DNA of 64,000 nucleotides from Felis catus (Eukaryota). The notes under the pieces were generated by a model. That model saw only the letters and a list, made by a program, of their open reading frames with translations. It did not search any database and was not told the DNA's origin. Where the stretch lies: assembly GCF_018350175.1 (NCBI RefSeq), contig NC_058368.1:101496001-101560000 (forward strand). Direction: 5' to 3'. This document shows positions 1 through 64,000 of the stretch, piece after piece. The translations under genes were made by a program, and so were the position numbers. Positions within the stretch are counted from its first letter, which is position 1; each line of letters begins with the position of its first letter.

Positions 1-1338
1 GGTATCAGTGTGATGAAGGAAATACCGACTCACTTTACAGTTGAGCCAACTGAGGTTCAGAAGCCTTAAGTGGTTCAAGGAAGGGAAATGGGAGGAAACT
101 GCAAAGCGGTATAGTCCTACTTATAGGAGGAGGAGAATGAGAACCAAACGGAAGTGAGGCTCTAAGTAGGGTATCCTCCCACATCGATTTTAACTTCTGT
201 TGACCCTGCGACCATGTTCAGTCAGATACGGCAACAATAGCACAATAGGAACAGTGGGAGGATGAAGACATGTCAGGAATTTAGCAATACTGGTTGGTGA
301 AGAGGGGGCTGAATTTAAGACCAAGCATGACAGAGACTAAAGAAACAATTAGACACAGATGCTGACCCAAACGAGGTAGTCCTCTGTTTCCTGTCCAAAG
401 GGCGCATGAAGGTCAGACATGACTTAGACAAGCTTTAGTACCAATGTGGTCTTGTCCAGAAGAAGATTATGGTAAACCAGTAAGCCTAGTCAGTGTGTGG
501 TATTTGGAGAAGTTCATTGGTCTGAGAGTAATCCATCCTAGCAGGACCCTGGCCAGAGACGTAGGGTGTAGTCAGAACTGGGATTAGAGAACAATTTTCC
601 ATGTTGGATGGGGTTCTGGGAAAGTCTATAGTTTCAATTAGAAAGGGACACTAAAGGAGGCGATCAGTGCTATGGACTGGGAAAATATTGCAGGGGAAAA
701 CAGAGAGGGAAGGGGCATAGTTACCCAGAGTAGCACTCTGCTTCTTGGGCCAGAGGACTGCATGATTCTCATGGGTGAGGGCTGATGAGACACTCAGTCT
801 TGGTCAGATTTGGCTCATGCAGTGGGATCTTGGAAAATATAGTTGTGGGGAGAAAAAGAATACCAAGGGATGGAAAATGGAGCAGGGGCCAATCATTACA
901 ACCATCTCTAAACCTTAGATTCACATATTACCCAGAGTTCAAGCTGTTCTTAAAACCAATACAAAAAAAAAAAAAAAATCACAGCTTTAGCTAACTCTTC
1001 CATTTATCACAAAACATTCTTCAGATAGCCACAGTTGCTCACAAGCTGCCAAAATTCAGGCCTACTAATGGAAAAACACAAAAATTAAATTGCCTAGCTA
1101 GAGATTTAGCCATTCTTTTTGGCAAGACTCTTTTATACTTTTCATGGTGTTTATAGCGTTTCTCTACATGCAGTTTTCTTTATTGAAGCTCTTTTTCTCA
1201 AGAATGTATTCTTTCCCTCTTTGAAGGTTTAAAATTGTTTGTCTACCAGTTGTCTTCCTTAACAAATGTCCTAACCTTCAATTTCTCTTTTATTTATAGA
1301 TGGCATACTCTCTACGTAGAAAGTATTCCTTTGAGGAT

Positions 1339-1730
1339 TGGTATGCCCTGAATTGTGTCCTCCTCCCCGAAATTCATATGTTGCTGCCCTACCCTCTAAT
1401 ATGATGATATTTAGAGAAGAGGTTTTTTTGGAAATACCTAGGTTTAATTGAGGTCATGAAGGTGGGGGCCTCATGATGGGATTAGTGTCCTTTTAAGAAG
1501 AGCTAGAGAGAGCGCGAGAGAGATCCCGTGCATTGAAGAAAGTCTGTAAGAACATACAGTGAGAAGGCGGCCAGCCATCCGACAGCCAGGAAGAGAGCTT
1601 TCAGCAGAATCTGACCATGTTAGCACCCTGATATCAGTCTTCTGGCCCCCAGAACTGTGAGCAAATAAATTTCCGTTGTTGAAGCCCCCCCAATCTATGA
1701 TATTTTGTTTTGTGAGCCTGAGCTAAAACA
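1339..1730 (+). mobile_element. MaLR solo LTR (MLT1A/B-like)
   Basis: TG..ctgaattgtgtcc..aaattcatatgttg start, gatgggattagtgtcctt middle, cagaactgtgag.aaataaatttc.gttgtt.aagcc..ctaaaaCA end. Confidence 0.85.
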
Positions 1731-2254
1731 AGGAGTCTTAACAACGTGATTTTTATTACACATTACTTAAGATTATTATTATAAAACACAACAAAACCTT
1801 TCAGAGAAGTTTTGTGATTCTGTACCTGGTTGTCGTCTGTGACTGGCTTTCTCCCAGCATCTTTCCTTGCCCTCCCCTTGCCTGCAGGCTTGACTGGGAA
1901 AAGGTTATTTTCCTGGTCTTAGTAGAATACGTTGCTGTGCTCCCGGGCTCTGACTGTTATGACAACGTCTCATTTTGCATCCCTCTTGTTTCTACTTGAG
2001 CATTTACTTTTTCTTGATTACATCTCTCTTCCAGGTAGTTTACCTTAACGATAAAAATGAAAAGGAAAGACATAGTTTGGCAATTTCTCAAGTCCTAGCC
2101 TCTGTCAGTCAGCAAATCACCATTCTAGGTTTACCATTACAGTTAAATACAATATTTGCAAGAAGACAATGAAGGCTTCTTGTTTTCATTTTCAAAAGTT
2201 TTCGTAAATATCTTAATCTCATGATTTTATATTTAAATATATTTACTTATTACA

Positions 2255-2375
2255 TCATCTTGGGCAAGCTAATTAACCTGAGACCATCATTCCTCACTCC
2301 TAACAGGAAAAAATAATAACAGCTGCTATATTACTTGACAGGGTTGTTGTCAGAATCAGACAGAATGATTACAAG
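2255..2375 (+). mobile_element. MIR fragment
   Basis: cttgggcaagctaattaacct..ataataac..cagggttgttgtcagaat resembles the MIR core. Confidence 0.6.
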
Positions 2376-3633
2376 GAGTTTGTACAAATGTCTCCTGTTC
2401 CATTGTTAGCTGGGAAATATCTGCCTGTATTTAACTCAGCCACATTGGCCACACAGTTGATACACTGCACCAGACTAGAGGGCTAGGTTCATCTCTGGTG
2501 CTCTTTTGTATTTGGGGGTTATTTCTTGATGAATTTCTGCAAAACAAGTTTGGCTGAGGAGGGCAGTTTAATAGTATGAACAAGGTGTGTAGGATGGAAA
2601 TGATTATGGTACAAATCTCTACGCTAATGCTCTCATAATCCTCAACGGTGTGCTAGGACCTTGGAATTATCAAGTTTCTCTTTCGACAAAATGCTTTCTT
2701 TCCAGGTCCTGCAAACGCGTTGCCTGAGAGAATGTAGGTATATTTTGCGGAGAGTAAAGCTGGCCACTTCCAAGGCTTCAAGTGGAAGCAAGAAGGAAAT
2801 GGAATTGTTTTCCTGCTTAAAACTCTCATTGAAGACCTTATTTCGACACTCTCCATGGGTGTGTGTGTGTGTCAGCGGGGCTACTAGGTATGCACAGGTG
2901 TGAGAAGGGGAGAAAGAGAAGAATCAGAACATGGAAGGGAGACACTGGAACATTCTCACTGTCTCAGACGTGAAATTAAAGGCCCCCAGAAAATTTCACT
3001 TTCTTTTTCTCCTTTCCTCAAACATCCACTTGATAAATCCCCCTTTCTTCCCCCTAAGAAATTCCTAAGAAATCTATGGGTAAAACTTCTGTTGGCTCTT
3101 TTATCCTGTTTTTCACAGTAATCTTTATGGTTGTTACATGTCTAAACAGTGGACCAAATATTTACTTGTATCAACAGAGGTACACATTCAAAAGAATAAA
3201 GTTCTGGGGAAAAAATGTGACACTGCTTTGGAAACATGTAAAATATTAATAGAACATAAGTATCTGAAGAGTGGCAATGCTAGGGAACATAAAAATTAAT
3301 TGTCGTTGATGTATCATACAGCAGATGAAAAACTGTGATGTCTGTTTATGTTGAGACATTATGCTGCAAAACAAAGTTTTGGTAGAGATACCTGTGGTTT
3401 TTTCTGTCATTAACATAAGCTATTTTCACACTAGCAAAATTTTGTTACAATAGATGAGATATGGCCATCTCATCGGCTTCCTACCTAGGTTACTTGCCAA
3501 TTTTAATCTATAGCAACTTCTAAGCCTAACTGCAACAAAAAAGTCTTTACTGAAGGGTTAAAAAATGTAAATCCTTATTCCTATTCACATCTAGACATGT
3601 GATTTGATCATATATTTATATACCTGTATTTCC

Positions 3634-3834
3634 TTTTTAAAAAAATATTTATTTTTGGGAGAGTGCAAGTGGGGGAGGGGTAGGGAGAGGGGGACAGAGG
3701 ATCCAAAGCCAGCTCTGAGCCGAGGCCAGCAAGCCAGATGTGGGGTTTGGACTCACAAACCACGAGATCATGACACTGAGCTGAAATCGGAGCTGAAGTT
3801 AGATGCTCAACCCACTGATCCACCCAGGTGCCCC
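3634..3834 (-). mobile_element. Carnivore tRNA-SINE (SINEC, older copy)
   Basis: T-rich tail, GA-rich tract, ends ccacccaggtgcccc (reverse of the GGGGCACCTGGGTGG head). Confidence 0.9.
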
Positions 3835-3852
3835 CATATACATGTGTTTCTT

Positions 3853-4072
3853 TTCCTTTTTTTTTTTTTTTTTTTTTTTTTTAGCGTTTATTATTGAGAG
3901 ACAGAGCATGAACATGGGAGGGGCACAGATAGGAGGAGACACAGAATCTGAAGCAGGCTCCAGGCTCTGAGCTGTCAGCACAGAGCCTGATACGGGGCTC
4001 AAACCCACGGACTGTGAGATCATGACCCTAGCCGAAGTCCACACCCAACCGACTGAGCCACCCAGGCGCCCC
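3853..4072 (-). mobile_element. SINEC_Fc-type SINE
   Basis: Long poly(T), full body; TSD catatacatgtgtttctt on both sides. Confidence 0.95.
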
Positions 4073-4631
4073 CATATACATGTGTTTCTTAAGCATTTCT
4101 TGGAACTTTGAGGGGTGGGTAGGAGGTATTCTTGATCTAAACTGAGCTTTTTGAGGCAGAGTAGAAAACGGTTTGTTAGTGGCCGATTACAATGCTTGGA
4201 GTTCCCTGTATTGCAGACATTTTTTTTCCCCCTTTATTTGAGATAGGGTTAGGTTAACTTTGTTTCCTGTCTGGTATTGGACCCTGGCAAAGATCAGAAA
4301 CCTTGGGATATTCAATCTGATGAGGCAAATTATTCTCAAGTCTGATCACGCAAAAATCTTAGTTGCTTCTGAGTCTCTAATAAAATGATGGTGGTCTGGT
4401 AAACACAGAAGCAGGGCTCTTATCAGTACCAAGTGATAGACAGTTCTTCACCTCCAGTTTAGGAAAGAGTGTGAGGAGAGTGGTAATAAATCAATAAAAA
4501 TCGATTGTAACAGAAAACAGAAACAGCCTCTTTCCGTATAATTACGCCTGTGAAGTTTACACATTAACCTTACCATCAGGTAGGGAGGGTATCATCAGGT
4601 AAGGTAGGGAGGGAGAATATTTTCATTATTT

Positions 4632-4853
4632 AAAAAAAAAATTTTTTTTTCAACGTTTATTTATTTTTGGGACAGAGAGAGACAGAGTATGAACAGGGGA
4701 GGGGCAGACAGAGAGGGAGACACAGAATCGGAAACAGGCTCCAGGCTCTGAGCCATCAGCGCAGAGCCCGACGCGGGGCTCGAACTCCCGGACCGCGAGA
4801 TCGTGACCTGGCTGAAGTCGGATGCTTAACCGACTGCGCCACCCAGGCGCCCC
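4632..4853 (-). mobile_element. Young SINEC_Fc-type SINE
   Basis: CpG-rich full body; TSD aatattttcatta at 4616 and 4854. Confidence 0.95.
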
Positions 4854-5191
4854 AATATTTTCATTACTTTAAAGCGCATTGGTTTCACTGGAGACTTTTA
4901 AGTTTTTCCTGAGAGTGTGAGACAGAGACTCAAGCGTCATGACACAGAGCGCATCAAAACATAAAACTGATACATGAATTTTTAAACAGCGCCCAGGCTA
5001 TGAGTTTTCTTCATGCACACCTTAATGCTTGTCTTTTGAAAGAACTTGAAACGTAAGTAGTATTAGGTAATCGCTAACAATTAAAAAGCTGTATTTTCAG
5101 AGTCCTCTGCAAATGCCTTCACGGCGAATCCATTTCCGTAGCGGTCTTTCAAAGTGGCATTATCTTCATCCCACTTAACCAGCTGTAAGAG

Positions 5192-5196
<5 letters not shown>

Positions 5197-5262
<66 letters not shown>
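5197..5262. repeat. (GA)33 microsatellite
   Basis: Uninterrupted GA dinucleotide run. Confidence 0.97.
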
Positions 5263-5265
<3 letters not shown>

Positions 5266-5905
5266 GCATCTTCTGCGTTTTCCGTGTGGGCAGATTGGAC
5301 TGGGAAGTGGAGTTAGAAAACACCGGTTCCAGTCTGTGTTCCAGTCTGTGTTCGACAACTCGACGACCTGAGGGATGTTTGGCCTCCCGAAACTTCAGGA
5401 GGTTCCCTTGAGACACTGAGATGCTAATGATCACGTTATACACGACCTGAGCCCACCAACGGAGTTCTCTACAGGCAGCAGCTGGGATGCAAACGTGAGC
5501 CACAATTCCCATCTCCAAGCAGCCGCATCCCTGCTACAGCACTGGGGTGATAACAAAGTGTATGTTGGGGGGGGGATGTCAACCCAGTGAGGTCACTCCT
5601 TTAGGCCAGGGCCCCCAAATTCTGCACCTGGAGGGCTGTGCCCCGCAAAGCCTCGCCAATCCGACTGGGCACAATGGCGCCCTTAGGCTCTTTGCTCACC
5701 CAAGCCGCGGAATTTTTAGCAGCTCTCCTTAATCACGGGAGCCTTTTTCTCCCAGTTCTCCCCAGAGACCTCGTCAAGCCTCTCTTCCCCTGGCCTCGCC
5801 CAGGGAAACGTACCCGTATCCACTATTACTCCACATTCCCCCTCACGCACCGCTCGTGCGGAGGTGGGGGAATGGAGGAGTGGCTTGGCTTTTATACGCC
5901 TTGCC

Positions 5906-5951
5906 AGCCAATGAACGTACCGCCGTTCTTCCGGCCGGCGAGCCGGCCAAT
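5906..5951 (+). promoter_or_regulatory. Tandem CCAAT boxes (NF-Y-type)
   Basis: AGCCAATGA (CCAAT 5908-5912) and GGCCAATCC (CCAAT 5947-5951), ~120-160 bp upstream of the inferred TSS; a third GCCAATCCGA at 5655-5664. Confidence 0.7.
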
Positions 5952-6066
5952 CCGAACAGGCCGGTGTAATCTTCGGCTCTACTCGGCTCTTTTCGCTGAT
6001 GCGGGAGCTTGGGGGCCACCGCCGCTAGAGAGACGCTTTCCTTTTTTTATTTTTTTTCCATGTGTT

Positions 6067-6075
6067 CACTTCCGG
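6067..6075 (-). promoter_or_regulatory. ETS/GABP motif at the probable TSS
   Basis: CACTTCCGG = reverse complement of CCGGAAGTG, typical of TATA-less housekeeping promoters. Confidence 0.7.
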
Positions 6076-6451
6076 GTCCGGCGCCGATCCGGATGCCCGA
6101 GGCAGAAGGATGTTTGACCTCCGGATAAGCGAGGCGCCGCTGTGCATTCATTCCCGGCTGCATCGGTGGCGACAGCAGCGACCCGGGCGGCGACTCTCCG
6201 GCCAGAGGCGGCGGTAGGAGGCACCGGCAGTAGTGCGGGGACCGAGTCCGAGCCGAGCTGCGTTCCCTCCCTCGCTCGTTCCTTCCCCCCCTACCTCACT
6301 CGCTCCCTCCCTGCGTGGCTCGCTTTCCTCCTCCGGTCGCCGGCGGGTGTGATGTGCCGCCGCCGCTGCCCCCGCCGCCGCTGACTGACGGAGCAGGGGG
6401 CGCCGCCCGCGCCCGGGACCGACCCCGCGAGCTCGCGGCCGCGCCTCTGAG
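6067..6451 (+). other. CSNK1G3: CSNK1G3 exon 1, non-coding 5'UTR (start approximate)
   Basis: Inside the CpG island; ends at donor GAG|GTAAAG (GT 6452-6453) followed by a G-rich intron start; TSS is inferred, not observed. Confidence 0.75.
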
Positions 6452-8239
6452 GTAAAGCCCCCTCCGCGGTGGCGCGCGGCCGGCCGGCCCCGGCCCGGCG
6501 GCAGCCTCGGCGCGGCCGCGGCTCCCTCCTTCCCGGGTGGGGCTGGGTGGGCTGGGGTCCCGGGCCGGGAGGGCTGGGGGTGCGGCGGGGGCGGCGCCGC
6601 GGGCGGGGGCCGCGGAGCAGGGGTGGGCGAGGATCCCGGCGGGCGGAGGGTGGGCGGGAGGGGCCGCGGCCGGGGGTGAGGGCGCGGAGGGCTGGGCGCG
6701 CGGGGAGGGGGCCGCGGGCGGCGGGCCGGGCGGGTGCAGAAGTTGCCGAGCGGTGCGGCGCGAGTGGGGACGCGGGGGAGGTGGGCGAGCCGGGAGGAGG
6801 CGGGGGCTTCCTCGGGGAGGGGTTTTGAGGTCGCGAGCGCAGCCCCAGCGCTCCCGATTGTGTCCAAGACAATTACCTTCGGAGTGGGGGGTTCGGGAGG
6901 GCGGCCGGGCGGGAGGCATCGGGCTGCTGGAAGGAGGTGTCAGGGGCCAGCATTCATTCCAGGGGTAAACTTCCCGCTGGCGTGTTTGTTGGGGGCTGGG
7001 GGGGGGGGGGTCTGGGGTTTACCTATTTCATAGAGCTTTCGACTTAGCTCAAAACTTAACCGAGGCATATGTGGGGGGTAACAATTTCTCTGCTGGCTGC
7101 TGTTACCGTGCTGGTTTGTTTGTTTATCCCACATGCAGGGGAAGTGACACACGGAAGCGTCCACAGCTCCCACATTTCTTTTCTGGGCGGGGGGGGGGGG
7201 GTGGTGGTGGTGATGGAGATGTGTGTGTGCTCGTGGGGTGAGGGCAGTTAGGCCTGTGTTAGGATCCTTCCAGTTCCCCCAGGGAAGGAGGAAAAGTTAA
7301 TGGGTGGGAGAGAGCCAGGGAGAGTCTGCGTGGGAGATGGCTACTGTTGCTACACTGTGCGAATTAGTTGTAACTGTTGTAATGAGGACCCAGGCTGGCC
7401 AGTAAGTGACCCCTTTTTAACCTTTTGTTTTAGAACGTCGACTTTAATTGGAAAAGTAGAAACCTACTGATTTTTAGTAAGTGAAGAAAATAAGTCAGTA
7501 TTTATTTCCTGTGCAGTTGCTTCTTGTGAATGACATTTGCCCCCACAGAGATGTTGAGTTCCATCTAAGGAATACTTAGGATACTTTTTAAAATGGAAAA
7601 TATCTACTTTTTAAAGCCTTGTATGTATTTGTGAGGAATATTTGCTTTCCCTGTAAATAGAGAGTGGAAGAAAACGCACATTGTAAGAATAAGGCAGGAT
7701 TAGAAAGATTATGAGGCCCGTTTAAGAAAACGTTTTCCACCAAAAATCAGTTACAGTTTGTGACATTCTTAACTTTTTTTGGGGGGGTGGGGTGGAGAGA
7801 TGTGCTTAGTGTATTTCATAACTATTCCCAAACTTTGATCCAACCGTGTTCTGTATTTTGTATATATTAGCTTTTATAGTTGTACATAAAGTGAAAATTG
7901 TATTTATGGGCATTGAAAGAAAGATACCAAATAAACTGCATTGGCATAGATTCTCTGAAGTGTACAGACTCATTTGCTTAGAGGGAGCTTGCATTTCTGG
8001 AAATGCATCAGGTATTAGTTTTTATTAGAATGGGGACAGAAAGGTTAATTTTAATGTTGATATATATATGAGACATTTGAGGGGAGGGGATCTTAGAAAA
8101 TGATCATCTTCAGGGATGATTTATTGTGCTCTTTGCCCTCCTCTGCTATTCATCAATGCAAAAATTAATGTATTATGTAATTATTGACATTTTCATTGTT
8201 AGATTTCCAAGCGGTAACCATTAACAAAATCTTCAACAC

Positions 8240-8475
8240 AGGCTGTTCATTTATTCCTTCAACTGAAATGCCTGGGATTAAAATCAAGGAATAGTGTAGT
8301 TCAACCTGGACCTTAACCATGTACAAAGGACCTTTACTCTGTGGTTAGAATGGAAGAGTGGGTAGACTATGAAGATGAGTCAGACCCTGGAGCTGTCTTA
8401 AAGGGAGACTTGGACATGCAGAGATAATTGCAACACAGGACACCTGTGGGATTTATTAGAGGTGCATGGAAGCAT

Positions 8476-8511
<36 letters not shown>

Positions 8512-8780
8512 AGACAAAGAGATACTAATTTTTGAGTGAGGAATTATGAATGACTTGAGAGCTGCTAACACTCCATTTGGGCATTAAAATATGTTAAGGG
8601 ACAAAACGGGGGCTTCGTGTATGTGTGTGTGGTTGGGTATTACAGGGCCTGTTGGTCTGGACATGAGGCTCCTGTGCCACGAGGTCTGTGTGGGAGAGGA
8701 AGCTGTGAAAATAGGTGGATATCAGGCCATGGAAGTCCAGAATGCCTTGTATTTAAAAATGAGTCAGTTTGAGATGTAAA
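8240..8780 (-). mobile_element. L2 fragment (degenerate), containing a (GT)n at 8477-8508
   Basis: ttcatttattccttcaac start followed by a purine-rich L2-like tract. Confidence 0.45.
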
Positions 8781-9229
8781 GGTCCAAATGTACAGATTTT
8801 ATGCTTAGAGGAAGTAGGTCGGCAAATAAGGAGGGTAAGTTGAAGGAAACAAACTATAACAGAATAATCAAGTTGTTACCATTCCTGCTGATGGGAGGAA
8901 AGCAGAAAAGTATGTAATCTAAAACACTTCATACCTGGCTTTGTCCTGTTTCTTTACTTGAACTTGAATATGGGTGTGTCTGGTAATCTGGTAATTGGTT
9001 TTATATGAAATGAATCCAGGCTGTGAAAAATGTGCCTTTGGAAGAAATGGGAAGCTCTCTGTTTATTTCTCTATCCCCTCTGTAATCCCCTGCATACTGG
9101 CAATAGACTATTATTCTAGTGTAGTTTATAGATTCAGAGATTTTCAGAATGGAACAAGTGGTTGTTTAAATTTCAGAGGGTTTCCCAAAAGGATGTATCA
9201 GACTATAGAGGGAATGCTGAAGTATTAAA

Positions 9230-9454
9230 TTTTTTAAGTGTTTATTTTTGAGAGAGAGGGAGAGAGAAAGAGGGAGAGAGAGCGCAAGAGTGAGTGTGGG
9301 AGGGCAGAGAGAGAGGGAGAGACAGAATCCAAAGCAGGCTCCAGGCTCTGAGCTGTCAGCCCAAAGCCCATCGCTGGACTCGAACCCGTGAACCATGAGA
9401 TCATGACCTGAGCTGAAGTCGGGCGCCTGACTGATTGAGCCACCCAGGTACCCC
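9230..9454 (-). mobile_element. SINEC_Fc-type SINE
   Basis: Full body; TSD ggaatgctgaa. Confidence 0.93.
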
Positions 9455-9920
9455 TTGGGAATGCTGAAATATCAAACAACAAAGCAAAACACAGGTCATT
9501 GGAGAGTTAGATTATTGTTAATACATTCGTAGTGAGATTCATTACGAGTAAACTGAAATGTAAGGAATCTGTGTACAAAGAGAATTGACCATAACAGTGG
9601 AATGATAAAATGGGAAATGTCCACAGTTCTGGGTAATATGTATAAGGTTTTTAGTTATCTGAAATATTAAATGGCCCTAAAATAATGTGTTTTCTCGAGT
9701 GGTTGGTGCTTAGTGGTATTGATTGGTGTTGTTAGTGTATTTCTGGGTGTCACTTCTTCAAAATGTAACTTCTTTTTTGGAAATGGCAGTTTTTGAGGTG
9801 TCTGTAGTTCTCTAATTATAGAGATTCTATAGGAACAGACAGAATGGTTCTGCCGACAAAAGCTACTTCAGAGTATACTTTAGTGACAGTCTCTAGGACA
9901 GAACTGTATTTGGGATTATT

Positions 9921-10142
9921 TTTTTTATTATTTTTTTTTCAACGTTTATTTATTTTGGGGACAGAGAGAGACAGAGCATGAACGGGGGAGGGGCAGAAAG
10001 AGAGGGAGACACAGAATCGGAAACAGGCTCCAGGCTCTGAGCCATCAGCCCAGAGCCCGACGCGGGGCTCGAACTCACGGACCGCGAGATCGTGACCTGG
10101 CTGAAGTCGGACGCTTAACCGACTGCGCCACCCAGGCGCCCC
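9921..10142 (-). mobile_element. Young SINEC_Fc-type SINE
   Basis: CpG-intact body; TSD ctgtatttgggattatt. Confidence 0.96.
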
Positions 10143-10889
10143 TGTATTTGGGATTATTAATGTGTAGAATCAAGTGTGTATTATCCATTAATGTGAAGTG
10201 AGTTTGGAAAGGCTCTGTATTACTCAGAAAATAAGGAATGAGAGAGAGATGTGAGGACAGATAAGTTTTGCAGACACTTTGGAGCCTGCTATTAGGCATG
10301 TTTTTTCTAGCTCCTTGCTCAAAGCTGGGATTTAGAAACCATAAATGTTTGGGTTTCCTCCTATAAGGGGAGCTCAAGAAGGTGTGTGGTGATTTGTCCT
10401 TAAACTATAGTAAGTGACTGGTTATATTCTCTCCTGCCAGTCCCTGCCCATCTTTTTTTTAATGAGAAAAGAATTCTTGACAATGATCTTGAAGTGGGTG
10501 TGTATTTGGTAGAAAAGACACACACTTTGGTCATTTCCTTTACTAATGATAGATGTATCATACAGTTATAACTTAATTTCGTGGAAATCCATAGCTAAGT
10601 CATGTCCACATATGCCTAAATCACATCCACATTTGTTTTTACAGCTTTCCCTGGAATTAAGTAAAATCTCAGAATAGCCTTTTTCTTAAGATACAGATGA
10701 GTTGTTAGAAGGTTGATTGGTGGCTAGAATAGGCAGAGACTCTTGGGAACAGCCTACTATTGCAGGAGACTCTCTTAACCCTACCTGTTCAAACCCACTC
10801 AGAAGAATTAATTCATTTACTGCTTGATGCCCATGCTACATCGAATGGCAGTAGACTAGGCTCTAGTGTTTTTTGTTAATATTAAAAAC

Positions 10890-11580
10890 ATTTTTCTTAA
10901 TGTTTATTGTTGAAAGAGAGAGAGAAGGGCAGGGTGTGAGTGGGGGAGGGGTGGAGAGAGGGAGACATAGAATTTGAAACAGGTTCCAGGCTCTGAGCGG
11001 TGAGCACAGAGCTGGATGCGGGGCTCGAACTCATGAACTGTGAGATCCTGACCTGAGCTGAAGTCGGCCGCTTAACCAACTGAGCCACCCAGGTGCCCCT
11101 TTTTTAATATGTTTTTAATGTTTTATTATTTTGACAGAGAGAGGGTGTGAGTGCAAGAAGGGGAGGACGAGAGAGAGAGAGACAGAGAGAGAAAATATGA
11201 ATCCCAAGCAGGCTCCATGCTGTCAGTGCAGAGGCCTGATGCAGGGCTTGATCCCATGAACCATGAGATCATGACCTGAGCCAGACCAAGAGCCGAATGC
11301 TCTACCAACTGAGCCACCCAGGCGCCCCTCTTTAGTTTGCTTATGAACTTTGCTTCCTTTCCTTTTTTTTAAAAAAAATTTTAATGTTTATTTTTTGAGA
11401 GAGACAGACAGAGTGCATGCGTTGGAGGGGCAGAGAATGAAGGAGACACATAATTCAAAACAGGCTCTAGGCTCCTTGCTGTTAGCACAGAGTCCGACAC
11501 AGGGCATGAACCCACGAACCATGAGATCATGACCTGAGCCAAAGTTGGATGCTTAACTGACTAAGCCACCCAGGCACCCC
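10890..11580 (-). mobile_element. Three tandem SINEC copies (~10890-11099, 11110-11328, 11362-11580)
   Basis: Three successive T-tail / GA-tract / ..gccacccagg.gcccc units in the same orientation. Confidence 0.93.
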
Positions 11581-12479
11581 TGTTTTTGAACTTTTAATCC
11601 CACTAGTTATTTTATACTTACCAAGAATTATTTGTGTTTGCACCCAACAAGTTGTTGATGGCAGTTTTACTTGATGTCTTAATTACGTAGTTTGATGAAA
11701 CATTGTTCAGTGAACTTTGGAGGCAAAAGTTATAGGAGAATGTAGGTGTGGATAAGAACTTTTTAAACAATTAGGGGAAAAACCCTAAAAATCTCAAAAA
11801 AAATTCTATAACAAGATTGCTTTTAAGCTTTGTGAGATGTCTTTCTATGTTTATGAAACAGAAACTGGAAATCACAGGTGATTTATGGTAGGTGTGGTTT
11901 TCTCAAGAAAGACAAAATAGAACTGCAGTCTGTACATCCATCCATACTTGAAGGAAAGGCCTTGGCCTTACATTAAAAGATTGTCTTGGGAATGTACATT
12001 TTTATATTTTATTTGCCATAAAATGTTTAAGATGTAGATTTTTTATGATCCCCTTTTTAACTTAGGAGCTCTTGGTTAATATATTAAGGAGGGTATCTGC
12101 TTCTATTATATCATCTAGCTTATGCTCTCTCTTAGAGATTGATGTAATAGCATCCTCTTATAAAAAAGAAAGAAATTCTCGTATTCCTGGCTGTATTCAT
12201 TCAGACCTCAGGGTAAATTGTTTAATAATGTAGTCAGGTGATCAAGCTGCAGTTCTCTCATATTTCCCTATATGGTCCCTGATCTGATTTTGTATTCTTG
12301 CTTTCAGTTTTTATGTAGAGAGGAGCCTTCTTAGAATCCCAACATCTGCTCAGCCTGTGTAGGGACTGCTGGAGTGAATTGGTAGAGGAAGTTGTCCCTT
12401 GGAAGAGGAAATGCCATACCCTTGAGGTGTAGCAGGAGCCCTTGAGCTTGGTACAAAGCATGCTGGCTGGCCTAGCAGC

Positions 12480-13310
12480 TTAGAATAGCTGTCCTCCTGT
12501 CTTGTCTAGCTCAGCTCAAGTAAAAAGGAAAACTTTTAGGTATAAGAAAGGAGGTCCAGGTTGGGGAGGAAAAGACAAATGGGGTAGACTGTTTATCTTG
12601 GTGTTGCCTCATTATACTGCCTGAATTGCAGTAGGTAGTTTCTGATATGGAACACTGAAATACTGAGGTAGGCTAGGTTAGTTTTTCAGAGCTTTGGTCT
12701 GCCTCTCAGTGATTTTTTTGGCTCTGCTCTTCTCTTTGTGTTGGATTCATCCTCAGGGTGGTAGCAAGATCACATCTAGACATGCATTGGCCAGGAAATG
12801 TTTTGCACAAGCTCACCAGCATACTTTTCCTTTCATGTTTTATTGACCAGAATTAGGTCATGTGTACTTCCTCGCCAGTCATGACAAAGGGAATGGGGTT
12901 ATCATGGCTGGCTTCTGTTAATCAGGATATATCCCCTGCCATAGGGAATGGGGTCACATTTTCCTGAGTTACATGGTGAGGGGCGGATGTTTATATATTT
13001 TTTAATTTTCTTTTAATGTTTATTTTTGAGAGAGAGAGAGAAAGAGAGCGCGCACGAGCGGGCCGGGGAGGGGCAGAGAGAAAGAGACACAGAATCTGAA
13101 GCAGGCTCCAGGCTCTGAGCTGTCAGCACAGAGCTCAACGTGGGGCTCAAACTAACAAACTGTGAGATCATGATCTGAGCTGAAGTTGGGCGCTTAACCG
13201 CCTAAGCCACCCAGGTGCTCCAAAGGGTGGATATTTTTAAAAGTTGTGGGAAAGAAGAACATGGAAGCAAATGGATCTGTTAAAGAGGCAATCAATAGTG
13301 ACCGCTGCAT
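12480..13310. mobile_element. Old MaLR LTR (MLT1J/K-like), split by a SINE
   Basis: attgaccagaattaggtcatgtg..aagggaatgggg and terminal aatggat..aggcaatcaatagtg..gctgca motifs. Confidence 0.6.
12997..13221 (-). mobile_element. SINEC_Fc-type SINE
   Basis: Full body; degenerate TSD agggYggatRttt. Confidence 0.93.
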
Positions 13311-14185
13311 CTACTTGTTTTGAGAATGAAAATAAATAATGCATATAAATGCACTTTGAACTTTAAAGGGTTGTACAAATGTAACGGATGAAAGATTAGA
13401 GAGCTGCTTCTATGTTGCTATCTTAAATATGCTCAGGTATGAATATTTTAGGAGCTAAAACACTGTTAGTTTTCATATTGACTAACTTTGAGTCAATAAA
13501 ATCAGTTATCTAAGTTGTAACATTGTACCTTTTTTCCCTGGAACTCATAAAATTATTATAACTTTAAAATTTGTACCTGTGAACTTATTTAGAAATTTTT
13601 TTTCTGAGTCGCTGCCCTCTCTTCCTCTCCAAAAATTGCACATTGCCCAGGTTTTTGATCTCATCGCATTTCTTTAGTCACACCTAGAGGACAGTAGGTA
13701 CCTTGGGGAAATGGGAGTTTATCAGTCAGAGGAAGGGTTCGACTTGAATCATGGAATCATAGTAAGATAGGAGGAAAGGATAGTTTTTACCCATCTTGAG
13801 AAAAGCAAAAAAAAAAAAAAAAAAAAAAAAATTGGTGGGGGCATGGGGAGGATGGGGAGGCAGGGGCAAATCACAGAATTTTGGAATTGAAATGTAATGA
13901 ATCCTGGGACGGTTTGAGTGAAATGCTCAAGTCACATGCCTGGTGGGTGGACTCTTCTATGCTACTTGCTGGTGAGGTGTTCTTTCTGACCCAAGAGGTG
14001 GGACGCCATGAAAACATTTGTCTGCTTCGCAGTTTTGTTTGGGACCATGGGCTAGTTCTGGAAAGCAGTCAGCCAGCTGCTGTTAGTACAGATATATGTT
14101 TCCAGGTTTTGGAAAATTTTAGCTAGAGGATTTTTTTTTTAAATAAAGCAAACAGAGATTTTTAAATCTTCCCTGAAGCACAGCA

Positions 14186-14284
14186 ACACAGACACACACA
14201 CACACAGGCACACACAGACACACACACACACACACACAGACACACACACACACACAGACACACACACACACACACAGACACACA

Positions 14285-14316
<32 letters not shown>
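14186..14316. repeat. Compound (CA)n / CAGA microsatellite
   Basis: ~130 bp of CA repeats periodically interrupted by GA. Confidence 0.95.
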
Positions 14317-14318
<2 letters not shown>

Positions 14319-16044
14319 TAACCTCCAAACTGGCCTGCTTAAATAAAAATGCAGAAGTAGAATAACTTATATATTTTTAAGTTCAAGAAAGTTGTTATCT
14401 TAAAGGTTTCTGTTTCTGTAATATATAGAGAGTGTGTGTGTGTGTGTGTGTGTATTGTACATGTATAGTGAGATATGTGTATGTATATATGAAGGATTTT
14501 GACCATTGTAATTATGGTCATTGTAATTGTTGCAGTTGTGAATATACAGAGTAAATCCATCCATTCTCTGCAAGGATATTTATGTTAATGGCAGTTATTT
14601 ATGAATAGTTAAATTTAGGGTGATTTTAATTTTTATACTCTTTCTGTGTCTCTGTATTGTTTGGATTTTCTGCTATATATATTTTTGGATATTTCTGCTA
14701 TATATTATAGCAGATGGCATTATTTTTGCCATCAGGAAAAATAGTAATTTTTTTTTTTTTTGAGGAGGAAAAAAATAGAATCCTGGGGTAGGATGTTTTC
14801 CACCAACTTAGATTTTAACATATGATTTTGCTTTTATTGTATATTATCTTGAATGAAGTGTGCCTGGAATGTACTGATACTTTGCTTTTAGAATTGTACT
14901 TATTCAAATATTTTACCTTAAAATTATAAGTTGAATTTGGCCACGTAATACCTTTTGTGATGCAAGTGAATAGTATAAAAGCAGACTTCTGAATATTTTG
15001 TAATTATTAATTGTGTTACCTATCTTTTTAGCTTGTTTAAATTTCAGGTGGTATACTTGGCATTGATTTAGAGTATGTTGTATTAGAGTCAGAGTTGAAG
15101 TCACAGTTTCCTTTAGTAAAAAGGGAAGTGAAAATGTTTTTTTCCCCATATAGCCAGTCTATGTCATGTTTGTTTTCTATTTTTGTGAAATACTTATAGT
15201 CTAGCAATGAATATTTTCAAATGGTAGGCAAATATAGCAGGTAATGTCATAGGCTGAGAAGAGAGAAAATTCCTGGTATTCCACTAGTTTTATGGTGTGC
15301 AAATACATGCCTACAAGAGCTTTTAGCAAAATCCTCATTTGAAGAGCAGACGTTAATTAGTATTGTTTTGGAGGTGGAAGTAGTACATGTCAGTTGTTGG
15401 CGACATTTTTAAATACTGGTGTTTGTAGATACAGATTTTTATAAGATTTTTTAATACGATTTTAATATTATTTTATGTGCTTTTATTCTAGAGATATGAA
15501 AACAATATGAATCAAAAATATACATCTTACAGATGTGGAATCTTGTAATAGCAATATTCATTTAAAAATGGTAGATTATTTACTGGGTTCTTCTTTCACG
15601 TGAGTGTCAGGGCATATTGTGGCTCATATTCCATTATACATTGGGGTTCTGAAAATATTTGTACTTAATGAAATATCAAAATGTAATCAGCTCTTCGAAA
15701 TCATTCCTTTGATTTTGATTTATTTTCTGATAATCTGTTAAGGTTGGTAACTGACATGTGTACTGTATGTATGTATATTGTATGCTATGCTATTTATACA
15801 CATTCCAGTTACCAGCTACTAATGGACTGACTGAAAACTAAAATCCTGATTGTTGGGAATGACAATATGAGATAAGTCGAAGTGAATTTTACTATATGCA
15901 CTTGTTTAAAATTTTCCGATTGAAAATCAGTAATTTTTTTTTTTTTCTGTGACCGAGGAAATGAGAAGAAAAGTGGATAGTTTTAAAGATAATGCTTGCA
16001 GCCTTTGCTGTAGGGAGTATTACCACTGAGTTAAAAATAAGAGA

Positions 16045-16206
16045 GGCGAGCCTGGGTGGCTCAAGTTGGTTAAGCGTCCGATTTCTGCTCAGGTCATGAT
16101 CTCACAGCTCCTGAGCCCCGTTTTGGGCTCTGGGCTGACAGCTCAGAGCCTGGACCCTGCTTCGGATTCTGTGTCTCCCTCGCTCTCTGCCCCTCCCCCA
16201 CCTATG

Positions 16207-16260
<54 letters not shown>

Positions 16261-16287
16261 AATAAACATAAAAATTTTTTTAAAAAA
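16045..16287 (+). mobile_element. SINEC_Fc-type SINE with expanded (CT)n
   Basis: cctgggtggctc..ggttaagcgtccga head, CT tract, A tail; TSD aaaaataagaga. Confidence 0.93.
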
Positions 16288-16322
16288 TAAGAGAAAGCAT
16301 TTGTGGAAAAGGCAGTGTGTAC

Positions 16323-16498
16323 CAGTGGCTCTCAGCCCTGACTTCACATTAACATTTTCTGGGAACCTTAAAATGGTAGATACTGGGCTTTTATCCCTGC
16401 TAATTGATATCTGAGTCTGGGGAGTGGGGCCAGGACATTGTTACATTTTAGGTTACTACAGGTGATTCCAATGTGCTGCAGGGTTTGAAAATGACTGA
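16323..16498. mobile_element. hAT-Charlie MITE (MER5-like)
   Basis: cagtggctctca..tctgggg.gtggggccagg..caggtgattccaatgtgc..ggtttgaaaatgactg with CAG..CTG termini. Confidence 0.7.
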
Positions 16499-17428
16499 TT
16501 TCTCCTTGTCTTTATACATATCTCTTAGCTCTTAAATTTCAAGTTCCCTTTTTAATTGGGATAGGGGTGTGAAAGTGAGACAAGAAATGCACAGACAACA
16601 TTTGCAAGAGGACCAGGTTAATAGCAACTTCTCTTTATAGTTTCATACCCAGAATCCTTAGGGGTGCCATTGTATTCATTGCTTATTAGCAATTGTTGCT
16701 AAGTCCAGCAGCAAAATTAGAGGATTTTTAAAGTTTGGAAAATTTGTTAAAGGGAGATTTATCAAGAATAATTTAAGGCATCATCTCAGATGCCCCTGAA
16801 AATGTTAAGAAACCTAAGTGATAAAAACAGTCTAATTTTTAAAGTTATGTAAAGTATAAGAAGGCAAGAACTGTTGCTCATCAAAGATGTGTTAGTTTTA
16901 GCATATATTTATAATATCCTTGAGTTGTATTTTTCCTGGGGCATCAGGATGGAAGAGGTCTTAATAGTTTAGTGTAGCTGCGCTTCTACTGCTTTACTCT
17001 CTTTCATACCCTTGTTGATGAGGAATATGTGTGTTCCCCCAGTGGAAACAGTTTACTTCAGTAACAGTATATTGTGTATGTAGTATGTTGTCTGTATTGT
17101 ATATAGTCCGTAACTGTGTACATATAAATGCACTATGATGATAGGGTTTTCTGGTTATTGTATCTTGTCATTTATGACATATCAGGGTCCTTTTTTGTGA
17201 CTCATTTGCTGCAGCTTCCCATGTCACAGACCCCTTTACCAGTTATAGCCTTTTGTGGCAAAATGAGAACAAGCCGTTTTATAATGAATTCATTATGTTA
17301 AATTCCATTCAAAGAACATGGCTTTCATGGTGGCAAAATTGGATTTAGCAGTTCCTCTGTAAATTTAAGGGTTAGATATTTTGTAAACTGCTCTAGTAGG
17401 AGAATTTGTGGTAAAGAAATTTAAGAGT

Positions 17429-17614
17429 GGGGGTGCCTGGGTGGCTCAGTCGCTTAAGCATGTGACTTCAGCTCAGGTCATAATCTCATAGTTTGTGAGT
17501 TTGAGCCCTGCATCGGGCTTTCTGCTGTCAACATGGAGCCCACTTCAGATCCTCTGTTTATCATCTCTCTCTGCTCCTCCCCACCTCTTCTCTTTCAGAA
17601 AAAAAAAAAAAAAA
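17429..17614 (+). mobile_element. SINEC SINE
   Basis: ggggtgcctgggtggctcagtcg head, poly(A); TSD aaatt..gagtgg. Confidence 0.92.
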
Positions 17615-18126
17615 TTAGGAGTGGATAGAGTACATAGGACATGTTCTGTGTGAACCTGAAGAAGACTTGTATAATTATTTTGTGTTCACCAAAATTCCAC
17701 AAGAAAACCAGCACATGACAGTGAGGTTACCAGTAACATTTTGTATATACAGTTAGTAATTGAGTAATGGCTACCGTTCTAGGGGACCGTAATTTCGTAT
17801 CAACTATTCTAACATCCAGAGTGCTTTGAAAACCAAAAATATTTTCTTGTATGTTTGGCACAAATTGTGTTTTTTTCCATGAAACTTGTTTTGAACTGTT
17901 GTGTCTCTTTTTCATGAATTTGTAGGTTTCAGTGCAGAAATAGTTAAGTGTCTGATTATAATGTTCTGTCCTGTATCATCCCGGCCTTTGCACAGAATAT
18001 ATGGTGCATACACATGTATCACCCTTCAGATGCCCCTAGAAATCAGAATTCCCAATCACGTTTGACTGCAAGAACTTTGGAAAAGGGCCTGTGGAACTGC
18101 ATTAATTTGTTTCCGCTTCTTGCTTC

Positions 18127-18355
18127 TTTTTTTTTTAAAAAAATTTTTTTTTCAACGTTTATTTATTTTTGGGACAGAGAGAGACAGAGCATGAACGGGG
18201 GAGGGGCAGAGAGAGAGGGGGACACAGAATCGGAAACAGGCTCCAGGCTCCGAGCCATCAGCCCAGAGCCCGACGCGGGGCTCGAACCCACGGACCACGA
18301 GATCGTGACCTGGCTGAAGTCGGACGCTTAACCGACTGCGCCACCCTGGCGCCCC
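18127..18355 (-). mobile_element. Young SINEC_Fc-type SINE
   Basis: CpG-intact body; TSD ccgcttcttgcttctt. Confidence 0.96.
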
Positions 18356-19852
18356 CCGCTTCTTGCTTCTTGATAGAACCTACTCAGTATCTCATTCCTC
18401 TGAAATGGACTTTCAGTAAGTTGCTAGTAAATTTCTCTCACTCTTCTCCTCTTATAAATCTATACATACCAAGAGGCACTTTATTTTAATTCATGTTTGT
18501 TTAACAGTTGTTGGAAGCTTTTCTGTTTTTTTGGCACTGAGTTATTAACCCTGGTCCTGTGGGCCCCAGTGTGGTCCCAGAAGCATTGTGTAATTAGGAT
18601 GCTTGGGATGGAAAATGTTTCTGGTAACTGGCATAGCTGAGTATTCATCACACACTCTTTTTAGTCCTTGGGGTTATGTAATTTTACCTCTGCCTGGTAA
18701 CTTCATGCCAAAGCACCTGCAGGCAGCCCTCTTTTTACATATCTTGGCTTCCTTTTTCATAACAGAAAGAAGCAGGGGTGTGGTTGTAATGCCTCTGTTT
18801 TAGTTTCCTTAAACTTCCTTAATTTGTTTTTAAGACCTCACTGCAAAAATCTATATACTTAACTCGGGCTTTTTGCCCCCCAGCATCTTTACTAGTTTTT
18901 TTCTTTTCTCTCCTTTTCTTTATTATTTCACCCTCCCTGCACCCTTGAAAAGAATACTTCTCAACAAGAGAAGTTCATGATTATGGTATTGTGAATTAGG
19001 GAAAGTTCCCTGCTGGTGGGAAGGTGACAACTGTGCATATCTGGTAGTTCCCTGGAGAGGACCTTACTGTAGGGGAGTGATGACTGCACTGCTGGATAGT
19101 ATTCTGTGGACATGGTCTTTGCCTGCTTTCCCTCGCTAAACATCGAGGGGTGATTGGGTAGTGACCACTCTGGTGCATGTGCTTTTAGCTGTGTTTCTGA
19201 GTTCACCAAGATAGTAGGCGTTTTAAGGTGTAGATCCTAATGGGAGATACAGAACTTACAGAACTTATGTACCCTTGCTGTGTGCTCTGAAAGCACTATA
19301 ATTCTCATGTTCATATCATACTTTATATTATTATTTGTTTAAGCTGTGTGATGCGGCAGGGATTGTGATTGTCTTGGGTGCCATTTGACTTCCTGTTTTG
19401 GCACATGATAGGCCTCTTGTGATTGCTCTTTTGTTGAATGAATGGATTGATCACTTTATCTTTTTTATTAGGGAGATTTACAATGGAAGAACCTTGATTA
19501 AATGCCTCCAGAGGCACCGTGCTCACTCCAAACCACTTTAGTCTGAATCATCAGAGTTGTATGAGATATCTCTAACAAATACATTGGTTCTCCTTTAAGT
19601 AAAGCAACAAACACAAGCATCTGACTTTGTTACTCAGGCTTAAAAGTAGAGAAATACTTTATAGAAAGGTTTTTTTTTCTTTTTTTTTTTTAAATGGTGG
19701 AAGTTGACATTAAATGCATTTATGGGCTACTTGGAAAACTTAAAGGAAATATTCAATTTTTTGAGCACTTCACTTAATTCTGATTTTTTCCTAAGGTATT
19801 TTTTATATTAGATACAGTTTTTTCTTTCTCTTTTTAAAAATGTTTATTTATT

Positions 19853-20071
19853 GGGGCTCCTCAGTGGCTCAGTCCATTGAATGTCCAACTTCTGCTCAGG
19901 TCATGGTCTCATGGTTCATGGGTTCGAGCCCTGCGTCGGGCTCTGTGGTGACAGCTGAGAGCCGGGAGCCTGCTTCAGATTCTGTGTCTCCGTCTCTCTC
20001 TCTGCCCCTCCCCCTCTTGCACTCTGTCTCTCTCTCTCAAAAATAAATACACATTAAAACAATTGATAAAT
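19853..20071 (+). mobile_element. SINEC_Fc-type SINE inserted in the tail of an antisense SINE
   Basis: 16-bp TSD aaaatgtttatttatt at 19837-19852 and 20072-20087. Confidence 0.92.
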
Positions 20072-20274
20072 AAAATGTTTATTTATTATTGAGAGAGAGA
20101 GCCAGTGTGCGTGTTGGGGGGAGGGGTAGCAAGACCAGGAAAGAGACTTTCAAGCAGGTTCCTCGCTGTCAGTGCAGAGCCTAACGTGGGGCTCCCTCTT
20201 ACAAACCTTGAGCTCATTATCTGAGCCCAAATCTAGAGTCGGCCATTTAACCAACTGAACCACCCAGGCACCCC
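20072..20274 (-). mobile_element. SINEC SINE (host copy; rest of its tail at ~19830-19852)
   Basis: GA tract and ..ccacccaggcacccc end. Confidence 0.88.
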
Positions 20275-20319
20275 TGTTTCTCCTGTTCTTAAATTTTTGC
20301 ATGCTAAAATTCACTGCCC

Positions 20320-20880
20320 CTATAATTGCTGCACAAAACAATTCCATTAGCCCAAAATATTCCCTCCTACTGCCCCACTTGTAGTCAACTTCTTTCCCCA
20401 CTCCCAGCCGCTAGCAATCCCTGGTCTCTTCTTGGTGTCTTTAATTTTGACTTTGTCAGAATGGCCTGTGGTACGTAGCTTTTTGAAGCTAGCTTCTTCC
20501 ACTTCGTATGGTGTATTTGAGATTCATCTGTGGTGAAGCCTGTGTCATTTCTTTTTGCTGCTGGTCAGTATTCCCTCATGTGGTTGTACCTCAGCATGTT
20601 TATCCATTCACTGTGCAAAGCGTTAAGTTTCCTGATTTTGGCAGTTAGGAATAAAGCTGCCCCAAACACCCGTGTGCAGTTTTTTGGTTTTTTTTTGTTT
20701 TTTTTTTTTTTTTCGTTTTGGTGAATTTAAGTTTTCATTTCATTTGGTAAATTTCTAGGGTTGGAATTGTTGGGTCATAAGTGAAGTGTGTGTGTGTGTA
20801 ACTGTATTAGAAACTGCCACAATTTTCCTAAGCAGCTGTATACCATTTTGCATTCCCACCAGAATATAGACGAGTTCTAG
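20320..20880 (-). mobile_element. L1M 3' fragment
   Basis: gcagctgtataccattttgcattcccaccag, tttatccattcac and ggaattgttgggtcat hallmarks. Confidence 0.85.
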
Positions 20881-22613
20881 TAATAAGCAATTCCTAAAAT
20901 TAAAAATTGCCATATTGAATTATTTTTTAGTAAATAGCTTGTGAATTCGGTTGCATACCAGAACATCATGACAATAACATAGTTTTGAACGTGATATTTT
21001 TATTGCTGTAAACCTATCAGATAGATAGTGATTGGGGTGGGGGCGTTCAGTTTCTAGGGAATGCAGGCTTCATTATGTTTTGGAACTTTTCTTTCTTGCT
21101 CAGGTAAGAGAGCCCCGATCTCCGTAAGAAACACTAGACCTTAACCCTGGTGTTCCTATTGGGGCCTAAGTGTCTTTAAATTCTGTGTCTCTCTCTTCAG
21201 GCTTTTGCCCTTAATTTTGAGAAGGATTCTCTTGGTTTGGTCTGGGCCGAAACAAATCCTTAGTCTGGAGAAGTGGTAGTTTAAGATTTTCTATCACTTG
21301 TTGCATGTTTCATTCTAGAATTGTGTAGAAGTTGACTTGGTTGTTCATGATTTACTGTCAGTTACAACGTTAAGTTCTTGCTATGATGAAAATTGACACT
21401 ATTAGCTTCCGAAATAAAATTCTCAAACGTTGATTCCCTTGAATGAACCTTTTAATTTTGTGACCTTTGCCTACATGAGGCTGTTACTTGTAATTATATT
21501 TTTCTAAATTAGGAAATTGGCGCTATAGTCAGGAAGAAAAATACAATTTCATTATGAGAACTACATATGAAACAGCTACTGACTTTTCTGAAGTATTTTC
21601 TCATTTATCTGGCATTATTAGTCACTGGCCTGTTAGACCAATTAGAAGATTGAATTTATACTAAAATGTTTTCTTTTAGTATTTTTTCAAGCGGTAACCT
21701 TTTCAAGTACACTTCTCAGTGTTTTCTAAACATACTCAGATCTTGCTGAGTCAGGGTTCTCATTTTGCACATCATTTAGTGTGCTGTTATGCATAGACTG
21801 TGAATTTATTGAGGTGTATAAAGTTGTCTTCTTGGTTCTCTGTCATGTTTTGACTAGTCACTTCAATTTTTCCTTTTATGTTTGATTTCTAGTAATAAAC
21901 TGATCAGGATTATTTTAAAATTAAGGTAAAATATAGTTTAGGGGCTCTTTTTGTTTAATGAGCAGAGTACACATTTTGTGACCTCCTTTAAGTAAATTTT
22001 TTTCCTCTGGTTCATAGCTCTGTTTTGGAGAGTTGAAATCACAGTATAAATGACCTTTGATTTGTGAGGTGTTACTCTCCTTATAGTACCTCTTAGAGCT
22101 ATAAATTGCCTGCCTGTCCATACCTTTTTCTTTCCTTCTCTCCTTGAAAAAGACATGATCTTAGAAATTAACATTCCTGACCTTGCAAGAGGTAGTTTCT
22201 CTGTTCGTTCATTCATTCATTCATTCATTCACTCACTCATTTCTGCAGTAGGCCTTTAACAAATGTCTGCTCTGTATTATATGTTATATTAGACAATGGG
22301 GAGACTGAGTTGCATAAAATCTCCTTCCGTTGAGGACATCAGATTAAAAAATGGGTTCTCTCAAAGTTGAATAGTAAAAACATTGCATCTTGTCTTTCCT
22401 TTAAATTGGTTGTAAGATGTAGAGGTTTCATCAGTTCTCTTCTTCCATCAGGAAGCTCAAAGGTTGTCTTTCTTTTTGTGAAGTTAGCAGCAATTGGTAC
22501 TTTCCTACTTCCATTAGTTCATTAGGAGTTGCATAATGATGGTATTTGAATTCTGTCATTTCTTACTCTTTAGATGGGATTGTATTTAAAGAGAATATTC
22601 TCCTCATCAGTTA

Positions 22614-23195
22614 GGGCTGATCCTCATGATTAACAGATTCTATATTTGCAGTTTTCTCTCCTTGCTAACATTTATTTGTAACCCTCAAATCCACATTCTT
22701 GGTGCTTTTCCAGGCATTCACGGATATTCACATGCACGGAGTGGCAAAAAATTCAAAGTACCTGATGTGCATGTTCCCACCTAAAATCGAGCAAGGTGAT
22801 GTTCTACCTTCTTTTGCTTTCTGGTGCATTTTTGAGGCCTTTTGATTTTGCTGCTTAAAATGGCCCCCAGTGTAGTACCGAAGTACTCTCTGGTGTTCCT
22901 GAACTCCTAAAGGTTGTCATATGCTTTATGGAGAAAAGTATGTTACATGGGCTTCATGGAGGTATGAGTTTTAGTGCTGTTGGCTCTGAGTTCAATGTTA
23001 ATGACTTAATAACATGTATTAAATAAGACATCTTTAAAGAGAAACTTCTGTGAAACAGGTTGTATATTAATCATTGGATGAAAATGTGTGACCACCGTCT
23101 TGCAGGAACTGATCTTCCCTAGGAGCAGTGGTCCACTGTTCCCCATTGCAGGGTTTGCTGCAACTGTATACAACATAACTCCTGGGACCAACTGT
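22614..23195. mobile_element. TcMar-Tigger non-autonomous element (MER82-like)
   Basis: tgatcctcat..gattc.atatttgc..tttatttgtaacc and gttcccac.taa.atcgagcaaggtga motifs; ends aactg. Confidence 0.75.
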
Positions 23196-23309
23196 TTGTA
23201 GTTTTGCTCAGGTAGAGGAGAATATCCTTTTTAATCAGAATAAAAAATATAGTTAAGGGAGGCACGGAAGTCGGTAGTCTTGAAGAGGCATGGTGAGACT
23301 TTCTCTGGG

Positions 23310-23392
23310 ATAGGTTCACTGCTGTATCCTGAGACCCTTGCACTGTGCCTGGTACAGAGTACATATTCAGTAAGTATTTGTTGAATGAGAGT
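23310..23392 (+). mobile_element. L2 3' end
   Basis: gttcactgctgtatcc..gtgcctggtacagagta..agtaagtatttgttgaatga. Confidence 0.8.
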
Positions 23393-23437
23393 AAGTGCTC
23401 CAAAACAGAACAAGACTTTCCTTGATGGCTTGGAGTT

Positions 23438-23670
23438 GTTTTTTTTTTTTATTTTTTATTTTTTTTTTACATTTATTTATTTTTGAGACAGAGAGAGACA
23501 GAGCATGAACGGGGGAGGGGCAGAGAGAGAGGGAGACACAGAATCGGAAGCAGGCTCCAGGCTCTGAGCCATCAGCCCAGAGCCCGACGCGGGGCTCGAA
23601 CCCATGGACTGCGAGATTGTGACCTGAGCTGAAGTCGGACGCTTAACCGACTGAGCCACCCAGGTGCCCC
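23438..23670 (-). mobile_element. Young SINEC_Fc-type SINE
   Basis: TSD gatggcttggagtt at 23424-23437 and 23671-23684. Confidence 0.96.
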
Positions 23671-23935
23671 GATGGCTTGGAGTTTAATACCATTCCTGTG
23701 TTTGGGGTTTTCAGCCATGTTTACGTTTATAGACGATGAGATGACCTCCTCATCGACATTGATAAGGTGAATATTCCATTAATACAAATTTGATAAGACC
23801 TCTACTTGATTTTTCATTCCCATCATGCTTAAAGGATCAGGAGATGAAGGTGATGTATGCTTCTCTGGCTGTGTATATAATAAATGTTTGGGGTGCTGGA
23901 CGTGCTCAAATGAAACATTCCCTCCTGTTCCAACT

Positions 23936-24030
23936 ATTGAGAATCTACTATTCTCAACTCAACTATTGAGCTGTGATAAGGGGATTGAGAATCTACTATT
24001 CTCAATCAACTATTGAGCTGTGATAAGGGG
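23936..24030. repeat. 48/47-bp tandem duplication
   Basis: attgagaatctactattctcaa(c)tcaactattgagctgtgataagggg x2. Confidence 0.95.
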
Positions 24031-24168
24031 TATTACCAGTGAGAGTATAAATTCACCTGTGAAATTGCAAAGAGGAGGAATAAAAGATACTTTGAGGACC
24101 TATGAAATAGTCATATCCTAGTTACTAGAAAGTGGTCAGACCTGGATAGTTAGAAAATTAACTTAATT

Positions 24169-24925
24169 AGGGGTGCCTAGGTGGCTTACTTAGTCAGTTA
24201 AACGTCCAACTTCGGCTCAGGTCGTGATCGCACTGTTTGTGAATTCCAGCCCTGCGTTGGGCTCTGTGCTGACAGCTCAGAGCCTGGAGCCTGCTTTGGA
24301 TTCTGTGTCTCCCTGTGTCTCAGTCCCTCCGACTCACCCCTGTCTGTGTATGTGTCTCTCTCTCTAAAGAATGAATAAACATTAAAAAAAAAATTAACTT
24401 AATTAGATATTCAGTAATATTTATGTACATTAAGAAAATTGAGACTTCGATGGGGCGCCTGGGTGGCGCAGTCGGTTAAGCGTCCGACTTCAGCCAGGTC
24501 ACGATCTCGCGGTCCGTGAGTTCGAGCCCCGTGTCAGGCTCTGGGCTGATGGCTTGAATCCTGGAGCCTGTTTCCGATTCTGTGTCTCCCTCTCTCTCTG
24601 CCCCTCCCCCGTTCATTCTCTGTCTCTCTCTGTCCCAAAAATAAATAAACGTTGAAAAAAAAAATTTAAAAAAAAAAAAGAAAATTGAGACTTCGATAAA
24701 TTTTTTTCTTTAAAAATTGACTCAGTTAGGGGCCCCTGGGTGGCTCAGTCGGTTAAGCGACCGACTTCGGCTCGGGTCATGATCTCACGGTTTGTGCATC
24801 GGGCTCTGTGCTGACAGCTCAGAGCCTGGAGCCTGCTTCAGATTCTGTGTCTCCCTCTCTCTCTGCCCCTCCCCCATTCATGCTCTGTCTTTCTCTGTCC
24901 CAGAAATAAACATTTAAAAAAAAAT
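24169..24925 (+). mobile_element. Three sense SINEC_Fc-type copies (~24169-24392, 24452-24679, 24729-24924)
   Basis: Each has its own TSD: aaaattaacttaattag; aagaaaattgagacttcgat; aaaaattgactcagtta. Confidence 0.95.
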
Positions 24926-24974
24926 TGACTCAGTTATAACTGGTTATAATATAGTATGTTTTGATACTCCTAGG

Positions 24975-25260
24975 CTATATCTTTCAAACTTAGGAATACT
25001 TTTTGACCACAACTCATAGGAATATATTTGTCACAGCCTGTAAAAATATATTTTACATTGTGACCCAGTGATACATATGCATTGATATAAAGAACAAAAA
25101 CAGAATCTCATTGAACTAAACTATTCTTTATGACATATGTGTACTCCATTTTTTTTTCTAATTAATACTATTTCATTTAAACAAGTGCTGCTTGAGACTT
25201 ATTATATTAGTTTAACAACCTGCTAATTTAGGGTCATGATCTGCAGTTTGGAGAACACTG
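24975..25260. mobile_element. hAT-Charlie-type DNA transposon relic
   Basis: Ends gggtcatgatctgcagtttggagaacactg; family uncertain. Confidence 0.5.
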
Positions 25261-25779
25261 CTCTAATGGAACTGATGGCTGTTTTTAAAGACTAGAATAT
25301 CCTGGATCTTGATAGGCATATACAAGGGGCATCACTGAAATCAGGTTTAAAAAATGTTAAGTGTTGTAGATGAAAGTTACTAAATATCTGTGAGACAAAA
25401 TAAGTTTCTGTAGTATGTAATTAGAGAAATTAATCTCCATTTTTGACATTACAGTTAATGATTTAGCTTTTAAAAATAAGTGTTTAGTCTTTTCTTAGAC
25501 AACCACAGTTGAGCTCATGCCAGAAACCAGTAACTGGGACATTTGCTGCTAATAGAAGCATGTGATATAACAGCAAGCCGTCATATCACAGATATCTTTC
25601 TTCATTTAAATTTCGGACAAGCCTGGAGACATGTATTGTAATGTAATTTTTAGAGACTGAATAAAGCATTTGAAACACTGAATGGGTTATTTCATATACT
25701 AAACGTGGACTTTTTCATTTCAGATAACAAAGCAGTGAGAAATCGATGCTCTGACAAGCAACATGTGAAAAAAAGTTAA

Positions 25780-26022
25780 TTTTATTTTTGTTTTTTATTT
25801 ATTTATTCAATTTTTAAAAATATTTGTTTATTTTTGAGAGACAGGGAGACAGTGCACAGGCAGGGGAGAAGCAGAGAGAGGTAGGGAGACACAGAATCCG
25901 AAGCAGGTTCCAGGCTCTGCGCTGTCAGCACAGAGCCCGACGTGGGCTCGAACCCACAAACCTTGAGATCATGACCTGAGCCAAAGTCAGATGCTTAACC
26001 GACTGAGCCACCCAGGCACCCC
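25780..26022 (-). mobile_element. SINEC_Fc-type SINE
   Basis: Full body; TSD aaaaagttaat. Confidence 0.93.
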
Positions 26023-26260
26023 AAAAAGTTAATCTTAAAATTTCTTTCACGTCTAATTTTGTGTTTGCAAAAGACATTGATTAACGTGTTCAGCATGAAA
26101 AGATAACCGTAGGAAATGTTCATGCTTGATATTACAGATTCACGAAACAGTCTGTATGTACTGCAGCAATATTTGGGAAAGTAGGTGGAGTATTAATCAG
26201 CATTTAAAAAGATTTAGAGTTGCTCATTAATATTTGAAAGCCTTAGCTGGCTCTGGGAGG

Positions 26261-26474
26261 TTTTTTTTTTTTAACGTTTATTTATTTTTGGGACAGAGAG
26301 AGACAGAGCATGAACGGGGGAGGGGCAGAGAGAGAGGGAGACACAGAATCGGAAGCAGGCTCCAGGCTCCGAGCCATCAGCCCAGAGCCCGACGCGGGGC
26401 TCGAACTCACGGACCGCGAGATCGTGACCTGGCTGAAGTCGGACGCTCAACCGACTGAGCCACCCAGGCGCCCC
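26261..26474 (-). mobile_element. Young SINEC_Fc-type SINE
   Basis: CpG-intact body; TSD ctgggaggtttttt. Confidence 0.96.
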
Positions 26475-27494
26475 ACTGGGAGGTTTTTTATGAGGTAGAA
26501 GATACTATACTGATAAGTTCTCAGACTACCCTGTTTCATCTAGTTGCAATCTAAGAGAAGGTCAGTTGGCTCCATAACATATTAAATTACTGGGCCATGA
26601 AGATGAGAGAATCTGATTTTCTGTTTTCTGTTTTGAAGATTCATCAGCAATCATCAAATGAGAAGTATGCCAGTGGCCTACATTTCTGTTCATCGAATCA
26701 GATTATGTCTAATGTTTTTTGTATTTAGCAGCTCTTTTTTATCTTTATTAGTGGATGTTACTACATCAAAATTGTAATTGCTTATGAAAAGCAAGGCAGT
26801 TGATGAAGCTTATTTATCTCCTCTTGAGGATAATTTAAAGATACATCACTTTAATAAATTCTGCCTTTTAAATATAGATATTGAAGTCAGTATGCCCAGA
26901 ATAATGATAGAGTCAAACATAATTTGGAAATATTTTGTTAGTATTTGTGCACTTTCATGCAGTTTTAAGCACATTAACTAAATCCGGGTCTATTCATTTT
27001 GGTTGTAGAAGGTTTAGGGTTTCAGTTAAAGGGGTAGTATCTCTTATAAAAGTTAAAACATCCTTAAGCCATATAGATCATTATTTAATTCATGTTAAAA
27101 GGAAGCGTATGCCAGCCATATTTGTATGAAACTTTTTTCTCTCAGTAGTTTTGTTATCTCTGGATGCCTCATTTTGAAGTTTTCACGCTGTGTTTTTCCA
27201 TTCTCTTCCTTGTAGTTTTTGAACTTAAAACTTCTGAGAGAAATGTTCTCTTATTGCTATCAACTGCATCAATAGGTATAATACTCTACCAGGATTATGT
27301 GTGGGCTTTTAGCAACTGGGGTAGCTTTAATGGACGCTCTGAATCTTGTATCTGCTTATATTTGTTTTTGCGTGACAATTAGACATCAGAAATCAAAAAA
27401 ATAAATTTGTTAAGTATGGGTAGTGAACTGCATGGTATCTGTTTTGTATTTAGTATTACATAGTTCAGTTTCTTTTGCTTTAAATTTCTTTCTT

Positions 27495-27547
27495 TATTAT
27501 TATTTTTTTAAATTTTAGAGAGAGCATAAGCAGGGGAGAGGGGCTGG

Positions 27548-27606
<59 letters not shown>

Positions 27607-27729
27607 TCTTAAGCAGTTTCCACATTCAGTACAGAACCTGATGCAGGGCTCTATCCCACGACCCCGGAATCTTGACCTGACCTGCAGTCAAGAGTTGGAC
27701 GCTCAACTGACTGAGCCACCCAGGCACCT
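27495..27729 (-). mobile_element. SINEC SINE with expanded (GA)n
   Basis: GA run ~27550-27600; ends ctgagccacccaggcacc. Confidence 0.9.
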
Positions 27730-28377
27730 CACATAGTTCTGTTTCTAACGTGACTTAACTTTTCGCTTGATTTCCTCACTTGAAATTTTTCTCACTTGTT
27801 TTGTGGTGTGTTTATTGAAAACTGCCCTCAATTCGATAACAAGGTTGGCTTTTTAATAAAGTACAAGTGTTATCTGGTTTTTAGGATAGATTGTTCCTAA
27901 AAATGTACCTGTAAAGTAATTTAGTGAGAAAATAACAATACACTTTTCAGTGGTTCTTAACTTTTTTAGGATCATATAATGTTCTGACGATCTGTTGCAA
28001 ACTGTGGATTCTGTCTTCAAATGCTCAGGAGGTCCCTGGAGTCCAGGTTAGGAATTCTACAACTGTTTCCAGTATTGGTAGACTCTGTTGTCATTCAAAA
28101 TAAACCAAACCAAAACAAAACAAAAACTATGATTTGTAGAAGCACTTAATACTTTACTTTTCAATAACTTGAAATATTCTTATCAAGTTTTGACAATATT
28201 TTTTAGTTACTTTAGGATGAGTTATGTATTTATTCACGGTAGAATTAACATTTTTATTAAGTTAATGACTATATTTGCCAAAAGCAAAGATGTATTAGTC
28301 TCTTGCCTCATATTCTAATATTTGAATTTTTCAATACCACTTTTTTTTCTTGAGGAAAAATTAAAAACCTGTCAATC

Positions 28378-28512
28378 GAGGTGCCTCGGTGGCTCAGTCG
28401 GTTAAGCGTCTGACTCTTGATTTTGGCTGAAGTCGTGATCTTACGGTTCATGGGATCGAGCCCTGAGTTAGGGTTTGCACTGGCGAGTGCGGAGCCTGCT
28501 GGGGATTCTCTT

Positions 28513-28570
<58 letters not shown>

Positions 28571-28642
28571 CTTCCCTGTGCCCTTCCCTTGCTCACGTGT
28601 GCTCTCTCTCAAAATAAATGAATAAACATTAAAAAAAAAAAA
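28378..28642 (+). mobile_element. SINEC SINE with expanded (CT)n
   Basis: ggtgcctcggtggctcagtcggttaagcg head; A tail; TSD aacctgtca. Confidence 0.92.
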
Positions 28643-30139
28643 CCAACCTGTCAGTAAGTTATAAAAGGGGAAAAGAAAATTCCTTTGTACAGGGTTGTCT
28701 AATCAGGGTCATAGACTGAGCCACCCAGGCTCCCTCACCTGTTGTCTTCTGTGGCTTGTTGAATGGTGAGTTTTGTGGGGCTTGTTGAATGGTGAGTTCC
28801 CTCCTCTACCCCAGGTTGGTTCAGGTTATGATCTGGCAACATTGAGGTGCTGTAGATACTGAGAATATAGGCTGGCAAAAGGGAGCAGTCCCATGCTGCC
28901 GATCCAGATAGAAAGGTAGCAGCTATACACTAGGAGGTAAAGTGGATAATAACATGAACTCAGGAATTCTACTTTTTGTTCATCATGTTCTAGCTATACC
29001 ACGCACATACAGACTTGTTGATGCTGGTCACGGTGGTGCGATTTCTTTACATGTTTGTTTCCTTCTTGGTAAAAGTAGGGGTTCGTTGTAATCCTACTTA
29101 CAGTTTTGAGAATTGATGGGCTCATCTATTTAAAGTACTTAGCATAGTAAGTGCTCAGCAAATAGCAACGATAGAAATTTTACATAAAAATATTGGCTTC
29201 TGGGTTTTCTGGAAAAATTGGAACATCTAGCTTCCTGAATGGCAGCAGTTGTTTACAGCTGAGTAATAGCTGCCCCTTTGGAATGGGGATTCGCTTTCCA
29301 GTTTGCTCTAGTCCCCAGTATTTCTTCTTGTCTTATTCTCTGCTTGATTCACCCATGTATATTATCTGCCTTACTTATTTGGACATTTGGATTTGTGACT
29401 CATGGTCTACTGGTGTTATAGCTGAAAAAATATCTTCACTTTTCAGAACCGATTTGTCTCTGGTGCTAGGATGAGTCAGTATGGAAAGCAGAAACGCAGA
29501 CAGTATTAACAGAGTACTTCAGGCGAGGGAGTGCCCTCTCATCCAGGAGATCCTTGGGAGCTCTGGTAGCGCACTGACTGGCATACGAGAATGAGGTTCA
29601 CTGAGGTGTTTCAGATGAACGAAGAGCCTGATGTTAGGGAGTCTGCTGATATGTACCTGGGAGGGCTCTAAATTGGAATCGTGCAACTGAAACCTGGAAA
29701 TGTTTAGAGACAGGAAGAACTCATTTATTAATCTGCACTATCTCTTGACTGTCCTACATGCCCAGTGGTGTGCTAGGTTCAGAGATCACAAAGTTACATA
29801 TAAGAGTACTTGTCATCAAATTCAACAGGCAGTTAAAATATTGCACATAATGTAAGAGTATCCTTAGAAGTCTCCTGGTGTAATTCAATTTTATAGTTAA
29901 TAAGAGAAGCATAGATGAAGCCTTGCCCAAGCCTTCACAACTAGTCGGTGTTCCAAGACTTCTTTTTTCTAATCCTCCGTAGGCAGGTAGCATCAAAGAG
30001 GTCTAGAAGGATATAGCAAGGATTCCCAAGACCTGGGAGAACTGGCATATTGGAGTAGGGTACAAAGATTGGGACTTAGGTATGAGGGAAGGTTATTTGA
30101 CCTTACATAGAAAATTGGAGCTCGAGATTCTTTTTGGGG

Positions 30140-30528
30140 ACTCAAAGAAGTAAGTGGCTATGTTGGAGAAACCCATGTGGCAATGTACTGTAGATAGCTT
30201 CTGGGAACTGTAGGTATACTGTGTAGGACCTGAGGGTATCCTCCACTTGGGAGCCAGCAAAAAGCACGGGCCCTTACTTACCATGGCAAGGATATGAATT
30301 CTGCCCGTAATCTGTAGGGGTTTGGAAGAGAAATCTTTCCTACGTCAGCCTCCAGATACAAATGCAGCCTAGCTGATACCTTGAATGAAGTCTGTGAAAC
30401 CCTGAGCAAATGACTCGGTTGAGCTGTGCCCAGACTTGTGATCCACAGAAACTGTGAACTAATAAGTGTGTATTGCTGTAAGCCATTGAGTTTTTGGTAA
30501 TTTGTTATAGTGCAGTAGAAAGCTAGTA
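30140..30528 (+). mobile_element. MaLR LTR 3' part (MLT1D/E/F-like)
   Basis: agcctccagat..gcagcc.agctgataccttga..gtgaaaccctgagca..ccacagaaactgtga..taagccattgagtttttggtaatttgttat. Confidence 0.8.
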
Positions 30529-30699
30529 GTTGTGATCACGTCCAAGTGTACCGTATTTTCCAGTAGAGTGCTAAAATAAACACATTGCTTTGCTGTCTCA
30601 TTTGAAATACACAGTCCTCACTCCACTGTGCTTTAGAAGCGTGACAGTCCCAGCAGTTTGTGGTTTGTGCTGCGTTGTGCAGCAGTGGGAAAGGGTAAG

Positions 30700-30975
30700 A
30701 GTGCCACATATGGTCTCTCATAACTACTCAGCTCTTGTAGCATGAAGCAGCTGTGGAGATATGTAAACAAATAAACATGGATTCATCCGTAACACAATTT
30801 ATTTGTGAACAATACAGTTTGAATGTCATATAATTTTCATGTGTCACAAAATATGATCATTCTTTTAATTTTTTCCCCCAGCCATGGAAAAATGTAAAGA
30901 CCATTCTGAGTCTGCAGGCTGTTCAAAACAAGCAGCAGGCTACATTTAGTCCGCAGGCTGGAATTTGTGGCTCTA
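30700..30975. mobile_element. hAT-Charlie MITE (MER58B-like)
   Basis: gccacatatggtctct..aactactcagctct..tttgaatgtcatataattttcatgtgtcacaaaat motifs. Confidence 0.7.
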
Positions 30976-32421
30976 GCGAATAGCCACACTTGTAGGCAAT
31001 TCTAACACTGTTGCTATAATAGGGGAGAGTACTAGCACTGTTTGAGATCCTTGGTAAGAGAATATTCTAACAAAAAATCTAATTTGTTAAAAATATTTTA
31101 AAGACTAAGAAATCTGTTATTACAGGTTTATGAAGTTTCTTGAATGTGGTGACCTGGATGGAGTAAAACAGGAAACAGCTTCATTTCTCACTAACCAGTA
31201 TTATTATATATCTACTTCGATTATTCCCCCTTTGCCACTCATAGATGGCGTCTCAGTGAGTTTCTATTGCTTCCTTGTCACGTGTTTATAAGAATAAGTT
31301 CACGTTTCGCAGTGGACTTATTTTCAGGTATTAAAAGTACCTGTTGCAATTTTGAAGTTCAATTTTAAGCTGATTGATTGCTTATTTCTACCCCTGTCTC
31401 CCCACGTCCCTCTTTCAGGTTTGGCTCTTGGCTCCAGAACTTTGGGGAAGGGATTTGGGTTTGTCTCGTGACTCTTTGTTCCCCCCATTCATTATGCTGG
31501 TTTGCTCCTCCCTGGTCCGTGTCTGGTAGAGGGGTACGAAGGAGAAAGGGCAATAATAGCCCTTTAATGTATGAAACACTTTCAAATGCAGGCAGGTTTG
31601 GTTCTTTGGAGGTTTCACAAGGACTTCTGTAAAACAAACAGCAGACCTAGAAATAGTGCATTTTGTGAGGCTATGCATGTATTATAAAAAAGGCATTACA
31701 AAAAAAGCATGCACACCAAACTGAAGGTAATTAATGGTTATTACTTCTGGGTAGGTAAGGGAGACGAAGGACAAGGGGTATGGGTATCCCAAGGGATATT
31801 TTTACTTTATTATTTGAATTCCTGTTATACAATGAATGTGTTTTGGGTGTTTGATTAAATATAAACAAAAAGCTACATATTGAAAATAACATGAAAAATT
31901 ATAAGAGGAAAATTACTTCTAGAAGTAATAGAAGTATAGAAGGGCCCTTTAAAACTTCTAAAATAAAATACTGATATGTTCCTTAGTTTTAAAAAAAAAA
32001 TTTAAGATAACTTTTATGATAATGTTATAGTAGGGAGAAAACATACTTTCAGCTAAAGCATTAATTGTTTTGGATGTGGGTTATTTCTCAAAGTCACATT
32101 TAAAAAATAAATAAAAGTCATACTTTGAAGTGTTCCTGACATATAATGTGATGCAGAGGTTTTAAGTATAGTTTGATGAGTTTAGACAAATGTATTCACC
32201 TTTGTAATCCTCTCACTTACGGTGTACATTTCTTTTCCCCAAAAAGTTCCCTCATGTTACTTTTCAACCAGACTTCCTAACACCCCAGGCAACACTGATG
32301 TGATTTCTGTCACCACAACTCATTTTTGCCGATTCTAGAACTTCATATAACTAGAATCATCACTCCAATATCTGAGAGATTTTTCTAAAAAAATTAAAAA
32401 TTTAAAATATATACAGAGCTT

Positions 32422-32588
32422 GGGGCACCTGGGTGGGTCAGGCAGTTGAGCATCCGACTTCGGCTCAGGCCATGATCTCGTGGTCTGTGAGTTCGAGCCC
32501 CGCGTCTGGCTCTGTGCTGACAGCTCAGAGCTTGGAGCCTGCTTAGGAGTCTGTGTCTCCCTCTCTCTCTGCCCCTCCCCCACTCATG

Positions 32589-32631
<43 letters not shown>

Positions 32632-32674
32632 AAAAATAAACATTAAAAAAAATATATATATGTATATATGTGTG

Positions 32675-32720
<46 letters not shown>
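32422..32720 (+). mobile_element. SINEC_Fc-type SINE with (TA)n grown from its tail/TSD
   Basis: Full body to ~32652, then (TA)n; flanks share acagagct. Confidence 0.93.
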
Positions 32721-33559
32721 CACACAGAGCTGTTGATATTTTCTGTTTCATCTTGTAACCATATGTTGGATTTTTCAAGAAATTTGTCCATTTTATTTGA
32801 CTTACCAAATTAATTGGCATAAAGTCGCTCATAATTATCCTTTATCCTTTTAAAACCTATAAGTTCTTCAGTGATATTCCTTCTTTCATTCTTGTTTTTT
32901 GTTTTTTGTGGATTTTCTCTTTTTATTTTTGGTTCTTTTTTCTAGGAGGAAATTTTCTAGGTCACTTTTATTGACCATTTTCAGAGAATGAATTTTTTGG
33001 CTTTATTTACTTTCTCTATTATTTATTTTCTATTTTATTGATTTTGCTCCCTGGATAATTTCTTTGGATCTCCTTTCAGGTTCATCGACACTTGGTTCTG
33101 CTTTATGCAATTTACTCTTAAGTGCATCCATTGAAGTTAGTTTTTCATTTGAGATATGAGTCTTTGAGTTTGCATTTTTTTGTTTGATATTTTGTCATTT
33201 ATCTGCTGAGAATTCCTGTGTTCATTCATTGAAACTATGTTTATGTACACGTCCATGGAATATTAACAGTAGCTCTATTAAAGTACTTCAAGTATTTCTA
33301 TTTTGCTCTTCTCTAGCTTTTTAAGAGGAAAACCTAGATCACTGCCTAAAAACTTCTTTTCTAATGTAGGCATTTAAAGCTTCTAATTTTGTTCTAAGCA
33401 TTGATCTATTTGCAGCTTATAAAATTTAATGTTTCATTATTACATTTAGTTTTTTTCTGATTTCTCATGTGACTTGTTTTTCACCTTATGAATTATTTAA
33501 GTGTATTTAATTTTCAAATATTTGTGGATTTTCTAGATATATAATTTTTGACTCCTTAT

Positions 33560-33625
33560 TTACTTTTTTTTAAAAATGTTTATTTATTTATTTTGAGAGA
33601 GAGAGAACACAAGTGGGAGAGGGGC

Positions 33626-33684
<59 letters not shown>

Positions 33685-33854
33685 GAGAGAAAGAAAGAGA
33701 ATGGAAATGAGTATCCCAAACAGGCTCTGCTCTGTCAGAGCCTGCACTGTCTGCGCAGAGCCTGACCTGGGGCTTGATCCCACGAACTGTGAGATCACAA
33801 CCTGAGCCAAAACCAAGAGTTGGATGTTCAACTGCCTGAGCCACCCAGGTGCCC
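33560..33854 (-). mobile_element. SINEC SINE with expanded (GA)n
   Basis: GA run ~33628-33700; ends gagccacccaggtgccc. Confidence 0.9.
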
Positions 33855-34400
33855 TAATTCTGTTTTGATGAGAGAATATGCTCTATAATATTTTAGTTAT
33901 ATGACACTTAAATTATGGTACTGCATATGATCTTTCTTGGTGAATGTTTAAAGGAAATAATATTCTGCAGTTTTTGGATGTTGTATTTTGTAAATAGTAC
34001 AGGGTCATTGATGGTAATATTTTGATCTACTCTATCAGTATACATCCTAATATTTTTGTCTTCTGCTTCATCATTTACTGAAACTACATTGTTAACATTT
34101 TCAACTATCATTGTCTTTTCCCTTTAGTTTTTTTAGTTTTTGTTTTGTTAATTTTAGTTTAATTTGCTCATACATATTTATGACTTTTATGTCAATTTAA
34201 TATTTTTGTATTATGAAATGGACTTCTACGTCTTTGGAGATATTCTTTTGTTTTGATATTTACTTTGTATGATAATATATAGCCTCTCAAGCTTTCTTAT
34301 CCTTGCTGTTTGCATAGTATATCTTTCTCCTTTTACTTTCAGTTTCTTTGTGTCTTTGTATTTGAAGTTGTTTTTAGAGATGCATATAGTTGGCTGTTGC

Positions 34401-34616
34401 TTTTTTTTTTTTTTCAACGTTTATTTATTTTTGGGACAGAGAGAGACAGCATGAACGGGCAAGGGGCAGAGAGAGAGAGGGAGTCACAGAATCGGAAACA
34501 GGCTCCAGGCTCTGAGCCATCAACCCAGAGCCCGACGCGGGGCTCGAACTCACGGACCGCGAGATCGTGACCTGGCTGAAGTCGGACGTTTAACCGACTG
34601 CGCCACCCACGCGCCC
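34401..34616 (-). mobile_element. Young SINEC_Fc-type SINE
   Basis: CpG-intact body; TSD ggctgttgctttttt. Confidence 0.96.
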
Positions 34617-34799
34617 GGCTGTTGCTTTTTTATATTGTCTGACTATTTTTGACTTTTGAGAAAATGGTCCATTTTCATTTTATGTATATTTTTAAGTCTA
34701 GTGTCTTGCTGTTAATTTCTCCTCTATCTTGTTTCTCTTTTGTTTTAATGAAATGTTGTTTACTGTTTTTATATTTTGTCTTAGCTTTTTGGCTATTCC

Positions 34800-35067
34800 T
34801 ATTGTAATTTATTTTTATATGTGGTCTAAGTGTTAGAATACATATATATATGTTATATGTATATGTGTTCTTTATACATATATATATATATATATATATG
34901 TAGCTACTTAATATTGAACCACATTATTCCTCACTAATATTGTAATTTATTTTTATATGTGGTCTAAGTGTTAAAATACATATATATATGTTATATGTAT
35001 ATGTGTTCTTTATACATATATATATATATGTAGCTACTTAATATTGAACCACATTATTCTTCACCAA
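34800..35067. repeat. 138/130-bp tandem duplication
   Basis: Copies start at 34800 and 34938; differ by four TA units and three substitutions. Confidence 0.95.
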
Positions 35068-36802
35068 TATAACAATCTGAAAATAATGTAATTTCATATA
35101 CCATCCCCCTATGTGTGTTTCCATATATTTTACTTCCATTTTTGTTATAAATGACCCTGAGAAATTATCTGTGCTTCAAACAGTATTTTTTAAGGAAATG
35201 AATACCATGCATTTCTGATTTCTAGTGCTCTTGATACCTTTTGAAATTTCCACATTTCCTCAATTTGTAGGTTAATGTTTTTCATGGAACTTGGGACAGT
35301 TTCAACCATTATTTATTAAAATGTTTTTTTTTTTTTCTGCCCCATTTTTTTTTTTTAAATGTAATAGAACTTTAATGGCTATTTAGTAGTTTTGAAGACC
35401 TCTTTTCTAATTTCAGTATCAGTCATCTTGGAGTCTCATTCCTTTGACAGCTTGGTTTCCTGACTGTGCAGGAAATCTGTTTATTTGCATCTCTGGTAAT
35501 TTTTAACTGTGTGCTAGACATTTGATTTCAGCTTTGTTAAGAGTCCGGGTCTTTTGTCTCTTTAAGTTTGTTGAGTTTCTGGAATGGAGTTAATTTAATT
35601 GGATTATTCTTAATCCTATCTAGGCTTGGTTTTAGGCTTTAGTTGGGCCAGTCTAGCGTAGTTTTGATTCTAAGGTATGGACCTTACTCTTAAGACCTGG
35701 CCTTTGTGGTGGGTCAGCTCAGTTCCTGGGACATTACTGAGATTTCTCCATCATGACTACATAGGAACTTAAAGCTCTCCCAGCACTGTGCAGCCTTTAG
35801 TATGTCCATTATTCATTTAACCCCATAGTAGCCATGATCTACTAGATATTCCAGAATATTGCCACCCATATGTGTAGTCTAGTTTTTTGCCCTACCACTA
35901 CCTACCCCCCAGCTCTGTACCACTGCCTCACCTTGTTTACCATGTCCTGCAAATTTCACTTGCTTCAGCAGTGACTCTGATCTGTGATCGCTTTGTACTA
36001 TCTGTGTTTCACCTGTTCGTGCTGTAGTCACAAAATTATTTCTGGCTAGAGAGCTTGGGTAAAGGTGGGACTGACGTTATGCATTTCCTTTTTCTCAGAT
36101 ATCACAGACCACAGTGCCTATTATCCAGTGCCTGAAAAAGATGTTTCCTAAGTTTTATCCACTTTTACAGTTATTTACAGTAGGACATAGTTTCAGTATC
36201 AGTTATTCTATTATATTTGGAAACAGAGTAAACGGTATGTGTAGAACTTATTTGGTTTTACATATACCAAACAGAGGCTTACAGTTTTATCTGCAAACTG
36301 TCAGTATGGCAAATATAATAAGAAAATGTATAAACACATTGGCTGTTAGAACTAGTTGCATATTTGAGGGATTGTTGGAAATTGATCAGAAAATACTGTT
36401 TGTTTCAACTTCTGTTATGATTGCATTGTGTACTCAGTTTCAGAAATAGGAATTAGACATGATATTGATATTCCTCCTGGTTTTCTTATGTTTTGACGTC
36501 AAAGCTTCTTTAGTTGCAGAGTAGGAATCCACTCAAATTGGTAGGAGGATTGCTTACGCTTGCAGAATTGAGGCATGTTAGATGGGTGAAATTCCTAGGG
36601 GAGATGAATGGGGAAGCCTCCTCCAAAAACTTTTTTTTTTTTTGACCTTTACTGTTTTCATGTATATGTTAGAAAATTAGAAAACATATCACCCTTCTCT
36701 ACTTCATGAGGTTGATTCCTGCCAGTATTTCTTAATCTTGTGAAATTACATTTATATTTTAAAGTCTAGTTCATATGTTCCATAAGAATTAATTGTTTCC
36801 TG

Positions 36803-36915
36803 AGGGTGAGCAATTGCTCCTGCAGTGAGTGGACTTGTGACTCTTGATCTCAGGGTTGTGAGTTCGAGCACCAGTTTGGGTGTATAGATTACTTAAAAAT
36901 AAAATCTTAAAATAA
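36803..36915 (+). mobile_element. Short old-type carnivore tRNA-SINE lacking the CT tract
   Basis: gactcttgatctcagggttgtgagttcgagc B-box region, A-rich tail; TSD aattgtttcctg at 36791 and 36916. Confidence 0.8.
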
Positions 36916-37468
36916 AATTGTTTCCTGTGATGGGTGGCAAGAATATTCTTTGTAGTACCACTTCTGAAGTACATTTCTGTATATAGGCAATGGGTAATAA
37001 ATATTTGAAATAATGAAGATCAAATGAGAATGTATATTCAGAAAGACCTTGAGAATTATTGTGTATGGACACGTGGAAGGACATTTTAAGTAAAGTCTTT
37101 CACTAATTTGCAAAATGTATTCTCTTTTTCTGCTTTTAAATGGAAAATCTTATATTGCCTTGCTGGTAAGAATTGAAATGATTTTAAGTTGGGAGGTCTT
37201 AAGTTAGTGAATGTATTATATTAGCTTATGAAATAGTACATTTTTATTACATTTTTAATTTTTAATACTTTTTCTTTGGTTTTGTGATCTCTTTGGTATT
37301 AAAGTATAGGACAGATAGTAATGGCCACTTTAAGTCTACTGTGGTTTGATTTAAGTGGGAATCCATAAATTGCAATAATCCATTGCCTAAACTTAATGTT
37401 ATTAATTTCCCCAGAACACATTCTTTTACTTCTCTAAGTTGACCAATTTTCCTTTCTTAATATTTTAG

Positions 37469-37718
37469 CTCTCTATGAATATCAGCTTACATCGTTGAAA
37501 GGATAATTTGGAAGACATGTTTTGCTGAAAGGACAACTGAGAAAAATTTTACGAATGGGATGAACACGCGCCAGTTAACAGACTACCTACTGCAATTTGA
37601 ATGTTAACAATTACCCACCTGGTACAGTTAACCTAGTGATGTACCTATTCTCACAATACCCTATTTCAGTGTGCTTGTCTTGATTAAAGAATTCAAAGTG
37701 GAGTACCGCAAACTTGAT
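37469..37718 (+). other. CSNK1G3: CSNK1G3 exon 2, 5'UTR part (250 nt)
   Basis: Pyrimidine tract and acceptor ttttcctttcttaatattttAG (AG 37467-37468); continuous with the coding start; resembles the human exon 2 leader as I recall it. Confidence 0.85.
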
Positions 37719-37896
37719 ATGGATAATAAAAAGAAAGACAAGGACAAATCAGATGATAGAATGGCACGACCTAGTGGTCGGTCGGGACACAATACTCGAG
37801 GAACTGGGTCTTCATCTTCTGGAGTTTTAATGGTTGGACCTAACTTTAGAGTTGGAAAAAAAATTGGATGTGGCAATTTTGGAGAATTACGATTAG
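37719..37896 (+). CDS. CSNK1G3: Casein kinase I gamma-3, exon 2 coding part (178 nt)
   Basis: [59 protein letters not shown](G): CK1-gamma3 N-terminus and Gly-rich loop; Kozak gatATGG; donor TAG|GTAAGA, phase 1. Confidence 0.98.
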
Positions 37897-39243
37897 GTAA
37901 GACTATTTTGTTTATTCCATTATGTTTGAAGCGTTTTTTTTTTAAAGCTAAAAGTACTTTCTAATGAAAATGGTTTAGTTACTGTTTAGTTGTTTACCTG
38001 TGGTAATTTTAAAGAACATAAATATTGGAAATTTCTTATGTACTTGTATTTTTGTTTGTAAGGAATTCCCTACTATAAGAATGTGTATTTACTTGAGATC
38101 ACCCATCTGGAATATGAGTAAAAAGAAAATAAATTTCAAGCCCCGACAAGCTGATAAAAAACACCCCATAAGGTGCCATTTGCTGTGTATTTTTAAGAAT
38201 GATGTTTAGGCTACTTTTTCAGATTTGAAAACATTTAGCTAACTGATCACTTCAGGAGGATATGTATGGCTTAAAGTCAAGGTAATGTACTGAAACTGCC
38301 AAAAAAACCCAAAACAGTGAAATTTACATACATCCAGAGTGGCACGCAGAAATCTATGTTCTTAATAAGGCACACAAGGTGCTGATTCAGTTTATTTTTT
38401 CTAATCAGGCAGGTTTGGTAAACATTGGTCTAATTAAATCTCCTAACTCTACATTAAAGGCAATTGAAACTCGGTGAGGGAAAGTTATCTGCCAGATGTT
38501 ACACAGCAATTTAATGACATAGTTGGGACTAAAATCTAGGTTTTTAACTCCTGCAACAGTAGAGATGTGGCTTTCTTGAGTGAAGAGAAATAAGAAGAGG
38601 GTAGTATGGTTATATGGGCGTCAATATTGAGGTACCCTGAGGCTGTGGTCAGTGGACCACTGAGAATGCAAACCTGAGAAGGAAAGAGGAAAAACTTGGC
38701 TTCACAATTTTCCTTAGATGCAATCCCACTTAGAAGAAATAAATCCAATTGTGTGTTTATCTATTCGATTAGTTCTCTTCATCTTGTAAAACACCTGAAT
38801 TTGTAGGTCACCCTTCATTTTAATACTACTTTGTGTTGTTAAGGCACATTAAATCTTTGAATGAAGCAAGCCAGTAAAAGCCAATGACATACTTTGTAAA
38901 TAGCTGTGATTGACATGTTTGGCAGACTCTTGCATTTTAGTAGGGACTCAAATGTTTGGAAGGGTGAATGTTTCACAGTTTACTTTTTAGGAGATTGAGC
39001 TAGATATTTTAAAATTCTTGACTGTTTCTGATTTTGGAATTAGAAAATCTAGGTTATTTACTTACTAACTCTGAGCTCCATTTATCTGTCTATTCAAAGC
39101 GTGTTGCCTGTCCATCATGTATGAAGCATGACTAGGCACTGATAATACTGGAAAAATATAAAAATTGTTCTTGCTATTATGGAAAACATAAGTTATTTAA
39201 CCACTTGAGGCCTCAAATTCCTCAACTTGAAAATGGAATTCTT

Positions 39244-39537
39244 CCTGCTTGGGATTCTCTCCTCCTCTCTGTGCCCACCCCCCCAAACATAAATAAATAA
39301 ACTTAAACAAAAAGGGGCACCTGTGTGGCTTAGTCACTGAAGCATGCCACTGTTGATTTCTGCTTATGTCATGATCTCATGGTTTGTAAGATCGAGCTTG
39401 CATCCGACTTTATACTGATAGCAAGGAGCCTGCTTGGGATTCTCAGTCTCTCTCTCCCTCTCTCTGTGCCCCTCCCCCACTCGAGCATGCACATACATGT
39501 ACTCTCTCTCTCTCAAAAATAAATAAACTTAAAAAAA
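39244..39537 (+). mobile_element. SINE dimer: 5'-truncated copy (39244-39313) plus full copy (39314-39537), inside a MIR
   Basis: Flanked by aaaatggaatt at 39230 and 39534; MIR-like cctcaaattcctca.c.tgaaaatgg on the left and gttgattgtgaagat on the right. Confidence 0.85.
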
Positions 39538-40524
39538 TGGAATTACTGCTCCTTCTTAGTTGATTGTGAAGATAAAATTCAGACGATCATGTAAAAGGAC
39601 CCATCAGTATACCTGCACATTTTAGGAAAGCATTGACCTGCATGCTTAAAAGATATTAAAATACTTGTTCTGTTTTAAAATAAAAAATATGGCCTACTGT
39701 AGTGTATTTATTTATATATATGAAGTAGTTTTACAGGTGCACATTATTTTATATGTATGTGTGTACCCTATCTCTCTTTGTGGATCTGACTGTTATTACT
39801 ATAGTGCTTTGGCCATTTTTATTTAGAAGTGGTTACATATAATTTATTTTGAAATAAATACGTATATGTTTATGAACACATCTGTGTGTATGTATGCACG
39901 TCTGTGTGTGTATAAACACACAGAACAATTCTAGCTGGCCCTTTTAACTGGGGTAATATGAGAAACGATGTGTACCTTATATTGAAACTATATATGCTGC
40001 ATACAGTGAAAAAGCAGTAAAATACCCCTTTGTGGTGTGTGAATAATTGGAAACAGGAATAAGATGATTTATTAGTCTGTCCATCCATCCATCCATTTGT
40101 CATCTACTTATCTATCTGAATCTCTGTATCTGTCTAGGGTTATTTGTTGTATATTTGTATAAATTGATTTATTTAAATGTGATCTCTATACTCTATTTTT
40201 GTGTTTTATGCATATTTATAAAATAGATAATACCTATACTTAGCTAATTTATTAATTTTATTCCTTCTTACTGACAGGATACTAAATAAAGTGGCATTTT
40301 ACTCCCTTTTTAAAGGCCCCAAATAATTTCTTCCTATAAAAACAGTTGTTGAAACATGGTTTGTATACCTGGATAAACATGCTGATGTTGAAACCTGGTT
40401 TGGATTCTTAAAGTGCTTGCTTTAAAACTACATTAAAGACACATCTTGTGTATTTGATTCCTGGCACTAAAATTTTTGTGATTAGTGTTGGGTGAGAAAG
40501 AATATAAGGTATATGTGTTATAGA

Positions 40525-40975
40525 TAAGGAATTTTCAACACAGATGCTGTTGGCATTTTGGGCTAGGCAGTTCTTTTTACAGAGAGAACTGTTCCAGATA
40601 TTCATGTTGTTTACAACTTCCGACTTCTTCAACACTAAATAAAAGTTGTAACTCCATGCACAACCCCAAATGCCTTCCCCCAGCCATTTAAAAAAAAATT
40701 TTTTTAAACATTTACTTATTTTTGAAACAGAGAGAGACAGAGCATGAACGGGGGAGGGTCAGAGAGAGGGAGACACAGAATCTGAAACAGGCTCCAGGCT
40801 CTGAGCTGTCAGCACAGAGCCCGACACGGGGCTTGAACTCACGGACTGTGAGATCATGACCTGAGCCGAAAGTCGGCCGCTTAACCGACTGAGCCACCCA
40901 GGCGCGCGCCCCCCCCCCCCCCAGCCATTTTAAATGCCCCAGGAGGAGACAGTATTAAGCACTGTTGAAACTACT
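40525..40975. mobile_element. MER20-like hAT MITE split by an antisense SINE (40690-40910)
   Basis: gttggcattttgggctaggcagttcttt..aaatgcccc.ggagg; SINE TSD cccccagccattt. Confidence 0.65.
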
Positions 40976-41250
40976 CATACAAGTAATGATTTAAAAAAAA
41001 AAAGTGGCATAAAACTTTGACCTTGAGATTTAAAAAAAAATAGGTAAACCTTGCAAATCATCTAAAATCAAATTTAAGTAATTGAGAGCACATTTTTATT
41101 CGTAAGTGAAATGTTCACTGTGTTTTTGTTTTATTTTATCTTTATATGTATGGTGGTAAGGCTTGCATTCTGTGCGTTTTTGATCTGTTTCTAGCTTAGA
41201 CAATCATCAAAAACCCTTAGAAAGTTTCTTTTTAAAAAATTTTTTAAGGC

Positions 41251-41464
41251 TTTTTTTTTTTTTTTTTTGAGAGAGAGAGAGAGAGAAAGAGAGAGCGAGC
41301 GAGCAGGGGAGGGGCAGAGAGAGAGGGAGACACAGAATCCGAAGCAGGCTCCAGGCTCTGAGCTGTCAGCAAAGAGCCCGAAGCGAGGCTCAAACCCACG
41401 AACCGTGAGACCATGACCTGAGCCGAAGTTGGATGCTCAACTGACTGAGCCACCCAGGTGCCCC
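41251..41464 (-). mobile_element. SINEC_Fc-type SINE
   Basis: Poly(T), GA tract, full body. Confidence 0.94.
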
Positions 41465-41489
41465 TGGAAATGTTTTTGATAGGTACTGA

Positions 41490-42047
41490 ATGAGAACAAA
41501 CATAGCTAGCTAAAATATAGTGTTTTATTGTATTTATTTGTTTTTTTGTGTGTATTATATTTTGACCTCTTAAAAAAAAAATCTTTCTGACTGGAGAGAG
41601 ACTACTCCCACTGGGGCTAGCCAATTCTTAGAGGCAGCAAAGGATTCAGCTGGGAGCATGCCTCTGATCTGCAGAGTAACCAATCTGGAGCCATACCTCC
41701 TTTGCCTGGCCTGTATATTCCAGCAGGCTGGCTTCTACTTCATTAATCATCCCATGATGAGGTACAAGACAACAAGACACCCCTCCTATAGCCCAAAGAC
41801 CACCAGAATTACTCAAACTACTTAATCCTAAACTGTTTGCCCTGCCTTGCCTTGGCTTTCTGTAGAAACTCCAGTAAAGGCTTTGGCCTGAGCTTCTCCT
41901 CCCTTGTTTCTGTCTTCCACCACTTGACCAAAACAGGATCCTTCTCCTCTAGGACCTGTGAGCATAATAAACTCTGTTTTCCTGAGCCTCTGCTATGTCC
42001 CCTCTTGAAGTTGCAACTGACTGACTGTCACCTAAAAGAACACAAAA
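41490..42047 (+). mobile_element. ERV-type solo LTR (family uncertain)
   Basis: ggggctagccaattc, second CCAAT, tata-like cctatag, aataaactct poly(A) signal; LTR-like organisation. Confidence 0.6.
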
Positions 42048-42344
42048 AAGGGTGCTATAAACTGCTGGATGAGATACTATGTGTATGTGAAATAAGTGGC
42101 TGTAGTTTTTGACATCATTAGGTATATGACAGGAGTTTCAATAACTTTTCTTATTTTTGTCTTCTTTTTTATATAGTTCACAGTTCTTGTTGGTTTTTAT
42201 TTAAGAGTTGTTTTGAAAATTTTGCAGGCCCTACATTCTATATCAAATATGCAGATTTGAGTGCATTCATCATTTTTTTATGCTTACTGATTTTTTACTG
42301 TTACTAACTGTAGTGTATTATAAAACTTAATTGAAAAATGTACT

Positions 42345-43165
42345 AATCAGTAACAGACGGTGATACTCTAAGAGATCCTAGAATATAGGGTGTTAAGCAA
42401 AATAGGTTTTTTTGCTTTTGGTTTTTGTTTCACGTAACACCAGAGGAAGAGCCCTTGGGGCTTTTTTTTTTTTTTTTTTTTTTTTTAATGGTAGCACTAG
42501 GGTTTATTAAGCTGCACCTTAGTACAGGCATTGGGGCTTGCCCATGGTGCTCTTGAGGTATAAAGCTGGACAATCTGCCAATTCTTCTTGAGCAATGACA
42601 CCAGGAAATTGACAGTTAAGTGGATGTTGTGTACAAGCTCATCATCTGTCATGTTCACGTGGCCAACGGCCACTGCCAGACAAAGCAACTTCATCTGGAA
42701 TTGGATCATGGACTTCACCTCATCCACTTCGGCCACCATGTTCTCACTCTGGGTCAGCAAGGAAGGAAACTTGCCAGCCTTATTCAGGCCAGGGCCCAGG
42801 CTTTGTGGAGTCTGCTTGATCAGAGATTTGGAAGCCGAAACGGCATCATGGCGGTCAGGGGGCCTCTGCGCCCTCAGTATATGGACTCAGTCTCTGTGTG
42901 CAAGGTGATTGCTTCTGTCTTTGTCATCTGCCAGCCAGCCAGCTAGCAAGAGGAAGAAGAAGGATCAGAATGTCAAAAACACTCATTTTTGGAAGTGAGG
43001 AGTGACAGACCTGTGTCCCCTCATACCCAGAACTTAATTACATCGCTGAAAGAGAGGCTGGAAATGTAATCTCTAGCTGGACAGCCATTTTAAAATGGAC
43101 TGGTTCTATTATTATAGAATGGAGGGCATGGATATTGGTGGGTAACTAATAGTTCCTGCTATAAA
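42345..43165. mobile_element. Old MaLR LTR (MLT1K/L-like) split by the RPL10A retrocopy
   Basis: Left part taacag..gtgttaagcaaaatagg..tcacgtaaca; right part cagaactta.ttacat..gaggctggaaatgta.tct.tagctgg..atggatattgg..aactaatagt. Confidence 0.6.
42462..42850 (-). pseudogene. RPL10A: 5'-truncated processed pseudogene of ribosomal protein L10a (uL1)
   Basis: Minus strand reads ..[95 protein letters not shown]; intronless; one codon lost and a 1-nt frameshift near the C-terminus; AATAAA (42503-42508) and a 25-nt poly(A) (T-run 42462-42486). Confidence 0.95.
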
Positions 43166-45682
43166 CAGATACGTAGTTTTTGTAGAACAGGGTTTTCCAT
43201 GATAATTACCACCCAAATACTCAAAATTGGTAAAACCATCATTTCAAGTTCAGTAGAGCAGAAAGCTCTCCTGGAAATGACCTTTGAAATTGGATTAAAA
43301 CATCAGTTAATTGGAACCACTTTGCTTGGCGCCTTGTTGTAACTGGATTCCCCTTATACATACATTCCCTCCCTGTCACACATGTAATACACACAAACAC
43401 ATACCTACACGCAGGTCATTTGTTCATGCCCGAAACAACAAACACTGATTAAAAGCCAAGTGTGTGAGCCTATGCCTATGTTAGGTTATGGGGATGTAAC
43501 AAAAATGTATTGTTTCACCATTGTTCATGTCTAAAAATATAATCCTCGAAGTTCAACAAAATCTGTAATGTTCAAAAAAAGAATCATGCTTTAAGGTTTA
43601 AGTGCTTTGTACCATGACCTAAAAGACATTTGAGTGTAAATGCCAATAAAAGCAGTACTTCTAGATGAATTGGTATATTTTGGTTCTGTGGAATCTATAT
43701 ATAACTTAACTTCTTGTCCTGTGAATAATTTTCCCTGTGTACCTGTGACTAAACATCATATAGTTAGGAAAAGATAATAATGTCTTGAGGAAATACAAAT
43801 TCTGTCTTTGAACTCAAAATGGAATTATTCCTTTGTGAGACACAGTTCCTCAAGATAAAGTTCCTCACCATATCATTAAATTGTTCACTCTCTGCCTACT
43901 AGTGGATGCCTGAAATTTCATGTATAGTGTATTCTTGAAAGTATACATGAAGGCACATCTAAATGTTGAACTACTTGACTAAAAACGTGATAGGTTTCTG
44001 GTATGATTGGTTTCATATTTACGGGATCGGCAATTTATATTCATGAGCTATTTAATATATAGGTTATGTATATTTAAATAATACCTACAAATATATATAA
44101 TATAATAAATATATTTATAACTTATAATACATTTTTATATATACAATATATACAAATATATTTGTATTTGTAATATATTTATATTGCTAAACGTTCACCA
44201 CATTTGGCACTCCTGTTGAGTTCCATCTCTGTGCCAACTGTCACGGGTTATGAGACCTATCTATTAAGTGTTAGTACGAATGCTTGTTTTTTTTTAATCT
44301 CTCTTTTCTCCTCATTCATTTTTATAAAATAGGGACGAGATTCAAGAAAGGAGTACGGTATTTGGATGAACAGACACTACTGTATAATGGTGGTGACCTA
44401 TCAAGAGACTGAAATTTTGCCTAGAAGTTTTACTGCCGTTCATTAGCTGCTGTAGAAAAGGAAGTTAGGGCTATTATGGTAGAAAATCCCATGTGTCAAA
44501 GTTGCTCATTCTGTGTTCAGCCAGTGTGACCAGGGCCAGTTACTGTCACAGTTAAAAAAAACAAAGCAAAAACACTTAACGTTTTTCTGTTTTTCTCATT
44601 ATAAAAATAATGAATGCCTATTGAAAAAATACTGGAAATTCAGAAATCACATGCTATTTTTGTTCTTTTTCCTGTGCTTGTGAAGAAACACTTTAATTTA
44701 GGTATTAGATTGTCTTTGTATACTTATTGCTTCTAAATTTTTCTGTACTACTTCACTTGGGCTACAGATGCTGACTGACCCAATGGAATTTTCTAGATTA
44801 TTTTCCATTGGCAATGCCAAAGATTACTGTAATTCATTTGAATTCTTTACATGTTATAGATACTGAGTCTTTATTTTGGTTTGTCAGTTACCTGTTCTTT
44901 GTATATGGTAAATGTTTTTCAATATACAGATAGAGACGTTTAATATATTTTATGGTTTCCAGTCTGTATAAAATCTTTTTACCTTTTCCCACCTTTTAAA
45001 ATGCCCATAAAGACTTTCATATATTGGGTGGTAAGCATTTTTTCTTGTTTTATGGTTTATATCTAAGTTTTTAAATGTTCAGCATTTAATATGGGTATAA
45101 GGTAGGGTGCTAATAAACCCATTTCCCCCTCAAAATCATTAGCTAGTTTGTCAGAGCCAATTATTAAATAATATGTTTCTTACTTTATTTCATTTTTAAT
45201 ATATTCAGGAGTTTCCTGTGTGTATAATGTATTTACTAGATGACATATGAGCTCTAATGAGATTACTTACCATAATAATGAAGGATTTAAAATGAGGCAG
45301 TGATTGGGAAAGGAATTTTGTATTCCTGTTTTCATATAGGAGTTCTGGTTTTTAAATGTATTTTCAGCATGTGTTTGACTATTGATTTACTTTCTGAGTT
45401 GTGTGCAATAATATTGCATCAAAATAAGAATCTTCTTATTTTTGTAAGTGGGCTACCTTATTTAAGTATCACTTTCTACTCTGAATCCAGGTGAAATGCT
45501 AATTATGTCCTTGGGTGGATCAATTTAAGATTTCCTTGTCATTGCTTCGATCTCTGGAGCAAAAACCTTTGCTTCATTTAAATGTATTAGTGCTTTTTTT
45601 TCACCCAGAGTAGAGTTTTACATAATGTACCTTTAAAAATCAATTATTGATACAATCTGATCTTTCTTCTTTCTTTTTCAAG

Positions 45683-45723
45683 GGAAAAATTTATATACAA
45701 ATGAATATGTGGCAATTAAACTG
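45683..45723 (+). CDS. CSNK1G3: Casein kinase I gamma-3, exon 3 (41 nt)
   Basis: Acceptor ttctttttcaAG; encodes (G)KNLYTNEYVAIKL with the catalytic VAIK lysine; donor CTG|GTAAGT; phase matches exon 2. Confidence 0.97.
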
Positions 45724-46132
45724 GTAAGTTTGTGTTTCTTTTTTTTTCCCTTAATTATTTTCCTGTTTTTCTTTGATGATTAGTTTACATTTTAATTACT
45801 TTTTTGGTTTCATATCATTTATAACTTGAGTGTTTATTGGGAAAATGATATGCATAACTGGTTTTTTGTGTGTGTGATTAAGCTCCTAGCATCCACATGC
45901 CTCTCAAGTATATGATAATGTGTGAATGTCTGTATTTTCCATGCCGTGAAAACTCAATCCCTTTACTTTGATATCATAGAATTTAATTTTTGAGTTTTGG
46001 CACAATTTGTAATTTCAAGAAACTGGCCCGTTGGCGTTTTTAATTAGAGAAAAACTAGAAAGCAAAATTTCTCTTAAAGATTCAAGTATTTGGACAAATG
46101 TGTCCTTAGTATTCTGGATTACCCACTTTCCT

Positions 46133-46304
46133 GGGGTGCCTGGGTGCTTCAGTCGGTTAAGCATCCAACTTGGGCTCAGGTCGTGAGTTCGAGCCCTGCA
46201 TTGGGCTCCCTGCTGAGAGAGAGGTCCCTCTCTGCTGAAGCAGGTCCCTTGTCCCCCTCTCCTGCTGCCTTTCCCCCCCCTCAAAAATAAACATAAAAAA
46301 AAAA
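46133..46304 (+). mobile_element. SINEC SINE with internal deletion
   Basis: ggggtgcctgggtg..cagtcggttaagcatcc head, B box gagttcgagccc, A tail. Confidence 0.88.
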
Positions 46305-47020
46305 TTGACAATGTCCTTCCAGGTAGCTTCCAGTATCTTTTTTTCCGTTGATATTTTGAATATGGTAAAAGTGGCTATTAGTTGACCTTCAGGGGTTCAG
46401 AAATTACTGATGTGTGAGGAAGCTAGCAGGGAAAACAAACTCCCATGCAACCACTCTCAAGTCCTCAGTGTGCCATCTCTGACAGCTGTAAGGCAGCTCT
46501 GTTCTGCAAGACTGGAGATCTGGGAACTTTTAGAAGACACAGCTTTGTTCAGGCACCACTTTTCTCTCCCGTCTTGCCAGCCAGGTTTCCCTGAGGCTAA
46601 GCCTGGCTTGGTTTTTCCAGTCTGCCGGCCATCGTCAATCTTGCCTCTGCCAAAATAACCACTGTTACTGGGGTAATGTGAGATTAATAAATCAGGAGAG
46701 AGAATTAGAAGAAGAGGCTATAGAGAGAAACAGAAAAACTTTGGGGATGAGGTAGAAAACCGTACTACTCAATGTGAAGTGTCTCAGGGAGTGTAGACCA
46801 AGTTTCACCGTAACGAGTGCTGTGTGTTTTCACTGGGAAGTAAAGATGCACAGTAGGTTGTTAGAGCCCCAGGAGAGACTGGCTGGCTGACTGACATATA
46901 GTTTGGGGCTGGCCTTGACCTAGATGAGTTCACCTTGGTTTAAGGTCTGGCCCTTGGTTTTATGATGGCAAATCTGGTTGGGTCTCTCTTCAGATTGTCC
47001 CTGTTAATTAAAGGTAGATG

Positions 47021-47083
47021 CACAGTAATCATTCAGTTCACACAGTAATCATTCAATTCCCCAGTAATCATTCAGTTCACACA
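47021..47083. repeat. 20-bp minisatellite, three copies
   Basis: cacagtaatcattcagttca / cacagtaatcattcaattcc / ccagtaatcattcagttca. Confidence 0.9.
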
Positions 47084-48799
47084 ATCAGTCAGGCTTTCAG
47101 AGATGTAAATACTTGGAAGCGTTAACTTCTAATTTCAAACGAGGTATCTTGCCATTAATGTCCACAATGCCCAACTCAGTATAAACGATATGTTTGCTTT
47201 CTGTAGGCTGATCTACGGAGAAAGCAACTTAAAATTACAGGGTTCCCTTCCGAGCATGAAATCAGAACAAGGGGAGTTAGTCTGTATGAATCAGAATAGG
47301 GAGGCCCAGGATGCAGGGGCTGGACGGTGTTTGAAAGAGCATTGCTGACTTTCATTTCTTTGGAATTCTTCCTTTTTCCATGTTCTAGGCCACCGGTCTA
47401 GGACCTAGACAATGTGTGGTGTTGAGAGTGGGGGTGGCCCGCAAGGATAGGAATGTAGCAACGCCCAGATAACTGCTGCAGCAGCCTGTGGTGAGCCGCT
47501 CCGCTCCCTGGGGCCTGTGAACGATGCTCCCTGATGCCCTGAGACACGGAAACCATTGTGTCAAAGCAGGAGCCACTGCTCTAGACTGTCCTTTCCTGGT
47601 CTGTTTCAGTCACTAATTGGTGACCCGTGGGTCCTGTTCTATTCAGATTTGGGGCTTGTTGACGCTGTTGGCACCATTGGGGCCTTAGTAAACAATCAGT
47701 CTGTCATCTTCCAGCCTTCTTATGTATACACGCGTGTGTACAACTCTCTTTAGTTTATCTTCGTGCTGTGTCACTCTCCCCTCGTTTCTTTCCTCCTTCC
47801 TTTTTTTGTGGACAGTCATTCTCTGGTGTGATGTGCCCCCTTTTAAAGCACAGTGATCAGCACTACATATAATAATAGTGTTTTTTTGTAAAACTGGCAA
47901 TTTTGGGGGCTCTTTTTTTTTTTGTATTTTGAGGTTGAAGTATGCTACACAGCGTCGTCTTCACCTCCACTTGATCCAAAAATCTTTTTGGTAGAACAGA
48001 AAACGTTTCACATGAACGACTGGACCATAGTTTGGTACTTACTTCGTTAAATATTTATGTATATAAAATATGTATGAAATATCCTTCTATGTTTTATTTG
48101 TATATATTGTATCTTTAAAACAGATCCCAGTTTTCTTCAGAAGCTGCTTTAAAAGTAATCACTTGAAAATGTTAAGTTTGGATGCTTTCAATGCTATCTG
48201 ATTTCTCTAGTTAGGTAGAAATAGGGGCATTTTGATAACGGTGGTGTTGAGAGAGCATATTTCACTGATGACTTCAGCTCTGCTATCTCTTAGAAAGATT
48301 TTTACGTTCATTTAATGTTATGCTAGTTCAGATGGATAGTTTGTTTCAGGGTAAGTTGTTAATTTGACCTCACCTGGCACCCTTGTATGTTGTTATTTGC
48401 ACTTCCATAATAACCTGTTGCTAATGAATCATGAAAATGTCAACGTGTGATGAGGTGACTTTTGTTATATGGTGGTATAATAAAATTTTACTGCTGGTTA
48501 AGTACTGGAATCAAGCTGAACTGACTCACCTAAATTAGATCTGAGTTTCTGTTTTTACCAAGGGAGTTTGAGTGATTGAATAAGTTATGGTGTTTAATTT
48601 CATTGGTGATTGCATACGTGGTCATCTTTCTTTACATCTTATAGTTACATACTTCTGTATAGTTAACTGAAGAATTTATAGTTATGATAGCACTCACTTT
48701 GTGGAGGGCACTGTTTTCAGTCATGTATATAAATGTGTATACATATATATATATAAAATAGGAATAAATATATGCATATATGTATAATGAAAAAAGATA

Positions 48800-48940
48800 A
48801 AGTTTTATTCCTCTTTTATAGAGGAGGAAACTGAAAAGCACAATAAGGTTGGTAATTGGCCAAAGTCTACTCAGCTAGTAACTAGTGGATTCAGGATTCT
48901 GACTCCGGACGCTTTAGTTTTAGTGTCTGTGCTTTTTCGT
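48800..48940 (-). mobile_element. MIR
   Basis: ttttatagaggaggaaactga..ggtaattggccaaagtc.actcagctagtaa. Confidence 0.8.
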
Positions 48941-49283
48941 GTCTGTCCTGCCTCTCAACAGCTAAGCTGTTGGTTTTCTCTTACGACAGTCTTTAGGACT
49001 ATACTTTTTCCTCTGGGATTTTAATCATTCCTGGTCTGAAGTGTTTGTCATGGGTCATAGTTTTCATGACGCTATATTTTGAGATAGCCTTGTTTTTAGT
49101 TATTCTGTTTGGGATCTATATTCCTCCTGAATCTGTGGTTTGTTGTGTTTCATCAGTTCTTGCAGATTCACAGCAATTGTTTCTTCACTTAACTGCCTCT
49201 GCTCCCTTGTCTCTCTTCTTTCCTCCTGAGACTCTTATCAAATGTCTGTTAGACCTTTTCATTGTATTGTCCAGATCTCTCAT

Positions 49284-49285
<2 letters not shown>

Positions 49286-49326
<41 letters not shown>
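49286..49326. repeat. (GT)n microsatellite
   Basis: About 20 GT units. Confidence 0.95.
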
Positions 49327-49328
<2 letters not shown>

Positions 49329-49689
49329 TTTCCATTTTTCTTCTTTCATATTGCATTCCATATGATTTACATAGATGCATTCTACATCATGTTTTAGTTC
49401 TGTAGATGTTTTTCCGTGTATCTTCGAGTTTCCTACTTCTCTCTTCTGTTGTATTAATCTGCTGGCAGACTGAGTTTATTATTTCGGTTATGGAAGCTTT
49501 AAAAATATTTTTGAGATTCTGTTGATTTTCTTCAAATCTTGTTACTTTGTTATACTTTTCTATTGGGTCTGGTACAGATTTCCTGTTACTCTGGTTTGTA
49601 GTGTCCTGCAGATGTTTTCATACCTTTATTATTTATTTCTTATGTCTAAAATTTCTGTTGCTTCTGCTTACGTTGTTTCTCTGTGTGTG

Positions 49690-49955
49690 AAGTCTCAAAA
49701 ACATTATGTTGACTGAAAAAAACCAGACACATATAAAACATAATGTCATTTATATCAAATGCAACAACAGACAAAACTCATCCAAAGGTGACAGAAGTCC
49801 AAAAGTGATTACGTCTGAGGGAGGGATGATGGGAATGTTCTAGAGGTTTTTTGAGGTGGTGGTTGCAGGAGTATGTATAGTTAACTAAGCTCGCGGACCT
49901 AATGCTCACAAATGGTGTGTTTTGTTATAAGCTATACCGTAGCTAAAAGAATTTA
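49690..49955 (+). mobile_element. L1MC/ME 3' end fragment
   Basis: aacattatgttga.tgaaaaaa.ccagacac..catttatat.aaat..acagacaaaact..tgatgggaatgttcta. Confidence 0.7.
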
Positions 49956-50405
49956 AAAATATATTATCGCTCCTGTGGAAAGTTTGATATTTTCACCCTT
50001 GTTCTTTCTTACTTGTCTATAGTTCCCTTTAACCCTAGAAGCATTACGTGAGAAATATACAGTTCAGAGGTGAATTCCCGGGAACAGGAGAAAGAGTAAG
50101 GGCTACCGTTTCCCTAGTCGTGAATGTTCAGAGTCTATTTTCCTTTAGGGTCAAAGAGTCAAACATAGATTTCCTTACTGCCTCATCTAATAGCCACTTA
50201 ACCTTATGTACATGTATGGCATCAATTGATTTTAATTGAATGCAAAGTTCATTTTTATTTGGTTCTTACTTTAGAAAAAGCTGCCTAGTAGGATGTTCAA
50301 GTATGTAAGAGTTGGTACCAAGATTTGGAACATTTCGAATAGAGACTTAGTGATCTTTTAGTAACTTAAATATTTTTTTGTTATTTTTGTTGATTTTTTA
50401 ATTAG

Positions 50406-50475
50406 GAGCCCATGAAATCCAGAGCACCACAGCTACATTTGGAATACAGATTCTACAAGCAGCTAGGATCTGGAG
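50406..50475 (+). CDS. CSNK1G3: Casein kinase I gamma-3, exon 4 (70 nt); gene continues beyond the window
   Basis: Acceptor tttttaattAG; encodes EPMKSRAPQLHLEYRFYKQLGSG; donor GAG|GTAAAG; phase-0 join to exon 3. Confidence 0.97.
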
Positions 50476-50791
50476 GTAAAGTCTTACATTAATTTTTAAA
50501 TTTGTAATAAAATGAGTTGTCATGATTAATAACTCTTTGGTTTCAAAGAATAGTATTTTAAATTTGGTGAAAATGAATCACTTCTTAAGGCTATGCTTAC
50601 GAGACACTTCCTTACTAGACTGTTAATGTTCTCTTGTTATTTTACTTACGACATTTTTGGAGCTGACTGTGTTGGTGCTAATATGAATAGAGAACATTGT
50701 GAAAAAAATTTAATTTGAGAATACAAGCTGCGTATAGCTAATATCCTTAGCCTTTTTGGTGACATCACACTTATTAAAATGGCTTAGCACA

Positions 50792-51248
50792 TAGTGGTAG
50801 GCTGAAAAATGGTCCCAGAGAAGAGATCCATATCATAATCTTTGGAACCTGTAAGTTCACCTGTGCAGGAATGATGAAGTTAAGGATCTTGTGATGGGTA
50901 GATTATTCTGGATTATCTCCATGGCCCTGAACACAGTCATAAATGTCCTTGTGAACAAGAGGCAGAGGGACATTTTACATACATAGAAGAGGAAAAGGCT
51001 AAGTGGCTACAGAGGCAGAGATTAGAGTGATAGAGCCAGAAGCAGGGAACGCTGGCAGGCACGAAAACCTGGAACAGCCTTCTGGGATTCTCCCTTGAAC
51101 CTCCAGCGGGGATGCGCCCCTGCTAACACCTGGATTCAACCTGGCGAGACTGATTTCGGATTTCTGGCCTCCAGATCTGTGACCAAATAAATTGCTCTTT
51201 TAAGCCACAAGCATGCAATAATTATGTTGGCTGTAGGAAATTAATACA
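50792..51248 (+). mobile_element. MaLR solo LTR (MLT1C/D-like)
   Basis: gtggtaggctgaaaaatgg start; gattattctggattatc; gaggcagagattagagtgat; tttctggcctccaga.ctgtga; ends taatacA. Confidence 0.88.
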
Positions 51249-51784
51249 GGTGTATTTTTATAGAAAGTCTAAAAGTAGTGAGAATGGATTATTTTTTGCT
51301 GTTGGAAAAAAGTAATGAGAAATTTTCCTATAGTATGTTGCATTTCCTTTATGGAGAAGCTTCTCACAGCTATACTTTCTCTGTTCACATCTATTCTGCT
51401 AACTATAATGATTCTTGTATGTGTGGTTTCTTACCAGGTAGGGATATTTTGTTGCCCTGGATTTAGTAGAATGTGGTTTTTTTTCCCCATGTGTCTTTCT
51501 GTATGCACGTGTTTACATTTTAGTTGATAGAGTTGAGCACTTCTTAACACATTATTCATGTTGCACATTCTTTTTTTCTAAGAGCATACTTTTCAAATGA
51601 GTAGTCATTATGGGGACGATGGAGTTGACATTTTGTATTAATGTTTTTATCACTATTGGCTTCTTGTAATGCATTTTTAAGTCTGATACAAATAGTCCTC
51701 CAGGAGTTATCAAAATTTTCACTGATGACTGAGGGATTTAAAGAATAGGAAGATAAAACTAATTCTAAGTGAAGCTGTACATAT

Positions 51785-52290
51785 TAGTTAAGACTAGCAA
51801 GTGTGATAGAAAGCCCTAAGAAGTGAAGTGGGGGGGAAAAAAAAGGCTTTATTGGCTCATATCTTGGAAATTCAGGGAAGGGACCAATACATTAAGACAT
51901 TATTGTGTCCAGGATTTCAAATACTTTGATCAGGGACATTCGTGAGTTTGTGCCTTTTTGTGTGTGTGGAAGCTTCATTTTCTGCTTGGCCCTTTCTATG
52001 AGATAGCAGAAGTGATTACCATTAGCCTAACTTAGCAATTATAATAGCATTCCTTTCCTAAGAATTCTAGCAGAAGATTTAGGACTGAATCTGTCTTATT
52101 TTGTGTCCTGTGCCTTTCCTCATTCTAATCACTATGAATTTGATTTCCCAGACTTAGATCTTACGCTCATTTCAGGAGCTACCTGAAACTCAGGGACTGA
52201 GAATGGGGTGAGGTGGTTGCCGAATGCAAAGCTGAGGTGTTAATCAGAAGGAAGATTGGATGCTGGGCCAATAAAGACAACAGATCTATC
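51785..52290. mobile_element. Old MaLR LTR (MLT1I/J-like)
   Basis: gcaagtg..agaaa.ccc..tttattggctcat and terminal tggatgctgggc motifs. Confidence 0.5.
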
Positions 52291-52947
52291 GTTATTTAAG
52301 TAGTAAAACTATCATTTGGAAAAATAGGATTGAACACTTTAATTAGGTTAGAATGAATAAGTCACTTGAGAGTGCAGGGAGTCATTGAATTGAATACCAA
52401 AGGTACCCTTTTATTATTATATTCTTTGCCCTTTTTACCTTTAGAAATTATGTCAGAGTAGTAATAAAAATGAAACCTATGTCTCTACCACTTGAATGCC
52501 AAAGGACTGCAGTGTTCCACAGTGAGCAGGGGCTACCATGTTCCGGACAGTCTGTATATATCAGGGTGTCCCCTGTGCTCCATGGCGTAGCATTTACATA
52601 GGTTGAAATCTGAGTGGTATTGCATGAAGCTGACAAATAGGAATATTCTTGAGCGATTTATGTGAATCATGTGAGTTTTGGTTCCTAGGTAGTATTTTAT
52701 CAGCCACGAATTTTAAAAACATCTTTGAGTACACATGTGAGCTCTGTAGAAAAAACAAAAGTTTAATTGTTTGGGGAGAGAACCATGATTTTAAAATAGT
52801 TTGATTTTGGAGTTGATACTTGATTATCTTTTTAGACTCTTCTTAATCAAAAATGAGCCATTCAAAGTAATTTAACTCCCTCATGGTATTTTATTTGAGT
52901 AGTAGCTTGCTTGTTAGTGTTCTCTTTAAAAATAGGTTATTAACTCA

Positions 52948-53829
52948 ATATCCAGACTGTTTAAAGAACTCCTAAAACTTGACCACAAGAATACAAACAA
53001 TCCAGTTCAAAAGTGGGCAAAGGGCTTGAGTAGACATTTCTCCAAAGATACACAGATGGCCAATAAACAGCTGAAAAGATGCTCAGTGTCACTAATCATT
53101 GGGGAAACGTAAATCAAAAGTACAAAGATAGACCACTCCACACCCATAGAATGGCTCTTATCAAACAAATGAGAAACAAACAAAGACCGGTAAACAAGTG
53201 TTGGTGTGAATGTGGAAACATGAAATCTTCATGCGTTGCCGGTGGGAATGTAAAATGGTACAGCTGCAGACGATATGGAAAATAGTATGACTGGTCCTCA
53301 AAAAAAATTAAGGATGGAATTCCCATCTGATGCAGTAATTCTCCTTCTTGTTATATATGCTAAAGATTGCATGCTAACAGAGATTTGTACCCCTACGTTC
53401 ATAGCATTATTCGCGATAGCCAAAGGGCGGAAACAGCCTAAGTGTCCATCACTGGATGAATGAAATGTGGTGTGTTTGGACACATGCTACGAGATAGATG
53501 AGCCTTGAGGACATTAGGCTAAACAAAGTAAGCTCGTCACAAAAGGACAGATACCGTATGACTTCGCGTATTTGAAGTACCTAGAGAGTCAGGTTCATAG
53601 AGACAGACAGCAGAATGGTGGTTGCCAGGGACTGAGGGATGGGGGAATGGGAAAATATTATTTAATGGGTATGGAGTTTCAGTATGAGGTGATGAGAAAG
53701 TTCTGGAGATGGACAGTGATGGTGGTTCCACAGTACTTGTGAATATTTACCTCACGGCCCTGAACCGTATACTTAAAAAATGGCTAAAAAGAACAAATTT
53801 TATATTATGTATGCCTTACCACAGTAAAA
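52948..53829 (+). mobile_element. L1MB-like 3' fragment (ORF2 end plus 3'UTR)
   Basis: aaaagtgggcaaagg.cttga.tagacatttctccaaaga; ggtgggaatgtaaaatggtacagc; aagtgtccatc; gttctggagatgga. Confidence 0.92.
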
Positions 53830-54184
53830 GCAGAAGTCAAAAGGTGGATTTACTCAGAATCACTTAGTGAGATGTGAAAACATCCATAACGTATCTAGTT
53901 CTGCCTGTCTGGATTTTGAGCCTCCGGTAAGTCTTTCTCTTTCTCTAGTTTCCCTCAAAACATCCCTCTTTTCTCTATTATTTGTTCACTGAATCTGTTC
54001 TGTACATACAGTGGGACTGTACCACTTGACTTCAGTGTGTACGGCTGACAGGTTACTACTCAGCTTTCCATGGGATTAGAATATTGTTTTATACCATTAT
54101 CACTTTCTGCGGTAGCGAAAATGTAATGTATCGAATAGCCTTATTTTTGTCACAGACGCTCAGCATTTATTGGGTAAAATGAGG

Positions 54185-54420
54185 GTTGAGATTTAGCAGT
54201 CATCAGCACGTAGGCGGTTTCTAAAGCCAAGGGAATGGATGAGGTCTCCCGCTTGGGTAGAGTGTCACGTGGGAAGAGGAACGGGGAGGAAACCATGCTG
54301 ACCCCTGCATTGGGCACGAATGAATTTGACAGTCGATAACAAAAATCATGACGACAGTAGTTTAAACAAGTCAGGGGATGTTCTGTGAGGGAAAATAAAC
54401 AAAGAGTTGGAGGTAGACGA
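54185..54420 (-). mobile_element. L2 fragment
   Basis: agtcatcagcacgtaggcggt..taaagcca.gggaatggatgaggtc. Confidence 0.65.
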
Positions 54421-54719
54421 TTCTGAGGTTGATACAGCTTCCCAAAAGTGAGGAATCTACTCTCGTTAGCTTCCTGCTCCTGTGTTTCGTATGTGGCTTT
54501 CATCCTTACGGTCCTGGAAGTTTTTGTAACAGGAGGGAGGGAGAAAAGGATGAAATTGCTTTCTAAATAAGGATAACTTCTAATTCTTTATCTCCTGCTT
54601 CCATTCTTAAAATCTACTCACACCTGTATATCCATAGTGGAATCAGATATTTTTTATACGTAGATTTTCAATCCCTCCCTTCTTTTCTCCTTTTCCAGTG
54701 ATTTTTCTCTCTTTCCAGA

Positions 54720-55260
54720 GAACTGTTTGCTCTTCTGGATTATCTAGTTCCGTTAGTGGCACACCCATTCCAATTGAGAATGTTAGTTGTCTTTGATTTA
54801 AGCCTTTTGAAACGATCACAGAATTCTGTCGTATCATTTAGTGTAAAGTCCGAACTTTTTTCTCTTTTCTACTAATCCACTTTTTGGTTGCACTGAACGT
54901 ACTCTTCCTTGAATAGATCTTATTATTTTCATCTGCCTGTATTCTCCTTTGTGGAATGTCTTTCTTTCTCAATGAATTCCTTCTTTCTTCAGGCCCTCGC
55001 TAAATGTCACCTCTTTTGCAATGCATTTTCTGACCTCGGTTTCTCTCCAGAAATGCTTATTTTTTGACCTGAAATTATTTTGAACGTATCTTTAGTTTTG
55101 TATCGTATTATGTGATGTGATTATTTGCTTGTGTCTGTCTCTTCCACTGACCTATGAACTCTTTGAGGGCAGTGAAATGCTGTATTTGCTTTTTTATCCT
55201 TGAAACTGAGCAAAATGCTTGACAATTGTAGGGCCTTGGTAAATGGTTGAAATGATAAAT
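54720..55260 (+). mobile_element. L2 3' fragment
   Basis: aaatgtcacctct..; tgtctcttccactgac.tatgaactctttgagggcag; ggtaaatggttgaaatga. Confidence 0.7.
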
Positions 55261-55362
55261 TCTTAAATGAGAAAGACTGTTTTTTCTCATAAGATGTGAA
55301 GTTATGATATGTGATGTCCAAAATTTCCTGTAGCTTTTTTAAACTTGTATGATTGATGTTGA

Positions 55363-55560
55363 GGGGCGCCTGGGTGGCGCAGTCGGTTAAGCGTCCGACT
55401 TCAGCCAGGTCACGATCTCACGGTCCGGGAGTTCGAGCCCCGCGTCGGGCTCTGGGCTGATGGCTCAGAGCCTGGAGCCTGTTTCCGATTCTGTGTCTCC
55501 CTCTCTCTCTGCCCCTCCCCCGTTCATGCTCTGTCTCTCTCTGTCCGAAAAATAAATAAA
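55363..55560 (+). mobile_element. Young SINEC_Fc-type SINE
   Basis: CpG-intact body; 22-bp TSD aaacttgtatgattgatgttga at 55341 and 55558. Confidence 0.96.
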
Positions 55561-57479
55561 CTTGTATGATTGATGTTGAAAGTTTGATATTCCAATATTA
55601 TAAAAGATTGTTATGTTATTAAATTTTGAGTTTCATTTCTGATATAGAAACATAGCCATACAGTTTCAAAAAAATTTTTTTAAGTTTATTTCATTTGAAT
55701 TTTTCTCTAATTAGGAATTTTAAGTCCTCATTTTAGGGATCTAGAAACAGAAGGAAAAAAAATCAATGATAAGTATTCTTTAAATGAATGGAAATGGTAA
55801 ACCAAGGAGATAAGCAGATCGTTATCTAATTAACTGAACTGTACCATTCAGCCATCTAAAAATAATCACTTTCCAGAGAAGCATAGGTTTTTAATCATTT
55901 GAATAATTTATTTTTTTATTTATTTGAGAAAAAGTTCAGTTGAATTGTTGATACTTTATGAGAATGCCTGGAGTATATTTTGAAATTGATGGAGAGATTT
56001 CCTTTGATGAACCGTGATTCTGAGTGTTGCTTCTTTATGTTATTTCCTTCCGTCAGTTGGTTTTAATGAGCTATGTTGGGGGAAACGTTGCAATTATTTG
56101 TTCCTCAGAATTTCTCTATTAACTGATACCTTTATAATGGTAAAATAACCTTATTTTGTCATAAACTGTTACTTCCCAAAAGAAGTAGAATAATCTTTTT
56201 TTCTGTTATAAATTACTGTTGTTGGCAACTCTGTAAGTATAGAGATGATATTAAATATACTATTTGAGACTATGCTTATGTTAAATCATCGTTTCTAAGT
56301 TAGTGTCTTGACTTTTGATGTGCCCTGAAGTGTGTAGTTCTAAACAGTAATTTGATAATGGCATCGGTGGCTGTTTCAAAATTATACCTCTTCATAATAC
56401 CGCCTTCTGAGAGCTGTTACTTTAAAAGGCTTGTTTTCCTGCCTTATACTGACCCCTGTGCCTTCTCTGTTTGTGCCTTGTTAAGTCAGGATTTAGATGT
56501 GCCCTCTGTGTTTTGCTCTGGTGTATAGATGCCTCCATTTGCACATCCTTTTCCAAACTATTTATAGGGTCTGTCTGCTAGCTAAAAGACTGTTGGTGAT
56601 TCCATAATGTATGGACATTTGATCATAGTACTTTTAAGAAAGGTTGTATTAGGGTCAAACCTTGAAACCTGGCTATATACATTGGTTAATATCTAAAATT
56701 CCTTTAATTCTTTAAAAGCCTGATTCTTAGAGTTTGTCTGTTTTCAAGAAATTTAAGAAATTTTCTTCTTTCTGTGTAATCTCGTGTCTGAGAAAACAAA
56801 GAGAACATTGTAAAACACCATGGCAGTTAAGTGAATAAACTGATGAGAACATCGCCTGTTGTATTTTGGTATTAATGAAACTCATGAAGAACACTCTAGC
56901 GGTGGGTCAGTGGTTAGAGTAGACGTCATCTCAGCTCATGTAGGGGACAGTCGACGTAGCAGCTTCTGAGAGTTCCCTTCTCTGTCTCTGCTTGCTTGAT
57001 TTCAGAAGACATCTTAAGTGCACGTAATACTTCTGTTCCCTGTAGAGGCTTCTCTGTATGGGAATTTCTGTAAGTTACTCATTGCTGAACTTTTACCGAT
57101 TTGTACATGACTGCATATGTACATTGCTACTTTGCATAGAAGCGTACACAGTTTTTGTGTTAAAGTCATTATAGTTGATGGAGAAGGTCTGTTTGTAAAG
57201 AATGCTATGCATTATCAGTGTAAGAAAGAAGGGTTAACTGATAGTGGTTTCAGTTTGGTTTATCTGGTGCAGGTATTAGGGTGGTTGTATGGTGTGTGGT
57301 AATTAGAGCATTTTTAGTGATAAATTAAGCACATAAGAATTTTAAATAAATCCGTACCTTGGAATAGGGTAGGACTAAATGGTGATGGGTTTAATTTTCT
57401 ACGATACAGCCTCATTTTTAAATTTCTCTACGTAAGAGTAAAAGATTGAAAATGCAAAGCCATTAAAAACAATAGGATG

Positions 57480-57697
57480 ATTTTTTTGTTTCCTTGTTTT
57501 AAATGTTTGCTTATGTTTGAGAGAGAGACAGAGTGTGAGAGGGGGAGGGGCAGAGAGAGGGAGACACAGAATTCGAAGCAGGCTCCAGGCTCTGAGCTGT
57601 CAGCACAGAGCCTGCACGGGGCTCAAACCCACGAACCTTGAGATTGTGACCTGAGCCAACATCGGATGTTTAACCGACTGAGCCACCCAGGTGCCCC
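57480..57697 (-). mobile_element. SINEC_Fc-type SINE
   Basis: Full body ending gagccacccaggtgcccc. Confidence 0.93.
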
Positions 57698-58179
57698 TTC
57701 ATTTTTATTTTTGATTTAAATATAAAGTAGCACATGGTGAGAAAAAAGTTTGTAAACTGGAAGGTTGGAGGTGAAAATGATACAGAAATCTTATTTTTTC
57801 CTTAATTATTTAGGCCCAGAGGATAAGTGAATAATGAATAATAAAATATAACATAATGAATGTGATTTTATTCATTATTCATATAACATTCAATATTCAA
57901 TATAATGAAAAATACTTGTTTGTAGGTGTTATTTATTTTTTTTAATGTTCTTTAACATTTTGAATAATGTCAGAATTTGTAAATAGAATTGTCACAGAAA
58001 GGACTGTTTTTTTTTTCCTCTTTATAGTGCGGTGGCTTTATTTTATTTGGGGTTTATTACTAGAATTTTATTACTAAATGTGGGTGCTGGGTGCTGTGGT
58101 ATTTAATGGAACCACTCTTTGCCAAGTCTGGAACTCATTGTACCTGCCGTTCAGATCAGAGCTTGGTGTTCAGTTGGGT

Positions 58180-58680
58180 CAGCGATTCTCAAACTTTTGG
58201 GTCTCAGGATGCTTTTTTACAATTGAAACTTCTTGAAGATCCCAGAGAACTTTAGTTGTTGTGAGTTAGAGCTATTATTTACCACATGAGAAATTAAAAC
58301 AAATATAAAAACACTGGTATATTAATTCATTTTAAAATGGCACTAATGTTTTAAAATCCCAACTAACCATATTTTCCAAATCAAAAAACTGTGAGAAAAG
58401 TGCCCTTGTTTTACAAATTTGCACAATTCTTTAATATCTGGCTTATGAGAACACAGCTAGATTCTCCTATCATCATCGTTATTCAGTCTGTTGCCATATC
58501 GCATGTCATATAGTCTCTGCATAATTAGCCTGTTCGCTTGTGAGAGAATGAGAGTGAAAAAGGTAAATGACATCTTAGTATTATTATAAAAATAATTTTG
58601 ATGTCAGTGACCTGAAAGGGTTTTGTGGACCACCCATCCATTCCCCCACGTATCTCCAAACCATATGTCGAGAGCTACTG
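58180..58680. mobile_element. Charlie1-family hAT deletion derivative
   Basis: cagcgattctcaaacttttgggtctcagga start; gagagaatgagagtgaaaaagg.aaat.acatcttagtattattat; ends gagagctactg. Confidence 0.8.
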
Positions 58681-61384
58681 ACTTGAGATAGAAGCCTTTA
58701 TCTTAAAGGTGAAGAATGCCTTAAAGTAAAACTTCTTTGGAAAAGGAAGTTTTCTATGTGATAATTCTCTATAGTATTTCTAATCAGATTTTAGGTTTTC
58801 TTAGTCACCTCTGTGGGGTTGAAATTTCCCAGTCAAAGCCTGAATGCTTTTGTTCTGATCCTTCCTAGATGAACAATATGAAAATGGAAAATGGAAAAGA
58901 AACGTCATGATATTCCTTCTTTTAATGACAGGCTACACTGTCCCCCAACTAGAGGGAACTGAAGTACTTGACCGCGTGGCACAAAGTACTACCCAGTCTT
59001 TAAGAGTGTTTGTTAGACCTCCTAATGTTGTGACTTGAATTAATTAATATTGTTTTGTCATGGAAATAGCTGAACTATAAAATCATGAAGTGTTTAATGA
59101 AATTAATTTTGGGAAACTGGGTGAGATTGTATTTTCAAATAATATGTGAATTTTGTATTCTTGCCCATTCTTCAAATTCTCTTGGAGGAAGAAAAAAAAG
59201 TATACTTGTCTTGAAAATGAGGGCTGCCAGTAAGCATGAGTGATATTGGAAGTTATCAGAACTGACATTCATAAATTCACAGTGGATGGCCCTTTATAGG
59301 TGGCTCTTTATGGTAGTCTCAGAAGTAGTTTTAGAATTGTGTGACATATACGTTTATACTTGAAAATTCACTGGTTGTAAGACCAAGCTTGCTCTTGCCC
59401 TTTGGTTGGATTGCATTCATGCGATTCAGTCCCCAGATACTTTGATACTTTGATAAAGGGGTTACTAACTTAACCCCTGTCTTACTATTCCTGCTAAAGC
59501 CTTCTTTCTGCCCTGTGTCCTCTCCTTTTGTGCCCTCTTTTCCTTCACCTGTCTTTCTTCCAGAAACCCTCTTTCCTGTGGTCTTGCTTTCCATACTCAT
59601 ATTGGCTGTGGTGGTGGTGTTTTATTTTTGCTTAGGGTACTCCCCAGCCCCTGTTTGTTATTTGCAATGTTTCCTAACTCCTAGCAATTTAATTTGTTTG
59701 CTCAGTGTTAGAAAACTGCCCAGACTTGTCCTGGGAAATGAAATTCTAGTTTGACCTTTACAGTGCTTGCTTTATGTTGTTGATTTACAAAAAAAAAATA
59801 CAACTTTTGATTTTGTCCTTCAGTGACATGAGATTCACGTTGAAATACGTTATTAATACTTACCTGAGAAGTTTCTACACTCATTGGTTTATAGAACCTT
59901 ATGTATCTTAAGGAGTCATTTAGAGTTGATTATCTTTTATTATTCGCCATCTATGCTGACTCATATTTGAAGGTAAAATTATGTTATGTGATAAAGCTGA
60001 GGTATTTTCATTCAAATTGAAGACTCAGTGTCTGTTTAATTTACTCAGTGAAATGTAATACTGTGTATGGAATTTAGCCATCTTGGGTAAGTTAGAGATA
60101 CATTCTTTTGAGACGCTTTGAAACTATTAAAGAAAGGAAATTTTGGAGAAACCTGAAGCAATTTTTGTCCCTTTACTGATCTTTGTCATGGTGTTATTAT
60201 AGAAATACAAAGGTGTTTTATGTAAATAGCTTGATTGAATGTGCATGGTTGGTATGCAGTAATTCTCCTCCCCACGGCCGAGTTGGCTTATCTGAAGCAG
60301 AGCAGAGCAGATTTACTTATGCACGCCTTTCCCCATCTAGGAGAAATTGTGTGTGAATAATTATAAATTTCGCATCATGCTTAATAGAGATAGTTTGGTA
60401 AGAGGAGACTGGAAGGTTGGGTCAGAAGAGAAGTTGGCAGCTTGGATGGCAGAACTAGAGTAGAAATTTTTGAGATGCAGCCTTAGAAGAGTTCAAAATG
60501 AGGCAGAGTAAATCTGAGCCTTCGAAACTGTTCTTTTTGTTAGTGAGGTGTGGTGGGAAGGCAGGGGAAGCCAAACTTAGATTATAGGGCCACAGAGTCC
60601 CAACGGGTATCCCTTGCTTTGTTTCTAGGAGCTCCAGAATGAAGCTAATGGTTGATAAGAGTAGGGGTAAACCTATGTAACTTTCAGCGTTGGGGAGACT
60701 GTTTTGAGAACTACTTCTCCCTCAGTGACAGTTCGAGGATTAAATAAATGTAGCCTAAATCTTTTAACAATTCAAGTTTTTCTTCACGGTCCCAGAAGAA
60801 TCCAAATCATGAACATTTTATTCCTGGTTGCAAAAAATAGCATGTGTTCTTCTTAACAGTTTGGAAAAGTTCAAAAAAATATAAAAATGGAAGGAGAAAT
60901 CAACTGTGCTTCCAGTAATCACGGTTAGCTTTGTGGTTTTTCCTTCTAGTATTTTTGCATATGTGTGTTTAATGAGTCATTAAAGACATTTTATTTTAAA
61001 AGTAATGTATGGCTGTTGTAAACAACAAAATTAATTGATCACTTTAGAATCATAACAGTAGCAGAAGTTTGCCCTTCACAGTTTTCTCTAAAGGTAGTTA
61101 AAGGTTGTGTTATGTTCCACAGTATGGGTATGACATAATTGGTTTAATTCGTCGGGGGGTTGATGAATGTGTAGGTGGTTCCCAGTTGCTTTTTTTTTTT
61201 TTTTTTTACACTGTTAACAACCATGCAGCTTGAACATAGTTGTATGCATACATTTGCTTATTTTGAAAACGTTAGGGCACTTTTCCTCCAAAAACATCCC
61301 AATTCATGTTCTCCCCAATCAAGTTTTTAACTCACAACTTTGCAAATCTCGGTTAATTAGCTTTTAAATTATAAATACTCTTCT

Positions 61385-61716
61385 GATACTATACTAAAAC
61401 TTGACCAGTGATAGTTTCTTAAAGTTGCAGTGTAGAGTTAGTAGACATCAAAACAAAACAAAACAACTTTTCCTACTGTTTCTTACACTAAAATCCCTTG
61501 TACTTTAACAAGATCATTTACCTGTGCATGATTTTGTAAATACATGCATTGGTGACTGGGAACATACTGGTTTACTGAAACAGATTTTCAAATATTGCCA
61601 TATTTATTACCTAACAATTAGGTCATAATAATTACTGTCACTACAGTTTCATCAGAAAAAAGGTACTGTGTTTTTCTCTTTTTATTTTTTTAATTAATAT
61701 AAAATTTTTATCTATC

Positions 61717-61758
<42 letters not shown>

Positions 61759-62005
61759 GAAGGAAAGAGACAGTCTCAAGCAGGCTCCACAGCATTGTGA
61801 GTGCATGAACCTTGAGATCGTGACTTGAGCAGAAATCAAGAGTCAATGCTTAACTGACTGAGTCACCCGGGCACCCCATGTGTTTTTCTCTTTTTAGTAT
61901 TGGGAAGCTTTCAAAGGTCATCCTGGCAGAAATGAATTTAGCCAAAATACGGTTTTTACGTGAAAGCTTGAATTTTATTATTGGTAACAAATAGGAATGT
62001 GTAAT
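61385..62005. mobile_element. Charlie1-like internal fragment split by an antisense SINE (61682-61877, with (TCTA)n)
   Basis: aaaacttgac.agtg.tagtttcttaaag; tgcatgattttgtaa..atgcattggt; tattgggaagct..tgaaagcttgaattttat. Confidence 0.7.
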
Positions 62006-62024
62006 TATTTCACTTTTTCTTTCT

Positions 62025-62247
62025 TAAAAAAAATTTTTTTTTTAATGTTTATTTTTGAGAGAGAGAGTCAGAGCACGAGCACAAGCAGGGGAGACATGGG
62101 AGAGAGAGGGAGACGTGGAATCCAAAGCAGTCTCCAGGCTCTGAGCTGTCAGCACAGAGCCTGATGCGGGGCTCAAACCCATGGACTGTGAGATCATGAC
62201 CTGAGCTGAAGTCCCATGCTCAACTGACTGAGCCACCCAGAAGCCCC
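62025..62247 (-). mobile_element. SINEC_Fc-type SINE
   Basis: Full body; TSD tatttcacttttt. Confidence 0.93.
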
Positions 62248-62301
62248 TATTTCACTTTTTCTTAAAATAGGAGAGACTCTGTTTCCTAGAATGTCTGTCT
62301 G

Positions 62302-62302
<1 letters not shown>

Positions 62303-62361
<59 letters not shown>

Positions 62362-62362
62362 T
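62303..62362. repeat. (CTTT)n tetranucleotide microsatellite
   Basis: About 15 units. Confidence 0.95.
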
Positions 62363-62379
62363 CCTCTTTTTTTTTTAAT

Positions 62380-62690
62380 TTCATTGCACTGTTAAATGCA
62401 AGAGGTAAAAGTGAACATCTTTGTCTTACTCTTCAGTCACAAATGGAAAGCATTCAATCTTTCACCATTGAATATGATGGTAGCTGAGAGTTTCTCTTAG
62501 ATGTCCTTTACCAGGTGGAGGAAGTTACCTTCTGTTCCAGATTCGCAGATGCTTTCTCCATCTCTATTAAGATGATGACTGGTTTTTCGTATTTATTCTG
62601 TTACTCTGATGAGTTACGTTGGTGGATTTTGGAATGTTAACCTAAACTTGCGTCCCTGGGCTAAATTATCCTTGATCGTGGTGTCTCGTC
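62380..62690 (-). mobile_element. L1 ORF2 fragment
   Basis: ggaaagcattcaatctttcaccattgaatatgatg.tagctg; gaggaagtt.ccttct; catctctattaagatgat. Confidence 0.85.
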
Positions 62691-64000
62691 CACTCTTAAT
62701 CCCTAATGTCCCCCCTAGTCCCACAAGGATGTATTGGATGTTCAGTAAGCACTTGCTGAATTAAGACAGTGAGATTTCTTACATGATTTTCTATTCTTGG
62801 AAACCTTTGAACACATTTGAATAAATCAGTCATTTAATAAACCAAAATATATTGCTACCTTGTTGAGCGATCATTTCACAACAACTTCAATTAGTAGGAG
62901 TGTAGGTGATGACTCAGAAGGAAGTCGAAAAGCTCTTTGACAGTCCTTTCATTGAAGAGCTTCAGAACATGTTTATTTTTACATTCCGTATATAGTCCTA
63001 ACAAGCTTGATGATCTGGTTCTCTTGCCTCCTACAGATCAGAAGCAACAAGCCAGAGCGTAGGAGATACTAGAGATTGCTAAATTAAGAGTATAAAGATT
63101 AACAACTGTCAGTGGCAGAGAGGGGAAAAAAGGCACTGTAGGAATAATTTTAAAAGCTTAGTAGCTGGGAACTCTTCATGTCTTAATTGTGGTTCCAGGC
63201 TCTTAACAGCATAATAAAAGCAGCGTAGAGCACAATAAAAGTAGCATTTTCGAGTTGGAATACACTTCAGTGAGCTTCTCATTGACTATTTCTGAACTTG
63301 CTTTCTGCTTTTACAACATGTGAGGGGTAGATCTGACACATGCATCCGGGACTGGCTCTGGCAAGAGTGGCTTCCGCCAAAATAGTGATTCCCAGCGGCA
63401 AAGGGAAATTTGTAAGTTGGGTGGGTGTGTGTGTGCGTCCCCCTAGTGGGACCTTCATCACCTCACCTTTGTCACATAACATAACCTGATCATGAGAGTG
63501 AAATCCGGGGTCTCACCCCCACTCACAAGGAGGGAATTAGATGGGGTGGGTGCACCTGAGGTTGAGAATCCTGGCGGGTGAGCCCAGCGTGATGCTTGCC
63601 TCAGGGTTATTAAAGAGAGCAGTCTCTTCTGTGTTAAAATAAAAATTGAATCTTTCCTATGTGACAGGCATTTCTCTAGGCCCTGGAAACATGAGGCTAA
63701 GACGCGCAGCCTCCGTGTCTGGTGCGGTGTTGGAGACCCACAGTGGAGCACTGTGTATAATGTAATGAGCTGCAGTAGAGGTGTAACCAGGCTACACAGT
63801 GAACGTCCAGGAGAAGGTGCAGTGAGGGAGAACGTTGGCTCGGGAAGAGTTAAGTGTGCGAATGGAAAAAATGAACACATTGCTGCAGTTCTTGAAGACA
63901 CAGAAAATGCTTAAAACTGCTCGTTGATTTTCCAGGAAGGGCAGTTTGGGATTCAGGATGAGGAAACAATTAAAATCCTTCTTCTTTCCCCCCAGATGGT

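Follow-up and report, generated by a model that had tools for sequence, protein, structure and literature searches.

Exons 2-4 of CSNK1G3 form a circular RNA in human (hsa_circ_0001522; PMC8918408), and the mouse circle, circCsnk1g3, is resistant to RNase R (PMC9700836). In the cat these exons are bracketed by two young SINEs in inverted orientation, and the question raised by the locus is whether this particular pair holds the circle together, whether it is one of many interchangeable pairs, or whether repeat pairing is of no importance here. The first of these had been proposed in a sequence-only reading of the window, that is, of the whole 64-kb stretch of Felis catus DNA considered below.

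The gene is assigned to CSNK1G3, which encodes a kinase, from the protein match of exon 4: all 23 of its residues are identical to those of human casein kinase I gamma-3, and there is one difference from gamma-1 in 22 aligned residues. All features of the gene lie on the plus strand. A CpG island and the non-coding exon 1 lie within positions 5001-6451 (observed to expected CpG ratio 0.67 in the bin starting at 5001 and 0.94 in the bin starting at 6001), with the donor GT at 6452. It is followed by intron 1 (6452-37468; 31,017 nt), exon 2 (37469-37896; 428 nt, with the start codon at 37719), exon 3 (45683-45723; 41 nt) and exon 4 (50406-50475; 70 nt). Exon 3 was chosen among 18 open-frame candidates consisting of AG, 41 nt and GT, because it translates into a kinase-like peptide and has clean splice sites. 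The splice sites around the block are canonical, AG preceding the predicted back-splice acceptor at 37469 and GT following the predicted donor at 50475. The mapped borders give back the exon sizes and the 539-nt sum (428+41+70) of the earlier reading. Downstream of 50475 no kinase exon was seen in the window with three motifs, in line with a length of at least 13.5 kb for intron 4, which extends beyond the window end; both introns flanking the block are long, as had been stated.

The cat locus shares with the human and mouse ones (PMC8918408, PMC9700836) the orthologous gene, the same three-exon block, intact splice sites and long flanking introns, whereas the flanking repeats in the cat are CanSINEs. 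By extension from human and mouse, the 539-nt circle would likely be made in felids as well. A circle from the cattle gene was reported in a retracted paper and is weak evidence; a chicken paper merely cites the human circCSNK1G3. In print, the CSNK1G3 circle has been linked to miR-181b and interferon signalling. Among open-licence papers we found none that tested which of the repeats are responsible for the circle in human or mouse, and nothing relevant on felid circRNAs or on the biogenesis of the CSNK1G3 circle.

The SINEs at the locus are carnivore tRNA-derived elements, and hence were inserted independently of primate Alus and rodent B1/B2, as the earlier reading held. The set comprises 33 copies, that is, 41 BLAST rows minus 8 (7 rows in AG microsatellites and 1 tail fragment). 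Two ARAGORN tRNA calls fall within SINE copies and do not represent tRNA genes, and an Rfam search over 38000-64000 gave 0 hits. The SINE nearest to exon 2 on the upstream side (34401-34616, minus strand, antisense) lies approximately 2.85 kb before it, and the one nearest to exon 4 on the downstream side (55363-55560, plus strand, sense, without a poly(A) tail) approximately 4.89 kb after it, so that the positions, orientations and distances originally described are correct. The upstream copy is flanked by a 15-nt target-site duplication (34392-34406 and 34617-34631), the downstream one by a perfect 23-nt duplication (55340-55362 and 55557-55579). Since these duplications are separate and perfect, the two copies are, judging by their flanks, independent recent insertions.

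The arms align at 93.5% identity over 199-200 columns, the differences being 9 mismatches and 2 gap openings, in agreement with the eleven or so differences counted by eye, and their duplex is predicted at -399 kcal/mol with 20.7 kb between them. The description "near-identical" reflects no more than membership of a common subfamily, as the pair ranks 21st for similarity among the 28 pairs of young copies in the window. Neither a private or non-consensus variant common to both arms nor a compensatory change between them was found; gene conversion or co-evolution was rejected, there being no variant in common.

Both arms look like the youngest feliform CanSINE subtype, IIB (the upstream one being SINEC_Fc1-like), as described in the text of Walters-Conte et al. 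2014 (PMC4084570), where an A-box T>G change is specific to IIB and a T indel at position 51 separates IIA from IIB. The A-box G is shared by both arms and occurs in 6 of the 33 copies overall; the T near position 51 is missing in both arms, in all six A-box-G copies and in one other, the subtype lacking this T not being named in the text of that paper. At its likely site, the printed subfamily-II heptamer (alignment position 118) is one base off in both arms, while it is exact in 2 of the 7 young copies; since the figure of PMC4084570 would be needed to place that position firmly, we call the arms IIB-like. They also resemble IIB / SINEC_Fc1 in low divergence and perfect duplications, the likeness being drawn from the text of the paper and not from a reference consensus. 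The arms are considered young because of the perfect duplications and because 0 and 1 of 30 CpG bases, respectively, are changed. Each of the 49 IIB loci studied occurs, as given in that text, in a single clade or species, with dates of less than approximately 5 My; therefore the two insertions probably postdate the origin of the cat family and are not pan-felid, and other felids are expected to lack them. The label "felid-specific", given earlier to the scaffold, is hence not supported.

In a search of sequencing runs, the stretch from exon 3 to the SINE was found in 20 of 24 rows. The share of its words was 0.81-0.92 in fourteen contig sets labelled or guessed as RNA and 0.99 in six large unlabelled sets, shares that cannot tell the presence of the 55363 SINE, as its two junctions account for an estimated ~6 of 1074 sampled words. 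A 24-base flank of this SINE gave 0 matches in metagenome contigs.

Would such a bracket be expected anyway? All null tests were drawn from within the 64-kb window alone. Some young inverted bracket around exons 2-4 arises with probability 0.67 when labels are permuted and 0.80 under uniform placement, and is present at 322 of the 440 positions through which a 13-kb block was slid. An equally tight one arises with probability 0.14 under uniform placement and at 90 of 440 block positions. For the nearest SINE on both sides to be young and inverted, label permutation gives 0.022, this statistic having been picked post hoc. The layout is ordinary because such repeats are so dense here, and the young inverted bracket is mostly no more than chance, as expected from the SINE density.

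The arms are also far from alone. Intron 1 contains 22 CanSINE-like copies (14 antisense, 8 sense), and the young antisense copies named earlier as further partners of the downstream arm (at 9921, 18127 and 26261) do exist and pair with it better than the 34401 copy does: these are, all on the minus strand, 9945-10142 (the best partner, 97.5%, -439 kcal/mol, 45 kb apart), 18158-18355 (96.0%) and 26277-26474 (96.5%). One more young minus-strand copy, with IIA-type motifs, lies at 23472-23670 (94% to 55363). In total, 38 inverted SINE pairs join intron 1 to intron 4, and 20 of them are at -250 kcal/mol or stronger, these counts being incomplete as intron 4 passes the window end. Without the 55363 copy, 10 of 24 pairs are that strong, and with all young copies removed 8 of 21 pairs of older SINEs still are, bracketing exons 2-4. 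In the part of intron 4 covered by the window, one of the four SINEs found is in sense orientation, namely 55363; it is also the only young downstream arm within view and gives the strongest cross-intron duplexes (-399 to -439 kcal/mol, the best without it being -318).

Each arm has an inverted partner approximately 2 kb away within its own intron, so that the cross pair at -399 kcal/mol and 20.7 kb is to be set against local pairs at -327 and -291 kcal/mol. The older sense copy 32422-32605 (plus strand) competes locally for the upstream arm (-291, 1.8 kb) and also forms an older bracket (-318) with the minus-strand copy 57520-57697, itself a local competitor for the downstream arm (83.5%, -327, 2 kb). 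The older copy 62048-62247 (minus strand) is a further competitor of 55363 (-306) and an arm of older brackets. In intron 1, the young sense copy 24452-24649 (plus strand), 1.6 kb from its inverted partner 26277-26474, could trap antisense copies of the same intron (-386 to -424 kcal/mol). Overall, 57 of 112 inverted pairs inside intron 1 and 2 of 3 inside intron 4 are at -250 or stronger. Two older minus-strand copies inside the circle span, at 40711-41464 (40711-40905 and 41288-41464), can pair with 55363 (-356 and -322, respectively) or with sense copies of intron 1. As the 34401/55363 pair is 1 of 38 cross-intron pairs and both its arms have close competitors, its earlier designation as the scaffold is not supported.

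The convergence proposed earlier, in which young SINEs of separate lineages scaffold the same circle, is already the main conclusion of Gruhl et al. 2021 (PMC8516420), where several repeats co-pair around shared circles and selection on the pairing is not apparent; a switch to control by proteins is discussed there as well. The loci of that study (e.g. Akt3 in human, mouse and opossum) resemble ours in their long GC-poor introns, which serve as a sink for transposons, and in the presence of several young repeats, specific to the lineage, that can co-pair across the circularised exons with no sign of selection on the pairing. They differ in that the study covers opossum, rodents and primates, whereas CSNK1G3 is a carnivore case. 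Santos-Rodriguez et al. (PMC8516421) tie conserved circles to long downstream introns and propose a kinetic long-intron model. CSNK1G3 is absent from the examined supplements of both eLife papers. In Liang and Wilusz 2014 (PMC4201285), inverted Alu pairs are required for circZKSCAN1 and circEPHB4, 30-40 nt of complementarity suffices, and a poly(A) tract inhibited circularisation in one minigene. As there, the CSNK1G3 block has inverted SINE arms in both introns, with complementarity far above 30-40 nt; in contrast, those systems were shown by deletion and compensatory mutation in short-intron minigenes, while here the distance to the splice site is 2.85 kb for one arm and 4.9 kb for the other, and the arms are predicted to pair over 20.7 kb among local competitors.

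Against this background, a leading role for the 34401/55363 duplex in this lineage, backed up by the remaining young antisense copies, seems unlikely. It is the innermost pair with the sole young downstream arm in view, in five other mammals the dimers around circles most often consist of the youngest elements (PMC8516420), and a single Alu can be necessary in minigenes while its neighbour is dispensable (PMC4201285); but the arms are distant and have nearby partners, older pairs bracket the same exons, hairpin strength does not predict the amount of circle (PMC4201285), and selection on the pair is not evident. The opposite possibility, that the circle is ancestral and arises from slow splicing of long introns together with proteins, the SINEs being absorbed by local partners, is also rather doubtful, though it fits the circularisation of the gene in human and mouse, the abundance of strong pairs within each intron, the kinetic model and the discussed switch to protein control. 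Inverted repeats are a well-supported driver elsewhere (PMC4201285), and a Quaking core motif is not enriched near the block (1 site in 1 kb upstream and 0 downstream, the window mean being 0.33 per kb). Nor did intron 1 and intron 4 yield an ancient non-SINE complementary segment over ~60 nt: there were short hits only, and a non-SINE scaffold was rejected on the best segments, 29 nt at 90% and 62 nt at 68%, the former with a local score of 46 versus a maximum of 38 in 100 shuffles.

It is least probable, indeed quite improbable, that the young SINEs lower or redirect the output, through 55363 pairing with 57520 or intron-2 copies and intron-1 sense copies with intron-2 antisense ones, so that an exon-2-only circle or edited, unwound duplexes would be favoured, or that felids make little of the circle. 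The pairing potential is there, as 12 of 30 pairs between intron 1 and intron 2 are at -250 kcal/mol or stronger (best -339) besides the 55363 and 40711 pair, and stronger or longer repeats sometimes inhibit circularisation (PMC4201285); still, the exon 2-4 form is the human circle documented in PMC8918408, and a circle of exons 3-4 would measure just 111 nt.

We therefore lean towards an ordinary circRNA-prone locus with redundant SINE pairs. The first coding exons are flanked by very long, AT-rich introns, in both of which SINEs have accumulated. Once transcribed, numerous inverted pairs, old and young, may fold intron 1 onto intron 4, which would place the exon-4 donor close to the exon-2 acceptor and yield the 539-nt circle known from human. 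Among these redundant pairs 34401/55363 is the innermost; it may have some effect on how much circle is made, being presumably neither required nor selected. In human and mouse the circle does not depend on this pair, because the insertions cannot be there. We infer that SINE pairing contributes to the circle and that the share of 34401/55363 is minor. This reading is favoured by the redundancy, the expected bracketing, the low similarity rank and the separate duplications; to be counted against it are the innermost position on both sides, the strongest duplexes of 55363 and its lack of a poly(A) tract. There is little likelihood, in turn, that the 55363 insertion by itself (probably less than 5 My old and perhaps still missing from some cats) causes a marked increase in this ancient circle, for which functions have been reported.

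At present, the cat CSNK1G3 locus is a carnivore instance of a known pattern, one further example whose layout is usual from SINE density alone. The turnover model, where shared circRNAs are kept by young lineage-specific repeats, rests on primate, rodent and opossum correlations; here a carnivore case is available with one dominant young downstream arm, and its presence or absence among felids could test causality. If 55363 does raise the circle output, comparing felid species or alleles that carry it with those that do not would amount to a natural knockout, in which a single insertion retunes a conserved circRNA, and the scaffold-turnover model would become testable in a third placental lineage.

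The window contains the 5' part of CSNK1G3, with a CpG island at approximately 5-7 kb that ends in a splice donor at 6452. Exon 2 lies at 37469-37896; exon 3 (45683-45723) was picked among 18 open-frame candidates by translation and splice sites; and exon 4 (50406-50475) yields 23 translated residues, all identical to human CK1 gamma-3. These exons sum to 539 nt, and intron 1 spans 31,017 nt. With canonical splice sites, long flanking introns and inverted repeats in both of them, the gene is a candidate circRNA locus that would work in the manner of Alu-flanked circRNA loci. The re-derived coordinates agree with the sequence-only reading on the 539-nt exon block, the long first intron and the positions and orientations of the SINE arms. 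The exon-1 donor (6449-6457) is identical to the exon-4 donor (50473-50481) from -3 to +6; the two would be rivals for the exon-2 acceptor.

The arms, an antisense SINE at 34401-34616 and a sense SINE at 55363-55560 (34401 and 55363 below), are the closest SINE-like copies on each side outside the exon block. They are 93.5% identical, and the approximately 11 differences reported earlier were recovered as 9 substitutions and 2 indels. A separate perfect target-site duplication flanks each arm (23 nt for 55363, 15 nt for 34401). Relative to a consensus built from seven copies in the window, 55363 carries 3 substitutions, one of them at the 30 CpG bases, and 34401 has 8 (one being a boundary base) plus 4 gap bases, with none at CpG. 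As CpGs decay, the intact ones point to recent insertion of both arms. The A-box G, described as a specific marker of subtype IIB (SINEC_Fc1; Walters-Conte et al., PMC4084570), is present in both, and the T near position 51 is missing in both; as the subfamily-II heptamer printed in that paper has a one-base mismatch at its likely site, we label the arms only "IIB-like". None of the 49 IIB loci described there extends beyond a single clade or species, and all are dated within roughly the past 5 My, so this pair probably has a narrower distribution than the "felid-specific" proposed initially.

Copy 55363 has no poly(A) tail, and its 3' end abuts the 23-nt duplication (55540-55579), which suggests insertion primed within an A-rich end. 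In 34401, the differences from the window consensus are a number of changes outside CpG and two indels of 2 nt, with zero CpG change; the copy may derive from another source element, or mistakes in copying or in the assembly may be responsible. A short way downstream of it is a 138-nt tandem duplication (34800-35070, 92% match).

A BLAST search with 55363 gave 41 rows; removal of 7 microsatellite rows and one tail fragment left 33 CanSINE-like copies (22 antisense), eight of them, the young copies, at least 93% similar to 55363. Among the 28 pairs of young copies, 34401/55363 ranks 21st in similarity, four further copies in intron 1 are more similar to 55363 than 34401 is, and comparison with the window consensus revealed no non-consensus variant common to both arms. 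Label permutation gave some young inverted bracket of exons 2-4 in 0.67 of cases, and uniform placement in 0.80. An equally tight one resulted from 0.14 of the placements and was seen at 90 of 440 sliding 13-kb block positions, every null model being built on this single window. The similarity of the pair is not beyond chance, and neither, mostly, is the layout: the anatomy is real and ordinary for a cat intron.

The 34401/55363 duplex is predicted at -399 kcal/mol with a span of 20.7 kb. Both arms have own-intron partners that form weaker duplexes but are far closer: antisense 57520 in intron 4 for 55363 (-327 kcal/mol, 2 kb) and sense 32422 in intron 1 for 34401 (-291 kcal/mol, 1.8 kb). A further predicted partner of 34401 is sense 24452 in intron 1 (-386 kcal/mol, 9.7 kb), and 55363 may pair with two copies within the circle span (-356 and -322 kcal/mol). 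The part of intron 4 in the window holds four SINEs, 55363 being the only sense copy, and the strongest predicted cross-intron duplexes all involve it. Inverted pairs between introns 1 and 4 number 38, with 20 at -250 kcal/mol or stronger; this holds for 10 of 24 when 55363 is excluded and for 8 of 21 when all young copies are (best 32422 x 57520, -318). As strong pairs persist without the young copies, there is an older SINE bracket around exons 2-4.

Nothing substantial was found in non-SINE complementarity between introns 1 and 4. The segment 52930-53830, presumably an old LINE-1 3' fragment, has a short inverted match at 20819-20860 in intron 1. Exon 2 alone is bracketed by older inverted SINEs (32422-32605 with 40711-41464 in intron 2; 85-87%, -316 to -322 kcal/mol), and a 428-nt exon-2-only circle would be possible. 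The adjacent inverted SINEs 19853 (sense) and 20078 (antisense), at 19853-20274, and the clusters at 23472-24910 and 10903-11580 might give rise to hairpins locally or serve as editing sites. In minigenes, 30-40 nt of pairing can be enough, duplex stability did not predict circle yield, and a poly(A) tract could inhibit circularisation (PMC4201285).

Of 24 sequencing-run rows, 20 (9 studies) contain the locus, but their word shares are uninformative on back-splicing or SINE presence. In exon 2, one 7-mer (37598-37604) matches a miR-181 seed site, weak evidence on its own. The human circle comprises exons 2-4 and has been linked to miR-181b (PMC8918408); the mouse one is RNase R-resistant and was selected for conservation (PMC9700836); a cattle report was retracted (PMC5680912). 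By analogy with human and mouse, felids very probably make the exon 2-4 circle. Its predicted frame from the normal start codon (37719-37896, 45683-45723, 50406-50475, then 37469-37506) would encode 108 residues, 96 kinase N-terminal and 12 new past the junction, differing in length from the peptide of 85 claimed in mouse (PMC11805973).

We favour, as reasonably probable, the explanation that redundant inverted SINE pairs permit back-splicing: long SINE-rich introns would supply many such pairs, whose folding would bring introns 1 and 4 together, the young pair being a minor chance addition. One result speaks for the sequence-only reading: the nearest copy on each side being both young and inverted has a permutation probability of 0.022, the statistic being chosen post hoc. 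Near human circles the youngest Alu pairs are less enriched than older ones (1.41-fold vs 2.07-fold; PMC13019027), which lends no weight to a special role of the youngest pair. That 34401/55363 is the main scaffold we consider improbable. It is equally doubtful that the single recent insertion 55363 markedly raises the output of an ancient circle. Slightly less improbable, while still unlikely, is an ancestral circle driven by kinetics or proteins with the SINEs irrelevant; that young SINEs divert or reduce circle output seems very unlikely.

Convergent scaffolding is already in print: Gruhl et al. (PMC8516420) report that the flanks of circles common to opossum, rodents and primates carry young species-specific repeats, which have many ways to co-pair and show no detected selection, and conclude that most are by-products. 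Conserved circles are also associated with long downstream introns (Santos-Rodriguez et al., PMC8516421). CSNK1G3 is absent from the text and smaller supplements of both papers, whose larger files may include it, and the open-licence literature yielded no paper on felid circRNAs or CanSINE back-splicing. The pattern itself is known, and what is new is a carnivore example. The value of the locus lies in its testability, as felids with and without one insertion can be compared.

Follow-up and report, generated by a model that had tools for sequence, protein, structure and literature searches.

The window, i.e. the whole stretch of 64,000 nucleotides that was analysed, contains the 5' half of the mammalian CSNK1G3 gene on the forward strand. 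An exon just beyond the window shares 68/68 positions with PDB chains of casein kinase I gamma-3, and exon 4 is matched at 20/20 positions by primers published for human and mouse. An earlier note on this DNA had named the gene and placed exon 2, and both are borne out, the exon lying at 37469-37896. A search of the species' own genome with exon 2 returned the locus itself only, without a retrocopy. The exons and the nearest pair of flanking inverted repeats are listed here.

6000..6451, + strand: likely non-coding exon 1 in a CpG island, predicted from the sequence, with a GTAAAG donor at its 3' end and an approximate start
34419..34616, no strand assigned: repeat in intron 1, nearest inverted pair, 93.5% over 200 columns against 55364-55561
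37469..37896, + strand: CSNK1G3 exon 2, 428 nt with AG/GT ends, 250 nt of it 5' UTR; in human and mouse its start serves as the acceptor when the circle is back-spliced
37719, + strand: main ATG, in exon 2
45683..45723, + strand: exon 3, 41 nt with AG/GT ends
50406..50475, + strand: exon 4, 70 nt with AG/GT ends and the primer matches; back-splice donor
55364..55561, no strand assigned: partner repeat in intron 4, inverted relative to 34419-34616

Two other repeats lie in the window. A tRNA-like repeat at 25934-26017 on the minus strand is the sole Rfam match, and a second repeat, which has a poly-A tail, is found at 36800-36910, upstream of exon 2. Both are presumably tRNA-derived SINEs of carnivores.

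According to the accessible parts of PMC8918408 and PMC8773908, the human circular RNA circCSNK1G3 consists of exons 2-4. The published junction shRNA and guide sequences from human and mouse align to the end of exon 4 and the start of exon 2, and the junction here equals the human one except at base 9 of exon 2. The predicted circle of exons 2-4 has a length of 539 nt, and these exons are flanked by 27 inverted repeat pairs, and by 34 direct pairs too. Judged by its splice junction and repeats, the circle is probably made in this species; in four of 24 public RNA runs, searched as assembled and filtered contigs, no cover was found for the 5' part of exon 2. In mouse sarcoma cells about 2200 copies of the circle per cell are reported in the available text of PMC9700836, and in prostate tissue the level of the circle is not below that of the linear RNA (PMC7672590).

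The 5' UTR part of exon 2 carries a site with extended complementarity to miR-181b/d that precedes the main ATG by 113 nt and overlaps two short reading frames.

37560..37607, + strand: putative uORF of 15 codons that shares the frame of the main ATG and has the site as its codons 8-15 and first stop base
37581..37605, + strand: extended complementary site for miR-181b/d-5p, by duplex pairing
37585..37592, + strand: second-register 3' helix, in which miRNA nt 16-23 pair contiguously (8 pairs, 6 of them Watson-Crick and 2 G:U)
37598..37604, + strand: 7mer-m8 seed match to miRNA nt 2-8, the sole miR-181 seed match of exons 2-4
37601..37636, + strand: putative second uORF of 11 codons in a weak context, with its ATG inside the seed match

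To describe the pairing, six miR-181 hairpins were taken from the same genome and the ends of the 5p arms were assigned from the seed position. The two miR-181b copies give an identical 23-nt 5p arm. The 25 bases at 37581-37605 are exactly as the earlier note had given them, and miR-181b from the hairpins forms with them the same 18 Watson-Crick and 2 G:U pairs that it had counted. The 2-nt target bulge after nt 8 and the paired positions were also exact, with mismatches at nt 13, 16 and 22. We call this alignment the first register. The duplex energies of the site are -22.8 kcal/mol for miR-181d, -21.2 for miR-181b, -16.9 for miR-181a and -15.4 for miR-181c, and because of this the b/d members are favoured over a/c, as the note had proposed, with miR-181d pairing slightly stronger than miR-181b. 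The seed was drawn there as nt 1-8, and of this nt 2-8 holds. Since a T stands opposite nt 1, the site is of the 7mer-m8 class, and since nt 1 is unpaired within Argonaute the number of usable Watson-Crick pairs is 17. Slicing was considered and rejected, because nt 10-11 are paired only across the 2-nt bulge, followed by three mismatches. A perfect 8mer miR-181 seed match is also present in intron 1 at 37208-37215, about 255 nt upstream of exon 2, likely by chance in this AT-rich intron.

The criteria found in the accessible parts of PMC8653786 were coded as a Li-2021-style TDMD filter, including at least 8 consecutive 3'-end pairs and a central bulge of 1-6 nt. As a TDMD site the near full-length register of the earlier note is not supported, as miR-181b has only 5 contiguous 3' pairs in this best fold and fails the filter. 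A second register, in which nt 16-23 pair with 37585-37592, is the best fold of miR-181d. For miR-181b it is 1.2 kcal/mol less favourable than the best fold, contains 8 consecutive 3' pairs and leaves four central miRNA nucleotides unpaired. The seed pairs at nt 2-8, and the centre is either a 2-nt bulge or a 2x2 loop, which is within the range of the filter. Of the four miRNAs only miR-181d passes this filter, which also lets through 2 of the 52 natural seed sites and, among planted ones, 266 of 15000 (about 1.7%). The helix stretch 37585-37592 is predicted to be more open than 93% of 532 positions, and the seed is average, more open than 45%. Local folding gives equal accessibility in the circle and in the linear RNA, so structure gives no account of a circle-only role. 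The second register is an addition of this analysis; neither it nor the sub-threshold ZSWIM8 signal described below was found in the literature, where supplements and subscription journals are partly visible.

To estimate how often such pairing is expected, we compared the site with the other natural seed sites, 52 in number, that occur in 528 kb taken from the window and 20 fetched stretches on both strands. None of the 52 matches its energy, i.e. the site is the best of 53. Planted seed sites equal the energy in 2400 of 40000 cases for miR-181b and in 660 of 40000 for miR-181d, i.e. 2-6%, and shuffles of the site's own flank do so in 1015 and 335 of 20000 cases, respectively. A pair-count score, devised after the site was seen, is equalled in 25 of 6000 cases. 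When miR-181b is shuffled and run over the 539-nt circle, an equal site appears by energy in 35 and by pair count in 2 of the 20000 trials; for 300 miRNAs the expected number of matches per circle is about 0.5 (0.53) by energy and 0.03 by pair count. Under the shuffled controls that the earlier note had called for, the pairing exceeds chance if a single miRNA is named beforehand and is marginal when every miRNA is considered. As 2-6% of the planted seed sites equal its energy, the sequence of the site is by itself suggestive only.

It is the published experiments rather than the sequence that carry the weight for a miR-181b/d site. The Discussion and the legend of Suppl. Fig. 7F in PMC11014252 describe human circCSNK1G3 as carrying a miR-181b/d site that is TDMD-like and has a protective effect, and include a scanMiR alignment with extensive 3' pairing. 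These sections state, citing Chen 2019, that knock-down of the circle lowers and overexpression raises miR-181b/d, and also that bulk target repression did not track the miRNA level upon knock-down. A lower level of mature miR-181b/d upon loss of the circle is reported for human PC-3 and ACHN cells in the open sections of PMC11014252 and PMC8918408, and the latter links the human circle to miR-181b by reciprocal pull-down and a luciferase test. The claim of miR-181b/d stabilisation by the human circle is repeated in the available part of PMC11953392. The site studied here is probably the orthologue of the human one, register included. The TDMD-like or protective function suggested in the earlier note agrees with the report on the human circle in these sections of PMC11014252, while the register as it was drawn is not supported. 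This reading is not new, because it has already been published there for the human circle. The feature is already known from human, and this analysis adds two leads, namely the second register and a ZSWIM8 signal below the threshold.

For mouse, the comparison consists of a single 22-nt primer that ends just before the seed. This circCsnk1g3 reverse primer is printed in near-identical form in Table 1 of PMC11805973 and in supplementary file 5 of PMC9700836, a paper available in part. Its best placement is 37576-37597, with 14/22 identical positions (8 differences), and an equal score is reached by 40 of 5000 shuffles under a transition-aware matrix and by 911 of 20000 when matches are simply counted. 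A placement at 37472, also with 14/22, was rejected as the published mouse junction guide has other letters there. Should this placement be correct, none of the 8 second-register pairs is lost in mouse, although the helix carries 3 substitutions, all of them transitions, which G and U tolerate; after 3 random changes all 8 pairs survive in 8-32% of the trials. The mouse stretch pairs nt 13-23 contiguously (11 pairs) with -15.5 kcal/mol, compared with -13.2 in the window, and the pairing of nt 10-11 in the first register, which the earlier note had drawn, is lost. With 8 random substitutions an energy at the level of the window or better is kept in 18-21% of the trials, and the mouse level is reached in 7-8%. 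An 11-pair run, a metric chosen post hoc, is seen in 0.3-0.6% of the 8-substitution trials and in 59 of 30000 random 22-mers. The support for conservation that the primer would give is thin but informative. The mouse primer had 0 matches among metagenome contigs, and a full-text search for the letters of the site found no CSNK1G3 paper besides the known mouse primer.

The uORF and 5' UTR setting proposed earlier is supported, with the site filling codons 8-15 of the putative uORF at 37560-37607. As it occupies the last codons of this uORF, the site likely acts in the circle, where it is probably clear of ribosomes. Canonical repression uses a 7-8mer in a 3' UTR, and here a 7mer-m8 is present but in the 5' UTR. 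Sites that lie within a 5' UTR or an ORF are called ineffective, as ribosomes displace the miRNA, in the accessible text of PMC11014252 and PMC12144122, and translation is described to suppress trigger sites in that of PMC12144122. Five of the 8 differences between the window and mouse fall on third codon positions of the uORF. Its peptide changes in 2 of the 6 codons fully covered by the primer (L>P and Q>T), and in the human primer codons 3-4 differ, with the upstream ATGs at 37555 and 37560 both kept. A full-text search for CSNK1G3 together with uORF found no paper. Upstream ATGs are densely packed in the 5' UTR, with six in exon 2 (37475-37683) and at most four in the likely exon 1 (6060-6352). 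The one at 37475 is missing from the human and mouse junction sequences, where a C replaces the G.

The response to ZSWIM8 loss was taken from Supplemental Table S1 of PMC10620050, as mean counts in 12 Zswim8-null embryo tissues from shared animals. There, miR-181a, b, d and miR-181c-5p are found in the expression sheet only and are absent from the authors' sensitive lists. miR-181b-5p is up in 11 of the 12 knockout tissues with a median log2 change of +0.16; the broad cut-off of the authors is 0.2, and miR-99b-3p, which they called, obtains +0.19 by the method used here. It exceeds the co-transcribed miR-181a in 12/12 tissues and miR-181d exceeds miR-181c in 10/12, with miR-181d itself flat (median -0.01). 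For 31 comparison strands, i.e. rows encountered with fair counts in all tissues among about 1,090 after low-count rows were dropped, the mean is -0.09, the standard deviation 0.08 and the maximum +0.013. Compared with its own low-count 3p strands, miR-181b-5p is ahead in only 7/11 and 7/9 tissues, and the unrelated pairs miR-140, let-7a/f and let-7i show 11/12 trends too. In the same nulls miR-7a rises about 5-fold (PMC10620050). The rise of miR-181b hints that it is weakly turned over through some trigger, and does not implicate Csnk1g3. The AGO-CLASH check proposed in the earlier note gave 0 matches, CSNK1G3 being absent from 11 of the 14 files (files 2 to 12) of the TDMD candidate hybrid table in PMC8653786, and neither miR-181 nor CSNK1G3 is mentioned in the main texts of PMC13369745, PMC12144122 (in its open part) and bioRxiv 2025.11.06.686990. 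One of the dropped low-count rows, miR-99a-3p, is up in 10/12 tissues, about +0.12 by hand, and was not called.

Among known systems, human circCSNK1G3 (hsa_circ_0001522) shares the gene, exons 2-4, the miRNAs and the one extended-pairing site. It belongs to another species, and here the feature is known from sequence, with the identity of the site presumed. Cdr1as carries dozens of miR-7 sites. The circle studied here, in contrast, has one miR-181 seed match in its 539 nt, and the host is a 5' UTR exon of a protein-coding gene. We know of no opposing trigger like Cyrano for miR-181b/d. The pairs Cdr1as/miR-7 and circRERE/miR-128-3p are likewise circRNAs with extended sites reported to stabilise their miRNA, in the accessible parts of PMC11014252 and PMC11953392. 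The second register resembles TDMD trigger sites in having a seed, a central loop and a contiguous 3' helix, but its helix has only 8 pairs, two being G:U, it lies in a 5' UTR uORF and not in a 3' UTR or lncRNA, and miR-181 is uncalled for ZSWIM8 sensitivity, unlike the strongly rising miR-7a. In the preferred reading the site would work like a protective site of the Cdr1as type, without the many sites of that family, and it is not filed as a TDMD trigger.

In our preferred reading, to which we give a probability of roughly 45%, a single high-affinity site on the exon 2-4 circle holds AGO-loaded miR-181b/d and protects them rather than destroying them. AGO-miR-181b/d would dock on the abundant, uncapped circle via the seed and the 3' helix, presumably with the seed, a central loop and then the helix on nt 16-23 as the working geometry, and the docked miRNA would stay bound and be stabilised. 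In the linear mRNA, scanning and uORF ribosomes would displace the miRNA, and the site would be mostly idle. The pairing, the b/d preference, the top energy among natural sites, the single seed match in the circle, the helix formed by the mouse primer stretch, the splice sites, the inverted repeats, the suppression of trigger sites by translation and the published human and mouse experiments argue for protection. Against it speak the rates among planted sites, the matches expected per circle over 300 miRNAs and the G/U-rich 3' end of miR-181b, which tolerates transitions, and one site per circle should count for little among the many seed sites of the transcriptome. The shortness of the mouse primer, the missing CSNK1G3 entry in the 11 hybrid files and the bulk targets that did not track the miRNA level speak against it too. 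The functional data from human are knock-down and overexpression in cancer lines, partly second-hand in the sections available. The planted-seed and shuffled-miRNA rates would also fit an incidental origin, in which an ordinary seed match adjoins a stretch rich in pyrimidines, an easy partner for the G/U-rich 3' end of miR-181b/d, any constraint on the region stems from uORFs or UTR structure, and the effects of the circle on miR-181 are indirect. The coincidence of the site with uORF codons 8-15, the further ATG held in the seed, the 5 of 8 mouse differences at third codon positions, the two upstream ATGs kept in human and the average accessibility of the seed are in line with this, as is another function of the circle, RIG-I binding or a RIG-I-linked role, reported in the open text of PMC9700836. 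However, the uORF peptide is poorly kept in both mouse and human, the 11-pair run is rare, if by a post hoc metric, and independent human experiments implicate the same miRNAs, and we find an incidental origin rather unlikely.

A role of the site as a weak trigger of ZSWIM8-dependent miR-181b/d degradation, exerted from the ribosome-free circle, is improbable. Such a trigger would agree with miR-181d passing the filter, with the 11-pair helix of the mouse stretch and with the trends of miR-181b-5p and of miR-181d over miR-181c in the Zswim8 nulls. But miR-181b fails the filter in its best fold, no miR-181 member is on the sensitive lists, the lead of miR-181b-5p over its own 3p strands is small, miR-181d is flat, unrelated pairs and miR-99a-3p trend likewise, and nothing connects the effect to Csnk1g3. 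Knock-down of the human circle, in the sources available to that extent, lowers miR-181b/d, i.e. the opposite direction. A stronger form, which we consider quite improbable, would make circCSNK1G3 an endogenous circular-RNA trigger of ZSWIM8-dependent miR-181b/d decay, with the seed and the nt 16-23 helix kept by covarying changes relative to mouse, masked in the mRNA by ribosomes on the uORF and activated by back-splicing; if true, it would explain the unreported, just sub-threshold rise of miR-181b in the Zswim8-null tissues. Action in the linear mRNA, where AGO at the uORF stop region would repress CK1-gamma-3 translation or alter re-initiation, appears very improbable. The 7mer-m8 with its strong supplementary pairing lies close upstream of the main ATG and overlaps the uORF stop and another upstream ATG, which would suit such a role, but the displacement by ribosomes described in the accessible text of PMC11014252 and PMC12144122 argues against it.

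Does a single extended site on a circRNA protect the miRNA or destroy it? This question is open in the field, and circCSNK1G3 is among the few abundant circles carrying such a site. The stretch 37585-37592 provides eight bases to mutate, and synonymous-only changes can control for the uORF. Together with the weak ZSWIM8 hint for miR-181b, this eight-base target makes the question directly testable.

In the predicted circle the main ORF crosses the back-splice junction and stops after 12 new residues (in 37469-37506), giving a truncated CK1-gamma-3 of 108 aa. A related product of 85 aa has been claimed for the mouse circle (PMC11805973). As its stop is upstream of the site, the 108-aa product would leave the miR-181 site uncovered.
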